This document shows positions 1 through 64,000 of a stretch of DNA of 64,000 bases, one piece after another (the first letter of the stretch is position 1; the number at the start of each line of letters is the position of its first letter). The translations under genes and the position numbers were made by a program. The notes beneath the pieces were generated by a model. It was not told the origin of the DNA. It did not search any database and saw only the letters and a program-made list of their open reading frames with translations. Source of the DNA: Polaromonas sp. (GTDB lineage Bacteria > Pseudomonadota > Gammaproteobacteria > Burkholderiales > Burkholderiaceae_C); assembly GCA_031417995.1 (NCBI GenBank), contig JANOWR010000093.1, positions 1,447 through 65,446 on the forward strand, given 5' to 3'.

Positions 1-2
1 TG

Positions 3-539
3 GGCCGTGCTGCAAACCTGAGCACAAGCAATGGGGTCAAATGGCTGGCCCTGACGGTTTTTGTCGCCTTGTGTGTCCCAGTAGTCGGTGCTTTGCCGGT
101 TGTTGCCTTTGTACGCGGTATTAGCTCAGACTTGAGCATCACGCTGGTCGCACTCTGTTTTTGGAGTCTGTGTCACCGCAGCTGCGGGCTGGCAGCCATC
201 AGCCCACGTGAGCAAACGACGGTCATGCTGGCGGTGGCGGGCGCTGCGCTTTTCATGTACCCGCTGGCATTGGGCTGGGGCTCTTGGGACGCTTATCGGC
301 TGGGCTGGGGCAACGCTTGGGGCATGTGGCTGGCGTTGCTGGCGCTATGTCTGCTGTGCTGGGTAAAAAAATGGCACGCGTTGCCTGCTTTGATTGCATT
401 GGCATTGCTGGCGTGGTGCCTGGGCTTGATGGAATCTGGCAACTTGTGGGACTATTTACTGGACCCCTGGTTGTCGGTCTTTGCGCTGGGTTTTGTTTTT
501 ATAAAATACTTGCGGTTGTTTTTCAGGCGCCTGCATTAA
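3..539 (+). CDS. Hypothetical multi-pass membrane protein, 5' end outside window
   Basis: Frame is open from position 3 (GRAANLSTSNGVKWLALT...) to stop at 539; several hydrophobic segments; no family recognised with certainty. Confidence 0.7.
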   Translation, partial: GRAANLSTSNGVKWLALTVFVALCVPVVGALPVVAFVRGISSDLSITLVALCFWSLCHRSCGLAAISPREQTTVMLAVAGAALFMYPLALGWGSWDAYRLGWGNAWGMWLALLALCLLCWVKKWHALPALIALALLAWCLGLMESGNLWDYLLDPWLSVFALGFVFIKYLRLFFRRLH

Positions 540-560
540 CTCGATAAGTTGGAGTATTCT

Positions 561-1544
561 TTGAAATCGTTCGCTTTTGTATTTCCGGGTCAGGGTTCGC
601 AAGCCGTGGGCATGCTGGATGCCTGGGAAGGTCACCCCGCCGTGACACAAACGTTGCAAGAGGCCTCTGATGCGCTGGGTCAAGACATGGGCCTGCTCAT
701 TAAAGAAGGCCCAAAAGAAGCGCTGGCGTTGACCACCAACACCCAGCCTGTGATGCTGGTTGCTGGCGTTGCTGCTTATCGCGTATGGATGTTTGAGGTG
801 GGTGTTGCGCCGGCTTTTGTCGCCGGGCACTCGCTGGGCGAATACGCCGCGCTGGTGGCCAGCGGCGCATTGACTTTGACGCAAGCTGCACCGCTGGTGC
901 GCTTCAGGGCCCAGGCCATGCAGGATGCGGTACCTGTGGGGGTTGGCGCGATGGCGGCCATATTGGGCCTGGATGCTCCCAAAATAATAGCTGCTTGCGC
1001 CCGAATAACGGCGGCTACAGCTCAAATTGACCCGGAAAATGACCTTAAAAATGCTGAAACTGTTGAGGCCGTTAACTTTAACGACCCCATGCAGACCGTG
1101 ATTGCTGGCAGCAAGGCTGCGGTTGACATGGCTTGCGAAGCACTCAAGGCCGAAGGTGCCAAACGCGCCTTGTTGCTGCAGGTTTCTGCGCCGTTTCATT
1201 CCAGCCTGATGAAGCCTGCTGCTGAAAAGCTCAAGGAAAAACTGGCTCAAACCACCTTTTCTGCGCTGCAAATACCGTTGATCAACAACATTGATGTGGC
1301 GATTGAAACGGACGCGCTCCGCATTCGCGATGCCCTGTATCGCCAAGCCTTTGGCGCAGTGCGCTGGGTAGAGTGTGTGCAGGCCATCAAGGCACGCGGG
1401 GTCAACCACATCGTCGAATGCGGGCCGGGTAAAGTACTCTCTGGCCTGGTCAAGAGGATTGACGCGGACATGACGGGTGCGCCTCTGTTTGATATTGCCT
1501 CCATGGCCCAGGTCAAAGAATTGTTGAAAGAGTTGTCTGTATGA
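561..1544 (+). CDS. fabD: Malonyl-CoA:ACP transacylase
   Basis: FVFPGQGSQ, GHSLGEY catalytic motif, SAPFHS; TTG start at 561 after GGAG (ORF track starts at 549). Confidence 0.97.
   Translation: MKSFAFVFPGQGSQAVGMLDAWEGHPAVTQTLQEASDALGQDMGLLIKEGPKEALALTTNTQPVMLVAGVAAYRVWMFEVGVAPAFVAGHSLGEYAALVASGALTLTQAAPLVRFRAQAMQDAVPVGVGAMAAILGLDAPKIIAACARITAATAQIDPENDLKNAETVEAVNFNDPMQTVIAGSKAAVDMACEALKAEGAKRALLLQVSAPFHSSLMKPAAEKLKEKLAQTTFSALQIPLINNIDVAIETDALRIRDALYRQAFGAVRWVECVQAIKARGVNHIVECGPGKVLSGLVKRIDADMTGAPLFDIASMAQVKELLKELSV
981..1050 (+). repeat. Dispersed repeat copy in-frame inside fabD
   Basis: 985-1006 TAATAGCTGCTTGCGCCCGAAT is identical to 19862-19883; GGCTACAG and TTGA..GAAAA also align. Confidence 0.85.
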
Positions 1545-2287
1545 GTGAAGTAAATTTTGAAGGTCAGGTTGCGCTGGTGACGGGTGCGTCGCGCGGCATT
1601 GGCGCTGCCATTGCCATGGAGCTGGCCAAAAAAGGCCTGAAAGTCATTGGCACTGCGACCACCGATGAGGGGGCTGCAAAAATCTCCCAGGCGCTCGGTG
1701 CTTTTCCTGGCTGTGCTGGCAAAAATCTGAACGTCAATGATGCTGCTGCATCTGATGCGCTGATTGACAGCATTGTCAAAGAACACGGCGGATTGCAGGT
1801 GCTGGTCAACAATGCCGGCATTACCCGCGACATGCTGGCGATGCGCCTGAAAGACGACGATTGGGACGCTGTCATTGACACCAATTTAAAAGCGGTCTTT
1901 CGCATGAGCCGCGCCGTGATGCGCACCATGATGAAGCAGCGCTATGGCCGCATCATCAACATCACGTCGGTGGTCGGCAGCTCAGGCAATGCAGGCCAGT
2001 CCAATTACGCGGCAGCCAAGGCGGGTGTTGCTGGCATGACGCGGGCGCTCGCCAGAGAGCTGGGCTCGCGCAACATCACCGTCAATTGCATTGCCCCCGG
2101 ATTTATTGAAACCGACATGACCGCCAGTTTGAGTCAAGAACAGCAAAAAGCCTTGCTTGGCCAGATACCCTTGGGTCACTTGGGCAAACCACAGGACATT
2201 GCGCATGCCGTAGCATTTGTGGCCAGCCCCAATGCTGGTTACATCACTGGGCAAGAGGTTCATGTCAATGGCGGCATGTATATGTAG
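1541..2287 (+). CDS. fabG: 3-oxoacyl-ACP reductase
   Basis: TGASRGIG, NNAGITRD, YAAAK; position in fab operon. Confidence 0.97.
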   Translation: MSEVNFEGQVALVTGASRGIGAAIAMELAKKGLKVIGTATTDEGAAKISQALGAFPGCAGKNLNVNDAAASDALIDSIVKEHGGLQVLVNNAGITRDMLAMRLKDDDWDAVIDTNLKAVFRMSRAVMRTMMKQRYGRIINITSVVGSSGNAGQSNYAAAKAGVAGMTRALARELGSRNITVNCIAPGFIETDMTASLSQEQQKALLGQIPLGHLGKPQDIAHAVAFVASPNAGYITGQEVHVNGGMYM

Positions 2288-2382
2288 CATGTGGGGCATT
2301 GTGGGTAATTTGGCCGTGGTAAAACACTGCAATAGCGAGCCGGTTTTTATCCGTCCGGCGCTGCAATCAGGTCAGGTCTTAG

Positions 2383-2679
<297 letters not shown>

Positions 2680-2703
2680 AGCTGCTGTTTTCTTCTGTTT
2701 TTG

Positions 2704-2727
2704 AAAAGCCCCAACCGGGGCTTTTTT
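2704..2727 (+). terminator. Intrinsic terminator-like hairpin after acpP
   Basis: AAAAGCCCC-AACC-GGGGCTTTTTT. Confidence 0.75.
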
Positions 2728-2761
2728 GCAATCTTTTCAGATGTACTTTAAGGATGTGCGA

Positions 2762-4006
2762 ATGAATCGTCGCCGCGTTGTAGTGACTGGTCTGGGCTGT
2801 ATCAGCCCGGTTGGAAACACGGTTCTTGATAACTGGTCCAACTTGCTGGCTGGTCAGTCAGGCATTGAGCTGATCACTAAATTTGATGCCTCCAACTTTT
2901 CCTGCAAGATTGCGGGCGAGGTTAAAGGCTTTGCTATTGGTGACTACATTGCCGAAAAAGAAGCCCGGCATATGGACACGTTCATCCACTATGGCTTGGC
3001 AGCGGCTTGCCAGGCCGTTGTTGACAGTGGCCTGAAAACGGGCGATGCCTTGAGTGAAGACGAGGCCGCCCGGATTGGCTGCGTGATTGGCTCTGGTATC
3101 GGCGGCCTGCCGCTGATTGAAGACACCCACGCCGAGCTGACCACAAGAGGCCCGCGCCGTATCACGCCTTTCTTCGTACCCGGCTCCATCATCAACATGA
3201 TTGCTGGTCACGTGTCGATGAAGTTTGGCTTCAAAGGGCCGAACATTGCCATCGTGACGGCCTGCACCACAGGCTTGCACTGCATTGGTGATGCGGGCCG
3301 GATGATTGAGTACGGCGATGCCGACGTGATGGTTGCGGGCGGTGCCGAAGCAACCGTTTCACCGCTGGGCATTGGTGGCTTCGCTGCGATGCGCGCATTG
3401 TCGACCCGCAACGATGACCCCAAAACCGCCAGCCGTCCGTGGGACAAAGACCGCGATGGTTTTGTACTGGGCGAAGGTGCCGGCATGATGGTGCTTGAAG
3501 AATATGAACATGCCAAGGCACGCGGCGCCAGGATTTATGCAGAACTGGCGGGTTACGGCATGAGTGCTGATGCCGGCCATATCACCGCCCCCAACATGGA
3601 CGGCCCAAAGCGCGCCATGCTCGGTGCCTTGCGAAATGCCGGGCTGAATGCGGATGCAGTGGGCTACCTGAATGCGCACGGCACTTCAACGCCACTGGGC
3701 GACATCAATGAAACCAATGCTATCAAGGCCGCGTTTGGCGATCACGCCAAATCCATGGTGGTCAGCTCGACCAAATCCATGACAGGCCATTTGCTGGGCG
3801 GTGCGGGCGGTATTGAGTCGGTGTTTACTGTACTGGCCCTGCACCATCAGAAGATTCCGCCCACCATCAATATTTTTAACCAGGATCCAGAATGCGATCT
3901 TGATTTCTGCGCAAACACGGCGCGGGATGCACGCATTGAAGTGGCTGTTAAAAACAATTTTGGATTTGGCGGTACCAACGGTACGCTGGTCTTCAAGCGC
4001 GCCTGA
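2762..4006 (+). CDS. fabF: Beta-ketoacyl-ACP synthase II
   Basis: [36 protein letters not shown]; ATG 2762 preferred over 2726. Confidence 0.97.
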
Positions 4007-4054
4007 TTCCAGGTCTTCCATTTCCAAAGTGTTCCTTCACCACCGCAGCTTCAA

Positions 4055-4528
4055 TTGAGCAAACATCACGCCCCGTCGGTTATCTACCCGTTGGGGCGTT
4101 CGCGTTTGCAGCGTCAGCTTTTGCTGGGTTTTTGGCTTGTTGGCTTTGCAGTCATCAGCTTTTGGATCGCAACTGCCCAAGCCTTTAGCTGGCGGCAAGG
4201 CCTTGGATGTGTCTTGCTGGCGCTGGCAGGCGCAGCCGCATTTGTTGGCTGGAAGAACTCAGTTGTTGGTCAGCTGGCTTGGGACGGGCAAGCCTGGCAC
4301 TGGGAAAGCCGGGGCTATCAGGCTGGCACTGCTGAACATGTTGTGTCGGTGGTCTGTGATTTTCAGTCACTGATGCTGCTGCGCATTGACAACCCAGCCC
4401 ATGCCAAACTGTGGTTTTTGGCTGAACGGCGCGCATTTCCTGAACGATGGCTGGACTTGCGGCGAGCAGTGTATTCGCCGCACCGGGGTTTAAACGACGG
4501 CGCGAACAGGGTGCCAGAAGCAGCATGA
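4055..4528 (+). CDS. Hypothetical membrane protein upstream of rpoE
   Basis: Two hydrophobic helices, C-terminal W.DLRRAVY; stop overlaps rpoE start (ATGA). Confidence 0.65.
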   Translation: MSKHHAPSVIYPLGRSRLQRQLLLGFWLVGFAVISFWIATAQAFSWRQGLGCVLLALAGAAAFVGWKNSVVGQLAWDGQAWHWESRGYQAGTAEHVVSVVCDFQSLMLLRIDNPAHAKLWFLAERRAFPERWLDLRRAVYSPHRGLNDGANRVPEAA

Positions 4529-5169
4529 GCGAAGAATCCATTCAATCCCCGCTTGAAAAGCCCATCGACAGTGATGCCATGCTGGTTGAGCGGACCGTCG
4601 CTGGCGATCAAAAAGCGTTTGAGTTGCTGGTGATCAAGTATCAGCGACGCATCCAGCGCCTGATCGGGCGCATGGTTCGCGATGTGGACCTGGTAGAAGA
4701 TATTGCGCAAGAAACTTTCATCAGGGCTTACCGGGCGCTGGCGCAGTTTCGGGGTGAGGCGCAGTTTTACACCTGGCTTTACCGGATTGCAGTCAATACG
4801 GCTAAAAAAGCGCTGATGGACCTCAAGCGCAACCCGACCATTTCAGAAAATGCCTTCAAATCTGGCCAAAGCGACGAAAGTGATGAAACTTCCCCGCTGG
4901 AAAACGAACTAACAAGCTCGGAAACGCCAGATGCTGTGCTGGCCAGCAAAGAAATTGCACAAATTATCAACGCAGCGCTGGAGGCCTTGCCAGAAGAGCT
5001 TCGCCAAGCCATCACGCTGCGCGAAATCGAAGGATTGAGCTACGACGAAATTGCAGAAGTCATGAGCTGCCCGATAGGAACTGTACGCTCCCGTATTTTC
5101 CGGGCGCGTGAGGCCATTTCGCAAAAGGTCAAACCCCTGCTTGAAAACCAGTCGGGCAAACGCTGGTGA
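4525..5169 (+). CDS. rpoE: ECF sigma factor RpoE
   Basis: DLVEDIAQETFIRAYRAL, FYTWLYRIAVN, PIGTVRSRIFRAR. Confidence 0.96.
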   Translation: MSEESIQSPLEKPIDSDAMLVERTVAGDQKAFELLVIKYQRRIQRLIGRMVRDVDLVEDIAQETFIRAYRALAQFRGEAQFYTWLYRIAVNTAKKALMDLKRNPTISENAFKSGQSDESDETSPLENELTSSETPDAVLASKEIAQIINAALEALPEELRQAITLREIEGLSYDEIAEVMSCPIGTVRSRIFRAREAISQKVKPLLENQSGKRW

Positions 5170-5256
5170 ATTTGAAGATTAATTTTTATCCAGAGACATG
5201 CGTTTTAAATAACAAAGATTTATTGAATTTACCGATTACCCAAGAACAATCAAATC

Positions 5257-5916
5257 ATGACTACCCTGAATCAGACCCTGTCATCTGCACCTGCCGCACC
5301 CGATTGCGAATGGCTGTCTGCGCTGGCGGACGGTGAGCTGTCTGCGCACGAAGTAGCCCTTGCATTTGAGGTGGGCAAGCAGGATGTGGCGATGTTCGGC
5401 AACTGGAATACCTATCACCTGATTGGCAATGTTCTGCGCACGGCTATGCCTGCTTCAGGCGCTGTTGTTCAAGGTGCCGATGTGGCTTTTCTGGAGCGCC
5501 TGAACCAGCGCCTGAGGGGGGAAGAAATAGCCCATGACGTGCGGCCTGATGCCGCGTCGCGCGCTGAATTGCAATCTATTGTGGCGATGGCTGACCATCG
5601 CGGGCCGGCAGCAAACGATGGCAATTTCAGGTGGAAGCTGGTGGCTGGCTTTGCTTCTCTGGGGGCAGTTGCCAGCATTGCCTGGAGTTTGTCTGGCATG
5701 TCCACACCCACCAGCGCGCCGGTGCTGGCCGATGCCCCACAGGGCGCTGTGGTTCAGCAGGTCGTTACCGCTTCGCCACAAGGCCCGATGGTGCGCGACG
5801 TCAGGCTTGAAGAACTGTTGGCTGCCCACAAGCAACTCGGCAGCACATCGCTGCAGGCGCCGTCAGGCTTTTTGCGCAGTGCAAGCTTTGAAGCCCCACA
5901 ATCTGGCAGGCGTTGA
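5257..5916 (+). CDS. rseA: Anti-sigma-E factor RseA family
   Basis: LSALADGE, W..YHLIG.VLR N-terminal domain, one TM, follows rpoE. Confidence 0.9.
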   Translation: MTTLNQTLSSAPAAPDCEWLSALADGELSAHEVALAFEVGKQDVAMFGNWNTYHLIGNVLRTAMPASGAVVQGADVAFLERLNQRLRGEEIAHDVRPDAASRAELQSIVAMADHRGPAANDGNFRWKLVAGFASLGAVASIAWSLSGMSTPTSAPVLADAPQGAVVQQVVTASPQGPMVRDVRLEELLAAHKQLGSTSLQAPSGFLRSASFEAPQSGRR

Positions 5917-5951
5917 TCCGTCTGTCGAGATGCTTTAAAAGACCCAAAAAA

Positions 5952-6980
5952 ATGAATTTCAAGCGTTTTAGCCTTCTGGCCCTCTGTATATGGGTTCAAG
6001 CAGCTATTAATATAGTAGCTGCTCAAACGCCACCGACTGTTGTTGGCAGTACTTCCCCTGCGCTTGCAGAGTCAAGAAACCTTAACGACTGGTTGATGCG
6101 CATGCATGAGGCGTCCAAAAAGCGCGCTTACATTGGCACGTATGTGGTGTCGTCTGGTGGGGCCATGTCCAGCGCCAAAATCTGGTCTGTGTGCGAAGGC
6201 AACCAGCAGATAGAGCGGGTCGAGACACTCACAGGTGCGCCGCGTTCCATTTTCAGGCACAACGACAAGGTCGTTACCTTCATGCCCGAGCAAAAAGTCG
6301 TGCGCAGTGAAAAGCGGGAATCCCTGAGCGTATTTCCGGAATTGATTCAGTCCCCAGACAACCGCATTGCCGATTTCTACAAGCTCAAACTCGAAGGCGT
6401 GGAGCGTATTGCTGGCGTTGAAGCCGACGTGGCCTTGCTGCTGCCCAAAGACGGCATGCGCTTTGGCTACCGCGTCTGGACCGAGCAAAAAAAAGGGCTG
6501 GTCGTCAAGCTGCAAACGCTGGACGCAGAAGGCCGGGTACTTGAGCAGGCCGCTTTTTCTGAATTGCAGCTTGATGCACCGGTCAAAATGGACAAGCTCC
6601 TGAGCATGATGGGCAAGGTGGACGGCTACCGCGTGGAGCAGCCAACGCTTGTCAAGACCACAGCGAGTGCAGAAGGCTGGCTGCTCAAGGCGCCGGTGGC
6701 TGGGTTCAAGCCCATGAGCTGCTACAAGCGGCCTGCAAGCAATGCATCTGCCGCAGCCACCGATGAGCCGCTGCAATGGATTTTTTCGGACGGTCTGGCT
6801 TCGGTTTCGCTGTTTGTAGAGCCGTTTGATCGCCAGCGCCATGACAAAGAATCCAGCATGTCCATGGGGGCCACGCAGACCATGACGCGGCAATTGGGTT
6901 CTTACTGGTTGACCGCCATGGGCGAGGTGCCCATGAGCACGTTGAAGCTGTTTGCCAACGGGCTCGAGCGAAAAAAGTAG
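5952..6980 (+). CDS. rseB: RseB/MucB periplasmic regulator
   Basis: Signal-like N-terminus, ERVETLTG, DGLASVSLFVEP; synteny; ATG 5952 preferred over 5913. Confidence 0.9.
   Translation: MNFKRFSLLALCIWVQAAINIVAAQTPPTVVGSTSPALAESRNLNDWLMRMHEASKKRAYIGTYVVSSGGAMSSAKIWSVCEGNQQIERVETLTGAPRSIFRHNDKVVTFMPEQKVVRSEKRESLSVFPELIQSPDNRIADFYKLKLEGVERIAGVEADVALLLPKDGMRFGYRVWTEQKKGLVVKLQTLDAEGRVLEQAAFSELQLDAPVKMDKLLSMMGKVDGYRVEQPTLVKTTASAEGWLLKAPVAGFKPMSCYKRPASNASAAATDEPLQWIFSDGLASVSLFVEPFDRQRHDKESSMSMGATQTMTRQLGSYWLTAMGEVPMSTLKLFANGLERKK
5965..6019 (-). repeat. Dispersed repeat copy in-frame in the rseB signal-peptide region
   Basis: Reverse complement GCTACTATATTAATAGCTGCTTGAACCC...GGGCCAGAAGGC shares TTAATAGCTGCTTG and GGGC..AGGC with the 19851 copy. 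Confidence 0.7.
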
Positions 6981-7011
6981 TGCCCTGATTTCCCTCCACG
7001 AATGACCAATA

Positions 7012-8496
7012 TTGATGACAAGGCTGATGATGTTTGAACTAAGCTTAAAACCACTGCGCTCTTATGTGTCGGCCGGACTGCTCGCTACAGTTGCCCTGAC
7101 TGCCTATTTACCTTTGCAACCCGTGCTGGCACAGAACCGCACCTTGCCCGACTTCACTGACCTGGTTGAGCAGGTCAGCCCGTCGGTGGTCAATATTCGC
7201 ACGTCAGAAAAAGCCAAGGCGGCTGCCGCTGGTGGCGGTATTGACGAGCAAATGCTCGAGTTTTTTCGGCGTTTTGGCATTCCGGTGCCGCCCAACCTGC
7301 CGCGCGGCCCGCGTTCAGACAGAGCACCTGCACCTCAAGAGGATGCCCAGCCGCGTGGTGTGGGTTCAGGCTTTATCCTCACTTCAGATGGCTATGTCAT
7401 GACCAACGCGCATGTTATTGAGGGCGCAGACGAGGTGATCGTTACCCTGACCGACAACCGCGAGTACAAGGCCAGGGTCATTGGTGCTGACAAGAGATCC
7501 GATGTGGCAGTGGTGAAAATCGAGGCCACTGGTCTGCCCGCCGTCAAGATTGGAGACGTCAGCCGCCTGAAAGTGGGCGAGTGGGTGATGGCCATTGGTT
7601 CACCTTTTGGTTTGGAAAATACTGTGACAGCAGGTATCGTCAGTGCCAAGCAGCGCGACACGGGCGACTACCTGCCCTTTATTCAAACCGATGTGGCCAT
7701 CAATCCCGGCAACTCGGGTGGTCCCTTGATCAACATGCGTGGCGAGGTGGTGGGTATTAACAGCCAGATTTATTCACGTTCTGGCGGCTTTCAGGGCATC
7801 TCGTTTGCCATTCCCATTGACGAAGCGGCGCGCGTATCAGACCAGCTGCGGGCAACTGGCAGGGTCACCCGTGGCCGCATTGGCGTTCAGATCGATCAGG
7901 TCAGCAAGGAAGTTGCGGAGTCCATTGGTCTTGGAAAGCCGCAAGGGGCCTTGGTGCGCGGTGTTGAGAGCGGTGCACCAGCCGAAAAGGCCGGTATCGA
8001 AGCGGGCGACATCATCACAAAATTTGAAGGCCGTACCATCGAAAAATCCAGCGACTTGCCGCGCCTGGTGGGCAATGTCAAGCCCGGTACCAAAGCAGTG
8101 GTCACCGTGTTCAGGCGTGGTGTTAGCAGGGACCTGACGGTCACGATTGCAGAGGTGGAAGCTGAAAAGCCGCAGCGCAAAGCATCTGCACCGGAGCCCA
8201 AAGCGCCCATAGCTGGCCCGGCACAAATTCTTGGCTTGGTGGTAAGCGAGTTGCCTGACGCGCAGAAAAAAGAGCTCAAGATCAAAGGTGGCGTCAAGGT
8301 TGATGCAGCTGAAGGTGCGGCTGCAAGAGCTGGTTTGCGTGAAGGTGATGTGATTGTGCAGATTGCCAATACAGAAGTCACCAGCGTCAAGGAGTTTGAA
8401 GCCGCACTTGCCAAACTCGACAAAACCAAGGTTGCCAATGTCTTGTTCCGGCGTGGTGATCTGGCGCAATACGGTTTGATTCGTCCTGTGCGCTAA
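7012..8496 (+). CDS. HtrA/DegQ (MucD-like) serine protease with two PDZ domains
   Basis: GSGFI, TNAHV, QTDVAINPGNSGGPL. Confidence 0.95.
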   Translation: MMTRLMMFELSLKPLRSYVSAGLLATVALTAYLPLQPVLAQNRTLPDFTDLVEQVSPSVVNIRTSEKAKAAAAGGGIDEQMLEFFRRFGIPVPPNLPRGPRSDRAPAPQEDAQPRGVGSGFILTSDGYVMTNAHVIEGADEVIVTLTDNREYKARVIGADKRSDVAVVKIEATGLPAVKIGDVSRLKVGEWVMAIGSPFGLENTVTAGIVSAKQRDTGDYLPFIQTDVAINPGNSGGPLINMRGEVVGINSQIYSRSGGFQGISFAIPIDEAARVSDQLRATGRVTRGRIGVQIDQVSKEVAESIGLGKPQGALVRGVESGAPAEKAGIEAGDIITKFEGRTIEKSSDLPRLVGNVKPGTKAVVTVFRRGVSRDLTVTIAEVEAEKPQRKASAPEPKAPIAGPAQILGLVVSELPDAQKKELKIKGGVKVDAAEGAAARAGLREGDVIVQIANTEVTSVKEFEAALAKLDKTKVANVLFRRGDLAQYGLIRPVR

Positions 8497-8515
8497 GCGT
8501 CAAATACCCCTGCTA

Positions 8516-8550
8516 AAACCCCTCATACCCCGCAAAGGTCGGGGGTTTTT
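8516..8550 (+). terminator. Terminator-like hairpin after the HtrA gene
   Basis: AAAACCCC...GGGGTTTT imperfect stem with T-run. Confidence 0.5.
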
Positions 8551-8729
8551 CTCTGTCACAGACGGTTTTTGAGGTTTTTAAAAATATATTTTGATTATTT
8601 TTTGTCGTCATTAGTTGTTGGTGTTCACTAACAAATATTAAGCAAACAAATGCTTTGGTTAGAATAGAACCAGTTTTTCAGCATTTTTTGATATATCAAG
8701 TTGCTCAGAATCCTGATTTTGTTTGCAAT

Positions 8730-8813
8730 TGTGGGTATTCACCGTTGATCCACAGATCACCCACAAGTTGTCCAGTGCCATACAGTATAAAATTGTGAAT
8801 AAGTTGTGTATAA
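8730..8813. promoter_or_regulatory. Array of DnaA-box-like 9-mers beside an AT-rich tract
   Basis: TGTGAATAA 8794 and TGTGTATAA 8805 match TTWTNCACA in reverse; TGATCCACA 8746, TCACCCACA 8757, TTGTCCAGT 8768 at 11-bp period; TGTGGGTAT 8730. Confidence 0.65.
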
Positions 8814-8929
8814 GATTCCTGTTGCTAGCTTGCAACGACAAAAATATGGGCATTTTGGGACTGTTGGCTTCTGGCTTTTTGCCTACAATGAAGTTCCAAC
8901 CTTCGCAGTTGCCATAGATTGTTGGTTCA

Positions 8930-8960
8930 GGGCGCGTCCTTATTCGACGCGCCCTTTTTT
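8930..8960 (+). terminator. Intrinsic terminator-like hairpin upstream of lepA
   Basis: GGGCGCGTC-CTTATTC-GACGCGCCC-TTTTTT, perfect 9-bp stem. Confidence 0.75.
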
Positions 8961-9024
8961 ATGTCCGTTGCGAATCGTATTCATGCGCTTCGCAATACTT
9001 TCAAGTACTTAGGCGTTCTCGTTG

Positions 9025-10836
9025 ATGAATCACATCAGAAATTTTTCGATCATTGCGCACATTGATCATGGCAAATCCACACTCGCAGACCGGATCATCC
9101 AGCGTTGCGGTGGTTTGCAGGACAGAGAGATGAGCGCTCAGGTTCTGGATTCGATGGATATCGAAAAAGAACGTGGGATAACCATCAAGGCGCAGACCGC
9201 TGCGCTTAAATACAAGGCACTTGATGGGCAGATTTACAACCTCAATCTGATTGACACGCCAGGCCATGTGGACTTCTCATATGAAGTCAGCCGATCGCTG
9301 TCTGCATGTGAAGGTGCGCTGCTTGTTGTGGACGCCTCACAAGGTGTTGAAGCGCAAACGGTAGCCAACTGCTACACCGCACTTGAACTCGGTGTAGAAG
9401 TTGTTCCGGTTCTTAACAAGATGGATCTGCCGAATGCCGATCCAGAAAATGCCAAGCAGGAAATCGAAGAGGTCATCGGCATTGATGCGACCGACGCGAT
9501 TCCATGCAGTGCCAAAACCGGCATGGGCATTGACGAGATTCTTGAAGCCGTGATCGCGCGCATCCCGTCGCCCAAAGGTAATCCTGATGGCCCGCTGCGC
9601 GCCATGATCATCGACAGCTGGTACGACGCCTATGTGGGCGTGGTCATGCTGGTGCGCGTGGTGGATGGCCGTCTGGCCAAAGGCGACCGCATCAAGCTGA
9701 TGGCCAGCGAGGCAATGTACAACGCCGAGCAACTGGGTGTGTTCACCCCGCATAATGAACCGCGACCGTCGCTTGAGGCGGGTGAGGTGGGATTTGTGAT
9801 TGCCGGCATCAAAGAACTGCAGGCTGCACGCGTCGGTGACACCATCACACGCATCAAGCCAGGCACGGGTGGGCTCAGTGCAACAGCCACTGAGGCCTTG
9901 CCTGGCTTCAAAGAAATCCAGCCCGCAGTGTTTGCAGGTTTGTATCCGTCAGAGGCCAGTGAATATGAATCCCTGCGTGATGCGCTTGAAAAGCTCAAAC
10001 TGAACGACGCCTCGCTTCACTATGAGCCTGAGGTCAGCGAGGCTCTGGGCTTTGGCTTCAGGTGTGGTTTTCTGGGGCTGCTGCACATGGAAATTGTGCA
10101 GGAGCGGCTCGAGCGCGAGTTTGACCAGGACCTCATCACCACCGCGCCCAGCGTGGTGTACGAAGTGCTCAAGGCCGATGGTGAAACCATCAAGGTTGAA
10201 AATCCATCGAAAATACCGGACGCTGGTCGCGTGAACGAGATTCGCGAGCCCATCGTCACCGTGCATTTATATATGCCGCAAGACTATGTGGGTGCCGTCA
10301 TGACGCTGGCCAACCAGAAGCGCGGCGTGCAGCTCAACATGGCTTACCACGGCAAACAGGTCATGCTGACGTATGAAATGCCGCTGGGTGAGATCGTTCT
10401 CGATTTCTTTGACAAGCTCAAATCTGTCTCGCGAGGTTATGCGTCCATGGACTACACCTTCAAGGAATTCCGCACATCGGATGTGGTGAAGGTCGATATT
10501 TTGCTGAACGGCGAAAAGGTCGATGCACTTTCCATCATCGTGCACCGCAGCCAGTCTGCCTACCGTGGCCGCGCCGTGGTGGCCAAAATGCGCGAGATCA
10601 TTTCACGCCAGCAGTTTGACGTTGCCATCCAGGCGGCGATTGGTGCCAACATCATTGCGCGTGAGACAATCAAGGCCCTGCGCAAAAACGTGATCGCCAA
10701 GTGTTATGGCGGCGATATTTCACGCAAGCGCAAGCTCCTTGAAAAACAAAAAGCGGGTAAAAAACGCATGAAACAAATCGGATCGGTTGAAGTGCCGCAG
10801 GAAGCCTTTTTAGCCATTTTGCAGGTAGAAGATTGA
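9025..10836 (+). CDS. lepA: Elongation factor 4
   Basis: [21 protein letters not shown]-terminal [18 protein letters not shown]. Confidence 0.98.
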
Positions 10837-11825
10837 TGAGCACCGCGATCACAAAATCAATGAGCGCCATCACGGCAGTCGTTCTTGCCGTGTTTGTGGG
10901 CTACGGCGCTGCCTGGTACTTGGGTGTTGTGGAGGGCAACTTTTCACTGATGCTGTTTTTGGCAACGCTGGTCACCGGTGTTTATTGGCTGGCTGAGCGG
11001 TTTTACTTTTTGCCTGAGCGGCATAAGGCCGTTGATGCACTTGAAGAGGCGACTGCCAGGCGCCAGGTCGAGCTTGCCAAAATGGGCATCACCCAGGTTG
11101 ACCGTGATACAGGTGAGGCGCAAACCCGCCTCATCATGCAGCCCTGGTGGCTGGACTGGACGGCAGGGCTGTTCCCCGTCATCATCGTGGTGTTTTTGCT
11201 CCGCTCATTTTTGTTCGAACCCTTCAAGATCCCGTCGGGCTCAATGATTCCGACGCTGCTGATCAACGACCTGATTCTGGTCAACAAATTTCACTACGGC
11301 GTGCGCCTGCCAGTCATCAACCTGAAGGTACTTGACAACAACAGCCCGCAGCGCGGCGATGTGATGGTGTTCCGTTACCCGCCCAAGCCCAGCCTGGACT
11401 ACATCAAGCGCGTGGTGGGTGTGCCGGGTGATGAGGTGGCCTACCTGAACAAGAAGTTGACGATCAATGGAAAACCTGTGAGCAAAACGGCGCTGCCAGA
11501 TTTCTTTGATGAAGACACCCTGCGTTATGGCAAGCAGTTTGAGGAAATCAACGGCACAAAGAAATACCGGTTGCTCAATGATGACGACCGCCCGGCGTTT
11601 ATTCCTGGTACCGAGGACTTCCCTCACAAGCAAAATTGCCGTTACAGTAGCGAAGGGGTGGTTTGCAAGGTGCCCGAGGGGCATTACTTCATGATGGGTG
11701 ACAACCGCGACAACTCGCTGGACTCCCGTTACTGGGGTTTTGTGCCAGAGAAAAACATCGTCGGCAAAGCCTTTTTTGTCTGGATGAATTTTGGCAACCT
11801 CAAACGCATCGGTTCATTCAATTAA
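10836..11825 (+). CDS. lepB: Signal peptidase I
   Basis: EPFKIPSGSM, DYIKRVVG, GDNRDNSLDSRYWG. Confidence 0.97.
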   Translation: MSTAITKSMSAITAVVLAVFVGYGAAWYLGVVEGNFSLMLFLATLVTGVYWLAERFYFLPERHKAVDALEEATARRQVELAKMGITQVDRDTGEAQTRLIMQPWWLDWTAGLFPVIIVVFLLRSFLFEPFKIPSGSMIPTLLINDLILVNKFHYGVRLPVINLKVLDNNSPQRGDVMVFRYPPKPSLDYIKRVVGVPGDEVAYLNKKLTINGKPVSKTALPDFFDEDTLRYGKQFEEINGTKKYRLLNDDDRPAFIPGTEDFPHKQNCRYSSEGVVCKVPEGHYFMMGDNRDNSLDSRYWGFVPEKNIVGKAFFVWMNFGNLKRIGSFN

Positions 11826-11881
11826 CTTTGTCGATGGATGTCGTCAATTGATTCCGCGCATGGTTCAAGCAGGAGAAGCAT

Positions 11882-12232
11882 ATGAATAGCATGAAAAACA
11901 AGCAGCGTGGCATTTCGCTTATAGGCATTTTGTTTGTCGGTGGCGTGCTGGCTTTCTCGGGCATCATTGCCGCGCAGGTGTTCCCCACCCTGGTTGAATT
12001 CCAGGCCATTACCAAGGCTGCCAGCAAGGCCCAGACCGGAAGCTCGGTGGCCGAGGTACGAAGCCTTTTCGACAAGGCTGCGCAGGTTGATGACATCAAG
12101 TCAATCACAGCCAAAGATATTGAAGTGAGCAAGGAAGGTGACAAAACCGTTGTCACTTTCGCGTACAACAAAGAAATTCACCTCGGCGGCCCGGCCTATT
12201 TGCTGCTGAAGTACGCGGGTCGCTCTAAATAA
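11882..12232 (+). CDS. DUF4845-like protein
   Basis: KQRGISLIG pilin-like N-terminus; usual position between lepB and rnc. Confidence 0.8.
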   Translation: MNSMKNKQRGISLIGILFVGGVLAFSGIIAAQVFPTLVEFQAITKAASKAQTGSSVAEVRSLFDKAAQVDDIKSITAKDIEVSKEGDKTVVTFAYNKEIHLGGPAYLLLKYAGRSK

Positions 12233-12928
12233 GTGCGTGCCAGTTCTGCATCAGGTCCGAACTTGCTGGCGCTGCAAAAGCGCCTGGAGCATACGTTCTC
12301 AAATTCCAAGCTGCTGGTTCAGGCGCTGACGCACCGCAGTTTTTCGTCTGACCACAATGAGCGCATTGAGTTTCTGGGTGACTCTGTTTTAAATCTTGCA
12401 GTGGCTGACTTGCTGTATGAACGCCTGAAAGAATTGCCAGAAGGTGATTTGTCTCGTGCCAGAGCCAACCTGGTCAAACAGGAAACTCTGCACCAGGCAG
12501 CGGTGGCACTTGGTTTGCCGGATTTGCTGCGCCTGGGCGAAGGCGAGACCAAATCGGGCGGGCAAAAACGGCCTTCCATTTTGGCTGATGCACTTGAAGC
12601 TGTCATTGGCGCTGTGTATCTGGACGCTGGCTTTGAAGTCGCATCTGCGTTGGTTCGTCGCCTCTTCAATGACGTTGAAATCAATGCCCAGATGCAGGCC
12701 ATTGGCAAAGACCCCAAAACCGAATTGCAGGAATGGCTGCAAGGCAACAAAATGAGTTTGCCCATTTACCGCATCGTTGGTACGGAAGGGGCAGCGCACA
12801 AACAGACCTTTGACGTTGAATGCGAAATTGTCGAATACCGGCGTGCCGAACGCGGCACCGGCAACTCGCGCCGCGCAGGCGAGCAGGCCGCCGCGCTGGC
12901 GATGCTGGCGTTCATCAAAACACTATGA
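12233..12928 (+). CDS. rnc: Ribonuclease III
   Basis: [18 protein letters not shown], ds[14 protein letters not shown]. Confidence 0.96.
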
Positions 12929-13950
12929 CTGACAAAAAATTGACACCTGACGAAGTTGCTGCGCAGGCCCAGGCTGCGGCCGTAGAGGCCATGATGGCCA
13001 AGGCATTTTCAAAACGGGCCAGTACGGCCTCGGCCAGTGATGAATCGGCCAAAGACATCCCGCCTCTTGACACCCAGCGCTGCGGCCTGATTGCCATTGT
13101 GGGCAAACCCAATGTGGGCAAATCCACCTTGCTCAATGCACTGGTAGGCCAAAAGGTCAGCATCACCTCACGCAAGGCGCAAACCACGCGGCACCGCATC
13201 ACCGGCATGCGCACCGTCGGGCCCACGCAGTTTGTGTTTGTTGACACACCCGGTTTTCAAACCCGTCATGGCAACGCCTTGAACAGGTCATTGAACCGTA
13301 CCGTTGTGGGCACCGTCAACGACGTGGATCTGATTGTGTTTGTGGTCGAGGCAGGCCAGTTCAACCAGGCTGATGAAAAGGTACTCAACCTGTTGCCGCC
13401 TGCAACGCCCGCCATTTTGCTGGCCAACAAGTTTGACCTGATTCACCGCCGGGGCGACATTGCGCCGTGGCTGCAAATGATGCAAACCAAGCGTGACTTT
13501 GCCGAGTTTGTACCCATGTCTGCCAACAGTGCCAAAGACGTGGAGCGCGTGTTTGGCATTTGTGAGAAGTATTTGCCGCAGCAAGCCTGGATGTACGAGG
13601 CTGATGCGCTGACCGACCGCAGCGACCGCTTCATGGCGGCCGAGATGATCCGGGAAAAGCTCTTTCGCCTGACGGGTGACGAGCTGCCCTATACGTCAAC
13701 GGTGATCATCGACAAGTACGAGCAAGAGGGCAACCTGCGCAAAATCGCCGCCACGATTGTGGTCGAGCGCGACGGCCACAAGGGCATGATCATTGGCGAC
13801 AAGGGTGAAAAGCTCAAGCGCATGGGCACCGAGGCGCGCCATGAGCTGGAGGCGCTGACGGGCAACAAGGTGTTTCTTGAAATCTGGGTCAAGGTTCGCT
13901 CAGGTTGGGCCGACGATGAAGCACGCGTGAAAACCTTTGGCTATGAGTGA
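12925..13950 (+). CDS. era: GTPase Era
   Basis: [25 protein letters not shown] domain; ATG overlaps rnc stop. Confidence 0.96.
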
Positions 13951-13959
13951 GCGCAAACC

Positions 13960-14709
13960 TTGCCTGTCAAACGCATCGCCGATGAACCCGCTTACGTCCT
14001 GCACCGCTACGACTGGAGCGAGTCCAGTCTGATTCTGGAGGTGTTCACCCGCACCTATGGCCGGGTGGCGCTGATTGCACGCGGTGCCAAAAAGCCCAGC
14101 TCCAACTTCAGGCCCATCTTGTTGCCGCTGCAGCCGCTGCACATTGCCTTTGGCGGTGATGCTGAAATCCGCAACCTCAAAAGCGCTGAATGGCAGGGCG
14201 GCCATGTCATGCCGACGGGCGATGCGCTGCTGTCGGGCTACTACTTGAATGAGCTGCTGATGCGCCTGCTGGCACGTGACGACCCGCACCCTGTGCTCTT
14301 TGATGCGTATGCCGCCACCGTGCAGTTGCTGGCCAGCCAGAGCATTGATACGCGGCAAGTTGCACTGCGCGCTTTTGAGCTGCGCCTGCTGCGCGACATT
14401 GGGTTTTTGCCTTTGCTAGACGCGCAAACCGCCACCCTGGCCACGCTGGATGCAGACACCCCCTACGTGTTGCTGGCCGAGGCGGGCTTGCGCGAAGCAC
14501 ATGACGACGACCGCAGCGCCCTGAGCGGTGCGCAATGGCTGGCCCTGCAACAGGCGCTCGACGGTGACGCACCCTTTGTAGACACCATGCACGCCTGCGT
14601 CAACCACTTGCCCGAACTTAAAACCCAGTTGCGCGCGCTGCTGCACTACCATTGCGATGTCAAGGTTTTAAAAACCCGGCAGATGATGATGGACTTGCAG
14701 GCATTGTAA
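13960..14709 (+). CDS. recO: DNA repair protein RecO
   Basis: [28 protein letters not shown]; synteny. Confidence 0.95.
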
Positions 14710-14712
14710 AAA

Positions 14713-15483
14713 ATGACACATAAAACAGCTCTCTCAGTCAACGTCAACAAGGTTGCCTTGCTGCGCAACACCCGGCACCTCGGCATTCCCGACGTGGTGC
14801 GCGCAGCGCGCCTGTGCCTGGAAGCAGGTGCCAACGGCATCACCGTTCACCCGCGCCCTGACGAGCGTCATATCCGCAGCGCCGATGTGTTTGAAATTGC
14901 CGCGATGATGAAAGATTGGCCTGACCGGGAGTTCAACATTGAGGGCAACCCGTTTCAAAATTTGATGGGCTTTGTGCATGATTTGTCGGCACGTGGCCTG
15001 CCGCTACACCAGTGCACCTTTGTGCCCGACAGCGAAGACCAGTTCACCAGCGACCACGGCTGGGTGTTTCCTGACGATGCCGAGCGCTTGAAGCCTCTGA
15101 TTGAACAGGCCCATGACAGAGGCGTACGTGTCAGCCTGTTCATGGACCCTGTCTCCGAAGCCATGGCTGCAGCCAAGGCCGCTGGTGCAGACCGGGTCGA
15201 GTTTTATACCGAAAGCTACGCCAGCGCTTGGGGCAGTGATCAAAAAGGGGAAGCATTAAGCCGTTTTACCCAATCAGCACGAGCGGCAGCAGCTGTTAAT
15301 TTGGGAGTCAACGCAGGCCATGACCTGAACCGTGACAACCTCACTGAGTTCTTGAAAGCCGTGCCCGGTGTGCTGGAGGTGTCGATTGGTCACGCGCTGG
15401 TGGCGGATGCGCTGGAGTTGGGATATGCGGCAACTGTTAAAGACTATTTGCGTTGCATTGACAGCGCTTTTGAGCTTTCATGA
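14713..15483 (+). CDS. pdxJ: Pyridoxine 5'-phosphate synthase
   Basis: [32 protein letters not shown]. Confidence 0.96.
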
Positions 15484-15875
15484 TCTTTGGCGTGGGCACA
15501 GATATCTGCGACGTGCGCCGCATACGCGCCAGCGTTGAACGCCATGGCGAGCGCTTTGCCAAAAAAATCCTGAGCGACGGCGAAATGAAAACCTGGCAAG
15601 AGCGCAGCGCCCGCTGGCCAGACCGTGGCGTCAGCTACCTCGCGACCCGCTTTTCAGCCAAAGAGGCTTTCAGCAAAGCCATCGGCATGGGCATGCGCAT
15701 GCCCATGACCTGGCGCAACTGCGAAATCGCCAAAGAGGCCAGCGGCAAACCCTGCATCGTGCTGCTCGGGGCACTGAAAGAATGGTTTGACGCGCGCCAC
15801 TTGTCCGCCCATGTCAGCGTGACAGACGAAACTGACTATGCCGCCAGTTTTGTCGTGATTGAGCATAAAATTTAA
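15480..15875 (+). CDS. acpS: Holo-ACP synthase
   Basis: [19 protein letters not shown]. Confidence 0.96.
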
Positions 15876-15886
15876 GCTTTTTGGCA

Positions 15887-15954
15887 TCTTTTTACCCATC
15901 AAATTGGCCTCTAGCCCATTAGATTCGGGCGAAAGCAGCTTCTGAATGAATAGC
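15887..15954 (-). repeat. Dispersed repeat copy (acpS-nagZ intergenic)
   Basis: Reverse complement GCTATTCATTCAGAAGCTGCTTTCGCCCGAATCTAATGGGCTAGAGG aligns with family. Confidence 0.8.
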
Positions 15955-15969
15955 AACTGAAAAGCAAAC

Positions 15970-17028
15970 ATGACCCAACACGCCCCCCTCATCATCGATA
16001 TCGCAGGTTTAAGCCTGACCAAAGACGACCGTCGCCGCCTGAAAAATCCGCTCACAGGCGGCATCATTCTGTTCGCCCGCAACTGGGAAAATCGCGCGCA
16101 ACTTACCAGCCTGTGTGCGGCCATCAAAAGCATTCGCAAAGACCTGCTGATTTGTGTGGACCACGAAGGCGGGCGCGTGCAGCGCTTTAAAACCGACGGT
16201 TTTACCCACCTGCCGCCCATGCGGGCTTTGGGCGAGTTGTGGATGAAAGACCAGCTGGCAGCGACCAACGCCGCCACCGCCTGCGGCTATGTGCTGGCCG
16301 CCGAGCTGCGCAGTTGTGGGGTTGATTTCAGCTTCACGCCGGTGCTTGATTTGGACTTTGGCGAGAGCAGCGTCATCGGCGACCGCGCCTTTGGCCGCGA
16401 CCCGCGCGTCGTCACCTTGCTGGCCAAAAGCCTGATGAACGGCCTGCTGCAGGCGGGCATGATGAACTGCGGCAAACACTTCCCCGGTCATGGCTTTGTC
16501 AAAGCGGATTCTCACCATGAAATTCCGGTCGATAAACGCAGCCTCAAAGCCATTCTGGCTGACGATGCCGCCCCCTACGAGTGGCTGAACACCACGTTGA
16601 CCAGCGTCATGCCTGCCCACGTGATTTACCCCAAGGTGGACAGTCGCCCGGCGGGCTTTTCAGAACAATGGCTGACCTATATTTTGCGCGGCCAACTTGG
16701 CTTTGGTGGTGCGATTTTCAGCGACGACCTGAGCATGGCCGGTGCGCGCATCATCGACGGCAAGCAGGTCAGTTACACCCAGGCGGCCATCACCGCGCTG
16801 AATGCTGGCTGCGACATGGTGCTGCTATGCAACCAGTCGGTTGATGATGGCAAGGCTGTTGACGAACTGCTTGACGGCATGACTGAAGCGCTCATGAAAG
16901 GCCGCTGGGAAGCGCTGGAATCCAGCGAGCTGCGCCGACTCGATTTGCTGCCCACCACCCGCGCCCACGCCTGGGACGACCTGATGCTGCACCCGGCGTA
17001 CATGCATGCGATGGGTTTGATTCCGTGA
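15970..17028 (+). CDS. nagZ: Beta-N-acetylhexosaminidase GH3
   Basis: VDHEGGRVQRF, KHFPGHG, FSDDLSM. Confidence 0.95.
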   Translation: MTQHAPLIIDIAGLSLTKDDRRRLKNPLTGGIILFARNWENRAQLTSLCAAIKSIRKDLLICVDHEGGRVQRFKTDGFTHLPPMRALGELWMKDQLAATNAATACGYVLAAELRSCGVDFSFTPVLDLDFGESSVIGDRAFGRDPRVVTLLAKSLMNGLLQAGMMNCGKHFPGHGFVKADSHHEIPVDKRSLKAILADDAAPYEWLNTTLTSVMPAHVIYPKVDSRPAGFSEQWLTYILRGQLGFGGAIFSDDLSMAGARIIDGKQVSYTQAAITALNAGCDMVLLCNQSVDDGKAVDELLDGMTEALMKGRWEALESSELRRLDLLPTTRAHAWDDLMLHPAYMHAMGLIP

Positions 17029-17948
17029 ACTTCGTTCGCTTCGCAAAAGTTGCGTCGTTGACCATCGCCTTGCTGGCTGGCGGTGTGATGGCGCAGTCAG
17101 GCACGCCAGTCCGCGTTGGCTCCAAAATCGATACCGAGGGCAAGCTGCTGGGCCACATGATGGTGCTGGCGCTGGAGGCCAACGGCATCAAAACGCAAAG
17201 CAAAGTCTCGCTCGGCAACACACAGGTCATGCGCGGCGCCATCACAGCGGGTGAGATTGACATGTACCCCGAATACACAGGCAACGGTGCGTTCATTTTT
17301 GCGGAAGAAAAAAGCCCCGTCTGGAAGAACCTGCAAACAGGTTACGAGCGCGTCAAGGCGCTGGACTATGCCAAAAACAAAATCGTCTGGCTGCCACCTG
17401 CGCCTGCCAACAACACCTGGACGATTGCGGTGCGCAAAGATGTGGCTACGGCCAACAAACTCGTCACGCTCGATGACCTGTCAAAGTGGCTGCTCGGCGG
17501 CGGTACCTTCAAGCTCGCCGCGTCGGCAGAATTTGTCGAACGGTCTGATGCGCTGCCAGCGTTTCAGACGGCCTACAACTTCAAACTCAAGCCCAACCAG
17601 TTGTTGACACTGGCTGGCGGCGACACGTCAGTCACTGTGCGCGCCGCGTATGAAAAAACATCAGGCGTGAACGCCGCCATGTCCTACGGCACGGACGGCG
17701 CGCTGGCGGCGCTGGGACTGGTGATTCTGGAAGACACCAAAGGCGTGCAGCCCGTGTATGCACCGGCTCCTATCATTCGGGAAGACGTGCTTCAAAAGAA
17801 CCCGAAAATCGCTGAGACGCTGGCACCCGTCTTCAAGCTGCTGGACCGTCCCACCTTGCAAATGCTGAACGCCAAAATTCAACTGGAGGGACAGGACGCC
17901 AAAAAAGTCGCTGGGGATTTTTTGAAATCCAAAGGCTTGTTGAAGTAA
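17025..17948 (+). CDS. osmF: Osmoprotectant ABC substrate-binding protein (OsmF/YehZ family)
   Basis: VGSKIDTEG, GEIDMYPEYTG, NNTWTIAVR. Confidence 0.88.
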   Translation: MNFVRFAKVASLTIALLAGGVMAQSGTPVRVGSKIDTEGKLLGHMMVLALEANGIKTQSKVSLGNTQVMRGAITAGEIDMYPEYTGNGAFIFAEEKSPVWKNLQTGYERVKALDYAKNKIVWLPPAPANNTWTIAVRKDVATANKLVTLDDLSKWLLGGGTFKLAASAEFVERSDALPAFQTAYNFKLKPNQLLTLAGGDTSVTVRAAYEKTSGVNAAMSYGTDGALAALGLVILEDTKGVQPVYAPAPIIREDVLQKNPKIAETLAPVFKLLDRPTLQMLNAKIQLEGQDAKKVAGDFLKSKGLLK

Positions 17949-17958
17949 CTTTGCCGCG

Positions 17959-19128
17959 ATGACTGACCACAAGCGCCGTAACCCTGTACTGGCAAGCTTG
18001 TCGGTGCTGATGGTTTTCGCGTTGTACGGCTTGCCGTTTTTACAGATAGCGCCCAACCGTCTTGTGTCTGGGCAACCGGTTTATTTTTTCTCCATCATTC
18101 CTGCCTTGGCCTGTTTGCTACTTGTCGTGCTTGTAGCGTTCGCTGCCGTGGCGATGTTCAAGCCAGCACGAGCTTGGCTTTTTGCTGCGTTGGTGATGTC
18201 TGCTGCGATGTTGCCCAGCCTGCTTTGGCTGGCTGCAAGCCAGGCCAGCATCAGCCTGCAAGGCGCGTTGCCCATTGCAAGAGCTTCATTGGGCAGTGCG
18301 TTCTGGGTAGCACTGGTGCTGCTGGGCTTTATCGTCAGCAGTGCCTTGCAGCAGTTGCGCGCCACAGCGCTTCAAACGGCTGCGGTGTGCTTTGCGCTGC
18401 TGCTGGCATTCGGCGCTTTGCAGTCTGGCAGTGTGTGTGACGATTTGTCGCTGATGAAGGAATACGCCAACCGCGCCGACAGCTTTGCACAAGTTGTTGC
18501 CCGGCATGTGCAGATTATTCTGTTGGCGCTGACGTGTACGCTGATCATCGGTCTGCCACTGGGTTGGGCTGTGCACACGCATGCCAAGCCGGGCAGGGCG
18601 TTGCTGCCCATGCTCAACATCATTCAAACCATTCCGTCGATTGCGCTGTTTGGTTTGTTGATGGCACCGCTTGCTCTTCTGGCTGCCAGTTTTCCAACGT
18701 TAGGACGCGCTGGCATCAGTGGCGTAGGTCTTGCGCCTGCGGTGATTGACTTGACGCTGTATGGCTTGCTGCCTGTGGTGCGCGGCACGCTGGCTGGCTT
18801 GCAGCAGGTGCCCAGTGCCATGGTGCAGGCCGCGCGTGCGCTGGGGTTAACGCGGGTTCAAATATTGATCTCTGTCGAGCTGCCGCTGGCTTTGCCCGTG
18901 CTGCTGGGCGGCGTGCGCACGGCGGCTGTCAGCAGCGTGGGGCTGGCTGCCGTCACGGCGCTGATTGGTGCGGGTGGCCTGGGCAGCATCTTGTTTGAAG
19001 GCTTGTTTGCCAACGCGCAAGACGTGGTGCTGTTGGGCGTATTGCCCATCATTGCGCTGGGGGTGTTGGTTGATGCGTTGTTCAAAGTTCTATTGGCTTT
19101 GGCTCAGCGGCGGGTGCAGCCGTGGTGA
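17959..19128 (+). CDS. yehY: Osmoprotectant ABC permease (YehY-like)
   Basis: [29 protein letters not shown]-loop AARALG. Confidence 0.85.
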
Positions 19129-19847
19129 TGAAGAACCCGTTGATTTGGGTTGCTGCCTTGCTGGTTGCGCTGGTCATGCTGCTGCCGCATTCAGCGCCGC
19201 TGTTCGCCTGGCTGTTTCCCCAGCTTGAGCGCCCGGTGTACACGCAGGAGCCGTTTGCATGGCTGCTCTGGCAGCATGTGCTTCTGGTGGGTGCGTCCAG
19301 TTTGTTTTCGGTTGTGGTAGGCAGTGCCATCGGCATGTGGGTCACGCGCCCGGTGGGGCAGCACTTCAAACCACTCGTTGAAAGTGTGTTGGCCATGAGC
19401 CAGGCTTTCCCGCCCGTGGCGGTGCTGGCCTTGGCTGTGCCCGTGGTCGGCTTTGGTGAGCTGCCCGCGCTGCTGGCCCTGGCGCTGTATGGTTTGCTGC
19501 CCGTAGTGCAGGGCACCGTCAGTGGTTTGCAGGGCGTACCAGCAGCGCAGTGGCAAGCGGCATTGAGCTTGGGGCTCACGCCGCGTGAGTCCGTTCGCTA
19601 CATCGACATACCACTGGCGCTGCCCGTGTGGCTATCGGGTGTGCGAACGTCCGTCATCATCAACATCGGTACAGCGGCCATTGCGTCAACCGTCGGTGCC
19701 AAAACCCTGGGCTCGCCCATCATTGTGGGCCTGAGCGGCTTTAACACCGCCTATGTGTTGCAGGGTGCGATATTGGTGGCCTTGTTGGCGGTGATGGTGG
19801 ACATGCTGTTTGAAAAGCTGGCGCAGCGCGTCGCCTGGCAACATTGA
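19122..19847 (+). CDS. yehW: Osmoprotectant ABC permease (YehW-like)
   Basis: [32 protein letters not shown]. Confidence 0.85.
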
Positions 19848-19850
19848 GAT

Positions 19851-19969
19851 TACTATAAATTTAATAGCTGCTTGCGCCCGAATCGATTGGGCTACAGGCA
19901 TTTTTGATACCTGAAAACGGCGATTTTTGCCTTCAAAAACCTCAATTCAGGTGATTTGCAGATGCGAAA
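19851..19969 (+). repeat. Left copy of 119-bp direct repeat
   Basis: Identical to 29758-29876 except C19918 vs A29825. Confidence 0.95.
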
Positions 19970-20123
19970 AGTGCTTTCAGCCCAATTTTTTGAGCGCAAG
20001 CAGTTTCAGATTTGATCGTCATGACTCTTTGAGTGTCAAGTCTGTGTGCCTGATATTCGCTTGTCGATTTTGTACGTTCAACTTTAGAATGCATCAGGCA
20101 GTCATTGATGCTCAAACCAGACC

Positions 20124-23100
20124 ATGGCCCGGCCTTTACATAAAACCAAAACAGCACCGCTTATGCTGGTGACAGGGACACAAAATCAAGTGGACAACCA
20201 ATTTTTTGAAAAGCCGATTCTCAACGCGCCGTACAGCTACCCGCAGCGCCATTGGGAACTCGACAAAACAGGCCAACCCACACAGCACATCCTTGAAAAG
20301 CGCAGGCCTGCTGAATTCATCACGCCCATCCCCAAACCCAAGAAGCAAAAGGGAGGCGAACAAGAAGCCCTGCTTTTTGATGACAAGCTGTCCACCCAGG
20401 CCCAGCAATACCATTCGGCCATCATCAACTCAGTCCGGGCAGAGGTAGACAAATGGCGCGCCTTGAAGAACCCGAACGACTGGCGTGTCACGCCTGAAAC
20501 TGCGCGCTTGTTACAGCACTGGCGTCATCACAACTTCAGCGGCGTTCGCCCCTTCTTTTGCCAGGTTGAAGCAATTGAAACAGCTATTTGGTTGACCGAA
20601 GTAGCGCCACAAATTGGCAAAACAGGTCAGGTTTTTATTGATCACCTGGCCAGTGCCAATACCGACGCCAATCCAGATTTAATGCGCTTGGCGCTCAAGC
20701 TGGCCACAGGCGCAGGTAAAACCACAGTCATGGCGATGCTGATTGCTTGGCAAACCGTTAACGCCGTACGCAGGCCCAACAGCAAAAAATTCACCCGTGG
20801 TTTCCTGCTGGTCGCGCCTGGCCTCACCATCAAAGACCGCTTGCGCGTCTTGCAACCTAACGACCCCGACAGCTACTTTAAAACTCGTGAACTTGTCCCG
20901 GGCGACATGCTGGGTGATTTGAATCGTGCAGAAATTGTCATTACCAATTACCACGCCTTCAAGCCACGTGAGCGGATGGAGCTGTCCAAGGGCGGCCGTT
21001 TGCTGCTGCAAGGCCGGGGTGGCGACGAACTCAACACCTTAGAGACTGAAGGCCAGATGCTCCAGCGCGTCATGCCTAGCTTAATGGGCCTCGGCAACGT
21101 GCTGGTCATCAATGACGAAGCCCACCATTGCTACCGTGAAAAGCCGGGCGTCAAGCTAGAGGGTGACGACCTCAAAGGCGACGACAAAAAAGAAGCTGAA
21201 CAAAACAACGAGGCGGCACGCTTGTGGATTACAGGTCTGGAGGCCATCAACCGCAAGCTGGGCGTGGCCCGCGTGTTTGATTTGTCTGCCACGCCGTTCT
21301 TCCTGCGCGGCTCAGGTTATGCAGAGGGTACGTTGTTCCCCTGGACGATGAGCGACTTCTCGCTGATGGACGCCATTGAATGCGGCATTGTTAAATTACC
21401 GCGCGTCCCGGTGGCAGACAACATCCCGGGCGGGGAAATGCCCATGTTCCGCAACCTGTGGGAGCACATTCGCGCCAAGATGCCCAAAAAGGGCAGGGGA
21501 AAGGCCGAAGGACTGAATCCCCTGGACTTGCCGACGCAATTACAAACCGCCCTTGAAGCGCTGTACGGCCATTACGAGAAAACCTTCGCCCTGTGGGCCG
21601 AAGAAAAAATATCGGTGCCGCCGTGCTTCATCGTCGTCTGCAACAACACATCAGCATCCAAGCTGGTCTACGACTACATCTCAGGCTTTCAGCAGCCTCA
21701 TATAGATGGCACCAGCAAGCTGATAGAAGGGCGCTTGCCCCTGTTTCGCAACCACGACGAACACGGCAACCAGCTTGGCCGTCCTAAAACACTGTTAATA
21801 GACAGCGAGCAGCTTGAGTCAGGCGAGGCGCTTGACGACAATTTTCGCGGTATGGCAGCAGACGAGATTGAGCGCTTCCGCCGCGAAATCGTCGAGCGTA
21901 CCGGCGACGCGCAAGCCGGCCAAAACATCACTGACCAAGACCTGCTGCGCGAGGTGATGAACACAGTTGGTAAAGCTGGCCGCCTGGGTGACTCCATACG
22001 CTGTGTTGTGTCTGTGTCCATGCTTACTGAGGGCTGGGACACCAACACTGTTACCCACGTTCTGGGTGTGCGGGCTTTTGGCACCCAGTTGCTGTGTGAA
22101 CAAGTCATTGGCCGCGCCCTGCGCCGCCAGTCCTATGAGTTGAATGAGGATGGGCTTTTCAATGTTGAATACGCTGACGTGCTGGGCATCCCGTTTGACT
22201 TCAATGCCAAGCCCGTCGTTGCGCCGCCGCAAAAGCCACGTGAAACCATTCAGGTCAAAGCCGTCAAGCCTGACCGTGATGCGCTTGAAATCCGCTTCCC
22301 GCGCGTACAGGGCTACCGCGCTGAACTGCCTGAAGAGCGCTTGACGGCCGAGTTCAATGACGACTCTGTTTTGACGCTCACGCCCGACCTGGTGGGCGCC
22401 ACTGAAACAAAGCAGTCCGGCATCATTGGCGAAACGGTGGACTTGAACCTCGTTCACACCGGTGACGTGCGCCCGTCGCAAATGGTGTACGAGCTGACCT
22501 CACACCTGGTGCTGTCCAAATACCGTGACGCCAATGGCGAGCCGCAGCTACACCTGTTTGGCCAGCTCAAGCGCATTGCCCGCCAGTGGCTAGACGGCTA
22601 CCTCGTCTGCAAGGGCGGCACCTACCCGGCCCAGCTCAAATACAAAACCCTGGCCGACATGGCTTGCAACCGCATAGAGGCCGGTATTTTGCGCACACTG
22701 GTGGGCAGTCGCCCCATACAAGCCGTGCTTGACCCATACAACCCCACGGGCAGCACCGCGCACGTCAACTTCAACACCTCCAAAACCGAGCGCTGGGAAA
22801 CCAGTGCCAAGCACTGCCAATTGAACTGGGTGATTCTCGACAGCGATTGGGAGGCCGAGTTTTGCCGCGTGGCGGAGGCACACGCAAAGGTCAAGGCCTA
22901 CGTCAAAAACCACAACCTGGGCCTGGAAGTGCCTTACCGCTACGGCTCTGAAATGCGCCAATACCGTCCTGACTTTGTCGTGCGGGTGGACGACGGACAT
23001 GGCGAAGATGATTTGCTGAACCTGGTGGTTGAGATCAAAGGCTTTCGCGGTGAAGACGCCAAGGTTAAAAAGGAAACCATGGACATCTACTGGGTGCCTG

Positions 23101-23243
23101 GCGTCAACAATCTTGGCACGCATGGCCGCTGGGCGTTTGCCGAGTTCACTGACGTTTACCAAATGCAGGACGACTTTGCAAAGAAGGTCGAAGACGTGTT
23201 TAACGCAATGGTTGATGGCTTTGTAAACGGGCAGATCCCATGA
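20124..23243 (+). CDS. Type III-like restriction endonuclease/helicase (Res; resembles BPTD_3080 family)
   Basis: KLATGAGKT Walker A, INDEAHH, EQVIGRALRR, C-terminal PDF...EIKG nuclease motif; true start may be GTG 20190. Confidence 0.88.
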   Translation: MARPLHKTKTAPLMLVTGTQNQVDNQFFEKPILNAPYSYPQRHWELDKTGQPTQHILEKRRPAEFITPIPKPKKQKGGEQEALLFDDKLSTQAQQYHSAIINSVRAEVDKWRALKNPNDWRVTPETARLLQHWRHHNFSGVRPFFCQVEAIETAIWLTEVAPQIGKTGQVFIDHLASANTDANPDLMRLALKLATGAGKTTVMAMLIAWQTVNAVRRPNSKKFTRGFLLVAPGLTIKDRLRVLQPNDPDSYFKTRELVPGDMLGDLNRAEIVITNYHAFKPRERMELSKGGRLLLQGRGGDELNTLETEGQMLQRVMPSLMGLGNVLVINDEAHHCYREKPGVKLEGDDLKGDDKKEAEQNNEAARLWITGLEAINRKLGVARVFDLSATPFFLRGSGYAEGTLFPWTMSDFSLMDAIECGIVKLPRVPVADNIPGGEMPMFRNLWEHIRAKMPKKGRGKAEGLNPLDLPTQLQTALEALYGHYEKTFALWAEEKISVPPCFIVVCNNTSASKLVYDYISGFQQPHIDGTSKLIEGRLPLFRNHDEHGNQLGRPKTLLIDSEQLESGEALDDNFRGMAADEIERFRREIVERTGDAQAGQNITDQDLLREVMNTVGKAGRLGDSIRCVVSVSMLTEGWDTNTVTHVLGVRAFGTQLLCEQVIGRALRRQSYELNEDGLFNVEYADVLGIPFDFNAKPVVAPPQKPRETIQVKAVKPDRDALEIRFPRVQGYRAELPEERLTAEFNDDSVLTLTPDLVGATETKQSGIIGETVDLNLVHTGDVRPSQMVYELTSHLVLSKYRDANGEPQLHLFGQLKRIARQWLDGYLVCKGGTYPAQLKYKTLADMACNRIEAGILRTLVGSRPIQAVLDPYNPTGSTAHVNFNTSKTERWETSAKHCQLNWVILDSDWEAEFCRVAEAHAKVKAYVKNHNLGLEVPYRYGSEMRQYRPDFVVRVDDGHGEDDLLNLVVEIKGFRGEDAKVKKETMDIYWVPGVNNLGTHGRWAFAEFTDVYQMQDDFAKKVEDVFNAMVDGFVNGQIP

Positions 23244-23824
23244 CCGACGTCATCCCCAAACCCGAAAACCTGGCATCACTGGTTTTTGTCATTCGTGGCG
23301 AAAAGGTGTTGCTCGATGCTGATCTGGCCATGCTTTACGGCGTGGAAACCGGTGCTTTGAACCGCGCGGTCAAGCGCAATATTGAACGGTTTCCAGCCGA
23401 CTTCATGCTGAAACTAACCCCAGAAGAATGGGAAGACTTGAAATGCCAAATTGGCATCTCAAGTTCACCTGTTGCCGCAGCCAAGGCCAAGAAGCTTAGG
23501 GTTATGCGGTCACAAGTTGTGACCGCAAGCGCACACGGTGGCCGCCGCGCTATTCCCTACGCCTTTACCGAACAAGGCGTTGCCATGCTCTCTAGCGTTC
23601 TGCGCTCCCAGCGCGCGGTTGAGGTCAACATTGCCATCATGCGCACCTTTGTGCAGTTGCGCCGTCTGATGGACTCCAACCGCGACTTGGCCCGCCGCAT
23701 TGAGGCCATGGAAACCCGCTACGACGAGCAGTTCTCGCAGGTCTTCGACGCCATCAAGCAACTGATTGCTGACGACCAGGACAAAAAGGCCAAGCCCAAG
23801 CGTTCCATCGGCTTTCTCCCATAA
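23240..23824 (+). CDS. ORF6N-domain DNA-binding protein
   Basis: IRGEKVLLDADLAMLYGVET, RFPADFM, YAFTEQGVAMLSSVL, C-terminal KRSIGF. Confidence 0.9.
   Translation: MTDVIPKPENLASLVFVIRGEKVLLDADLAMLYGVETGALNRAVKRNIERFPADFMLKLTPEEWEDLKCQIGISSSPVAAAKAKKLRVMRSQVVTASAHGGRRAIPYAFTEQGVAMLSSVLRSQRAVEVNIAIMRTFVQLRRLMDSNRDLARRIEAMETRYDEQFSQVFDAIKQLIADDQDKKAKPKRSIGFLP
23438..23527. repeat. Two inverted repeats inside ORF6N gene
   Basis: TTGAAATGCCAA-A-TTGGCATCTCAA (23438-23462, one mispair) and TGCGGTCACAA-G-TTGTGACCGCA (23505-23527, perfect). Confidence 0.9.
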
Positions 23825-23845
23825 AAACACATCCCGCAGACCACC

Positions 23846-26623
23846 ATGGCCACCAAACAACCCAAAGCCCCCAAACCAGCGTTAAGCGTAGAAACGCTCA
23901 AACACGACGACGCCACACGCAAAAACATCCCCACCGCTGAATACCAGTCCGTCATGGCCAAGGACGAGCAAAAGCCTGTGCGGGTGGAATATGAAAGACG
24001 CAACAAAGACCTGGACCCGCAACTTGTCTGGCGCGGCAAAGACGAGCAGGACTGGTCCAACCTTATCGTGCAGGCACCGCCGCTGTACATCCAGGAAAAG
24101 GTTCACCCCAAGGTATTGATTGACGATTTGAAGCGTCAGAGCGAGAAGGCGGCTGAGGCGGCAGCGCAGGTTGACCTGTTTGCAGACTTCAACGGCCTGC
24201 CCAACACCGAGGCCAAAACCGAGTTTTACCAGCACGATGCCCATTGGGCAAACCGCATGATCTTGGGTGACTCTTTAAGCGTGATGGCCAGCCTGGCTGA
24301 GCGTGAAGGCCTGCGCGGCAAGGTGCAGTGCATTTATTTTGATCCGCCCTACGGCATCAAATTCAATAGCAATTTTCAATGGAGTACAACGAGTCGCGAC
24401 GTGAAAGACGGTAACGCCGAGCACATCACGCGCGAGCCGGAGCAGGTCAAGGCGTTTCGGGATACCTGGCGCGATGGTATTCATTCATACCTCACCTATT
24501 TGCGTGATCGGCTGACCGTGGCTCGGGATTTATTGACCGATTCGGGGTCGATTTTTGTGCAGATTGGGGACGAGAACGTGCATCGGGTACGGGCGGTGAT
24601 GGATGAGGTTTTTGGGGACGAAAACTTTGTTTCAACCATTGCGTATGCGAAAACTACCGGATTTGCTGGGGATACGCTTTCAAATGTTGCTGACTACATG
24701 GTTTGGTTTGCTAAGAAAAAGGACTTGCTGAAATACCGTGATCTCTACACGGCAAAGCAAGCGGGCGAAGCGGGCGCGACAAAGTATCGAGAAATATCTT
24801 CCATTCAGGCGCTTAGGAACAGTACGCATGAACGGACTCGCCTTGCGACATCAGCTGATTTGACGTCGCAAGGTGCGGCCAGTTCAGTGCAGATGTTTCC
24901 GTTTGCTGGACGCGAATGGTTAGCTCCGAAGGGACTTCATTGGAAAACTACTGTTGAAGGCTTGATTCGTACGGCAAAAGCAGATCGAGTAATGGAAGAG
25001 GGTGCATCCATAAGGTATGTGCGTTGCCTTGATGACTTTTCTGCTACGCCGCGAACTAATCTCTGGCTTGACATCGGCGGCGTACAAAGCAGAACTGATC
25101 CCAAGATTTATGTAGTTCAAACGGCAACCGAGGCTGTGCAACGTTGCGTCCTCATGACGACCGATCCCGGCGATCTCGTCCTAGACCCCACCTGCGGCTC
25201 CGGCACCACAGCCTACGTCGCCGAACAATGGGGCCGCCGCTGGATCACCATCGACACCTCCCGCGTCGCTCTTGCACTCGCCCGCGCCCGCATCATGGGT
25301 GCGCGCTACCCGTTTTATTTACTGGCTGACAGCAAGGAAGGGCAGGTCAAAGAAGCTGAAGTTACCCGTACCGTGCCGGCTAGCGCGCCCACACGCGGCA
25401 ATGTGCGCCAGGGTTTTGTGTATGAGCGGGTGCCGCACATCACGCTCAAGTCCATAGCCAACAATGCCGAGATTGACGTGATTTGGGACAAATACCAGCC
25501 TGCGCTGGAAGCGCTGCGGGTTGAACTGAACAGCGCACTGGGCAAGGCCTGGCAAGAGTGGGAGATTCCCCGCGAGGCGGCTGAACCATGGCCTGCCAAA
25601 GTCAAAAAACTACATACCGACTGGTGGCAGCAGCGGATCAGCCGGCAAAAGGACATTGATGCGTCCATAGCAGCCAAGGCCGAGTTTGAATACCTGTACG
25701 ACAAGCCGTATGACGACAAAAAGAAGGTGCGCGTGGCCGGGCCTTTCACGGTTGAAAGCCTGTCGCCACACCGCGTGCTGGGGGTAGATGAAAACGATGA
25801 ACTCATTGACCCGAACAACCAAAAGTCTGCTGAACGCGCTGCTGAGTACGCCGCAGAACGCAATTTTGTTCAAATCATTCTTGAAAACTTGAAGTCTGCT
25901 GGCGTGCAGCAGGCGCACAAAGACAACAAGATTGACTTCACCTCGCTCACACCGTGGCCTGGCGACCTGGTGTGTGCCGATGGCCGCTATATGGAGGGTG
26001 CTGAAGAGAAGCGTGCCGCCGTCTTTATCGGCCCCGAGTTTGGCACCGTTAGCCGCCCCGACCTGGTAGCTGCTGCACGTGAGGCAGGCGACGCAGGTTT
26101 TGACGTGTTGATTGCCTGCGCATTCAACTACGACGCGCACAGCAGCGAGTTCGACAAGCTGGGCCGCATACCGGTGCTGAAAGCCCGCATGAACGCCGAC
26201 CTGCACATGGCCGAAGACCTGAAGAACACCGGCAAAGGCAACCTGTTCGTGATCTTTGGCGAACCAGACATCGACATTCTTGAAGCTGAAGACGGCCAGG
26301 TGCGCGTCAAGGTCAATGGCGTAGACGTCTTTCACCCTAACACAGGAAAAGTACAAAGCGACGGCGCCGACGGCATTGCCTGCTGGTTCATAGACACCGA
26401 CTACAACGAAGAAAGCTTTTTCGTCCGCCAAGCCTACTTCCTGGGCGCCAACGACCCGTACAAAGCGCTGAAAACCACGCTGAAGGCAGAGATAAACGAA
26501 GAAGCATGGGCCACGCTAAACAGCGATACGTCACGGCCATTCGACAAGCCGAAGTCGGGGCGGATTGCGGTGAAGGTTATCAATCATCTTGGGGATGAGG
26601 TTATGAAAGTGTTTAAGGTATGA
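23846..26623 (+). CDS. Adenine DNA methyltransferase (type III Mod-like)
   Basis: YFDPPYG motif IV before VLDPTCGSGTT motif I (beta order); long C-terminal extension. Confidence 0.92.
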   Translation: MATKQPKAPKPALSVETLKHDDATRKNIPTAEYQSVMAKDEQKPVRVEYERRNKDLDPQLVWRGKDEQDWSNLIVQAPPLYIQEKVHPKVLIDDLKRQSEKAAEAAAQVDLFADFNGLPNTEAKTEFYQHDAHWANRMILGDSLSVMASLAEREGLRGKVQCIYFDPPYGIKFNSNFQWSTTSRDVKDGNAEHITREPEQVKAFRDTWRDGIHSYLTYLRDRLTVARDLLTDSGSIFVQIGDENVHRVRAVMDEVFGDENFVSTIAYAKTTGFAGDTLSNVADYMVWFAKKKDLLKYRDLYTAKQAGEAGATKYREISSIQALRNSTHERTRLATSADLTSQGAASSVQMFPFAGREWLAPKGLHWKTTVEGLIRTAKADRVMEEGASIRYVRCLDDFSATPRTNLWLDIGGVQSRTDPKIYVVQTATEAVQRCVLMTTDPGDLVLDPTCGSGTTAYVAEQWGRRWITIDTSRVALALARARIMGARYPFYLLADSKEGQVKEAEVTRTVPASAPTRGNVRQGFVYERVPHITLKSIANNAEIDVIWDKYQPALEALRVELNSALGKAWQEWEIPREAAEPWPAKVKKLHTDWWQQRISRQKDIDASIAAKAEFEYLYDKPYDDKKKVRVAGPFTVESLSPHRVLGVDENDELIDPNNQKSAERAAEYAAERNFVQIILENLKSAGVQQAHKDNKIDFTSLTPWPGDLVCADGRYMEGAEEKRAAVFIGPEFGTVSRPDLVAAAREAGDAGFDVLIACAFNYDAHSSEFDKLGRIPVLKARMNADLHMAEDLKNTGKGNLFVIFGEPDIDILEAEDGQVRVKVNGVDVFHPNTGKVQSDGADGIACWFIDTDYNEESFFVRQAYFLGANDPYKALKTTLKAEINEEAWATLNSDTSRPFDKPKSGRIAVKVINHLGDEVMKVFKV

Positions 26624-27006
26624 ACAATCAATCGACAACAAAACCCACCGTATTTATTGCATCACCGTATACCCGTGGCGATCCCGCAATTAATACGCAC
26701 TTTCAATGCGCGATGTTTGATCGTCTGTTGACTGACGGAAGGGTGCTTCCAGTAGCCCCACTCTGGACACATTTTCAGCACTTATTGTTCCCCAGACCGT
26801 ATGCCGATTGGCTCGCGTACGATCAAGCGATGCTAAGACTCTATGACTGCTGCCTGCGTCTGGATGCTACTCACACAGCAACTGGCTACAACGAATCGAT
26901 TTCATCCGGCGCTGATGCTGAAGTTGATACATTTCGGCGGATGGGCAAGCCCGTATTTTTTTCGGTGGATAGTCTCTATGCTTGGGTCGAACAAATTCAG
27001 GAGTAG
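26620..27006 (+). CDS. DUF4406/nucleoside 2-deoxyribosyltransferase-like protein
   Basis: VFIASPYT N-terminus, W..YD..ML...D and S.GA..E....R.MGKPVF pattern; ATGA coupling to mod; family call from motif recall only. Confidence 0.6.
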   Translation: MNNQSTTKPTVFIASPYTRGDPAINTHFQCAMFDRLLTDGRVLPVAPLWTHFQHLLFPRPYADWLAYDQAMLRLYDCCLRLDATHTATGYNESISSGADAEVDTFRRMGKPVFFSVDSLYAWVEQIQE

Positions 27007-27008
27007 TG

Positions 27009-27620
27009 ATGCAAAACAAGCGGATGGAGAATTCAATACGGAGTCTGGTTAATCTGTATACGGTTGTAATTGGTGCTGCGCTTTCACTAGCTGTTGCTGG
27101 GGCAATAGACATAAATAAAGGGTTGTCATCGCTCAGCGTCACTTCGATACTCCTGTTCGTAGCTTTTATAGCCACGCTCTTTCCTTTCTTTCATGGAGCG
27201 TTGCGGCACCTAGATGACGCGTATCTAGAAAATCAAAATCCTTCCATGAAGACTTCAGCATTGATTGTTGATTTCGCGCTTCTTTTTCTACATGCGTTGG
27301 CCTTCTTGGTGCTTTCGCAATTGTTGAAACGCCCTGCGGATTTTGCGTGGTTTTTGATTGCGGTTCTTATGATTGATGTGGTGTGGGGCATATTCATGCA
27401 TCTTGCTTCGCCTGCAAAAGACAAATGGTCTGCGGAGTCGCGCTGGACAACTATCAATTTCTTTTTTATTGCAGTCGGTCTGTTGTATTTGATTGACCAA
27501 GAAATTTATCTTGGTGCGGTAGTCCTGACATCTAAGCTGGCCTGGCTTTTAGCTATCGGCTGCGTAACGCGATCAACTGTTGACTACATCTGGTGTCGTG
27601 ACCTTTACTTTCCGAAGTGA
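27009..27620 (+). CDS. Uncharacterised multi-pass membrane protein (about 6 TM)
   Basis: Repeated hydrophobic helices; visibly more AT-rich than neighbours; 2-bp gap to upstream gene. Confidence 0.75.
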   Translation: MQNKRMENSIRSLVNLYTVVIGAALSLAVAGAIDINKGLSSLSVTSILLFVAFIATLFPFFHGALRHLDDAYLENQNPSMKTSALIVDFALLFLHALAFLVLSQLLKRPADFAWFLIAVLMIDVVWGIFMHLASPAKDKWSAESRWTTINFFFIAVGLLYLIDQEIYLGAVVLTSKLAWLLAIGCVTRSTVDYIWCRDLYFPK

Positions 27621-27632
27621 CTAAAGTGCCAA

Positions 27633-29756
27633 ATGGACTTCCGCATCTCCGACACCTTCACCGATAGCCTTGCCAAGTTAACCGGCGACGAGCAAAAGCT
27701 CGTCAAAACCACCGCCTTTGACTTGCAAATGAACCCGGTTAATCCGCGCATGAGTTTGCACAAGCTGGACAAGGCGAAAGACAAAAACTTTTGGTCAGCC
27801 CGTGTTGGCAGTGACATTCGGCTGATATTGCATAAAACAGCCACCAGTCTGCTGCTTTGTTATGTAGACCACCACGACAAGGCTTACAGCTGGGCTGAAC
27901 GGCGTAAGCTGCAAACGCACCCCACCACGGGTGCTGCGCAATGGGTTGAGATTCGTGAACGGGTAGAAGACGCTGCACCCGCCTGGCCGCATGTGGCGGC
28001 TGAGCCTGCGCCCAAGCCGTGGATGTTTGCACCACCCGCCACAGCCAAACAATTGCTGTTTGCCCAGCGTACAGACGCAGAACTGCTGGGCTATGGCGTG
28101 CCTGCGGAGTGGCTGGCCGATGTGCGTGCTGCCGATGAAGATGGCTTGATGGCCCTGACTGACCACCTGCCCAAAGAAGCTGCAGAAGCTTTGCTGGAGC
28201 TGGCTACTGGCGGCACGCCGGCCCTGCCGCTGGTAGCAGCCGCAAATGCCAACCCGTTTGACCACCCCGATGCACAGCGCCGCTTCAGGGTCATGCACGA
28301 TGTGGACGAGCTGGAGCGGGCGCTGTCAGCCCCGTGGGAAAAGTGGGTTACCTTTTTGCATCCGGCCCAGCGTGAATTTGTAGAGCGCGACTACAGCGGC
28401 CCGGCGCGTGTGTCTGGTTCTGCAGGTACGGGCAAAACTATTGTGGCCCTGCACCGTGCGGTTTTTTTGGCGCGCAAGCACCCTGACAGCAGGGTGCTGC
28501 TGGCGACATTTTCAGAGCCGCTGGCCAGTGCATTGCACCAAAAGCTGCGTTTGTTGATCAGCGGTACGCCCAGGCTGGCAGAGCGGCTGGAGGTGCAGTC
28601 TGTTACCGGTATCGGTGAAAGGCTTTACAGCGCGAAAGTAGGGCGATTGAAGTTGGCGTCTAGCCAAGCCGTCGCGCTTGCCTTGCGCCAAGCGCTTGCG
28701 CAGACCGCATCAACTGTGACGCCCCCACTAACGCTGGCCTTTGTTGAATCAGAGTGGCGTGACCTGATAGATGAGTGGCAGGTAGAAAACTGGGAGGCTT
28801 ACCGTACGCTGGTGCGCCTTGGTCGTAAAACGACGTTGCCAGAAAACCGACGCGCCGCTGTCTGGGCCGTGGTTGAGCATGCACGGGCACAGTTGGCGGC
28901 TCTTGGCTTGGTAACGCACGCACAAATGTTCAGCCAACTGGCCAGGCACTTTGAAAGCGCGACAAGTTCGCCATTCGATTTTATTGTGGTGGACGAGGCG
29001 CAGGACGTTTCAGTGGCGCAGCTCAAGTTTTTGGCTGCGCTGGGCTCGCAGGCTGGCCAACCCAAGGCAAACAGCCTGTTTTTTGCAGGCGATTTGGGGC
29101 AGCGAATCTTTCAGTTGCCTTTCTCATGGAAGGCTTTGGGGGTAGATGTACGGGGCCGTGCCCGTACGCTAACCATCAATTACCGTACCTCGCATCAGAT
29201 TCGGGCTCAGGCAGACCGTTTGCTGGATGCCGAGGTGGCGGACGTGGACGGAAATGTGGAAACGCGCAAAGGCACGGTTTCTGTTTTTAACGGGCAACAG
29301 CCACTGATTCAGATTTTTGAAAACGAAACCAAAGAGGCTGCTGGCGTTGCTGAGTGGCTAAAGCGCCATAGCCAGCAAGGTGTGCGAGCTTTTGAGATGG
29401 CCGTTTTTGTTCGCTCAGAAGCACAGCTTGATCGTGCTAAAGATGCGGTGGGTGCTGCGGGGCTTGACTTTTGTGTTCTGGACGACAAGGTCAGGCCAGA
29501 AGAGACCAAGGTGTCGATTTGCACCATGCATCTGGCAAAAGGCCTGGAATTCCGTGTCGTGGTCGTTATGGCTTGCGATGATGAAGTAGTGCCATTGCAA
29601 AGCCGCATTGCAAACATCGTTGACAGCGCTGATTTACAAGAGGTGTACAACACAGAACGGCACCTGCTGTACGTGGCGTGTACGCGCGCCAGAGATGCGT
29701 TGCTGGTGACGGCAACCGAGCCAGCGTCAGAATTTCTAGATGATTTGGTGAAATAG
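27633..29756 (+). CDS. UvrD/Rep-like SF1 helicase with N-terminal RelE/ParE-like domain
   Basis: GSAGTGKT, VDEAQD, NYRT, TMHLAKGLEF, YVACTRAR; N-terminal ~90 aa with WSARV...IRLI...YVDHHD.AY. Confidence 0.85.
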   Translation: MDFRISDTFTDSLAKLTGDEQKLVKTTAFDLQMNPVNPRMSLHKLDKAKDKNFWSARVGSDIRLILHKTATSLLLCYVDHHDKAYSWAERRKLQTHPTTGAAQWVEIRERVEDAAPAWPHVAAEPAPKPWMFAPPATAKQLLFAQRTDAELLGYGVPAEWLADVRAADEDGLMALTDHLPKEAAEALLELATGGTPALPLVAAANANPFDHPDAQRRFRVMHDVDELERALSAPWEKWVTFLHPAQREFVERDYSGPARVSGSAGTGKTIVALHRAVFLARKHPDSRVLLATFSEPLASALHQKLRLLISGTPRLAERLEVQSVTGIGERLYSAKVGRLKLASSQAVALALRQALAQTASTVTPPLTLAFVESEWRDLIDEWQVENWEAYRTLVRLGRKTTLPENRRAAVWAVVEHARAQLAALGLVTHAQMFSQLARHFESATSSPFDFIVVDEAQDVSVAQLKFLAALGSQAGQPKANSLFFAGDLGQRIFQLPFSWKALGVDVRGRARTLTINYRTSHQIRAQADRLLDAEVADVDGNVETRKGTVSVFNGQQPLIQIFENETKEAAGVAEWLKRHSQQGVRAFEMAVFVRSEAQLDRAKDAVGAAGLDFCVLDDKVRPEETKVSICTMHLAKGLEFRVVVVMACDDEVVPLQSRIANIVDSADLQEVYNTERHLLYVACTRARDALLVTATEPASEFLDDLVK

Positions 29757-29757
29757 A

Positions 29758-29876
29758 TACTATAAATTTAATAGCTGCTTGCGCCCGAATCGATTGGGCT
29801 ACAGGCATTTTTGATACCTGAAAAAGGCGATTTTTGCCTTCAAAAACCTCAATTCAGGTGATTTGCAGATGCGAAA
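29758..29876 (+). repeat. Right copy of 119-bp direct repeat
   Basis: 118/119 identical to 19851-19969. Confidence 0.95.
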
Positions 29877-29927
29877 GCACCTTTGACCCAAGTCGCGGTA
29901 TGCTGCATTTTTTAACCGGAGCCACTC

Positions 29928-30818
29928 ATGCAACTCAAAACTGCACAAGACTTTGACCAGGAACTGTTGATTTTGTTTGACGCCTACGTGCACGGCACGA
30001 TTGACCGCCGGGGCTTTTTAGACCGCGCACAAAAGTTTGCTGTGGGCGGCATGACAGCTGCCGGGCTGCTCGCCGCCCTGAGTCCCGACTTTGCCCGGGC
30101 CCAGGTCGTGCCCAAGGACGACAAACGCATCACCACTGAAATGCTTGACTACCCTTCAACGGCGGGTAACGGCACCGTCAAGGGCTACCTGGCCAAGCCC
30201 GCCAACATGACTGGCAAGCTGCCGGTGGTGCTGGTGATTCATGAAAACCGTGGCCTGAACCCACACATTGAAGACATCACCCGCCGCCTGGCGCTTGATA
30301 ATTTTGTGGCCTTTGCGCCTGACGCGCTGACCCCACTGGGCGGCTACCCCGGCGACGAAGACAAGGCACGCGAACAGTTTGCCAAGCTTGACCAGACCAA
30401 GGCGGCAGCAGACTTTGTAGCTGCTGCCAATTATTTAAAAAACCGGCCTGAGTCCAACGGCAAGCTGGGTGCCGTCGGTTTTTGCTATGGCGGCGGCATT
30501 GTGCACATGCTGTCTACCCGCATGCCCGAGCTGAATGCCGGCGTGCCGTTTTATGGCAACCACCCAGTCGCAACTGAAGCAGTCAAAGTCAAGGCGCCGC
30601 TGCTGATTCATTTTGCGGGTGTTGACGAACGCATCAACGCGGCCTGGCCCGCCTACGAGGCCGCTTTAAAAGCAGCCGGGGCCAACTACATCGCCCACCA
30701 GTACGCGGGTACCCAGCACGGCTTTAACAACGACACCACGCCACGCTTTGATGCGGCGGCAGCCAAGCTGGCCTGGGGCCGCACGCTGGAGTTTTTCAAT
30801 AAAACACTGCGAACCTGA
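29928..30818 (+). CDS. Dienelactone hydrolase family protein (YghX-like)
   Basis: DRRGFL Tat-like leader, IHENRGLNPHIED, GFCYGG, HGFNNDTT. Confidence 0.9.
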   Translation: MQLKTAQDFDQELLILFDAYVHGTIDRRGFLDRAQKFAVGGMTAAGLLAALSPDFARAQVVPKDDKRITTEMLDYPSTAGNGTVKGYLAKPANMTGKLPVVLVIHENRGLNPHIEDITRRLALDNFVAFAPDALTPLGGYPGDEDKAREQFAKLDQTKAAADFVAAANYLKNRPESNGKLGAVGFCYGGGIVHMLSTRMPELNAGVPFYGNHPVATEAVKVKAPLLIHFAGVDERINAAWPAYEAALKAAGANYIAHQYAGTQHGFNNDTTPRFDAAAAKLAWGRTLEFFNKTLRT

Positions 30819-30826
30819 ATCGTTGG

Positions 30827-31213
30827 TTAACCACCTGCCCGCTTGACGATGTAGCTTTGCTTTTGCAGGGCCGCCATGACAGTTGCCACATGGTCGCCTT
30901 GCACTTCAATCACGCCATCTTTGGCCGTGCCGCCTGAGCCGCAGGCCGTGCGCAGCTGCTTGCCCAGCGCGGCCAGTGCCAGGGCATCCAGCGGCAAGCC
31001 CTTGACAAGCGTTACGCTCTTACCGCCACGGCCCTTGGTTTCGCGTGACACGCGCACCACACCATCGGTTTTAGGCAGCGCCTGTACTTTGCAAATGCAG
31101 GCGGCCACGGCCTGGCGGCAGTCTGGGCACATGCGGCCTGTGTCGGTGGAGTAAACCAGGCCGCCCAGACCCGCCAGGCCACCAAAGCCAGTATTTGTTT
31201 GCTTATTTTTCAT
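30827..31213 (-). CDS. yciH: Translation initiation factor SUI1/YciH family
   Basis: LVYSTD, RETKGRGGKSVT, CGSGGTAKDGVIEVQGDH. Confidence 0.9.
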   Translation of the reverse strand: MKNKQTNTGFGGLAGLGGLVYSTDTGRMCPDCRQAVAACICKVQALPKTDGVVRVSRETKGRGGKSVTLVKGLPLDALALAALGKQLRTACGSGGTAKDGVIEVQGDHVATVMAALQKQSYIVKRAGG

Positions 31214-31268
31214 CAGATGTCATCAGGCTTTCGGGTTGTGTATTCTGACGCATGCAAAATCAACGTAC

Positions 31269-31862
31269 ATGACTGAACACCTCCCCACCCCCGACAAAGA
31301 GCAAATCAACCTGCTCGAAACCTTTGACCGCCTGGGCCTTGCCCAGATTGCGCTGGTGTCCACCCCCGAGCAAGCCGCCGCTGCACTACAGGCACTGCAA
31401 AGCGAAAGTGCGCTGGGCTTTGACACCGAATCAAAACCCACCTTTGCCAAAAACGAAGCCTCAACCGGGCCGCACATCGTTCAGTTGTCAACGCTGCACA
31501 AAGCCTGGATTTTTCAGCTTGAAGACGCGGCGTGCCGCAGCGCGGTGGGCGAACTGCTGGAGTCACCCGGCATCATCAAGGCGGGTTTTGGCCTGGGTGA
31601 TGACAAAAAACGCATCACCTACAAGCTCGGCGTTGACCTGCAAGGCGTGCTTGATTTGAACGCCGTGTTTCGCGAAAAAGGTTACCGCAAAGACATGGGT
31701 GTGCGCGGCGCTGTGGCGGTGATGTTCAACAAACGCTTTATCAAGTCTAAAAAAGCCAGCACCTCCAACTGGGCCAACACCCGGCTGACAGAAGCGCAAA
31801 TCATTTACGCCGCCAACGATGCCTATGCCGCCATGCGGGTGTATGCCGCGCTGGAGATTTAA
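31269..31862 (+). CDS. DEDDy 3'-5' exonuclease
   Basis: GFDTESKP, QLST, YAANDAY. Confidence 0.88.
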   Translation: MTEHLPTPDKEQINLLETFDRLGLAQIALVSTPEQAAAALQALQSESALGFDTESKPTFAKNEASTGPHIVQLSTLHKAWIFQLEDAACRSAVGELLESPGIIKAGFGLGDDKKRITYKLGVDLQGVLDLNAVFREKGYRKDMGVRGAVAVMFNKRFIKSKKASTSNWANTRLTEAQIIYAANDAYAAMRVYAALEI

Positions 31863-31932
31863 AAGCAGGGTTGGCAATGCTGCGCCGGGTCGTTAACATG
31901 TTTCCCTGCACATACAAGTCGCTGCCGCCATC

Positions 31933-33171
31933 ATGACTCAGCCGTCCATGCCCAAAAGTCCAGACCGCCAGGTTGGCATCACGCTCGCTGTCATTCAGCT
32001 TTTCTTCACCCTGACCTGGACGGTGTACGTCATCTTTTTGCCGCAACTGGCAGCGCAGGTGGGTTTGGCCAAAGACATGGTGCTGGTGATTTTGATGATG
32101 GACCAGCTGATTTTTTTGGTGGCTGATACCGCCATGGGGGTGATGGCTGACAAAGCAGCACGCGTGTTTGGCAAGCTGGGCCGCTGGGTGGTGCTGCTGA
32201 CGCTGGCATCTTGCGCAGCCTTTTTGCTGTTGCCTTGGGTAGCTTCAACCGGGCCGCAGGCGCAGTGGCTGTTTCTGGCGCTGACAGTTGTATGGTCAGT
32301 CACATCATCTGCATTGCGCGCGCCGCCTCTGGTGCTGCTGGGCAAGTATGCGGCATTGTCAGCTGTTCCCCGCTTGGCCAGTGTGTCGTTGATTGGCCTG
32401 GGCATTGCGGGGGCGATGGCACCTTACCTCACGGTGGCCTTGCGCGGTATTGACCCGCGCTGGCCGTTTGCTTTGTCCAGTCTGTCATTGGTGCTGGTCA
32501 CATTTGGTATTGTGTGGGCAGAGCGCGCGTTAAAAAACGGCGCTGTAGCAGCCAGTAAAACTGTGCCCGAGCAAACGAGAGATTTTGCAAGCAAGCCGCC
32601 CATGGCCCCGTTTCTGGCTGCCATGGCTTTGCTGGGCATGGGTTTTCAAATTCATTCGTCACTTAATTCTGCGCCGCAGTATTTGCGCTTTGTCAAGCCT
32701 GCTGATCTTGAATTTTTACTCCCGGTTTTCTGGGTTGGCTTTAGCGTGCTGATGCTGGTTGCCAGCCGATTGACTGCACGTTACGGCGGCTTGCTGGTGA
32801 TGGGCGTGGCCGGGTGTGTGGGGGCACTGGCCACTTATGCGGCCACCCTTGCTGGCACGCTTGAACTCTTGATGGCCGCACAGTTTGCAGCGGGTGGTGC
32901 CTGGGGTGTTTTGATGATGAGTGCGTATGCCAGCGCGCTGCTGATAGGCCGCACCGGGCGTGAAGGGCTGGTGACGGGCACCATGTTTTCACTGCTCGCG
33001 CTGGCCGCGTTTGCGCGCATGGCACTGGTGGCGGCACAGCTGAACAAGGATGCACAGTTTGCAGTGCTTCTGACCTGGCTGCCCACTGCCGCGTGGCTGG
33101 CTGCCGGGGCGCTGTTGATGGCGATGGGCTGGCTGTTGCGCGGCCCGCGCTTGCAGCGCATTAAAATTTGA
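31933..33171 (+). CDS. MFS-type transporter
   Basis: About 12 hydrophobic helices, G.MAD motif-A-like loop. Confidence 0.75.
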   Translation: MTQPSMPKSPDRQVGITLAVIQLFFTLTWTVYVIFLPQLAAQVGLAKDMVLVILMMDQLIFLVADTAMGVMADKAARVFGKLGRWVVLLTLASCAAFLLLPWVASTGPQAQWLFLALTVVWSVTSSALRAPPLVLLGKYAALSAVPRLASVSLIGLGIAGAMAPYLTVALRGIDPRWPFALSSLSLVLVTFGIVWAERALKNGAVAASKTVPEQTRDFASKPPMAPFLAAMALLGMGFQIHSSLNSAPQYLRFVKPADLEFLLPVFWVGFSVLMLVASRLTARYGGLLVMGVAGCVGALATYAATLAGTLELLMAAQFAAGGAWGVLMMSAYASALLIGRTGREGLVTGTMFSLLALAAFARMALVAAQLNKDAQFAVLLTWLPTAAWLAAGALLMAMGWLLRGPRLQRIKI

Positions 33172-33199
33172 CCTTCATTTCTTTATTGGGGACCTTTTC

Positions 33200-33841
33200 A
33201 TGCTCACACTCTGCGGCTTTCCTGTCTCAAATTACTACAACAAAGTCAAACTCGCCCTGCTCGAAAAAAACATACCTTTTGCTGAAGAGTTTGTCACGCC
33301 CAAGACTGTCGATGCCGCAGCGCTTGCTGCTTCACCCCTTGGCAAAATTCCGTTCATTCGTACGCCGCAGGGCACGCTGTGCGAGAGCCAGGCCATTCTT
33401 GACTACCTTGAATCGGCCTACCCCACGCCCTCGCTTTTACCAACTGATGCATATGCAGCAGCCAAGGTGCGGGAGTTGATCACCTACATCGACCTGCACG
33501 TAGAACTGGTGGCACGCGAGCTGTATGCGCAAGCGTTTTTTGGCGGTGTGGTGAGTGAAGGCACCCAGGCGCGGGTGCGCAAACAGCTTGAGAAAAACAT
33601 CGCTGCGCTCAAGTCACTCATCAAGTTTGCGCCTTACGCAGCAGGGGACATGTTTACCCAGGCCGACTGTGCCGCGTTTGCTTCATTGCCGTTGGTGGGC
33701 ATGGCGACCAAGGCGATTTATGGTGAAGACCTGCTTTTGACAGGCGGCGTGGACTACAAGGCTTACATCAAAATGATTGGCGAGCGGCCAAGCGCACAAA
33801 AAGTACTGGCAGACCGTAAGGCGACTACCGCAAAACCATAA
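33200..33841 (+). CDS. Glutathione S-transferase
   Basis: SNYYNKV, SPLGKIPF, ESQAILDYL, FTQAD. Confidence 0.9.
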   Translation: MLTLCGFPVSNYYNKVKLALLEKNIPFAEEFVTPKTVDAAALAASPLGKIPFIRTPQGTLCESQAILDYLESAYPTPSLLPTDAYAAAKVRELITYIDLHVELVARELYAQAFFGGVVSEGTQARVRKQLEKNIAALKSLIKFAPYAAGDMFTQADCAAFASLPLVGMATKAIYGEDLLLTGGVDYKAYIKMIGERPSAQKVLADRKATTAKP

Positions 33842-33867
33842 CGACGTCTGCATGGCATCAATAATTA

Positions 33868-33935
33868 GCTATTAAAAAAATAGCTGCTTGCACCCGAATC
33901 TATTGGGCTACAAGCTTAAAAAGCATCTGAAAAAT
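33868..33935 (+). repeat. Dispersed repeat copy between convergent GST and dusA
   Basis: GCTATTAAAAAAATAGCTGCTTGCACCCGAATCTATTGGGCTACAAGC. Confidence 0.88.
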
Positions 33936-33977
33936 GCCTTTTTTGCTGTTTTTATAGCTTTTTTTGGATGAATGAGC

Positions 33978-35003
33978 TTATGCAAACTGCTGCACAGGCT
34001 CTTCAAGCTGCGTTTTATCCGCCCGGTGCGCCAGCGCCATCACCTCCAGCGGATGCAATCCCTTGAGCTTGTGGTCGCTCCACATCCTGCGCCAGCCTCT
34101 AGAGCCGGGCAGGCCGTGGCGCAGGCCCAGCATGTGCCTGGCAATGGCACTCCACGGCGTACCGTGCTCTGCCAATTCTCGCGCCATGTAGTCGCACATC
34201 TGCGCCTCGACATCTTCACGCGTCAGGGTTGCGGGCACTTCTCCAAAAAATTCAGCGTCCCACGAGGCCATCAACCACGGGTTGTGGTACGCCTCACGGC
34301 CCAGCATCACACCGTCGAGTTGCTGCAACTGTTCGGTGATTTGCGTGTTGGTGGTGATGCCGCCATTGATGGCGATGTTCAAGTGCGGAAAGTCACGCTT
34401 GAGCTGATGCACCAGTGCGTAGCGCAGCGGCGGCACTTCGCGGTTTTCTTTCGGGCTCAGACCTTTCAGCCAGGCGCTGCGGGCGTGCACGATGAAGGTG
34501 TTGCAGCCGGCCAGGCTCACAGCGCCTACAAAGTCGCGTACAAAGTCATAACTTTCAACTTTATCAATGCCAATGCGGTGCTTGACGGTGACGGGAACGC
34601 TCACCACATCCACCATCGCCTTCACGCAATCAGCCACCAGTTGCGGTTCGGCCATCAGGCAGGCACCGAAAGCACCGCGCTGTACCCGCTCGCTGGGGCA
34701 ACCGCAGTTCAGGTTGATCTCGTCATAACCCCACTGCTCACCCAGTTTGGCGCAGTGGGCCAGATCAGTTGGTTCACTGCCGCCCAACTGCAAGGCGACT
34801 GGGTGCTCCTGGTCGTTAAACCGCAGATGCCGCGCCACATCGCCATGCACCAGCGCGCCAGTGGTCACCATCTCGGTGTACAGCAGGGCATGACGGCTGA
34901 GCAGGCGGTGCAAAAAGCGGCAATGCCTGTCGGTCCAGTCCATCATGGGCGCAACGGACAAGCGCCAGGGACTGATTTCAGATGTTGAAGATAACGATGA
35001 CAT
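33978..35003 (-). CDS. dusA: tRNA-dihydrouridine(20/20a) synthase
   Basis: VAPMMDWTDRHCR, NLNCGCPSERVQ, GREAYHNP; ATG 35003 preferred. Confidence 0.95.
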   Translation of the reverse strand: MSSLSSTSEISPWRLSVAPMMDWTDRHCRFLHRLLSRHALLYTEMVTTGALVHGDVARHLRFNDQEHPVALQLGGSEPTDLAHCAKLGEQWGYDEINLNCGCPSERVQRGAFGACLMAEPQLVADCVKAMVDVVSVPVTVKHRIGIDKVESYDFVRDFVGAVSLAGCNTFIVHARSAWLKGLSPKENREVPPLRYALVHQLKRDFPHLNIAINGGITTNTQITEQLQQLDGVMLGREAYHNPWLMASWDAEFFGEVPATLTREDVEAQMCDYMARELAEHGTPWSAIARHMLGLRHGLPGSRGWRRMWSDHKLKGLHPLEVMALAHRADKTQLEEPVQQFA

Positions 35004-35118
35004 ACGGGTATTTTCCCAGATACAGGAACGCGCGAGCTTCGTCGTCCCCCGGTCATCATCAGCCGCTATCGTCCGACAGCCAACAACAGCATTTGCTGAT
35101 GGCCTCAAGGAGCAGGCC

Positions 35119-35559
35119 ATGCGTCAATCAATAATTACATTTTTAAAAAGAGCTGCCATGAAAAAATTTGAACTGACTCCCGATATGTTGACCATGAGCG
35201 GCACTTTTTACCCGAATGGTTATGCCTTCATCATGTTCCCCAACGCGATGATGGCCGAGCGCGCTGCGCTTGAAATAGCTAATTTACCGTTTGGCGACAG
35301 CGTCATGCTTCTGAATGCGGCAACTGTGCTGCGTGACATCGGCAAGGTTGAAGGCGACTCTGACATCGTTCTGCCCTCGGTTGGCACAGAAGGCGCTACC
35401 GTGCGCAAATATGTTGACTGGGCGCGCAAGGGCCATTGCGCATTGATGGTCAAGGTTGATTCAGACGAGGAAACCGAGCTGGTGATGCAAGCGGCCAGAC
35501 AGGCATCTTTTTCATACGGCCAGCGCTATCACTTGCTGGCTATGGAAGATCTGGAATAA
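35119..35559 (+). CDS. Conserved hypothetical protein
   Basis: AGGAG RBS before ATG 35119 (alternative 35158); FYPNGY...RYHLLAMEDLE; function unknown. Confidence 0.65.
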   Translation: MRQSIITFLKRAAMKKFELTPDMLTMSGTFYPNGYAFIMFPNAMMAERAALEIANLPFGDSVMLLNAATVLRDIGKVEGDSDIVLPSVGTEGATVRKYVDWARKGHCALMVKVDSDEETELVMQAARQASFSYGQRYHLLAMEDLE

Positions 35560-35618
35560 ACGCATCTGCCTTTCGGTAACATGGCCGCAGACCATGTTCG
35601 CCTTTTAAGGATTTGCTG

Positions 35619-36353
35619 ATGACTGACCTGCCCAAGCTTGACCTTTATTACTGGCCCACACCCAACGGCTGGAAGATTTCCATCATGCTTGAGGAGTGCG
35701 GCTTGCCCTACAACTTCGTGCCCATCAACATTGGCAAGGGCGAGCAGTTCACGCCAGAATTTTTGGCCATCAGCCCGAACAACCGCATGCCCGCCATCGT
35801 GGACCACGCCCCCACTGGCGGCGGTGCACCCATCGCGGTGTTTGAAAGCGGCGCCATCTTGCAGTACCTGGCTGACAAAACCGGGCGATTTTTACCCACT
35901 GACCTGCGTGGCCGCTACCAAACCCTGCAATGGCTGATGTGGCAGATGGGTGGGCTGGGGCCGATGGCCGGGCAAAACGGGCATTTTTTACTTTACGCGC
36001 CTGAAAAAATTGCCTACGCCATAGACCGCTACAGCAAGGAAGTGGATCGCCTGTATGGCGTTCTCAATGCGCAGCTGGGTGCAACCCAAGCTTATGTTGC
36101 GGGCAGTGACTATTCGATTGCCGACATGGCGATTTTCCCGTGGGTACGCACACACAAGGCGCAGCAGGTTGACCTGAACAAATTTGCGTATGTGCAGCGC
36201 TGGTACAACGCCATGTTTGACAGGCCAGCCGTCAAACGCGGGCTTGACGTGGGCAAAGAGCTGCGGGCCCCCGCATTGACCGAGGACGCACGCAAGGCGC
36301 TGTTTGGTCAAACCTCTGCCAGCGTTCAAACCGGAGCCCACAAGCATGATTGA
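35619..36353 (+). CDS. GST-family disulfide oxidoreductase (YfcG-like)
   Basis: TPNGWK, SPNNRMPAI, FESGAILQYLA, YSIADMA. Confidence 0.9.
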   Translation: MTDLPKLDLYYWPTPNGWKISIMLEECGLPYNFVPINIGKGEQFTPEFLAISPNNRMPAIVDHAPTGGGAPIAVFESGAILQYLADKTGRFLPTDLRGRYQTLQWLMWQMGGLGPMAGQNGHFLLYAPEKIAYAIDRYSKEVDRLYGVLNAQLGATQAYVAGSDYSIADMAIFPWVRTHKAQQVDLNKFAYVQRWYNAMFDRPAVKRGLDVGKELRAPALTEDARKALFGQTSASVQTGAHKHD

Positions 36354-36960
36354 TTTTTACTTTGATGTGTCCAGCCCCTGGACTTACCTTGCGTTTCGCA
36401 ACATTCAGCCAATGGCCAAAGAGCTGGATGTGACCATCAACTGGCGGCCCGTGCTGGTGGGCGGTATTTTCAACACCGTGAACCAGCGCATGTACGCCTC
36501 GCGTGAAGACAGTACCTCCCCGCGCAACCGTTACATGCTGAAAGACCTGCAAGATTGCGCGAGGCAAACAGGCATAACCATCGTTTTTCCGCCCAAGGTG
36601 TTTCCAGTCAACAGCGTCAAGGCGATGCGCGGTTGCATCTGGCTGGCGCGTGATGCAAAAAGTCAAGGCCTCTACATGGGCTTTGTTGAAGCTGTTTTTG
36701 CAGCTTACTTCACGCGGCAAGAAGACATTTCACAAGACGCCGTGCTGGCCAGCATTTGCCGCCAGACCGGTGTAGATGCCGATGCTTTCATGGCAGGCAT
36801 TGGCCAGCCAGACATCAAGGAAGCCCTCAAAGCCAACACGGATGAAGCTATTCAGCGCGGTGCTTTTGGTGTGCCCAGCTTTTTTGTCGGCGACGACATG
36901 TACTTTGGCAACGACAGGCTTGAGCTGCTGCGCCTGGCAGTATTAAGGGCTAAAGGTTGA
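36346..36960 (+). CDS. 2-hydroxychromene-2-carboxylate isomerase/DsbA-family protein
   Basis: FYFDVSSPWTY, RGAFGVPSF, FGNDRL. Confidence 0.88.
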   Translation: MIDFYFDVSSPWTYLAFRNIQPMAKELDVTINWRPVLVGGIFNTVNQRMYASREDSTSPRNRYMLKDLQDCARQTGITIVFPPKVFPVNSVKAMRGCIWLARDAKSQGLYMGFVEAVFAAYFTRQEDISQDAVLASICRQTGVDADAFMAGIGQPDIKEALKANTDEAIQRGAFGVPSFFVGDDMYFGNDRLELLRLAVLRAKG

Positions 36961-36963
36961 GGG

Positions 36964-37755
36964 CTAAAGCTCGCTCAATTTAGCTGGGCGACTTTCGTCA
37001 GACTGAATGAACGAGTCCTCCCACTGCGTCTTGAAGCGGCCTGATTTGTTCGCATCAAAAGCGCCCGTGCCGTCTGGGTTAAACCCGGCCGGTTGCCGCG
37101 CTGGCAAAGGCTTGAGCGCATCGTTGGTGTTCAGCTCTTTCAGTGCCGCCGCTTTGGCCGCCAGCCTTTTTTCTTTGGTAAAACTGTCCAGGTCTGCATG
37201 AAAACTGCTGTTGCCGCCACGCGTGGCCTGCGCCTCGACCTGGTCCTCAATCTCCAGTTCGCCTAAAAACGCAGCCCGCATGGCGCTGGCTTTGGGCAGC
37301 TTGACACTGCGAACCACGGTATATGCGATGCGGCAGTCTGACAGCAATGACTCTTTGAGCTCACGGTTGGTTTTGCTCAAGCCGCGCTTGCCCGGCACGT
37401 CGACACAGCCGACCACGTTGCCGTTGTAAGTGCAAACAGTGAAGGTGCAATAAACGCCCTCCAGCAGTTGTTGCCAACGCGCACCGCCACCATTTTTGTC
37501 TTTGCTGACCGGCATGGTGAAACGCAGCACAGGCAGCTTGACCATGACCAGATGGTCATGAAACGTGTTGCGCAACCACTTGAACACTTCATGCTCTTCG
37601 TTGGTAATCAACACCCGCGATGTGAGTGGCCAGGTATCGGGCATGCGCATGCTGCCATTGGCTTTGGCGCGTAGCCACAAGGCGTAGGCAACAGCGCCCA
37701 CCAGCAAGCCAGGCACCAGCCCCATACAGATCGTGAGGAATGTTGACAGGTTCAA
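36964..37755 (-). CDS. DUF2726-like membrane-anchored protein
   Basis: N-terminal TM, WPL..R.L, downstream CTFTVC..VGCVD; family call tentative. Confidence 0.6.
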   Translation of the reverse strand: MNLSTFLTICMGLVPGLLVGAVAYALWLRAKANGSMRMPDTWPLTSRVLITNEEHEVFKWLRNTFHDHLVMVKLPVLRFTMPVSKDKNGGGARWQQLLEGVYCTFTVCTYNGNVVGCVDVPGKRGLSKTNRELKESLLSDCRIAYTVVRSVKLPKASAMRAAFLGELEIEDQVEAQATRGGNSSFHADLDSFTKEKRLAAKAAALKELNTNDALKPLPARQPAGFNPDGTGAFDANKSGRFKTQWEDSFIQSDESRPAKLSEL

Positions 37756-37890
37756 AATGGTTCCCTATGTGTAGGCCAACTTGCTATGCGTGATACGCCA
37801 TGTATCCATATTAATACTTTGCATCACAATCACAGCGCTTGTTACCAGCGGTTTCAACTGCTGCATGCAGGCTTTGCGAGGGTGCTGCCC

Positions 37891-39078
37891 CTACAACAGC
37901 GCCCGGACGCGAATCACATGCGCCACCGCTTCAATTGCGGTCACCACATCTGCACCCGGTTGGCTTTCAACGTCGATGATGTTGAAGGCCAGCTCGCCTC
38001 GGCTTTTGTTCATCATGTCGATGACGTTGACCTTTTTATCAGCCAGCACCGACAGCACATGGCCCAGCACGCCCGAGGTGTTGTGGTTTGAAAAGGTGAT
38101 ACGTGAGGTACCTGGCGTGCGTGTCATGTTGACAGCCGGAAAGTTCACCGAGTTGGTGATATTGCCGCTTTCCAGGTAGTCCATCAACTGGTTGGCAGCC
38201 ATCACGGCGCAGTTTTCTTCAGACTCTTCGGTGCTGGCACCGATGTGCGGCATGGCGATGACGTTGGGGTGGTTCAGCAGCAGTGGCTCGGGGAAATCGC
38301 AGACGTATTTGCCCAGCTTGCCTTTGCTAAGGCTGCGTTCAATAGCGTTTGAATCCACAATCGTTTCACGTGCAAAGTTCAGCAGCACCGCGCCGGGCTT
38401 CATCAAGGCCAGTGCCTCGTCATTGATCAAATGTTTGGTCGCATCCATGGCGGGTACGTGCAGAGAAATATAGTCAGCCCTTGCCAGCAGCGCCTGCAAA
38501 TTCTCCATGCGCGTGACTTCATTGGACAGGCGCCAGGCCGCGTCAATTGACAGCGCCGGGTCAAACCCCACCACCTTCATGCCCATGGCCAACGCCATGT
38601 CGGCCACCATCGAGCCAATCGCGCCCAGACCCACAATGCCCAGCGTCTTGCCCTTGATCTCGCCACCGGCAAAGCGGGCTTTTTCTTTTTCCAACAGGGT
38701 AGACATCTCCGCCGCGTCCGTCATGGTCGTCAGTGAATTGACATACGCCATGCCCGGCAAAATACCGCGCGTGGCCAGCAGCATGCCCGCCATCACCAGT
38801 TCTTTGACGGCATTGGCGTTGGCCCCCGGCGTGTTGAACACCACAATGCCGCGCTTGCTGTAATCCGCAATCGGCACGTTGTTGACACCAGCCCCTGCAC
38901 GCGCGGCAGCTAGCAGTGACTTGGGCACTTCAATATCAGCCAGCTTTTGGCTGCGCAACAAGAATGCATCGGGCTGGCTGATGTCGCTGCCGACTTCGTA
39001 GGACTGGCGCGGGAAACGCTCCAAGCCCTTGATGGAGATCTGGTTGTAGGTTCTGACCTTATGCATGACGGTGCTCAA
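37891..39078 (-). CDS. serA: D-3-phosphoglycerate dehydrogenase with C-terminal ACT domain
   Basis: [25 protein letters not shown]; downstream of serC. Confidence 0.9.
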
Positions 39079-40190
39079 GCGGTGACTTCGTTAAAAGCCC
39101 AGGTCAACCACGGCATCAAGGCCTTCAAATTCGCAGCTTCGACCGTCGCGCCGCACCAGATGCGCAGCCCGGCGGGCGCGTCCTTGTACGCGCCAATGTC
39201 GTAAGCCACGCCTTCAGCGTCCAGTAGCTTGACCATTTTCTTCACATCATCTGGCGTCAAAGTTAGCACCAAGCAGACACTGGTGTTCGAACGAGTTGCC
39301 TTGTCGCGTGCCAAAAAAGATATCCAGTCATTTGCAGCCACAAAATCTTCAATGACTTTGAGGTTCGCTTCGCTTCTGGCTATCGTTCCCTTTACACCAC
39401 CAATGCTTTCAACCCACTGCAGCGCATCCAGGTAGTCAGACACACACAGCATCGACGGCGTGTTGATGGTCTCGCCTTTGAACAAACCTTCAGTCACCTT
39501 GCCGCCCGACTTCATTCGAAACACCTTGGGCATCGGCCACGGTGGGCTGTATTCCTCAAGCCTTTGAATCGCGCGTGGGCTCATGATCAACATGCCGTGC
39601 GCACCTTCACCGCCCAGCACTTTTTGCCATGAATAAGTCACCACGTCCAGCTTGTCCCACGGCATGTCCATTGCAAACACGGCCGATGTGGCGTCGCACA
39701 GCGTCAGGCCAGCACGGTTGGCAGGTATCCAGTTGCCGTCAGGCACCTTCACGCCAGACGTCGTACCGTTCCACACAAACACCACGTCGTTGTCAAAATT
39801 AACAGGTGCAAAGTCAGTGATGTCGCCATAGGCCGCCTTGAGGGTGTTGGTGTTGGGCAGCTTGAGCTGTTTGACAATGTCAGTCACCCAGCCAGCGCTG
39901 AAAGATTCCCACTCCAGCACATCAACGCCACGCGGCCCCAGCAGCGACCACATCGCCATTTCAATCGCCCCCGTGTCAGACCCCGGCACCACAGCCACGC
40001 GGTACCCTTCCGGCAAACCCAGAATGCGAGCCGTCTCAGTACAAGCCAAACCCAGCGCCTTTTTACCCAAGGCAGAACGGTGCGACCGCCCCAGCGTGTC
40101 AAGCTGCAATTTGCTCACGTCATAACCCGGGCGCTTGGCGCACGGGCCTGATGAGAAGTTGGGGTTATTGGGTTTTAGGGTGGGTTGCAT
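39075..40190 (-). CDS. serC: Phosphoserine aminotransferase, SerC_2 (Methanosarcina/alphaproteobacterial) type
   Basis: [48 protein letters not shown]. Confidence 0.9.
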
Positions 40191-40335
40191 GTGGGTTTCT
40201 TGTTGAGTCTGTGAAGAATTTTCGGGACGTTTTGAATGCTGGATTGATTTGTTATCTTAGCAAGGGAGGGGTGGGTGTCGGGCGGCTCTCGAATACGCGG
40301 GAGTAGTCGACGGATGAATTGGTATCCTGGTGCAG

Positions 40336-40365
40336 GTCGGGTTACGCTACGCTAACCCGACTTAC
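40336..40365 (-). repeat. GTAG-type REP-like hairpin
   Basis: GTCGGGTTA-CGCTACGC-TAACCCGAC-TTAC. Confidence 0.85.
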
Positions 40366-40491
40366 AGGGCTGAGATAGGAAGATGATGTTAAACATTGCT
40401 TGCACGACCTGACTAAGCGGTCCGTTCTTGCTTTGATTCATATGCTGGCTTTATTAATTTTTTGCTATTCAAATGTTCACAGGAGGAATCT

Positions 40492-41307
40492 ATGAAAGTT
40501 TTACTGTCATTGTTTGCTTTTTTAATTTGCAACGGTGCTGCTGCCGTTGATCTTTTTGATGGCGCTCAGCCTCGTCCCTTCTCATTGGCCGATCGATTAG
40601 CGAGCGATGTAACGATTGGCGGATATCCGATTTGGCAGGCCGAGGGAAAGTGGCGAATAGCTAACATTTCTCAATATAGTTCCGGCGGATCAGCTATGCC
40701 TGTACCGCTCGGCGTTTTAGACGTTTTTCAGACTGACGAAAAAAAGTTTGTTGCAGTCATGCGGGTTACTGCAAATTTGGCACAAGCCACTGCCGGAGAC
40801 TGGACTGATTCGCCATGTAAACGTGACGACATGCTGTTCAAAGCCACCATTGGTGGCTCATTCGCCAATGTCAACTGCGTCACTATCAACCATGTCGCGG
40901 GCTTCCCGGGAAACCCAAGCGGCAAGGCTGCTGAGCTATTTTCCCTTTTCAAGGAGCAAGGTGTCGAAGTGCCTCCTACAGTAATCCAAGTAGCTTTCAC
41001 GCGATATACGAATAATTTGAGGAGGCTACAGGTATTGTTATATGTCAATCCCGAACTGGCGGGCTTCGCTCGCGATAGTGAACCCCTGTGGGGACGTAAT
41101 TCTTGGCACAAATCTCAATCTGCAAGCGATGCAGATAAAAGACGATTTATTGGAACTTTAAGCGAATGGGCATTGCGCTTTGGCAAGCAAATGGACTTTG
41201 CATTTGACAAAAAGGCTGACGCATTTACTGGTGTGGAATCATGGCGCAGTGTTTACGCAGTGAAGCAACAAGCTATCCCAGTAGCAACACGCATTTCGCT
41301 GGATTGA
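40492..41307 (+). CDS. Hypothetical exported protein
   Basis: AGGAGG RBS, signal-peptide-like MKVLLSLFAFLICNGAAA, no family recognised. Confidence 0.7.
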   Translation: MKVLLSLFAFLICNGAAAVDLFDGAQPRPFSLADRLASDVTIGGYPIWQAEGKWRIANISQYSSGGSAMPVPLGVLDVFQTDEKKFVAVMRVTANLAQATAGDWTDSPCKRDDMLFKATIGGSFANVNCVTINHVAGFPGNPSGKAAELFSLFKEQGVEVPPTVIQVAFTRYTNNLRRLQVLLYVNPELAGFARDSEPLWGRNSWHKSQSASDADKRRFIGTLSEWALRFGKQMDFAFDKKADAFTGVESWRSVYAVKQQAIPVATRISLD

Positions 41308-41351
41308 TTCTTCGTCCTGCACCACAAACCCACAGCGTAAGAGCGAAACAC

Positions 41352-41407
41352 GGGGTCAGGTCTTGCTAAGCAACGTTTCGCCGACCAATGTCCGTAACTG
41401 CAAGACC
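41352..41407. repeat. GGGGTCAGGTCTTGC...GCAAGACC inverted repeat
   Basis: GGTCTTGC/GCAAGACC arms; a half-site-like TGCACGACCTGAC lies near 40401. Confidence 0.55.
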
Positions 41408-41426
41408 AAGGCGCACCTCCGATTTC

Positions 41427-41635
41427 ACTATCAATAAAGTAGCTGCTTGCGCATGTATCCATTGGCATGTAGCCGCTTTTGACACCCCAAAACGGCTCAA
41501 AAAAGCAGTTTTCAAGCAAACAAACGCTTTTTGAAGCCACTGCAACCCATTTTTAAGCCTCAAGAGGGCATTTTACCCATCAAATCAGCCTGTAAGCCAA
41601 TAAATACGTGCGCTAGAAGCTATGAAATAAATAGC
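41427..41635. repeat. Two dispersed-repeat copies in inverted orientation (41427-41495 +, 41566-41635 -)
   Basis: GTAGCTGCTTGCGCATG on +; minus copy shares TTTTACCCATCAAAT..GCCT...AATAGC with the 15887 copy. Confidence 0.8.
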
Positions 41636-41665
41636 GTTTTGAAGCGGCTCGGGCTACAGCGAGAT

Positions 41666-41695
41666 GTCGGGTTACGCTTCGCTAACCCGACCTAC
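41666..41695 (-). repeat. GTAG-type REP-like hairpin overlapping the ORF6N stop
   Basis: Reverse complement GTAGGTCGGGTTAGCGAAGCGTAACCCGAC; 28/30 identical to 40336 copy. Confidence 0.88.
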
Positions 41696-42287
41696 GGGGC
41701 TTGTCCTCTGGCGTGATGAACCCGATAGAGCGTTTGGGTGGTAGTGGTGGTGCGGCCAGCAGTTCCGCCATCGAATCCACCAATTCAGCGATATGGCGCT
41801 CATGCCGTGACACTTTGCGTTCCAGTGTGTTCACCTTGCCAGCCAGTTCCCGGTTACTGGCCAACATGCCGCGCAGCTCCACAAAAGCGCGCACCACATA
41901 GACGCTCAGCTCGGTGTCGCGTGGACTGTTGAGCAGCGTGGCCGCCATGATCGCCCCATGCTCGGTAAAGGCCATCGGAAGATATTTGCTGTAACGCCCA
42001 CGCCCTGGCTTACCGTCCCCGCCTGCTGCGTCTAAGGTTGCAAATTGCAACCTTAGAGATTTCGCTTCGTCCGCATCGAGCTGGAACATGAAATCTGCGG
42101 GAAACCGCGCCAGGTTACGCCGTACCTGCTGGTTAAACCGCTTGGTCGTCTCACCGTAGAAGGCGGCTAAATCCGCATCGAGCACCACCCGCTGACCCCG
42201 AATCAGATGGATACGCTGCGCGATCTCGCCGATGGACAAAGGCGCAGTGTTTGGGAGTGTTGACGCTGTAGTGCTCATGATGGACAT
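41682..42287 (-). CDS. ORF6N-domain DNA-binding protein
   Basis: IRGQRVVLDADLAAFYG, RFPADFMFQL, AFTEHGAIMAATLLNS, KRSIGF. Confidence 0.9.
   Translation of the reverse strand: MSIMSTTASTLPNTAPLSIGEIAQRIHLIRGQRVVLDADLAAFYGETTKRFNQQVRRNLARFPADFMFQLDADEAKSLRLQFATLDAAGGDGKPGRGRYSKYLPMAFTEHGAIMAATLLNSPRDTELSVYVVRAFVELRGMLASNRELAGKVNTLERKVSRHERHIAELVDSMAELLAAPPLPPKRSIGFITPEDKPRRSG
42031..42057. repeat. Perfect inverted repeat inside second ORF6N gene
   Basis: TCTAAGGTTGCAA-A-TTGCAACCTTAGA. Confidence 0.92.
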
Positions 42288-42377
42288 GATAAAACGGCAA
42301 CTGTGGGACTCATCACTTGCATGTGAGTATTCGGTTAAAAACTTGAAGTGACTTGAACTGCAAAGCTGAAATGTCAG

Positions 42378-42809
42378 TTAATGGGAGCGGCTCAAAAAGG
42401 CAGCAGGACTGACAATTCGCGTACCTTGCCAGGTTTTCAAGCTCAACAGGTTATCGTCACTTGACACCAAAACTCCAGCATCATAGGCCATCGCTAGCGC
42501 CAGAAATTTGCAGTCTTTCAGGTCGCGGCATGCGCCTTCGGCCATTTGTTCGCTTTGCGCATCGGGCGTTAAAAGCGTTGTTTCCTGCTTGTATCTGGCA
42601 AAAAATGCAACGCGCTTGGTTGGGCTGGCATATGCGTCAAATCTGGGTCTGAGCATCACCCGTTCGAGTTCGCCAAGCGTAGCTGGCGACACAAACAAAG
42701 TGTGGCTGCCAAGGGCCGACATAAAGGCCTGACGTGGCACAGACGATGGCCGCAGCACGGCACTGATCAACGTGCTGGTGTCAAAAACTGCGCGATTGAG
42801 CAGGCTCAA
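42378..42809 (-). CDS. PIN-domain toxin
   Basis: VFDTSTLISA, ELERV, CRD.KD.KFL.LA, SSDDNLL. Confidence 0.85.
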   Translation of the reverse strand: MSLLNRAVFDTSTLISAVLRPSSVPRQAFMSALGSHTLFVSPATLGELERVMLRPRFDAYASPTKRVAFFARYKQETTLLTPDAQSEQMAEGACRDLKDCKFLALAMAYDAGVLVSSDDNLLSLKTWQGTRIVSPAAFLSRSH

Positions 42810-42816
42810 AACGCAG

Positions 42817-43104
42817 TTACCTTAGTTCTTTGACCATCCGCACTACATCAGCATCGGTCAACTGCCGGGCTGCTGTGCGCATGTCGCTGGTTTTTGCCGC
42901 TTCTGCCTGCGCAAAAAAAGCTTCAAACCACTGCACCGCCTGCGTGCGCCTGGCTTTGACATCCTGCAAATCCGCCATGTCTTGTGGCGACACGATGAAT
43001 GCCGCTGTACGGCCATGCCGGGTAATGGTGACCGGCTCACGCTGAACCGTATCTAGCAGCTGCCCAAAGCGGTTTTGCGCATCCATAGATGAAACTGTCA
43101 ACAT
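42817..43104 (-). CDS. Phd/YefM antitoxin
   Basis: AQNRFGQLLDTVQREPVTITRHGR. Confidence 0.88.
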   Translation of the reverse strand: MLTVSSMDAQNRFGQLLDTVQREPVTITRHGRTAAFIVSPQDMADLQDVKARRTQAVQWFEAFFAQAEAAKTSDMRTAARQLTDADVVRMVKELR

Positions 43105-43120
43105 GTGTTGCTCCTGTTAA

Positions 43121-43150
43121 AACTAGCTAACCTGTACAGGTTAGACAGTT
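43121..43150. promoter_or_regulatory. Probable autoregulatory operator of the Phd-PIN operon
   Basis: Perfect 18-bp palindrome CTAACCTGTACAGGTTAG (43127-43144) 23 bp upstream of the antitoxin start; TGTACA core as in the E. coli YefM operator. Confidence 0.7.
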
Positions 43151-43172
43151 TATATGCGCTTTTTTTTGTTCT

Positions 43173-43280
43173 TTAAACAAGTTGAAATCGGCTCGAAAAC
43201 TGCATTTTTTGGAGGTGGTCACAACGTGTGACCACCTCTATTTTTCCTACATTGCGTGAGCTTGAGACGAGTAAAATCAT
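43173..43280 (-). pseudogene. Remnant of a third ORF6N-family gene
   Basis: Minus strand reads KIEVVTRCDHLQKMQFS, resembling the ORF6N motif EVV.NCDHL.KLKFS, over palindrome 43212-43238; DF..LKLT upstream in another frame. Confidence 0.55.
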
Positions 43281-43312
43281 GCATCAACCTAGCAAGTAAT
43301 GCTGGAGTTTTT

Positions 43313-43621
43313 ATGGCTAACCAAACCAACCTTACTTCTACCCATTCTTTCAAGCAGCTAGCCAGCAAATACATCTGGTGGAAAACCGCTGATGAGGCCG
43401 TGGCTACGCCTGAGCGCGTGATGGCGCAGGTCATGAACATGGGTGACTATGCAGATGTTCAGACGCTTGTGCATGAAGTGGGCGATGAGGCATTACGTGG
43501 TGTGATTGCACATGCCGAAGCGGGGCAATTCAGCCCTCGCTCCTGGGCTTACTGGCATTACAGACTCGGCCTTGCGTGTGTAGAGCAAGTGCCACCTTTG
43601 CCATCGCGAAAGTTTCAATGA
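43313..43621 (+). CDS. Small helical protein, putative antitoxin partner of the nucleotidyltransferase
   Basis: YIWWK, ERVMAQVMNMGDY; stop overlaps next ATG. Confidence 0.7.
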   Translation: MANQTNLTSTHSFKQLASKYIWWKTADEAVATPERVMAQVMNMGDYADVQTLVHEVGDEALRGVIAHAEAGQFSPRSWAYWHYRLGLACVEQVPPLPSRKFQ

Positions 43622-44304
43622 CCGGTTTTTTCAAACCGCGCCTGGATATTTTGCCGCCAGCACAGCTTCGGCTGTGGCCTGAACTGCGGGCGGCTGCCGG
43701 ATTTGGTTTTGTACTTTATGGCGGCACTGCGATTGCACTGCGACTGGGGCATCGGGTTTCGGTTGATTTTGATTTTTTCTCAGATCAACCGCTTGATCGT
43801 GATGCGCTTAAGGCGGCTTTTCCGTTTTTGGCTCAAGCTACTGTTTTACAGGATCAACCAAACACGTTCACTGTCAGTGTTCCGTACGGCGATGCAGAGC
43901 ACGAGCATGTGAAGGTTTCGTTTTTTGGCACCATAGGCTTCGGGCGGGTTGGCACGCCAGAGCTGACCGACGACGGCGTTTTGCAGGTGGCTTGCCTGGA
44001 CGACCTGATGGCGACCAAGGTCAAAGTGATTCTTCAACGTGCTGAAGCCAAAGACTACCGTGATATTGCGGCCATGGTGAGTGCGGGTGTGAGCTTGTCT
44101 GGCGGGCTGGCCGCTGCCCGGCAGTTGTACGGCGTTAATTTTCAGCCAAGCGAGAGCTTAAAGGCCATGGTCTACTTTGAAGATGGTGACCTTGCGACAC
44201 TCACCCGTATAGAGAAGACTTGCCTGATTCAGGCGGTGAGCAAAGTAGGTGACCTGCCCAGCGTGTCTGTATCAAGCATGCGGCTTGGCCTGAATACCCA
44301 CTAA
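43618..44304 (+). CDS. AbiEii/AbiGii-like nucleotidyltransferase toxin family
   Basis: LYGGTAIAL, HRVSVDFDFF, KVKVILQRAEAKDYRDI. Confidence 0.85.
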   Translation: MTGFFKPRLDILPPAQLRLWPELRAAAGFGFVLYGGTAIALRLGHRVSVDFDFFSDQPLDRDALKAAFPFLAQATVLQDQPNTFTVSVPYGDAEHEHVKVSFFGTIGFGRVGTPELTDDGVLQVACLDDLMATKVKVILQRAEAKDYRDIAAMVSAGVSLSGGLAAARQLYGVNFQPSESLKAMVYFEDGDLATLTRIEKTCLIQAVSKVGDLPSVSVSSMRLGLNTH

Positions 44305-44807
44305 CCCACAGGCCAAGCCAGCTTCCCCCTCGCATCCATGTGTGTCAGGTACACGCGCAAATCAAACTCGTACTGGTGGTACTGGGGTTCCATGTAGGTG
44401 CAGAGCTTGTAGAAGTCCTTGTCGTGGTCTTTTTCCTTGATGTGGGCCAGCTCGTGCACGGTGATCATGCGCAAAAACTCGTCGGGCACTTCCTTGAACA
44501 GTGACGACACGCGGATTTCGCGTTTGGCTTTCAGCTTGTTGCCTTGCACACGGCTGATTTGCGTGTGGGTGCCAAGCGCGTGGGCAATGACTTGCAGGCG
44601 GTTGTCAAAGGCGACTTTTGACAGGGGCTCGGAGCTGCGCAAGAACTCGTTTTTCAGCGCCATCACATAGCCGTACAGCGCCTTGTCGGTTCGCACGCTG
44701 TGAGCGCGCGGGTATTTTTTGAGCAGCATGTCGCCCAGCTTGTCCTGGCTTTGCAGTTGCTGGACTTGCGATTGCAGGTTTTCGGGGTAGGCGCTGAGGT
44801 ATTTCAA
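44301..44807 (-). CDS. M48-family zinc-motif protein (YgjP-like)
   Basis: LKYL..YP N-terminus, VHELAHIKEKDH, FYKLC.YMEP.YHQ; TTG 44807 preferred. Confidence 0.85.
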   Translation of the reverse strand: MKYLSAYPENLQSQVQQLQSQDKLGDMLLKKYPRAHSVRTDKALYGYVMALKNEFLRSSEPLSKVAFDNRLQVIAHALGTHTQISRVQGNKLKAKREIRVSSLFKEVPDEFLRMITVHELAHIKEKDHDKDFYKLCTYMEPQYHQYEFDLRVYLTHMDARGKLAWPVG

Positions 44808-44997
44808 GGGAAACTGTTCTTGTTTTTTTAAAAGCAAATTATTGCAGTTGACTGTAACGGTAGCCATAGCAATGTGCACCTGTCGGTTGTGTTGACCTGA
44901 TTACATTCCGAAAACCATATGTTGCATTGCGCGGCATTCGTCGTACACTAGTTTTGTATACAGAATACATATATATAAATCAAAACTGGAGACAAAA

Positions 44998-46320
44998 ATG
45001 AAATTGAATCAATTTATCGCCACCAAAAGCGCCACGGCACTTTTGCTTTTGGCGATTGCTGGTGGTGCAATAGCGCAGGGTCTGCCGACCGCAACACCCG
45101 AAGCAGTAGGAATGTCTTCAGTCAAGTTGCAGGCCATGAAAGCGGCGCTGCAAACCGAAATTGACCAAGGCAAATTCCCTGGCGTTATCGTCATGATTGC
45201 GCGCAACGGCAAGCTGGTGTTTTCTGAAACGATGGGCCAACTGGACAAAGCCGCTGGCAAGCCACTGACCAAAGATGCCATTTTTCGCATCTACTCAATG
45301 ACCAAGCCGCTGGCATCCGTCGCGGCCATGATGCTGGTTGAAGACGGGAAATTGCAGCTGACCGACCCGATCTCCAAATTTTTGCCCGAATTTACAAAAA
45401 TGGGCGTGAGCGTTGCGCAAACCGATGCGGCGGGCTCCGTGACTTATACGGTTGTTCCGGCCACCAAAGCCATCACGGTCCAGGATTTGCTGCGCCACAC
45501 ATCGGGGCTGGCCTATGGTGAACTCACGCGCAACCCAGTGATCAAGCAGGCTTATATTGATGCGGGTGTTTACCAGGTTGGCGGCACAGACTATGACCAC
45601 CGCAAAGTGACGCCAGCGCAACAAGTCACAGGTATGGCCAAAGCGCCGCTGTCAACGCAGCCAGGCAGCACATTTGAATACAGCATGTCGGTGGACATTT
45701 TGGGCCGGGTGGTTGAAGCCGCCAGTGGCCAAACTTTGGGTGTATTCCTCGATGAGCGCTTGTTCAAGCCACTCAAAATGGTGGATACCGGTTTCAAGAT
45801 TCCCCAGAAGGATTTGAGCCGCATGGCGCAGCCGCTGGCGATTGATCCTGCGACTGGGCAAGCTAACAAATTGATGGATGTGACGATTGAGCCGGGCAAT
45901 GCATCAGGTGGCGCGGGTGGCGTGTCTACCGCTGCTGATTACATGCGCTTTGCAGTGATGATGCAACGCGGCGGTGAACTTGATGGCCGTCGTGTTTTGA
46001 GCCCGACTACCGTCAGCCTGATGACATCAGACCATTTGGGCAGCAAGGTCGCTACCACACCACTGAGCCCTGGCGAGCTGCTGATGGGCGTACCTGGCTA
46101 CACGTTCGGCCTCGGCTTCATGGTCAGGCAAGGCCCGGGAATTGCCGGTGTGCCGGGCTCTGAAGGCGAATACATGTGGGCGGGCGCTGGCGGTACGTTC
46201 TTTTGGGTAGACCCCAAGCAAAACCTGGCGGTGGTCATGATGTCGCAGTCACCTGGCCCTAGCCGTGGTGGGTATCGCCGTCTGATCAAGCAGCTGGTTT
46301 ACGCTGCGATTGAGAAGTAA
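44998..46320 (+). CDS. Serine hydrolase, beta-lactamase class C-like
   Basis: Signal peptide, FRIYSMTK (SxxK), LLRHTSG, FEYS, WAGAGGT. Confidence 0.9.
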   Translation: MKLNQFIATKSATALLLLAIAGGAIAQGLPTATPEAVGMSSVKLQAMKAALQTEIDQGKFPGVIVMIARNGKLVFSETMGQLDKAAGKPLTKDAIFRIYSMTKPLASVAAMMLVEDGKLQLTDPISKFLPEFTKMGVSVAQTDAAGSVTYTVVPATKAITVQDLLRHTSGLAYGELTRNPVIKQAYIDAGVYQVGGTDYDHRKVTPAQQVTGMAKAPLSTQPGSTFEYSMSVDILGRVVEAASGQTLGVFLDERLFKPLKMVDTGFKIPQKDLSRMAQPLAIDPATGQANKLMDVTIEPGNASGGAGGVSTAADYMRFAVMMQRGGELDGRRVLSPTTVSLMTSDHLGSKVATTPLSPGELLMGVPGYTFGLGFMVRQGPGIAGVPGSEGEYMWAGAGGTFFWVDPKQNLAVVMMSQSPGPSRGGYRRLIKQLVYAAIEK

Positions 46321-46413
46321 ACGATCATGCAAACTGGCTGTTGCTGATGGCTTGCAGTAGCGCGGCCAGCAATGCATATGTCAGTTTTAAGGTCTTGCAC
46401 GTGAGTTTTAATC

Positions 46414-46504
46414 GCTATTAAATTAGTAGCTGCTTGCGCCCGAATCTATTGGACTACAAGCTTAAAACAACCCTGAAAAAGACTCAAAACAGCTTTTTTC
46501 AGGG
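46414..46504 (+). repeat. Dispersed repeat copy with terminal hairpin between convergent genes
   Basis: GCTATTAAATTAGTAGCTGCTTGCGCCCGAATCTATTGGACTACAAGC then CCCTGAAAAAG...CTTTTTTCAGGG. Confidence 0.88.
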
Positions 46505-46524
46505 TCTTGGTGCTTCCAATAACT

Positions 46525-48081
46525 CTAAACCTCGCGCCTGAGTGCAGGGAACAAGATCACGTCGCGAATACTGGCGCTGTCGGTCAGGAGCATCATCAGC
46601 CGGTCAATGCCAACGCCGCAGCCACCTGTGGGCGGCATGCCGTATTCAAGAGCGCGCACAAAGTCGTGGTCATAAAACATGGCTTCGTCGTCACCGCTGT
46701 CTTTGGCCGCTACCTGGGCGTTGAAGCGGGCGGCTTGCTCTTGCGCGTCGTTCAGCTCGCTGAAGCCGTTGCCAAACTCGCGGCCAGTGATGTACAGCTC
46801 AAAGCGTTCGGTGACTTCCGGGCGGCTGTCGTTGGCGCGCGCCAGCGGCGATATTTCAGTTGGGTGCTCCATGATGAAGGTGGGTTGCCAGAGCTTTTCT
46901 TCAACCGTTTCTTCAAAATACATGACTTGCAGGCTGGCGAGCGACCGGGTGCTCAGGCGGTCTTTTTGTTCATTAAAGCCGAGCTTTTTCAGCTTGTCAG
47001 TCAGCCACACGGCGTCGTCAACACCTGCATCCACTCCCAAAGCAGCATCGGTGTGTTTCAGAATCGCTTCACGAATCGTCAGGCGCTCAAAAGGCTGGCT
47101 CAAATCGACCGGTTTGTCTGCATAGCTCAAGCTGAGTGACCCGCAAATCTTTTGCGCCGCATCGCGAATCAGCGCCTCGGTAAACGTCATCAGGTCCTGG
47201 TAATTCCACCACGCGGCGTAGAACTCCATCATGGTGAATTCAGGGTTGTGACGAACGCTGATGCCTTCGTTGCGGTAGCTGCGGTTGATCTCAAACACCC
47301 GCTCAAAGCCGCCCACAATCAGCCGCTTCAAATACAGCTCGGGCGCAATGCGCAAAAACATTTCCTGGTCGAGTGCGTTGTGGTGCGTCTTGAAAGGTTT
47401 GGCGTTGGCGCCACCGGGAATAGGGTGCAGCATGGGCGTTTCAACTTCCAGAAACTCATGCGCCACCATGAACTCACGAATACCGCTGACCGCCTTGCTG
47501 CGTGCCATGAAGCGCTTGCGCGCTGATTCATCGGTGATCAGGTCAACATAGCGCTGGCGGTACTTGACCTCCTGGTCGGCCATGCCATGAAACTTGTCGG
47601 GCAGGGGGCGCAGGCTTTTGGTGACGAGGCGGATGGCTGTGGCGTGAATCGACAGCTCGCCGGTTTTGGTTTTGAACAGCGTGCCCGTCGCCCACACAAT
47701 GTCGCCCAGATCCCAATGCTTGAAGGCGTTGTGAACGTCTTCGCCCACGCCTTCGTTGTTGATATAGACCTGAATACGGCCGCCCGATGGCCCAAACGAT
47801 GCGTCTTGCAGCGTGGCAAAACTGGCCTTGCCCATCACGCGCTTGAGCATCATGCGGCCTGCCACGCTGACGGTCACAGCCAGCGGCTCCAGCTCCTCTT
47901 TGGTCTTGCTGTCGTACTGCGCAAACAGCGCTTCGGCACGGTGCTCGGGTTTGATGTCGTTGGGGAAGGCGACCCCTAGAGCACGCAGGGCAGTCAGCTT
48001 GCCCTGCCGCTCGACCATTAGCTGGTTATCGTCTTGGAGGGCGGCAGCTGGTGCGGGGGAAGGCGTCATTGGGGAGGTCAT
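46525..48081 (-). CDS. lysS: Lysyl-tRNA synthetase class II
   Basis: [44 protein letters not shown]. Confidence 0.98.
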
Positions 48082-48185
48082 GAGGGCGGTCGGTTGTGCA
48101 ATAAACCTCTGATTTTAAGTTTTTACCGCGCTGCCCCGTTCAATCGCTGCCTTTAGTGCTCGTTTAAGCCTTGATAATCCATGCC

Positions 48186-49688
48186 ATGTACTTGCGCGCT
48201 GGCGTTTTTTCACTCGGTTTGCTGCTGCTGAGCCGCGCGTTAGGCCTGCTGCGTGAATCTGCGCAAGCCGCGGCATTTGGCAGCACCGGCATGGGCGATG
48301 CGGTGATTGTGATGTTCACGCTGCCCGACCTGCTGGTGGGCATGCTGGTCAGTGGGGCTTTGTCTTATGTGCTGCTGCCGGTTTGGGCGCAGCAAAGCCC
48401 GGCCGTACAAGCTGCGGGCCAGAAAAAAATAGCTTATGTGCTGGTTGTTGGGGGCTTGGCGCTTGGCGCGCTGGTCTGGCTGTTCAGACACTCAGTGGTG
48501 CAGGCGCTGGCACCGGGGCTTGTTGGCGACATGAAAGCAGCCAGCGCTGATGCACTTGGCTGGAGCGCTGTGGTGCTGCCCCTGGCCATGCTGGCGGCGC
48601 TGTGGGTGACGCGGCTGCAACATGAGCGTGATTTTGTCGGCATGTATGCCGGTAATCTGATGGTTAATCTGGTGCTGGTAGCGGGCCTGTTAGTGGCGGC
48701 TAAAACGGTCACAGATGCTAATGGCGTGCATGTGCTGACCTTGCTTGGCGTTTGCCTGGTGATGGCCATGCTGGCACGACTGGCCTGGCTGGCCTGGCGT
48801 TTGCCTTCGGCTCCTGCGTCTGTTGCCACAACGCAGCCCACCGACTTGCCTGCTGCCAGTGTCTGGCTGTGGGCGGCGCTGTCGTCTGGCTTGCTGCTGG
48901 CGTTCCCGTTGGTGGCGCGCAGTTTGGCATCCAGCTCGGGCGAGGGAGCTTTGGCCAGTTTTAACTACGCCTGGAAATTGATTGAATTGCCGCTGGTGCT
49001 GGCGGTGCAGCTGGTGGCCAGTCTGGCTTTTCCGGCAATTACCCGTACCCAGGCAGGTACGCCAGAGCGGCAACAGGCTGTCAGCTTGGCGTTTTTGATT
49101 GCCTGGGCTTTGGCCTGCGCCGCTGTGGCGGTTGTGGCCTCGTTTTCGCTGCCCATCGCCAACCTGCTGTTTGGCTGGGGCCGCATGAGCGCAGCTAATC
49201 TGGCGGTGATTGCGCAGTGGAGCGCCATTGGTATCTGGTCGCTCCTGCCGCAGGCGCTGATGGCCGTACTGCTGACTGTGATGGCCACTCATGGGCGCAT
49301 GCATGCGGCGGTTTGGGTCTATGCGGTGGGGCTGACCCTATTGCTGTTGGCTGGCTGGCTGGGTGGCTTTCATGGCCAAAGTGTGGGTGCAAGCGTGATG
49401 AGGCTGCTGAATGCGGTGTTTGCCGGCATGGCTGTGGTGCTGATGGTGCTTGAACGCGGCAGTATCAAGCGGGCCTTTCCTTATCTGGCATGCTTGGCAC
49501 CGTTACTTACCAGCGCAGCGCTGATTTTGCTCAAGCCCTGGTTTGCGGGCTTGAACGTGGCCTTGACGCTTGTTTGCTGCGCAGTCTATGGCCTGCTGGT
49601 GACGGGCAGCGCTGTGCTGGCAAGCCCTGTGCTGCGCGGCTTGCTGCATGAAAAATTCAATCGAAAATCTCTTCCAGCCTTGTCATAA
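48186..49688 (+). CDS. Divergent MurJ/MviN-like flippase
   Basis: LSRALGLLRE..QAAAFG, F.LPDLL, L.ELPL; many TM helices. Confidence 0.75.
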   Translation: MYLRAGVFSLGLLLLSRALGLLRESAQAAAFGSTGMGDAVIVMFTLPDLLVGMLVSGALSYVLLPVWAQQSPAVQAAGQKKIAYVLVVGGLALGALVWLFRHSVVQALAPGLVGDMKAASADALGWSAVVLPLAMLAALWVTRLQHERDFVGMYAGNLMVNLVLVAGLLVAAKTVTDANGVHVLTLLGVCLVMAMLARLAWLAWRLPSAPASVATTQPTDLPAASVWLWAALSSGLLLAFPLVARSLASSSGEGALASFNYAWKLIELPLVLAVQLVASLAFPAITRTQAGTPERQQAVSLAFLIAWALACAAVAVVASFSLPIANLLFGWGRMSAANLAVIAQWSAIGIWSLLPQALMAVLLTVMATHGRMHAAVWVYAVGLTLLLLAGWLGGFHGQSVGASVMRLLNAVFAGMAVVLMVLERGSIKRAFPYLACLAPLLTSAALILLKPWFAGLNVALTLVCCAVYGLLVTGSAVLASPVLRGLLHEKFNRKSLPALS

Positions 49689-49723
49689 AACCATGTCCGA
49701 AATTACTCATTTTCTTTTTCACC

Positions 49724-59807: not shown

Positions 59808-59819
59808 TAGAAGCCACGA

Positions 59820-60575
59820 ATGGCTGGCTTACGCATTATTCCCAGGCTGGATGTCAAAGGCGACAACCTGATCAAGGGTATTCGCCTGGAAGGTTTGCGT
59901 GTGGTGGGTGATCCACATGCGTTTGCGCTGCGTTACTACGCGCAAGGTGCAGACGAAATCATCTTCATGGATATTGTGGCCAGTCTTTACCAGCGCAACA
60001 ACCTCACCAGCATCATTGCCAGAGCCGCAGATCAAATCTACATTCCCATCACGGTAGGGGGAGGTATCCGCTCCCTGAGTGACGTACACACGATGCTCAG
60101 GTCGGGTGCTGACAAAGTGGCCATCAACACCGCAGCCATTGCCCGGCCAGAGCTGATATCAGAAGTTTCCAACCGCTTTGGCTCGCAGTGCATGGTGCTG
60201 TCAGTTGAGGCCAAACGCACGGGCCCAAAAACCTGGGAAGCCTATACAGACAATGGCCGTGAACATACCGGACTGGATGTGATTGAGTGGATTGAGCGGG
60301 CTGTCAAACTGGGTGCGGGTGAAGTGCTGCTGACCGCGGTGGACCAGGAGGGCACCCGCAAAGGCCTGGACATAGAACTGATGCGCGCTGTCAATGCCAG
60401 GGTGTCTGTGCCGGTGATCGCCAGCGGCGGTTTTGGTGACCCACTGGATTTGAAGCGGGCCAGTGACGTAGGCACATCTGCTGTTGCGATTGCCGATGCA
60501 TTGCACTGGCAGCGCACCACTGTTGACGAGATCAAGTTGCAAGCCAGACAGCAGGGCCTGGAGGTACGCTTGTGA
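59820..60575 (+). CDS. hisF: HisF-like cyclase paralog (glycan amidination-associated)
   Basis: RIIPRLDVK, PITVGGGIRS, GADKVAINT, VIASGG. Confidence 0.85.
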   Translation: MAGLRIIPRLDVKGDNLIKGIRLEGLRVVGDPHAFALRYYAQGADEIIFMDIVASLYQRNNLTSIIARAADQIYIPITVGGGIRSLSDVHTMLRSGADKVAINTAAIARPELISEVSNRFGSQCMVLSVEAKRTGPKTWEAYTDNGREHTGLDVIEWIERAVKLGAGEVLLTAVDQEGTRKGLDIELMRAVNARVSVPVIASGGFGDPLDLKRASDVGTSAVAIADALHWQRTTVDEIKLQARQQGLEVRL

Positions 60576-61231
60576 CAGGGCTGAAATCTCAAGCTGTGAC
60601 TGTTATTGACTACGGGATCGGCAATCTTCTGAATGTTGTTCGCGCTTTCCAGCACTGTGGTGCTGAGGTAACTGTGGTGGACAACGCGGCCCAAGTAGCA
60701 GACCTGCCAGACAGGCTGGTGTTGCCAGGCGTGGGTGCCTTTGCCGATGGCATGCTTGAGCTGAAGGCGCGGGGTTTTGATGATCTGGTCAAGCGTTTTG
60801 CAATGACTGAGCGACCTTTTTTGGGTATTTGTGTGGGGGCGCAAATGCTCTTTGATGTGGGCGAAGAGTTTGGCGATCATGCCGGTCTGGGCTTGATTTC
60901 CGGACGCGTCATGCCCGTCCCTTCGGTGGATTTATCTGGGCATGCGCACCGTATTCCGCATATTGGCTGGAGTGCCCTTCATAAGCCTGAGAATCGCAGT
61001 TCATGGAAACACACCATCCTGGATCGCATTGAGCCATTAGAGCCCATGTATTTTGTTCATTCATTCGCCCCAGTACCGACCTATGAAGAACACCGTTTGG
61101 CAGATACCTATTACAACGGTGTGCGTATTTGCGCAGCTGTTGCCCGAGGGTCAATTTACGGCTGCCAGTTTCACCCGGAGCGTAGCGCGCAACATGGTCT
61201 GGACATTCTTACTGCATTTTTGGCGCTTTGA
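60572..61231 (+). CDS. hisH: HisH-like class I glutamine amidotransferase paralog
   Basis: IDYGIGNL, LPGVGAF, LGICVGAQ, QFHPERS. Confidence 0.85.
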   Translation: MTGLKSQAVTVIDYGIGNLLNVVRAFQHCGAEVTVVDNAAQVADLPDRLVLPGVGAFADGMLELKARGFDDLVKRFAMTERPFLGICVGAQMLFDVGEEFGDHAGLGLISGRVMPVPSVDLSGHAHRIPHIGWSALHKPENRSSWKHTILDRIEPLEPMYFVHSFAPVPTYEEHRLADTYYNGVRICAAVARGSIYGCQFHPERSAQHGLDILTAFLAL

Positions 61232-61287
61232 ATGTTTAGTTTGTAGTTGCTGCGAAATAAAGAGATGAATACAAAGCAGGTCCCGTC

Positions 61288-61977
61288 ATGAACATCATTA
61301 CCATTTGCGCCCGTGGTGGATCTGCTGGCGTACCTGGCAAAAATATTCGCCCACTATGCGGCAAGCCTCTGATTGGCTGGACGATTGAGCAGGCGCTTGC
61401 ATCAAAAGTAGCCGATGAGGTGTTTGTATCTACCGACAGCGAAGACATCGCGCGTGTTGCCCGCAGCTTTGGCGCGCAAGTCCCCTTTCTGCGCCCGGCC
61501 GAGCTGGCCACATCAACGGCGGGCAAGCTGCCAGTGATTCAGCATCTGGTGGAATGGGTTGAAGCCCAGCATGGCCCGGTTAATGCCATTGTTGACCTGG
61601 ACCCGACTTCTCCGCTGCGCGATATTGCTGACATTCAGGCCTGTTTTTCGATGCTGGACGCGGATACGGATGTGGTAATTACCGGCTATGAAGCAGATAA
61701 AAATCCCTACTTCAACATGGTTGAACTGAAAGCCAATGGTTTTTACGAGCGTGTTTGCTTGCCTGCCAGCGAAGTGCTGGGTCGCCAATCTGCCCCCAAG
61801 GTTTTTGCCATGAATGCATCCATTTATGTTTGGCACCGCCACAGCCTGTCATCATCACTTTGGAACACGCCCAAAATCAGGTTGCATGTGATGCCGCGTG
61901 AGCGCTCTGTTGATATTGATCACGAGATTGATTTCGACATGGTGGCGTTACTGATGAAAAAGAAAGGTCTTTCATGA
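61288..61977 (+). CDS. CMP-nonulosonate synthetase (NeuA/PtmB-like)
   Basis: ARGGSAGVPGKNIR, STDSEDI, PTSPLR, DIDHEIDF. Confidence 0.92.
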   Translation: MNIITICARGGSAGVPGKNIRPLCGKPLIGWTIEQALASKVADEVFVSTDSEDIARVARSFGAQVPFLRPAELATSTAGKLPVIQHLVEWVEAQHGPVNAIVDLDPTSPLRDIADIQACFSMLDADTDVVITGYEADKNPYFNMVELKANGFYERVCLPASEVLGRQSAPKVFAMNASIYVWHRHSLSSSLWNTPKIRLHVMPRERSVDIDHEIDFDMVALLMKKKGLS

Positions 61978-62780
61978 GTGATGTGATGGATAAAAAAGAT
62001 GCCTTCTCGCTTGACGGCAAAGTTGTGGTGCTTTCCGGTGCTGCGGGCATCATAGGCACGCAGGTTGTCAGGTCTTTTGTTGAAGCGGGTGCGCGCGTCT
62101 TTGCCATTGACCGCGATGCAGGTCTGCTTGCAGACCGCCTCGGCCCGGTGCATGAATCCCTGATCACTTGTGTGGCTGATGTTTCCAGGCGTGAATCTCT
62201 TGCGGCGGCGAACGCCTTGCTCACATCGCGCTGGGGCGAAGCTGATGGTCTGCTCAACAACGCCGCCACAAAATCTGAAAATTTCTTTGAGCCGTTTGAA
62301 ACCTTTCCGGTTGATGAGTGGAACGGGGTGATGTCGGTCAATTTGACCGGTGCCATGCTGTGTGCCCAGGTGTTTGGCAGCCCGATGGCAAAGCGTGGTC
62401 GCGGCAGCATCGTCAACACCTTGTCCATTTACGGCATCGTGGCCCCAGACCAGCGCATTTATGAGGGTTCTGAATACCTGGGCCGTGCCATCAATACACC
62501 TGCCATTTATGCGGCCAGCAAAGCTGGTTTATGGGGCCTGACCAAATACCTGGCTACCTATTGGGGGCACAAGGGTGTGCGTGTGAACGCTGTGACGCCA
62601 GGCGGCGTCTTCAGTGGGCAAAACGACACCTTTGTTGAAAACTACTCGCGCCGCACGCCGTTAGGGCGCATGGCTCAAACCGACGACATGGCCAATGCCA
62701 TGCGTTACCTGACCAGTGACGCCGCAAAATACATCACCGGGCACAACCTGGTGGTTGACGGTGGGTGGACGGCATGGTAA
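61974..62780 (+). CDS. SDR oxidoreductase (PtmA-like)
   Basis: SGAAGIIG, NNAA, YAASK, RVNAVTPGG; SIYG..APD..IY typical of glycan-cluster SDRs. Confidence 0.85.
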   Translation: MSDVMDKKDAFSLDGKVVVLSGAAGIIGTQVVRSFVEAGARVFAIDRDAGLLADRLGPVHESLITCVADVSRRESLAAANALLTSRWGEADGLLNNAATKSENFFEPFETFPVDEWNGVMSVNLTGAMLCAQVFGSPMAKRGRGSIVNTLSIYGIVAPDQRIYEGSEYLGRAINTPAIYAASKAGLWGLTKYLATYWGHKGVRVNAVTPGGVFSGQNDTFVENYSRRTPLGRMAQTDDMANAMRYLTSDAAKYITGHNLVVDGGWTAW

Positions 62781-63811
62781 GTAGTAGCTCTGTTTTTGTC
62801 ATTGCTGAAGCCGGTGTTAACCATAACGGTGACATCGCTATGGCTTTGCAGCTGTGTGATGCCGCTAAAAAAGCCGGTGCCGATGCCGTCAAGTTCCAGA
62901 CTTTTCGCGCTGAAGACCTGGTGGTGCGCGGTGCACCTACTGCCGAATATCAGGCACGCCAGACGGGCGAGCAAGATCAATTTGCAATGCTGGAGCGGCT
63001 GGAGTTGTCTGATGTACAGCACCTAAAAATCAAAGCACATTGCGACGCGATTGGTATTGAGTTTTTTTCCACGCCTTTTTCAGTTATTGCGGTAGACATG
63101 CTGGTCAAGCTGGGCGTCAAACGGCTGAAACTTTCATCGGGCGAGTTGACGCACCGCGCTCTGGTCGAACATGCGGCAGCCACCCAATTGCCTTTGCTCA
63201 TGTCTACCGGTATGGGGACGATGGACGAGATCATTGAGGCTGTGGCTTGGGCAAGTGCCGCGCGAGGGCACCTGCGTGACGTTGTTGTGATGCACTGCAC
63301 GTCTGCCTACCCGGCACCTGATAAAACGCTGAACCTGCTGGCCATGCAAAGCATGGCGCGCGATTTGAATGTCGCCATTGGTTATTCTGACCACAGCTTG
63401 GGCATTGAAGCGCCATTGGCCGCAGTTGCACTGGGTGCCAGCGTGATTGAAAAACATTTGACACTTGACCGGCATCTGCCTGGGCCTGATCACAGCGCAT
63501 CGCTGGAGCCTGATGAATTTACGCGCATGGTGGCGGGTATCCGGCGTGTCAGCGCCATGCTGGGTGATGGTGTCAAAGCGCCTTTGCCAGAAGAGCTGGA
63601 CACCGCGCGCGTTGCCAGGCGCAGCGTTGTGGCGGCGGTTGATATTGCAGCGGGCGATGTGATCACCGCGCGCATGCTGATGTGCCGTCGCCCTGCAACC
63701 GGTATAGCGCCGCGCGATTTGCAGCGCGTCATTGGCCAGGTGGCACGCGTGAGCTTCGCTGCGGGCTCAGTGCTGCAGTGGGACCAACTGATTGAACGGC
63801 CCGCAGTATGA
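62774..63811 (+). CDS. neuB: Nonulosonic acid synthase with C-terminal SAF domain
   Basis: IAEAGVNHNGD, ADAVKFQTF, HCTSAYP, GYSDHSLG, IEKHLTLD, PDHSASLEP. Confidence 0.92.
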   Translation: MVSSSSVFVIAEAGVNHNGDIAMALQLCDAAKKAGADAVKFQTFRAEDLVVRGAPTAEYQARQTGEQDQFAMLERLELSDVQHLKIKAHCDAIGIEFFSTPFSVIAVDMLVKLGVKRLKLSSGELTHRALVEHAAATQLPLLMSTGMGTMDEIIEAVAWASAARGHLRDVVVMHCTSAYPAPDKTLNLLAMQSMARDLNVAIGYSDHSLGIEAPLAAVALGASVIEKHLTLDRHLPGPDHSASLEPDEFTRMVAGIRRVSAMLGDGVKAPLPEELDTARVARRSVVAAVDIAAGDVITARMLMCRRPATGIAPRDLQRVIGQVARVSFAAGSVLQWDQLIERPAV

Positions 63812-64000
63812 GCGTCTCTGGCAGCCCTCTCCGTAAAATAATTTACCTCAGTGGCACGCGTGCCGACTTTGGCCTGATGAAGTCCACACTACAGCTGCTG
63901 GCCCCGATGGCCGACCTCCGTGTTGCTGTGACTGGCATGCACCTTGAACCCGGTTTTGGCCACACCATTGACGATATTCGGTCTGCTGGCTTGCGCATCT
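63808..64000 (+). CDS. neuC: Hydrolysing UDP/GDP-GlcNAc 2-epimerase, 3' truncated by window
   Basis: Translated by hand: RKIIYLSGTRADFGLM...VTGMHL...FGHT. Confidence 0.88.
   Translation, partial: MSVSGSPLRKIIYLSGTRADFGLMKSTLQLLAPMADLRVAVTGMHLEPGFGHTIDDIRSAGLRI

What the first reader, a model, noticed from the sequence alone, without database searches (positions are those of the whole stretch)
981..1050. Intergenic repeat embedded in-frame in the essential gene fabD
Seen: a 22-nt exact match (985-1006 vs 19862-19883) plus further aligned blocks encodes KIIAACARITAATAQIDPEN. This lies in a segment of 32 aa between GLD and VNF, against about 19 aa in E. coli FabD as I recall it. Known: Rickettsia palindromic elements insert in-frame into housekeeping proteins. 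Inference: an analogous repeat-to-protein recruitment in Comamonadaceae that remodels a surface helix/loop of the FabD small subdomain.
Basis: partly seen in the sequence, partly recalled or inferred. Interest (0 to 1): 0.65.

Follow-up and report, generated by a model that had tools for sequence, protein, structure and literature searches.

The report
Dispersed Polaromonas repeat written into fabD
The essential fatty-acid gene fabD of this Polaromonas genome really does carry, in frame, a copy of a 65-base repeat present about 600 times in the genome. The copy is old, overlies the original helix rather than being simply inserted, and is one of about 70 such copies inside working genes.

Summary
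Observation confirmed. Window 975-1038 inside fabD (561-1544) matches the whole 65-nt profile of a dispersed repeat (E 7e-10), with a 26-nt exact core. The genome holds about 598 copies.

Interpretation partly supported. The direction is repeat to gene, and the peptide forms the helix and loop of the FabD small subdomain. It is not a private, simple insertion:
- 18 distinct Polaromonas fabD sequences share the copy; all other Polaromonas and Rhodoferax FabDs searched lack it.
- Its first 11 codons lie codon for codon over the ancestral helix and keep the invariant Cys-Ala. The net gain at origin was only 3 aa.
- Of the 13-aa surplus over E. coli, 6 aa predate the repeat and 4 come from a later loop indel.

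The core has the lowest synonymous-site diversity in fabD. Its A/T variant follows each genome's repeat pool, which suggests DNA-level homogenisation.

About 70 copies lie in frame in real genes. All 20 sampled have Pfam domains, flanking or spanning the copy in most (thiL, aceE, purL, tex, mutS, metH, leuS).

Closest known: Rickettsia palindromic elements and intragenic REPs. This scan has reported the same family before in other Polaromonas genomes. I found no published description.

The parts
561..1544 (+). fabD (malonyl-CoA:ACP transacylase), TTG start, 327 aa, single copy in the genome
   Evidence: ORF and fabG-acpP-fabF context. TIGR00128 fabD scores 313 bits against a cut-off of 261. 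PDB FabDs match at E 1e-110 to 1e-85. One match in G000. Q11, S91, R116 and H213 are invariant.
975..1038 (+). In-frame copy of the 65-nt dispersed repeat (model positions 1-64), encoding residues 139-159 APKIIAACARITAATAQIDPE
   Evidence: nhmmer 40.3 bits, E 7.3e-10. Same reading frame as many other coding copies of the type A..LIAACARIDWATG.FD.
981..1006 (+). Exact 26-nt core shared with other genomic copies. Lowest third-codon-position diversity of the whole gene across the clade.
   Evidence: blastn gives 26/26 matches. pi3 is 0.21 against a gene mean of 0.47, and the 7 lowest of 328 nine-codon windows all overlap it. The rare codon ATA is used in 29 of 31 element Ile codons against 31 of 244 elsewhere.
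1041..1061 (+). Loop after the element (residues 161-167, DLKNAET), holding a 4-aa extension specific to this lineage. Low-confidence loop in the model.
   Evidence: Alignment with clade members. pLDDT 62-69 for residues 151-170 and no secondary structure at 156-167.
5959..6019 (-). Antisense family copy lying in the N-terminal signal-peptide region of rseB
   Evidence: nhmmer 30.6 bits. ORF 5913-6980. RseB family hit.
15890..15954 (-). Intergenic family copy between acpS-like and nagZ-like genes
   Evidence: nhmmer 58.2 bits. ORFs.
19853..19916 (+). A weaker antisense copy lies at 19959-20015.
   Evidence: nhmmer 68.5 and 21.3 bits. Sequence.
29760..29823 (+). Intergenic family copy, part of a 132-nt near-identical duplicate of 19851-19982
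33868..33932 (+). Family copy
   Evidence: nhmmer 54.5 bits.
41428..41491 (+). Family copy, with an antisense partner at 41571-41635
   Evidence: nhmmer 43.1 and 45.8 bits.
46414..46478 (+). Family copy
   Evidence: nhmmer 57.8 bits.

Best explanation
Window 975-1038 is a full-length copy of a genus-wide 65-nt dispersed repeat of Polaromonas, translated as part of FabD.

Origin: in the common ancestor of a clade of at least 18 species-level Polaromonas lineages, the element replaced the DNA for the first helix and following loop of the FabD small subdomain. It lies in register on the old codons, keeps the invariant Cys146-Ala147, and added only 3 residues. This lineage later gained 4 more loop residues.

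Protein level: the element peptide now forms that surface helix (residues 139-155), and the enzyme keeps its fold and catalytic residues.

DNA level: the copy does not evolve like ordinary coding sequence. Its core is held close to the repeat consensus of each genome, most likely by sequence exchange (gene conversion or an equivalent drive) with the hundreds of other copies.

Shown: family membership, clade distribution, register and length, fold, low synonymous diversity, and the link between the fabD variant and the genome pool. Inferred: the replacement mechanism and ongoing homogenisation. Unknown: what reads the repeat.
For: Family and match:
- About 598 copies in the genome, and fabD matches the whole model.

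Distribution:
- All 18 distinct fabD sequences of the clade hit the profile at 17-48 bits. 85 or more other Polaromonas, Rhodoferax and outgroup FabDs give no hit, or only 11-15 bits.
- With the segment masked, the element-bearing sequences fall in one clade (support 0.84).
- The family also occurs in genomes with ancestral fabD: G005 has 53 pattern hits, G009 has 31 and G008 has 21. The repeat therefore predates the fabD variant.

Register and length:
- Codon alignment. The GxD-VNF segment is 25 aa in the ancestral form, 28 aa in most of the clade and 32 aa here.

Protein:
- AlphaFold pLDDT 87, with helix 139-155, loop 156-167 and strand 168-175.
- Foldseek TM 0.88-0.94 to FabD structures 3ezo, 6u0j and 1mla.

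DNA-level constraint:
- pi3 of 0.21 against 0.47, the lowest in the gene, while first and second positions are average.
- ATA codon bias, P = 3e-20.

Tracking of the genome pool:
- Genomes whose fabD copy reads GAAT have 70%, 33% and 18% GAAT among their copies.
- Genomes whose fabD reads GTAT have 4-5%, or 5-15% in 20-copy samples.
- In this genome, in-frame copies show the lineage-specific A at the same 70% as the other copies, although 4 of 4 checked are older than the species split.

Generality:
- 70 copies have coding sequence in the same frame on both sides, against 6 out of frame and 1 with a stop.
- All 20 sampled ORFs have Pfam domains; in most they flank or span the copy.
Against: - The Tex copy is a clean insertion of about 24 aa, absent from G012 and G008. 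True insertion therefore also happens in this family, and fabD could be an insertion later trimmed.
- Two element-less FabDs (L016, L086) nest beside L005 in the single-gene tree. That requires a loss or a tree error.
- Outside this genome, in-gene copies fit their own genome's family profile best in only 4 of 10 cases.
- The GAAT/GTAT correlation rests on 9 genomes that are not independent.
- Low synonymous diversity could reflect selection on DNA or mRNA rather than exchange.
- No expression or peptide evidence exists.
Confidence: 0.72

Rival explanations
1. Classical RPE-like event. A mobile element transposed into fabD as a block of about 65 nt. Later deletions removed the old helix and restored the length. 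Since then the copy has simply decayed as coding sequence.
For: - Tex shows a clean insertion against empty sites.
- The left end of the element is sharp in 305 aligned copies.
- Loop length after the element varies within the clade: 25, 28, 31 and 32 aa.
Against: - The net change is only +3 aa, with exact register on the invariant Cys-Ala.
- The core has the lowest synonymous diversity in the gene rather than decaying.
- The fabD variant follows the genome pool.
- ThiL and AceE copies also overlie segments of similar length. For those two, the comparison with the E. coli sequence is from memory (own alignment).
- No transposase is linked to the element.
Confidence: 0.2
2. The repeat is a DNA-level signal (like an uptake, recombination or binding site). 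It is written into tolerant sites, coding ones included, mainly by substitutions favoured by a molecular drive or by selection, as with USS and DUS in Haemophilus and Neisseria. fabD was overprinted gradually.
For: - Graded series. Several repeat-free FabDs with GC3 of 0.70-0.78 already carry ATA-GCT-GGT-TGC-GCA at this site. ATA is used in 9 of 68 at the site against 25 of 761 elsewhere, P = 0.001.
- Lineage-specific variants exist.
- Both orientations are equally common, 201 against 203.
- Non-coding copies lie downstream of genes and rarely between divergent genes, 13 against 94 convergent and 240 unidirectional.
Against: - The motif is 65 nt long at about 1 copy per 6 kb, far longer and sparser than known uptake signals.
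- Tex is a real insertion.
- Spacing is close to random, CV 0.95 against 0.99.
- No reader protein or uptake bias is known.
- The 9 of 68 test ignores relatedness.
Confidence: 0.25
3. Reverse direction: the repeat family arose from a mobilised piece of fabD.
For: The frame-1 peptide of the element (A-I-N-L-I-A-A-C-A-R) resembles the ancestral FabD helix (A-x-K-V-I-A-G-C-A-E). Outgroup fabDs L066 and L069 match the first 26 model positions at 11-15 bits.
Against: - Genomes with ancestral fabD already hold tens of copies.
- Ancestral fabD lacks the right half of the element.
- The same element sits in ThiL and AceE of a genome with ancestral fabD, G008.
Confidence: 0.02
4. Chance resemblance or assembly artefact.
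For: The genome is a 184-contig metagenome assembly.
Against: - E 7e-10 over 64 nt, and 0 matches in 100 shuffles.
- The same architecture occurs in 18 independently assembled genomes.
- The frame is intact on both sides.
Confidence: 0.01

Closest known systems
Rickettsia palindromic elements (RPE; Ogata et al., as summarised in PMC10969869)
   Same: A short dispersed repeat found many times in frame inside unrelated housekeeping genes. It encodes a recurrent peptide, and the host proteins apparently stay functional.
   Different: - The host is a free-living betaproteobacterium.
- The element is 65 nt rather than about 100-150 nt, and no sequence relation was examined.
- In fabD, and apparently in ThiL and AceE, the copy overlies existing codons with little length change instead of adding a block.
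- Copies follow a lineage-specific consensus.
Intragenic GTAG/CGTC REPs (Di Nocera et al. 2013, PMC3733652)
   Same: - High-copy short repeats lying mostly downstream of genes and rarely between divergent genes.
- Some supply stop codons, and some lie inside genes, including UvrD/Rep-type helicases and tRNA synthetases.
- Here an AddA-like helicase carries two copies, and LeuRS carries one.
   Different: - The hairpin is weak (z -0.4 to -1.1).
- The element is longer than a REP.
- The only Y1 transposase in the genome is flanked by a different inverted repeat (GGGGTCAGACTCCAATT, 27 copies), so no REPtron links it to this family.
DNA uptake signal sequences (USS of Pasteurellaceae, DUS of Neisseriaceae)
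   Same: A genome-wide motif in both orientations with lineage-specific variants. It occurs inside genes in tolerated frames and is kept at synonymous sites against codon bias.
   Different: The motif is several times longer and about 5 times sparser. At least some copies are true insertions. No uptake bias or receptor is known. This is an analogy only.

Membership tests
FabD (malonyl-CoA:ACP transacylase, TIGR00128) | Family model above the curated cut-off | tested here: met
   313.4 bits against a cut-off of 260.9.
FabD (malonyl-CoA:ACP transacylase, TIGR00128) | Catalytic Gln, Ser (GHSLGE), Arg and His present | tested here: met
   Q11, S91, R116 and H213 are invariant in the 43-sequence alignment.
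FabD (malonyl-CoA:ACP transacylase, TIGR00128) | Two-subdomain MCAT fold | tested here: met
   Model pLDDT 87. TM 0.88-0.94 and rmsd about 1.9 to 3ezo, 6u0j and 1mla.
Polaromonas 65-nt dispersed repeat | Full-length match to the family profile, including the right half (GGGCTACAG...TTTGA) | tested here: met
   Model positions 1-64, 40.3 bits, E 7.3e-10. Clade orthologs score 17-48 bits.
Polaromonas 65-nt dispersed repeat | Carries the variant typical of its own genome | tested here: met
   The fabD copy reads GAAT, like 70% of the copies in this genome. It fits this genome's profile best, 60.3 against 26-48 bits.
Rickettsia palindromic elements | In-frame location inside functional housekeeping ORFs | tested here: met
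   70 copies by coding-potential test. All 20 sampled ORFs have Pfam domains.
Rickettsia palindromic elements | The element adds a block absent from orthologs | tested here: not met
   In fabD the net change is +3 aa, in register with the old codons. The feature is met for Tex.
Rickettsia palindromic elements | Sequence homology to RPE-1 to RPE-10 | not tested
   No RPE sequences were at hand. Rfam gave no match for the element.
REP / REPIN with RAYT | Short, stable G+C-rich palindrome | tested here: not met
   Folding energies of -4.6 to -7.6 kcal/mol, z -0.4 to -1.1 against shuffles.
REP / REPIN with RAYT | A cognate Y1 (RAYT) transposase flanked by the same repeat | tested here: not met
   The single PF01797 gene is flanked by a different 17-nt inverted repeat with 27 copies. 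One degenerate copy of the 65-nt element lies upstream.
REP / REPIN with RAYT | Located downstream of ORFs, rare between divergent genes | tested here: met
   240 unidirectional, 94 convergent, 13 divergent.
MITE | Terminal inverted repeats and target-site duplication | tested here: inconclusive
   The two ends of the consensus are not complementary on inspection. The flanks show only a T at -1 and a variable hairpin plus T run at the 3' side. No explicit duplication test was run.
Uptake signal sequences (USS/DUS) | Coding copies made without length change, in tolerated frames | tested here: inconclusive
   fabD gained 3 aa with a codon-for-codon overlay of 11 codons. Tex is a 24-aa insertion.
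Uptake signal sequences (USS/DUS) | Preferential uptake of motif-bearing DNA by competent cells | not testable with these tools
   Needs transformation assays.

The most novel reading that the evidence does not exclude
The 65-nt element is a genome-wide DNA signal with an unknown reader, kept to a lineage-specific consensus by a drive (biased exchange or uptake). The drive is strong enough to overwrite codons of essential genes. Part of protein sequence evolution in this Polaromonas clade, including the FabD helix, would then be dictated by a non-coding signal rather than by selection on the protein.
Probability: 0.3. Interest if true: 0.85.

Novelty: new variant of a known kind. Interest (0 to 1): 0.66.

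Why it matters
In-frame repeats in housekeeping proteins are known chiefly from Rickettsia and from scattered intragenic REPs. Here a free-living, cold-water betaproteobacterial clade carries about 70 such copies per genome. They lie in core enzymes (FabD, ThiL, AceE, PurL, MutS, MetH, LeuRS, Lpd, NadE).

At least in fabD, the copy behaves as DNA under its own rules. It overlies old codons, resists synonymous change and follows the repeat variant of its genome.

This makes testable how a dispersed DNA element and protein-coding constraints share the same bases. It also matters for annotation and phylogenetics, because these segments are not ordinary homologous protein characters.

Tried and rejected
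- Rfam on the whole window and on one copy: no family.
- Hairpin stability: not better than shuffles, so the element is not a classical REP or terminator stem.
- RAYT link: rejected. The Y1 transposase has its own inverted repeats.
- Even spacing of copies: not seen, CV 0.95 against 0.99 +/- 0.04. There is only a mild excess of same-orientation neighbours, 258 against 197.
- Extra family copies in the 3-kb flanks of clade fabD loci, to type each genome's variant: none present. Replaced by whole-genome pattern counts.
- Best-fit test of in-gene copies against their own genome's family profile. Clear for this genome (4 of 4) but weak for the relatives (4 of 10), with unequal sample sizes.
- ORF 15654-16277(-) spanning the copy at 15890-15954: judged spurious, since it lies between two plus-strand genes.
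- Literature searches for a description of this element in Polaromonas: nothing found in the held library. The JS666 genome paper cited for Polaromonas MITEs is not held.

Full report
**1. Observation**

fabD runs from 561 (TTG, preceded by GGAG) to 1544 and is followed by fabG, acpP and fabF. It scores above the curated cut-off of the fabD equivalog and is the only fabD in the assembly.

The 21-mer core has 6 window matches at up to 3 mismatches, against none in 100 shuffles. Other genomic copies match fabD exactly over 26 nt, window 981-1006.

An nhmmer profile iterated on the genome finds 598 copies of a 65-nt element, one per 6 kb. It aligns to fabD over model positions 1-64 (window 975-1038, 40.3 bits, E 7.3e-10). 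The peptide and the 32-aa GLD-VNF segment are as described. Solved FabDs show a gap of 12-13 residues there.

**2. Who shares it**

Record titles place the genome in Polaromonas, among metagenome assemblies from glacier streams and lakes. I extracted fabD from 110 relatives.
- 18 distinct sequences (L001-L005, L051-L065; FabD 77-88% identical) hit the repeat profile at 17-48 bits. They read A-[TP]-K-I-I-A-[AV]-C-A-R-I-[ST]-G-A-T-A-E-F-D or similar.
- All other Polaromonas, Rhodoferax and outgroup FabDs read A-x-K-V-I-[EA]-G-C-A-E-A-V-R-S-F-G. They give no hit, or 11-15 bits over the first 26 model positions only.
- With the segment masked, the element-bearing sequences fall in one clade (support 0.84). 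Two element-less sequences nest beside the weakest copy.
- The repeat family itself occurs in genomes with ancestral fabD (53, 31 and 21 pattern hits in G005, G009 and G008). It runs to hundreds of copies in clade genomes.

So the direction is repeat to gene, and the event is older than this species.

**3. Not a simple insertion**

The codon alignment shows the first 11 element codons lying on the 11 ancestral codons A-x-K-V-I-x-G-C-A-E-A. The element's TGC GCC encodes the invariant Cys146 and near-invariant Ala147.

The GxD-VNF segment lengths are as follows:

| Group | Length (aa) |
|---|---|
| Gammaproteobacteria | 19 |
| Repeat-free Polaromonas and Rhodoferax | 25 |
| Most clade members | 28 |
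| L005/L064 | 25 |
| L065 | 31 |
| This genome | 32 |

Some repeat-free FabDs with GC-rich codon usage already carry ATA-GCT-GGT-TGC-GCA at this site. ATA is used in 9 of 68 at the site against 25 of 761 elsewhere. The pre-existing sequence was therefore partly element-like, or half-written.

**4. Protein level**

The AlphaFold model (43-sequence alignment, pLDDT 87) has three relevant elements:
- a helix at 139-155, which is the element peptide;
- a low-confidence loop at 156-167;
- a strand at 168-175.

The whole model superposes on FabD structures with TM 0.88-0.94. From established knowledge of the MCAT fold, this is the first helix of the ferredoxin-like small subdomain, on its outer face. 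I did not measure distances to the active site or the ACP site.

**5. DNA level**

Among the 18 clade sequences the element core has the lowest third-position diversity of the gene, 0.21 against a mean of 0.47. The 7 lowest of 328 windows all overlap it, while first and second positions are average. The rare codon ATA fills 29 of 31 element Ile codons against 31 of 244 elsewhere.

Family consensus differs by genome:
- this genome reads ...GCGCCCGAAT...;
- G016 reads ...GCGCACGTAT...;
- G022 and G004 read ...GCGCCCGTAT...

At the A/T position, the fabD state follows the genome pool:

| fabD state | Genome | GAAT share among its copies |
|---|---|---|
| GAAT | this genome | 70% |
| GAAT | G041 | 33% |
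| GAAT | G042 | 18% |
| GTAT | G043, G044, G045 | 4-5% |
| GTAT (G016: diverged, ACAT) | G016, G022, G004 | 5-15% |

In this genome, in-frame copies carry the lineage-specific A as often as the other copies do, 70% each. Yet the four in-gene copies I checked in relatives (FabD, ThiL, Tex, AceE) all predate the species split. This points to homogenisation of in-gene copies with the rest of the family. The genomes are few and related, so this is an inference.

**6. Generality**

A codon-usage test on both 150-nt flanks finds 70 copies with coding sequence in the same strand and frame and no stop. Only 6 are out of frame and 1 has a stop. All six reading frames of the element are used.

All 20 ORFs sampled are conserved proteins. 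In most, Pfam domains flank or span the copy; in a few the reported domain lies only to one side. They are Tex, PurL, AceE, ThiL, an AddA-like helicase with two copies, acetoacetate-CoA ligase, MetH, MutS, LeuRS, IcmF-like mutase, PepN, an RNB-domain RNase (RNase R/II type), Lpd, NadE, an FtsX-type permease, a DUF748/AsmA-family protein, a large FAD-linked oxidase, a DUF349 protein, an MmeI-like restriction-modification enzyme and a branched-chain amino-acid transport permease.

Tex is a clean insertion of about 24 aa, absent from G012 and G008. The ThiL and AceE copies are present even in G008.

**7. What kind of element**

- No Rfam family matches.
- The hairpins are weak.
- The left end is sharp, and a variable small hairpin plus T run follows the right end.
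- Non-coding copies lie between unidirectional (240) or convergent (94) genes and rarely between divergent genes (13).
- Spacing is near random.
- The only Y1 transposase is flanked by an unrelated 17-nt inverted repeat.

The closest known kinds are RPEs and intragenic REPs (PMC10969869, PMC3733652), with a behavioural likeness to uptake signals. I found no published description for Polaromonas.

**8. Earlier notes of this scan**

After reaching the reading above, I looked up earlier notes. Several follow-up reports on other Polaromonas genomes describe the same family. They say it lies in frame in housekeeping genes, sometimes overwrites codons, and is held to a lineage-specific consensus. 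One report proposes the uptake-signal analogy, which I adopted as a rival and as the novel case. These notes are leads, not evidence. The tests cited here are my own.

**9. Verdict**

The mechanism of homogenisation and the function of the DNA element remain inferred.

Noticed in passing
window 5959-6019 (-), inside rseB 5913-6980 (+): An antisense family copy (30.6 bits) encodes part of the hydrophobic N-terminal signal region (..LCIWVQAAINIVAA..) of an RseB homolog.
   Followed up: partly
window 19851-19982 and 29758-29889: Two 132-nt direct repeats, 95% identical (99% over the first 70 nt), bracket about 10 kb. Each begins with a family copy plus a shared 3' extension. Other copies share only about 65 nt.
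   Followed up: no
G000:C119:41645-42507 (L206): The only IS200/Y1-type transposase gene of the genome is flanked by perfect inverted repeats GGGGTCAGACTCCAATT. That motif occurs 27 times at up to 2 mismatches, so it is a separate small repeat family (TIRYT-like in the sense of PMC3733652).
   Followed up: partly
L038 (G000:C39:41040-44396): One AddA-like helicase ORF of 1119 aa carries two in-frame family copies, one antisense at aa 128-148 and one sense at about aa 702-721.
   Followed up: partly
G022:C2:52747-52830 (within L138): The Tex ortholog of G022 has an extra stretch of about 28 aa at query position 261, missing in this genome and in G016. It may be another element copy.
   Followed up: no
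right flanks of full-length copies, e.g. window 19917-19950: Directly after the conserved 65 nt comes a short stem of variable sequence (GGC..GCC type) followed by a T run. The stem seems to change in a compensatory way between copies, which hints at an RNA or terminator-like module.
   Followed up: no
L069, L100, L113, L124, L128 (Rhodoferax-labelled fabD loci): A separate FabD variant with 3 extra residues (..TSAMRALG..) in the same loop. Three of the five (L069, L100, L113) also use the rare ATA codon at the homologous Ile, although they lack the full element.
   Followed up: partly
whole genome G000: Neighbouring family copies share orientation more often than not (258 against 197).
   Followed up: no

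What the first reader, a model, noticed from the sequence alone, without database searches (positions are those of the whole stretch)
19851..29876. Defence island bounded by 119-bp near-perfect direct repeats with no integrase
Seen: 19851-19969 and 29758-29876 differ at 1 of 119 nt, whereas other copies of the same repeat family share only ~60-70 nt with many mismatches. Each copy starts within 4 nt of an upstream stop codon (yehW; helicase). No recombinase gene lies between them. Inference: the island entered, or can be lost, by recombination at the dispersed repeat. That would make the repeat family a landing pad for defence cargo and might allow ON/OFF loss of the RM system in the population.
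Basis: partly seen in the sequence, partly recalled or inferred. Interest (0 to 1): 0.65.

Follow-up and report, generated by a model that had tools for sequence, protein, structure and literature searches.

The report
Restriction island flanked by duplicated target
A 9.8-kb restriction-modification island in a Polaromonas genome sits between two near-identical 119-bp copies of the local intergenic repeat; this is a new example of the known but unexplained "insertion with long target duplication" of restriction systems, not evidence that the repeat family is a landing pad.

Summary
Window 19851-19969 and 29758-29876 match at 118 of 119 nt. Among 566 loci of this repeat family in the genome, this is the only pair at least 90% identical over at least 100 nt. 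No recombinase gene lies between the copies.

The cargo is a BPTD_3080-family (Type III-like) Res/Mod pair, a UvrD-like helicase, an ORF6N gene and two small genes.

- Seven related Polaromonas species have yehW, a single repeat, then a serA-like gene (window 37890 onward). None has the predicted yehW-repeat-DLH site. The DLH block lies elsewhere in the three of them where it was found.
- The right copy is a duplicate of the yehW-linked element, not an independent family member.
- A homologous island in another Polaromonas species (G080) has a 105-bp duplication of a non-repeat target. A clean empty site exists in species G014.

[quoted passage not shown] A second lineage (L019) shares the right junction but has a diverged repeat, so the near-identity probably reflects gene conversion between the copies. 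Loss by repeat recombination is plausible but not observed. Verdict: new member of a known kind.

The parts
19122..19847 (+). yehW-like ABC permease, left flank
   Evidence: Pfam BPD_transp_1. It is colinear with relatives at 80-84% nt identity.
19851..19969 (+). Left 119-bp copy: left inverted-repeat arm plus central part of the resident REPIN/MITE-like element
   Evidence: It is orthologous to the single yehW-linked element of G190 and G016, including a locus-specific 13-nt 5' signature shared with G190.
19970..20010 (+). Right inverted-repeat arm that completes the left element into a hairpin; first bases of the insert
   Evidence: It pairs with 19868-19905: DNA fold -30.5 kcal/mol, z -4.1. 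It matches the right arm of the family consensus. It is absent after yehW in 7 relatives.
20124..23243 (+). Res: BPTD_3080-family restriction endonuclease (ResIII helicase domain plus C-terminal endonuclease)
   Evidence: NCBIfam NF046055, 1365.6 bits against a cut-off of 800. Pfam ResIII and RE_endonuc.
23240..23824 (+). ORF6N-domain protein, a variable accessory gene
   Evidence: Pfam PF10543 and PADLOC PDC-S05. It is present in only 7 of 159 homologous loci.
23846..26623 (+). Mod: N6/N4 DNA methyltransferase of Type III kind
   Evidence: PADLOC PDLC03632 MTase_III, 1457.6 bits; Pfam N6_N4_Mtase.
26620..27006 (+). Small accessory protein, nucleoside 2-deoxyribosyltransferase-like
   Evidence: PHROG 355, E 3.5e-8. 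Weak Pfam DUF7768 hit.
26982..27620 (+). Small accessory protein with no family match, in the lower-GC part of the island
   Evidence: No hits. GC is 0.47-0.48 here against 0.55-0.60 around it. It is identical in L019.
27633..29756 (+). UvrD/GajB-like SF1 helicase, third conserved gene of the module
   Evidence: Pfam UvrD-helicase and UvrD_C. It co-occurs with res and mod in 66 of 159 homologous loci, many of the rest being cut contigs.
29758..29876 (+). Right 119-bp copy: a duplicate of the yehW-linked element, without a right arm
   Evidence: The fold is not better than shuffles, z -1.5. The sequence upstream of DLH in G016 has no family element.
29877..37889 (.). Housekeeping block (DLH, SUI1, exonuclease, MFS, GSTs, DUF2726) that is also extra at this locus compared with relatives
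   Evidence: Relatives join the yehW repeat directly to window 37890 and beyond. The block lies elsewhere in the order A-B-C'.

Best explanation
An integrase-free restriction-modification gene complex (BPTD_3080-family Res, Type III-like Mod, a UvrD-like helicase and accessory genes) was inserted just downstream of yehW. The insertion duplicated about 119 bp of the target, which here is the locus's own REPIN/MITE-like element. [quoted passage not shown] The molecular mechanism of that class is unknown; widely staggered breaks or a one-homology circle have been proposed. The insertion is not recent: the same right junction exists in a second, diverged lineage. The present 118/119 identity is therefore best explained by later gene conversion between the two copies. 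The two copies are also a substrate for RecA-dependent deletion of the island, which would be a one-way loss. Shown: the duplication, its uniqueness, the absence of the island from the yehW locus of related species, the sister case with an empty site, and the shared derived changes. Inferred: the insertion mode, gene conversion and deletability.
For: 1. The pair is unique among 566 family loci.
2. The right copy carries the yehW-locus-specific 5' signature and central region. The sequence upstream of DLH in G016 has no family element. So the right copy is a copy of the left one, not a resident family member.
3. Seven related species lack the island at this locus and have a single element after yehW.
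4. There is no recombinase in or near the island.
5. A homologous island in Polaromonas G080 (L028) is flanked by a 105-bp duplication (100/105). This sequence occurs once at the colinear empty site of G014 (96/105 and 95/105).
6. Further homologous islands carry target-derived direct repeats of 29-56 nt without an integrase between them.
7. Furuta et al. 2010 (PMC2853133) define exactly this class for RM Types I-IV: R and M genes, under 20 kb, repeats over 30 bp, no mobility genes. Their examples include Acidovorax and Burkholderia, and they note that the repeats often span start or stop sites.
8. L019 shares the junctions but differs at 17-18 positions of the repeat. At 6 of these, both window copies share a state that L019 and both outgroups lack.
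Against: 1. No genome with the exact empty site (yehW - repeat - DLH) was found. The DLH block is itself displaced compared with relatives, so the order of events is inferred.
2. The island's first 40 nt are a right inverted-repeat arm that completes the resident half-element into a hairpin. Plain target duplication does not predict this, and it hints at involvement of the repeat element.
3. L019's genome bin is otherwise only 72-78% identical to the window, so the contig may be misbinned or transferred. Its left junction is unknown.
4. The duplicated sequence belongs to a high-copy family, a situation that Furuta et al. deliberately screened out.
5. Read-level support was not available.
Confidence: 0.55

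Rival explanations
1. Campbell-type entry. A circle carrying the island plus one copy of the repeat integrated by a single homologous crossover at the chromosomal repeat. The reverse reaction excises it.
For: This reproduces the layout exactly: resident left arm and centre, then right arm and island, then a second left arm and centre. The copies demonstrably recombine. The RM family also occurs on plasmids, including conjugative ones.
Against: The circle would need a copy of this very locus's element, because other family members are at most about 88% identical over at most 80 nt. So this explains spread between close kin, not the origin. The sister island in G080 duplicated a unique coding target, which a circle could not have carried beforehand. 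No circle or empty junction was seen.
Confidence: 0.2
2. Site-specific or hairpin-specific recombination in trans. A REP-associated Y1 transposase (RAYT-like) or another host enzyme cuts at the ends of the repeat element and mobilises cargo lying between elements.
For: The duplication begins within 1-2 nt of the family element's left end. The island begins with a right arm that completes a hairpin. The genome has one Y1_Tnp gene, with a family element about 140 nt upstream.
Against: There is no other cargo-bracketing pair among 566 loci. The homologous G080 island has no family element at its ends. IS200/IS605-type reactions do not duplicate 119 bp.
Confidence: 0.1
3. Chance insertion between two pre-existing family members that were later homogenised by gene conversion.
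For: The family is dense, about one element per 6 kb, and elements often follow stop codons. Gene conversion is indicated.
Against: Already in L019 the right copy has the yehW-specific 5' signature. The best full-length match of L019's copy in the genome is the yehW element. G016 has no element upstream of DLH.
Confidence: 0.07
4. Assembly artefact: the island was joined to this locus, or a copy was duplicated, by the assembler at a repeat.
For: The genome is a 184-contig draft, apparently assembled from short reads, and read support could not be checked.
Against: The repeat (119 nt) is shorter than the inferred k of 141. The copies differ at one base. An independent assembly has the same right junction. 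Similarity ends sharply at both ends of each copy.
Confidence: 0.03

Closest known systems
[quoted passage not shown] 2000, Gene 259:99; Furuta, Abe and Kobayashi 2010, NAR 38:2428, PMC2853133)
   Same: R and M genes in an insert under 20 kb. No integrase or transposase. Flanking direct repeats well over 30 bp derived from the target. Repeats abut a stop or start codon. The sister island has a matching single-copy empty site.
   Different: The duplicated target is a member of a high-copy hairpin repeat family. The insert starts with the element's missing arm. No exact empty site was found for the window itself. The module carries a conserved UvrD-like helicase and accessory genes.
BPTD_3080-family Type III-like restriction-modification systems (NCBIfam NF046055)
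   Same: Res scores 1365.6 bits as an equivalog. It is paired with a large Type III-class Mod. The family occurs on chromosomes and plasmids across phyla.
   Different: This concerns only the cargo. The family description says nothing about how the genes move.
REPIN/RAYT systems and bacterial MITEs (for example Correia elements). MITEs are reported for Polaromonas JS666 by Mattes et al. 2008, as cited in PMC10969869; that paper was not readable here.
   Same: Hundreds of intergenic copies. Arms of about 36 nt in inverted orientation that fold into a long hairpin. A single Y1 transposase gene in the genome.
   Different: No sign of recent transposition: apart from this pair, no two copies are at least 90% identical over 100 nt. 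Only a half-element was duplicated here. Identity with the JS666 MITEs was not checked.
Complex class 1 integrons with ISCR1, and IS26 translocatable units
   Same: Cargo is bracketed by two direct copies of one sequence, as produced when a circle integrates by recombination at that sequence.
   Different: No ISCR or IS26-type transposase is present, and the repeat is non-coding and 119 bp long.

Membership tests
[quoted passage not shown] | The insert contains both R and M gene homologues | tested here: met
   Res is NF046055. Mod is PDLC03632 / N6_N4_Mtase.
[quoted passage not shown] | The insert is shorter than 20 kb | tested here: met
   There are 9,788 nt between the copies (19970-29757), with a period of 9,907 nt.
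[quoted passage not shown] | Flanking direct duplication longer than 30 bp | tested here: met
   119 bp, 118 identical.
[quoted passage not shown] | No mobility gene in or beside the unit | tested here: met
   No integrase, transposase or resolvase was found by Pfam among the main ORFs from the yehW operon's permease genes (17959) to 40190, nor by four libraries inside the island.
[quoted passage not shown] | The repeat is present once at an empty site in a related genome with both flanks aligned | tested here: inconclusive
   Seven relatives have the left flank plus a single element, but a different right flank. The feature is met in full for the homologous island of G080 against G014.
[quoted passage not shown] | The repeat is not simply a high-copy dispersed repeat (chance insertion between repeats excluded) | tested here: inconclusive
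   The sequence belongs to a 566-locus family, but the 119-nt version is locus-specific and unique.
Genomic island integrated by a site-specific recombinase | An integrase gene within or next to the island, with an att core at a tRNA or gene end | tested here: not met
   No integrase was found and there is no tRNA in the window.
REPIN/MITE-like repeat family (the duplicated element) | Terminal inverted arms able to form a hairpin, and many dispersed copies | tested here: met
   The family consensus has inverted arms of about 36 nt. The left element folds with z -4.1. There are 566 loci.
REPIN/MITE-like repeat family (the duplicated element) | A cognate single-copy RAYT flanked by the repeats, or a transposase with matching ends | tested here: inconclusive
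   There is one Y1_Tnp match (48 bits) with a family element on one side only.
BPTD_3080-family Type III-like RM system | Res above the curated equivalog cut-off, with an adjacent Type III-class Mod | tested here: met
   1365.6 bits against 800. Mod scores 1457.6 bits to PADLOC MTase_III.
BPTD_3080-family Type III-like RM system | Restriction and methylation activity | not testable with these tools
   This needs methylome or phage-plating data.

The most novel reading that the evidence does not exclude
The Res-Mod-helicase module is a self-mobilising, integrase-free element. Its own nuclease and helicase (or host processing of hairpin repeats) would create widely spaced staggered breaks, so that it inserts with target duplications of 30 to 120 bp. 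The flanking copies would then keep recombining. The Polaromonas set offers several independent insertions of one RM family, one of them with a clean empty site. That would make the mechanism of 'insertion with long target duplication', open since 2000, directly testable.
Probability: 0.12. Interest if true: 0.75.

Novelty: new member of a known kind. Interest (0 to 1): 0.35.

Why it matters
RM systems flanked by long target duplications, with no mobility genes, have been catalogued since 2000, yet how they insert is still unknown. Here one RM family shows this pattern repeatedly within one genus, at different targets. One case has a verified empty site, and one has evidence that the flanking copies keep exchanging sequence. 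This gives a compact comparative set for studying that mechanism. It also cautions against reading near-identical flanking repeats as proof of recent entry or of a dedicated landing-pad repeat. For annotation, the island is an ordinary horizontally acquired Type III-like RM module.

Tried and rejected
- Exact-protein look-ups: yehW, DLH and the helicase found no same-species contigs. L019's helicase is on record only on its own 3.6-kb contig.
- Metagenome scan with Res: the best hit was 83% aa identity, so no close kin.
- Genus-wide DNA search of 204 species: nothing above about 84% identity at yehW, so there is no same-species comparison.
- Rfam: no hit in the window.
- Promoter and terminator scans at both copies: nothing above chance.
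- Conserved island ends: the left ends of the window and G080 islands share only a weak 13-of-15 match with indels at the junction. The right ends both fall within about 30 nt of the helicase C-terminus. This is not enough to claim defined termini.
- attC/integron reading: rejected, because there is no integron integrase and the repeats are dispersed.
- Recent MITE transposition of the element: rejected. Only a half-element is copied, the family shows no other recent copies, and the copy pre-dates the L019/window split.
- Original site of the DLH block: G190 lacks clear orthologues of the block, so the original site could not be traced.
- Mattes et al. 2008 (Polaromonas JS666 MITEs): not held in the library.
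Full report
**1. Observation**

Window 19851-19969 and 29758-29876 align without gaps, with one mismatch in 119 nt. Similarity ends abruptly on both sides. The left copy begins 3 nt after the stop of a yehW-like permease gene. The right copy begins 1 nt after the stop of a helicase gene.

The sequence belongs to a dispersed family. Iterated nhmmer gives 715 hits that merge into 566 loci in the 3.63-Mb, 184-contig genome. An all-against-all comparison of these loci finds exactly one pair at least 90% identical over at least 100 nt, and it is this pair. A whole-genome self-comparison finds only one other same-contig direct repeat of at least 50 nt at 93% or more.

**2. Is it an assembly artefact?**

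Three points argue against an artefact.
- About 20 listed contig ends overlap other contigs by exactly 141 nt at 100%. This is the signature of a de Bruijn assembly with k=141. A 119-nt repeat is shorter than k, so each copy had to be spanned with its flanks (inference).
- The two copies differ at one base.
- An independently assembled contig from another sample (L019, 3,568 nt, labelled Polaromonas sp.) is colinear with window 26577-30143. It has the same helicase-repeat-DLH junction.

**3. The cargo**

The 9,788 nt between the copies hold six co-oriented genes.
- Res: NCBIfam NF046055 'BPTD_3080 family restriction endonuclease', 1365.6 bits against a cut-off of 800, with ResIII and endonuclease domains.
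- An ORF6N-domain gene.
- A 925-aa Type III-class Mod methyltransferase (PADLOC MTase_III, 1457.6 bits).
- A small nucleoside-deoxyribosyltransferase-like protein.
- A protein with no family match.
- A 707-aa UvrD/GajB-like helicase.

No integrase, transposase or resolvase was found in the genes, in the larger antisense ORFs, or among the main ORFs tested between 17959 and 40190. The window has no tRNA.

Across 159 homologous loci from genomes and metagenomes, res, mod and the helicase are the conserved core, at 60-83% aa identity across many phyla. ORF6N and the two small genes are variable. The Res family also occurs on plasmids, some conjugative.

**4. The repeat element**

The family consensus has arms of about 36 nt in inverted orientation around a variable centre. 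The left element, taken as 19848-20015, folds into one long hairpin in which 19868-19905 pairs with 19970-20005 (-30.5 kcal/mol, z -4.1). The 119-nt repeat is therefore the left arm plus the centre. The right arm (19970-20010) follows only the left copy. The right copy does not fold better than shuffled sequence.

The genome has a single Y1_Tnp (RAYT-like) gene, with a family element upstream. The family thus looks REPIN/MITE-like. It shows no sign of recent spread.

**5. Relatives**

The genus is Polaromonas: G080, which is Polaromonas sp. UBA5171, is listed as 'same genus'. None of the 204 species genomes searched exceeds about 84% nt identity at yehW.

In G190, G016, G022 and G004, yehW and a single copy of the element are followed directly by the homologue of window 37890-40290, a serA-like dehydrogenase and an aminotransferase. 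G043, G100 and G213 are similar, but the join is to about 39066. In all seven the element lacks the right arm.

The whole of 19970-37889 is therefore extra in the window. It consists of the island, the second repeat copy, and a block of housekeeping genes (DLH, SUI1, an exonuclease, MFS, GSTs). In G016, G022 and G004 that block lies on other contigs in the order A-B-C', whereas the window has B-C-A.

It may have existed as an intermediate, but the adjacency to DLH is itself derived.

**6. The right copy is a duplicate of the left**

The right copy shares with G190's yehW-linked element a locus-specific 13-nt 5' signature that other family members lack. It also shares the same central region. 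The DLH upstream region of G016 contains no family element. This rejects 'chance insertion between two resident repeats'.

**7. A sister case with an empty site**

Among 78 homologous loci with res, mod and helicase, five show direct repeats bracketing the module. In Polaromonas G080 (L028) a degraded island is flanked by 105-nt direct repeats (100/105). There, Res residue 338 is fused to Mod residue 842, followed by an AAA ATPase and the helicase. The repeats are not the hairpin family. They are the 5' end of a DUF1345 gene.

Species G014 has the colinear empty site with one copy, 96/105 and 95/105 identical to the two G080 copies. That is a textbook insertion with a 105-bp target duplication and no mobility gene.

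Other loci show related patterns.
- L144: a 52-nt repeat made of tRNA-Leu sequence, with no integrase between the copies.
- L136: a 56-nt repeat at 84% identity.
- G150: a perfect 29-nt repeat that appears to lie in coding sequence.
- L089: a classical 46-nt repeat of the 3' end of a tRNA-Arg, with copies 21 kb apart.

In both the window and G080 the island ends within about 30 nt of the helicase C-terminus.

**8. What is known**

Furuta, Abe and Kobayashi (2010, PMC2853133), following Nobusato et al. (2000), defined 'insertion with long target duplication' for RM systems of Types I-IV. The criteria are R and M genes, an insert under 20 kb, flanking repeats over 30 bp (up to more than 400 bp), no other mobile element, and the repeat single at an empty site. 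Their examples include Acidovorax and Burkholderia. They note that the repeats often span translation start or stop sites. They state that the mechanism is unknown, possibly linked to double-strand breakage. They also note that such repeats allow amplification.

The window meets every criterion except a clean empty site. The G080 island meets them all. I therefore file the finding as a new member of this known kind.

**9. Age and the near-identity**

L019 and the window form a mosaic.

| Window stretch | Differences from L019 |
|---|---|
| 26577-27976 | 1 |
| 27977-29576 (helicase) | about 12%, and 25% at four-fold sites |
| 29577-29776 | 2 |
| 29777-29876 (centre of the repeat) | 18 |
| 29877-30143 | about 3% |

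The junctions are the same to the nucleotide in both. At the 17 repeat positions where L019 differs from the window pair, the outgroup elements (G190, G016) agree with the window at 9-10 and with L019 at 6. So six derived changes are present in both window copies. The simplest reading is that the duplication pre-dates the split of these alleles, and that the window's copies were later homogenised by gene conversion. Independent insertion at identical nucleotides is less parsimonious.

There is a caveat. The genome bin that holds L019 is otherwise only 72-78% identical to the window. The contig may be misbinned or transferred, and its left junction is unknown.

**10.

Exchange between the copies shows that they are recombination-proficient. 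Deletion of the island, leaving one copy, is therefore plausible from established knowledge of RecA-dependent recombination between direct repeats of about 100 bp. It was not observed, it would be irreversible, and the contig shows no branch at the repeat. The idea that the repeat family is a landing pad for defence cargo is not supported (sections 1 and 7).

**11. Unexplained**

The island's first 40 nt are the missing right arm, which turns the resident half-element into a full hairpin. This is what a Campbell-type crossover with a circle carrying a complete element would give. That would need the circle's element to match this locus, so it explains spread among close kin rather than origin. 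It keeps alive a role for the hairpin element or a Y1 enzyme. The circular permutation of the DLH block also remains unexplained.

**12. Verdict**

This is a new member of a known kind, of moderate interest. Its main value is as a comparative set for an old open mechanism.

Noticed in passing
window 29877-37889: This housekeeping block (DLH, SUI1, exonuclease, MFS, two GSTs, DUF2726) has the order B-C-A here, against A-B-C' on other contigs in G016, G022 and G004. That is a circular permutation plus an inversion of C. A family repeat lies at 33868-33937 between C and A. No repeat lies at the A/D joint (37719-37889).
   Followed up: partly
window 27977-29576 versus L019: Allelic mosaic in the helicase gene. 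A 1.6-kb tract is about 12% diverged (25% at four-fold sites), between stretches that are identical or nearly so. This indicates homologous exchange of helicase alleles between lineages.
   Followed up: partly
L212 (G096:C333) 11819-11907 and 12531-12616: An ORF6N gene between res and mod is itself flanked by an 89-nt direct duplication (89% identical) of the 5' end of mod. It looks like a gene-sized insertion with long target duplication inside an RM operon.
   Followed up: no
L219 (G190:C55) 9947-12217; window 41353-42301: In G190, three full-length repeat elements of about 240 nt alternate with two ORF6N-domain genes in a cassette-like tandem array downstream of the serA-like pair. The window has one such unit at the same place.
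   Followed up: no
L028 (G080:C115) 7526-8731: The G080 island carries a dead RM. Res residue 338 is fused to Mod residue 842, an internal deletion of about 4.6 kb relative to the window's island. The helicase and an AAA ATPase stay intact, and the helicase ORF reads through into the flanking duplication.
   Followed up: partly
G000:C119:41736-42062 (L221): The single Y1_Tnp (IS200/IS605-type, RAYT-like) gene of the genome has a family repeat about 140 nt upstream. It is a candidate cognate enzyme of the 566-locus repeat family.
   Followed up: partly
whole assembly G000: About 20 listed contig ends overlap another contig by exactly 141 nt at 100%. The draft could be scaffolded further, and the assembler's largest k was probably 141.
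   Followed up: no
window 26500-27600: The two small accessory genes sit in a GC dip (0.47-0.48 against 0.55-0.60). They are 100% identical in L019 while the neighbouring helicase is diverged. This suggests a recently exchanged accessory module.
   Followed up: no
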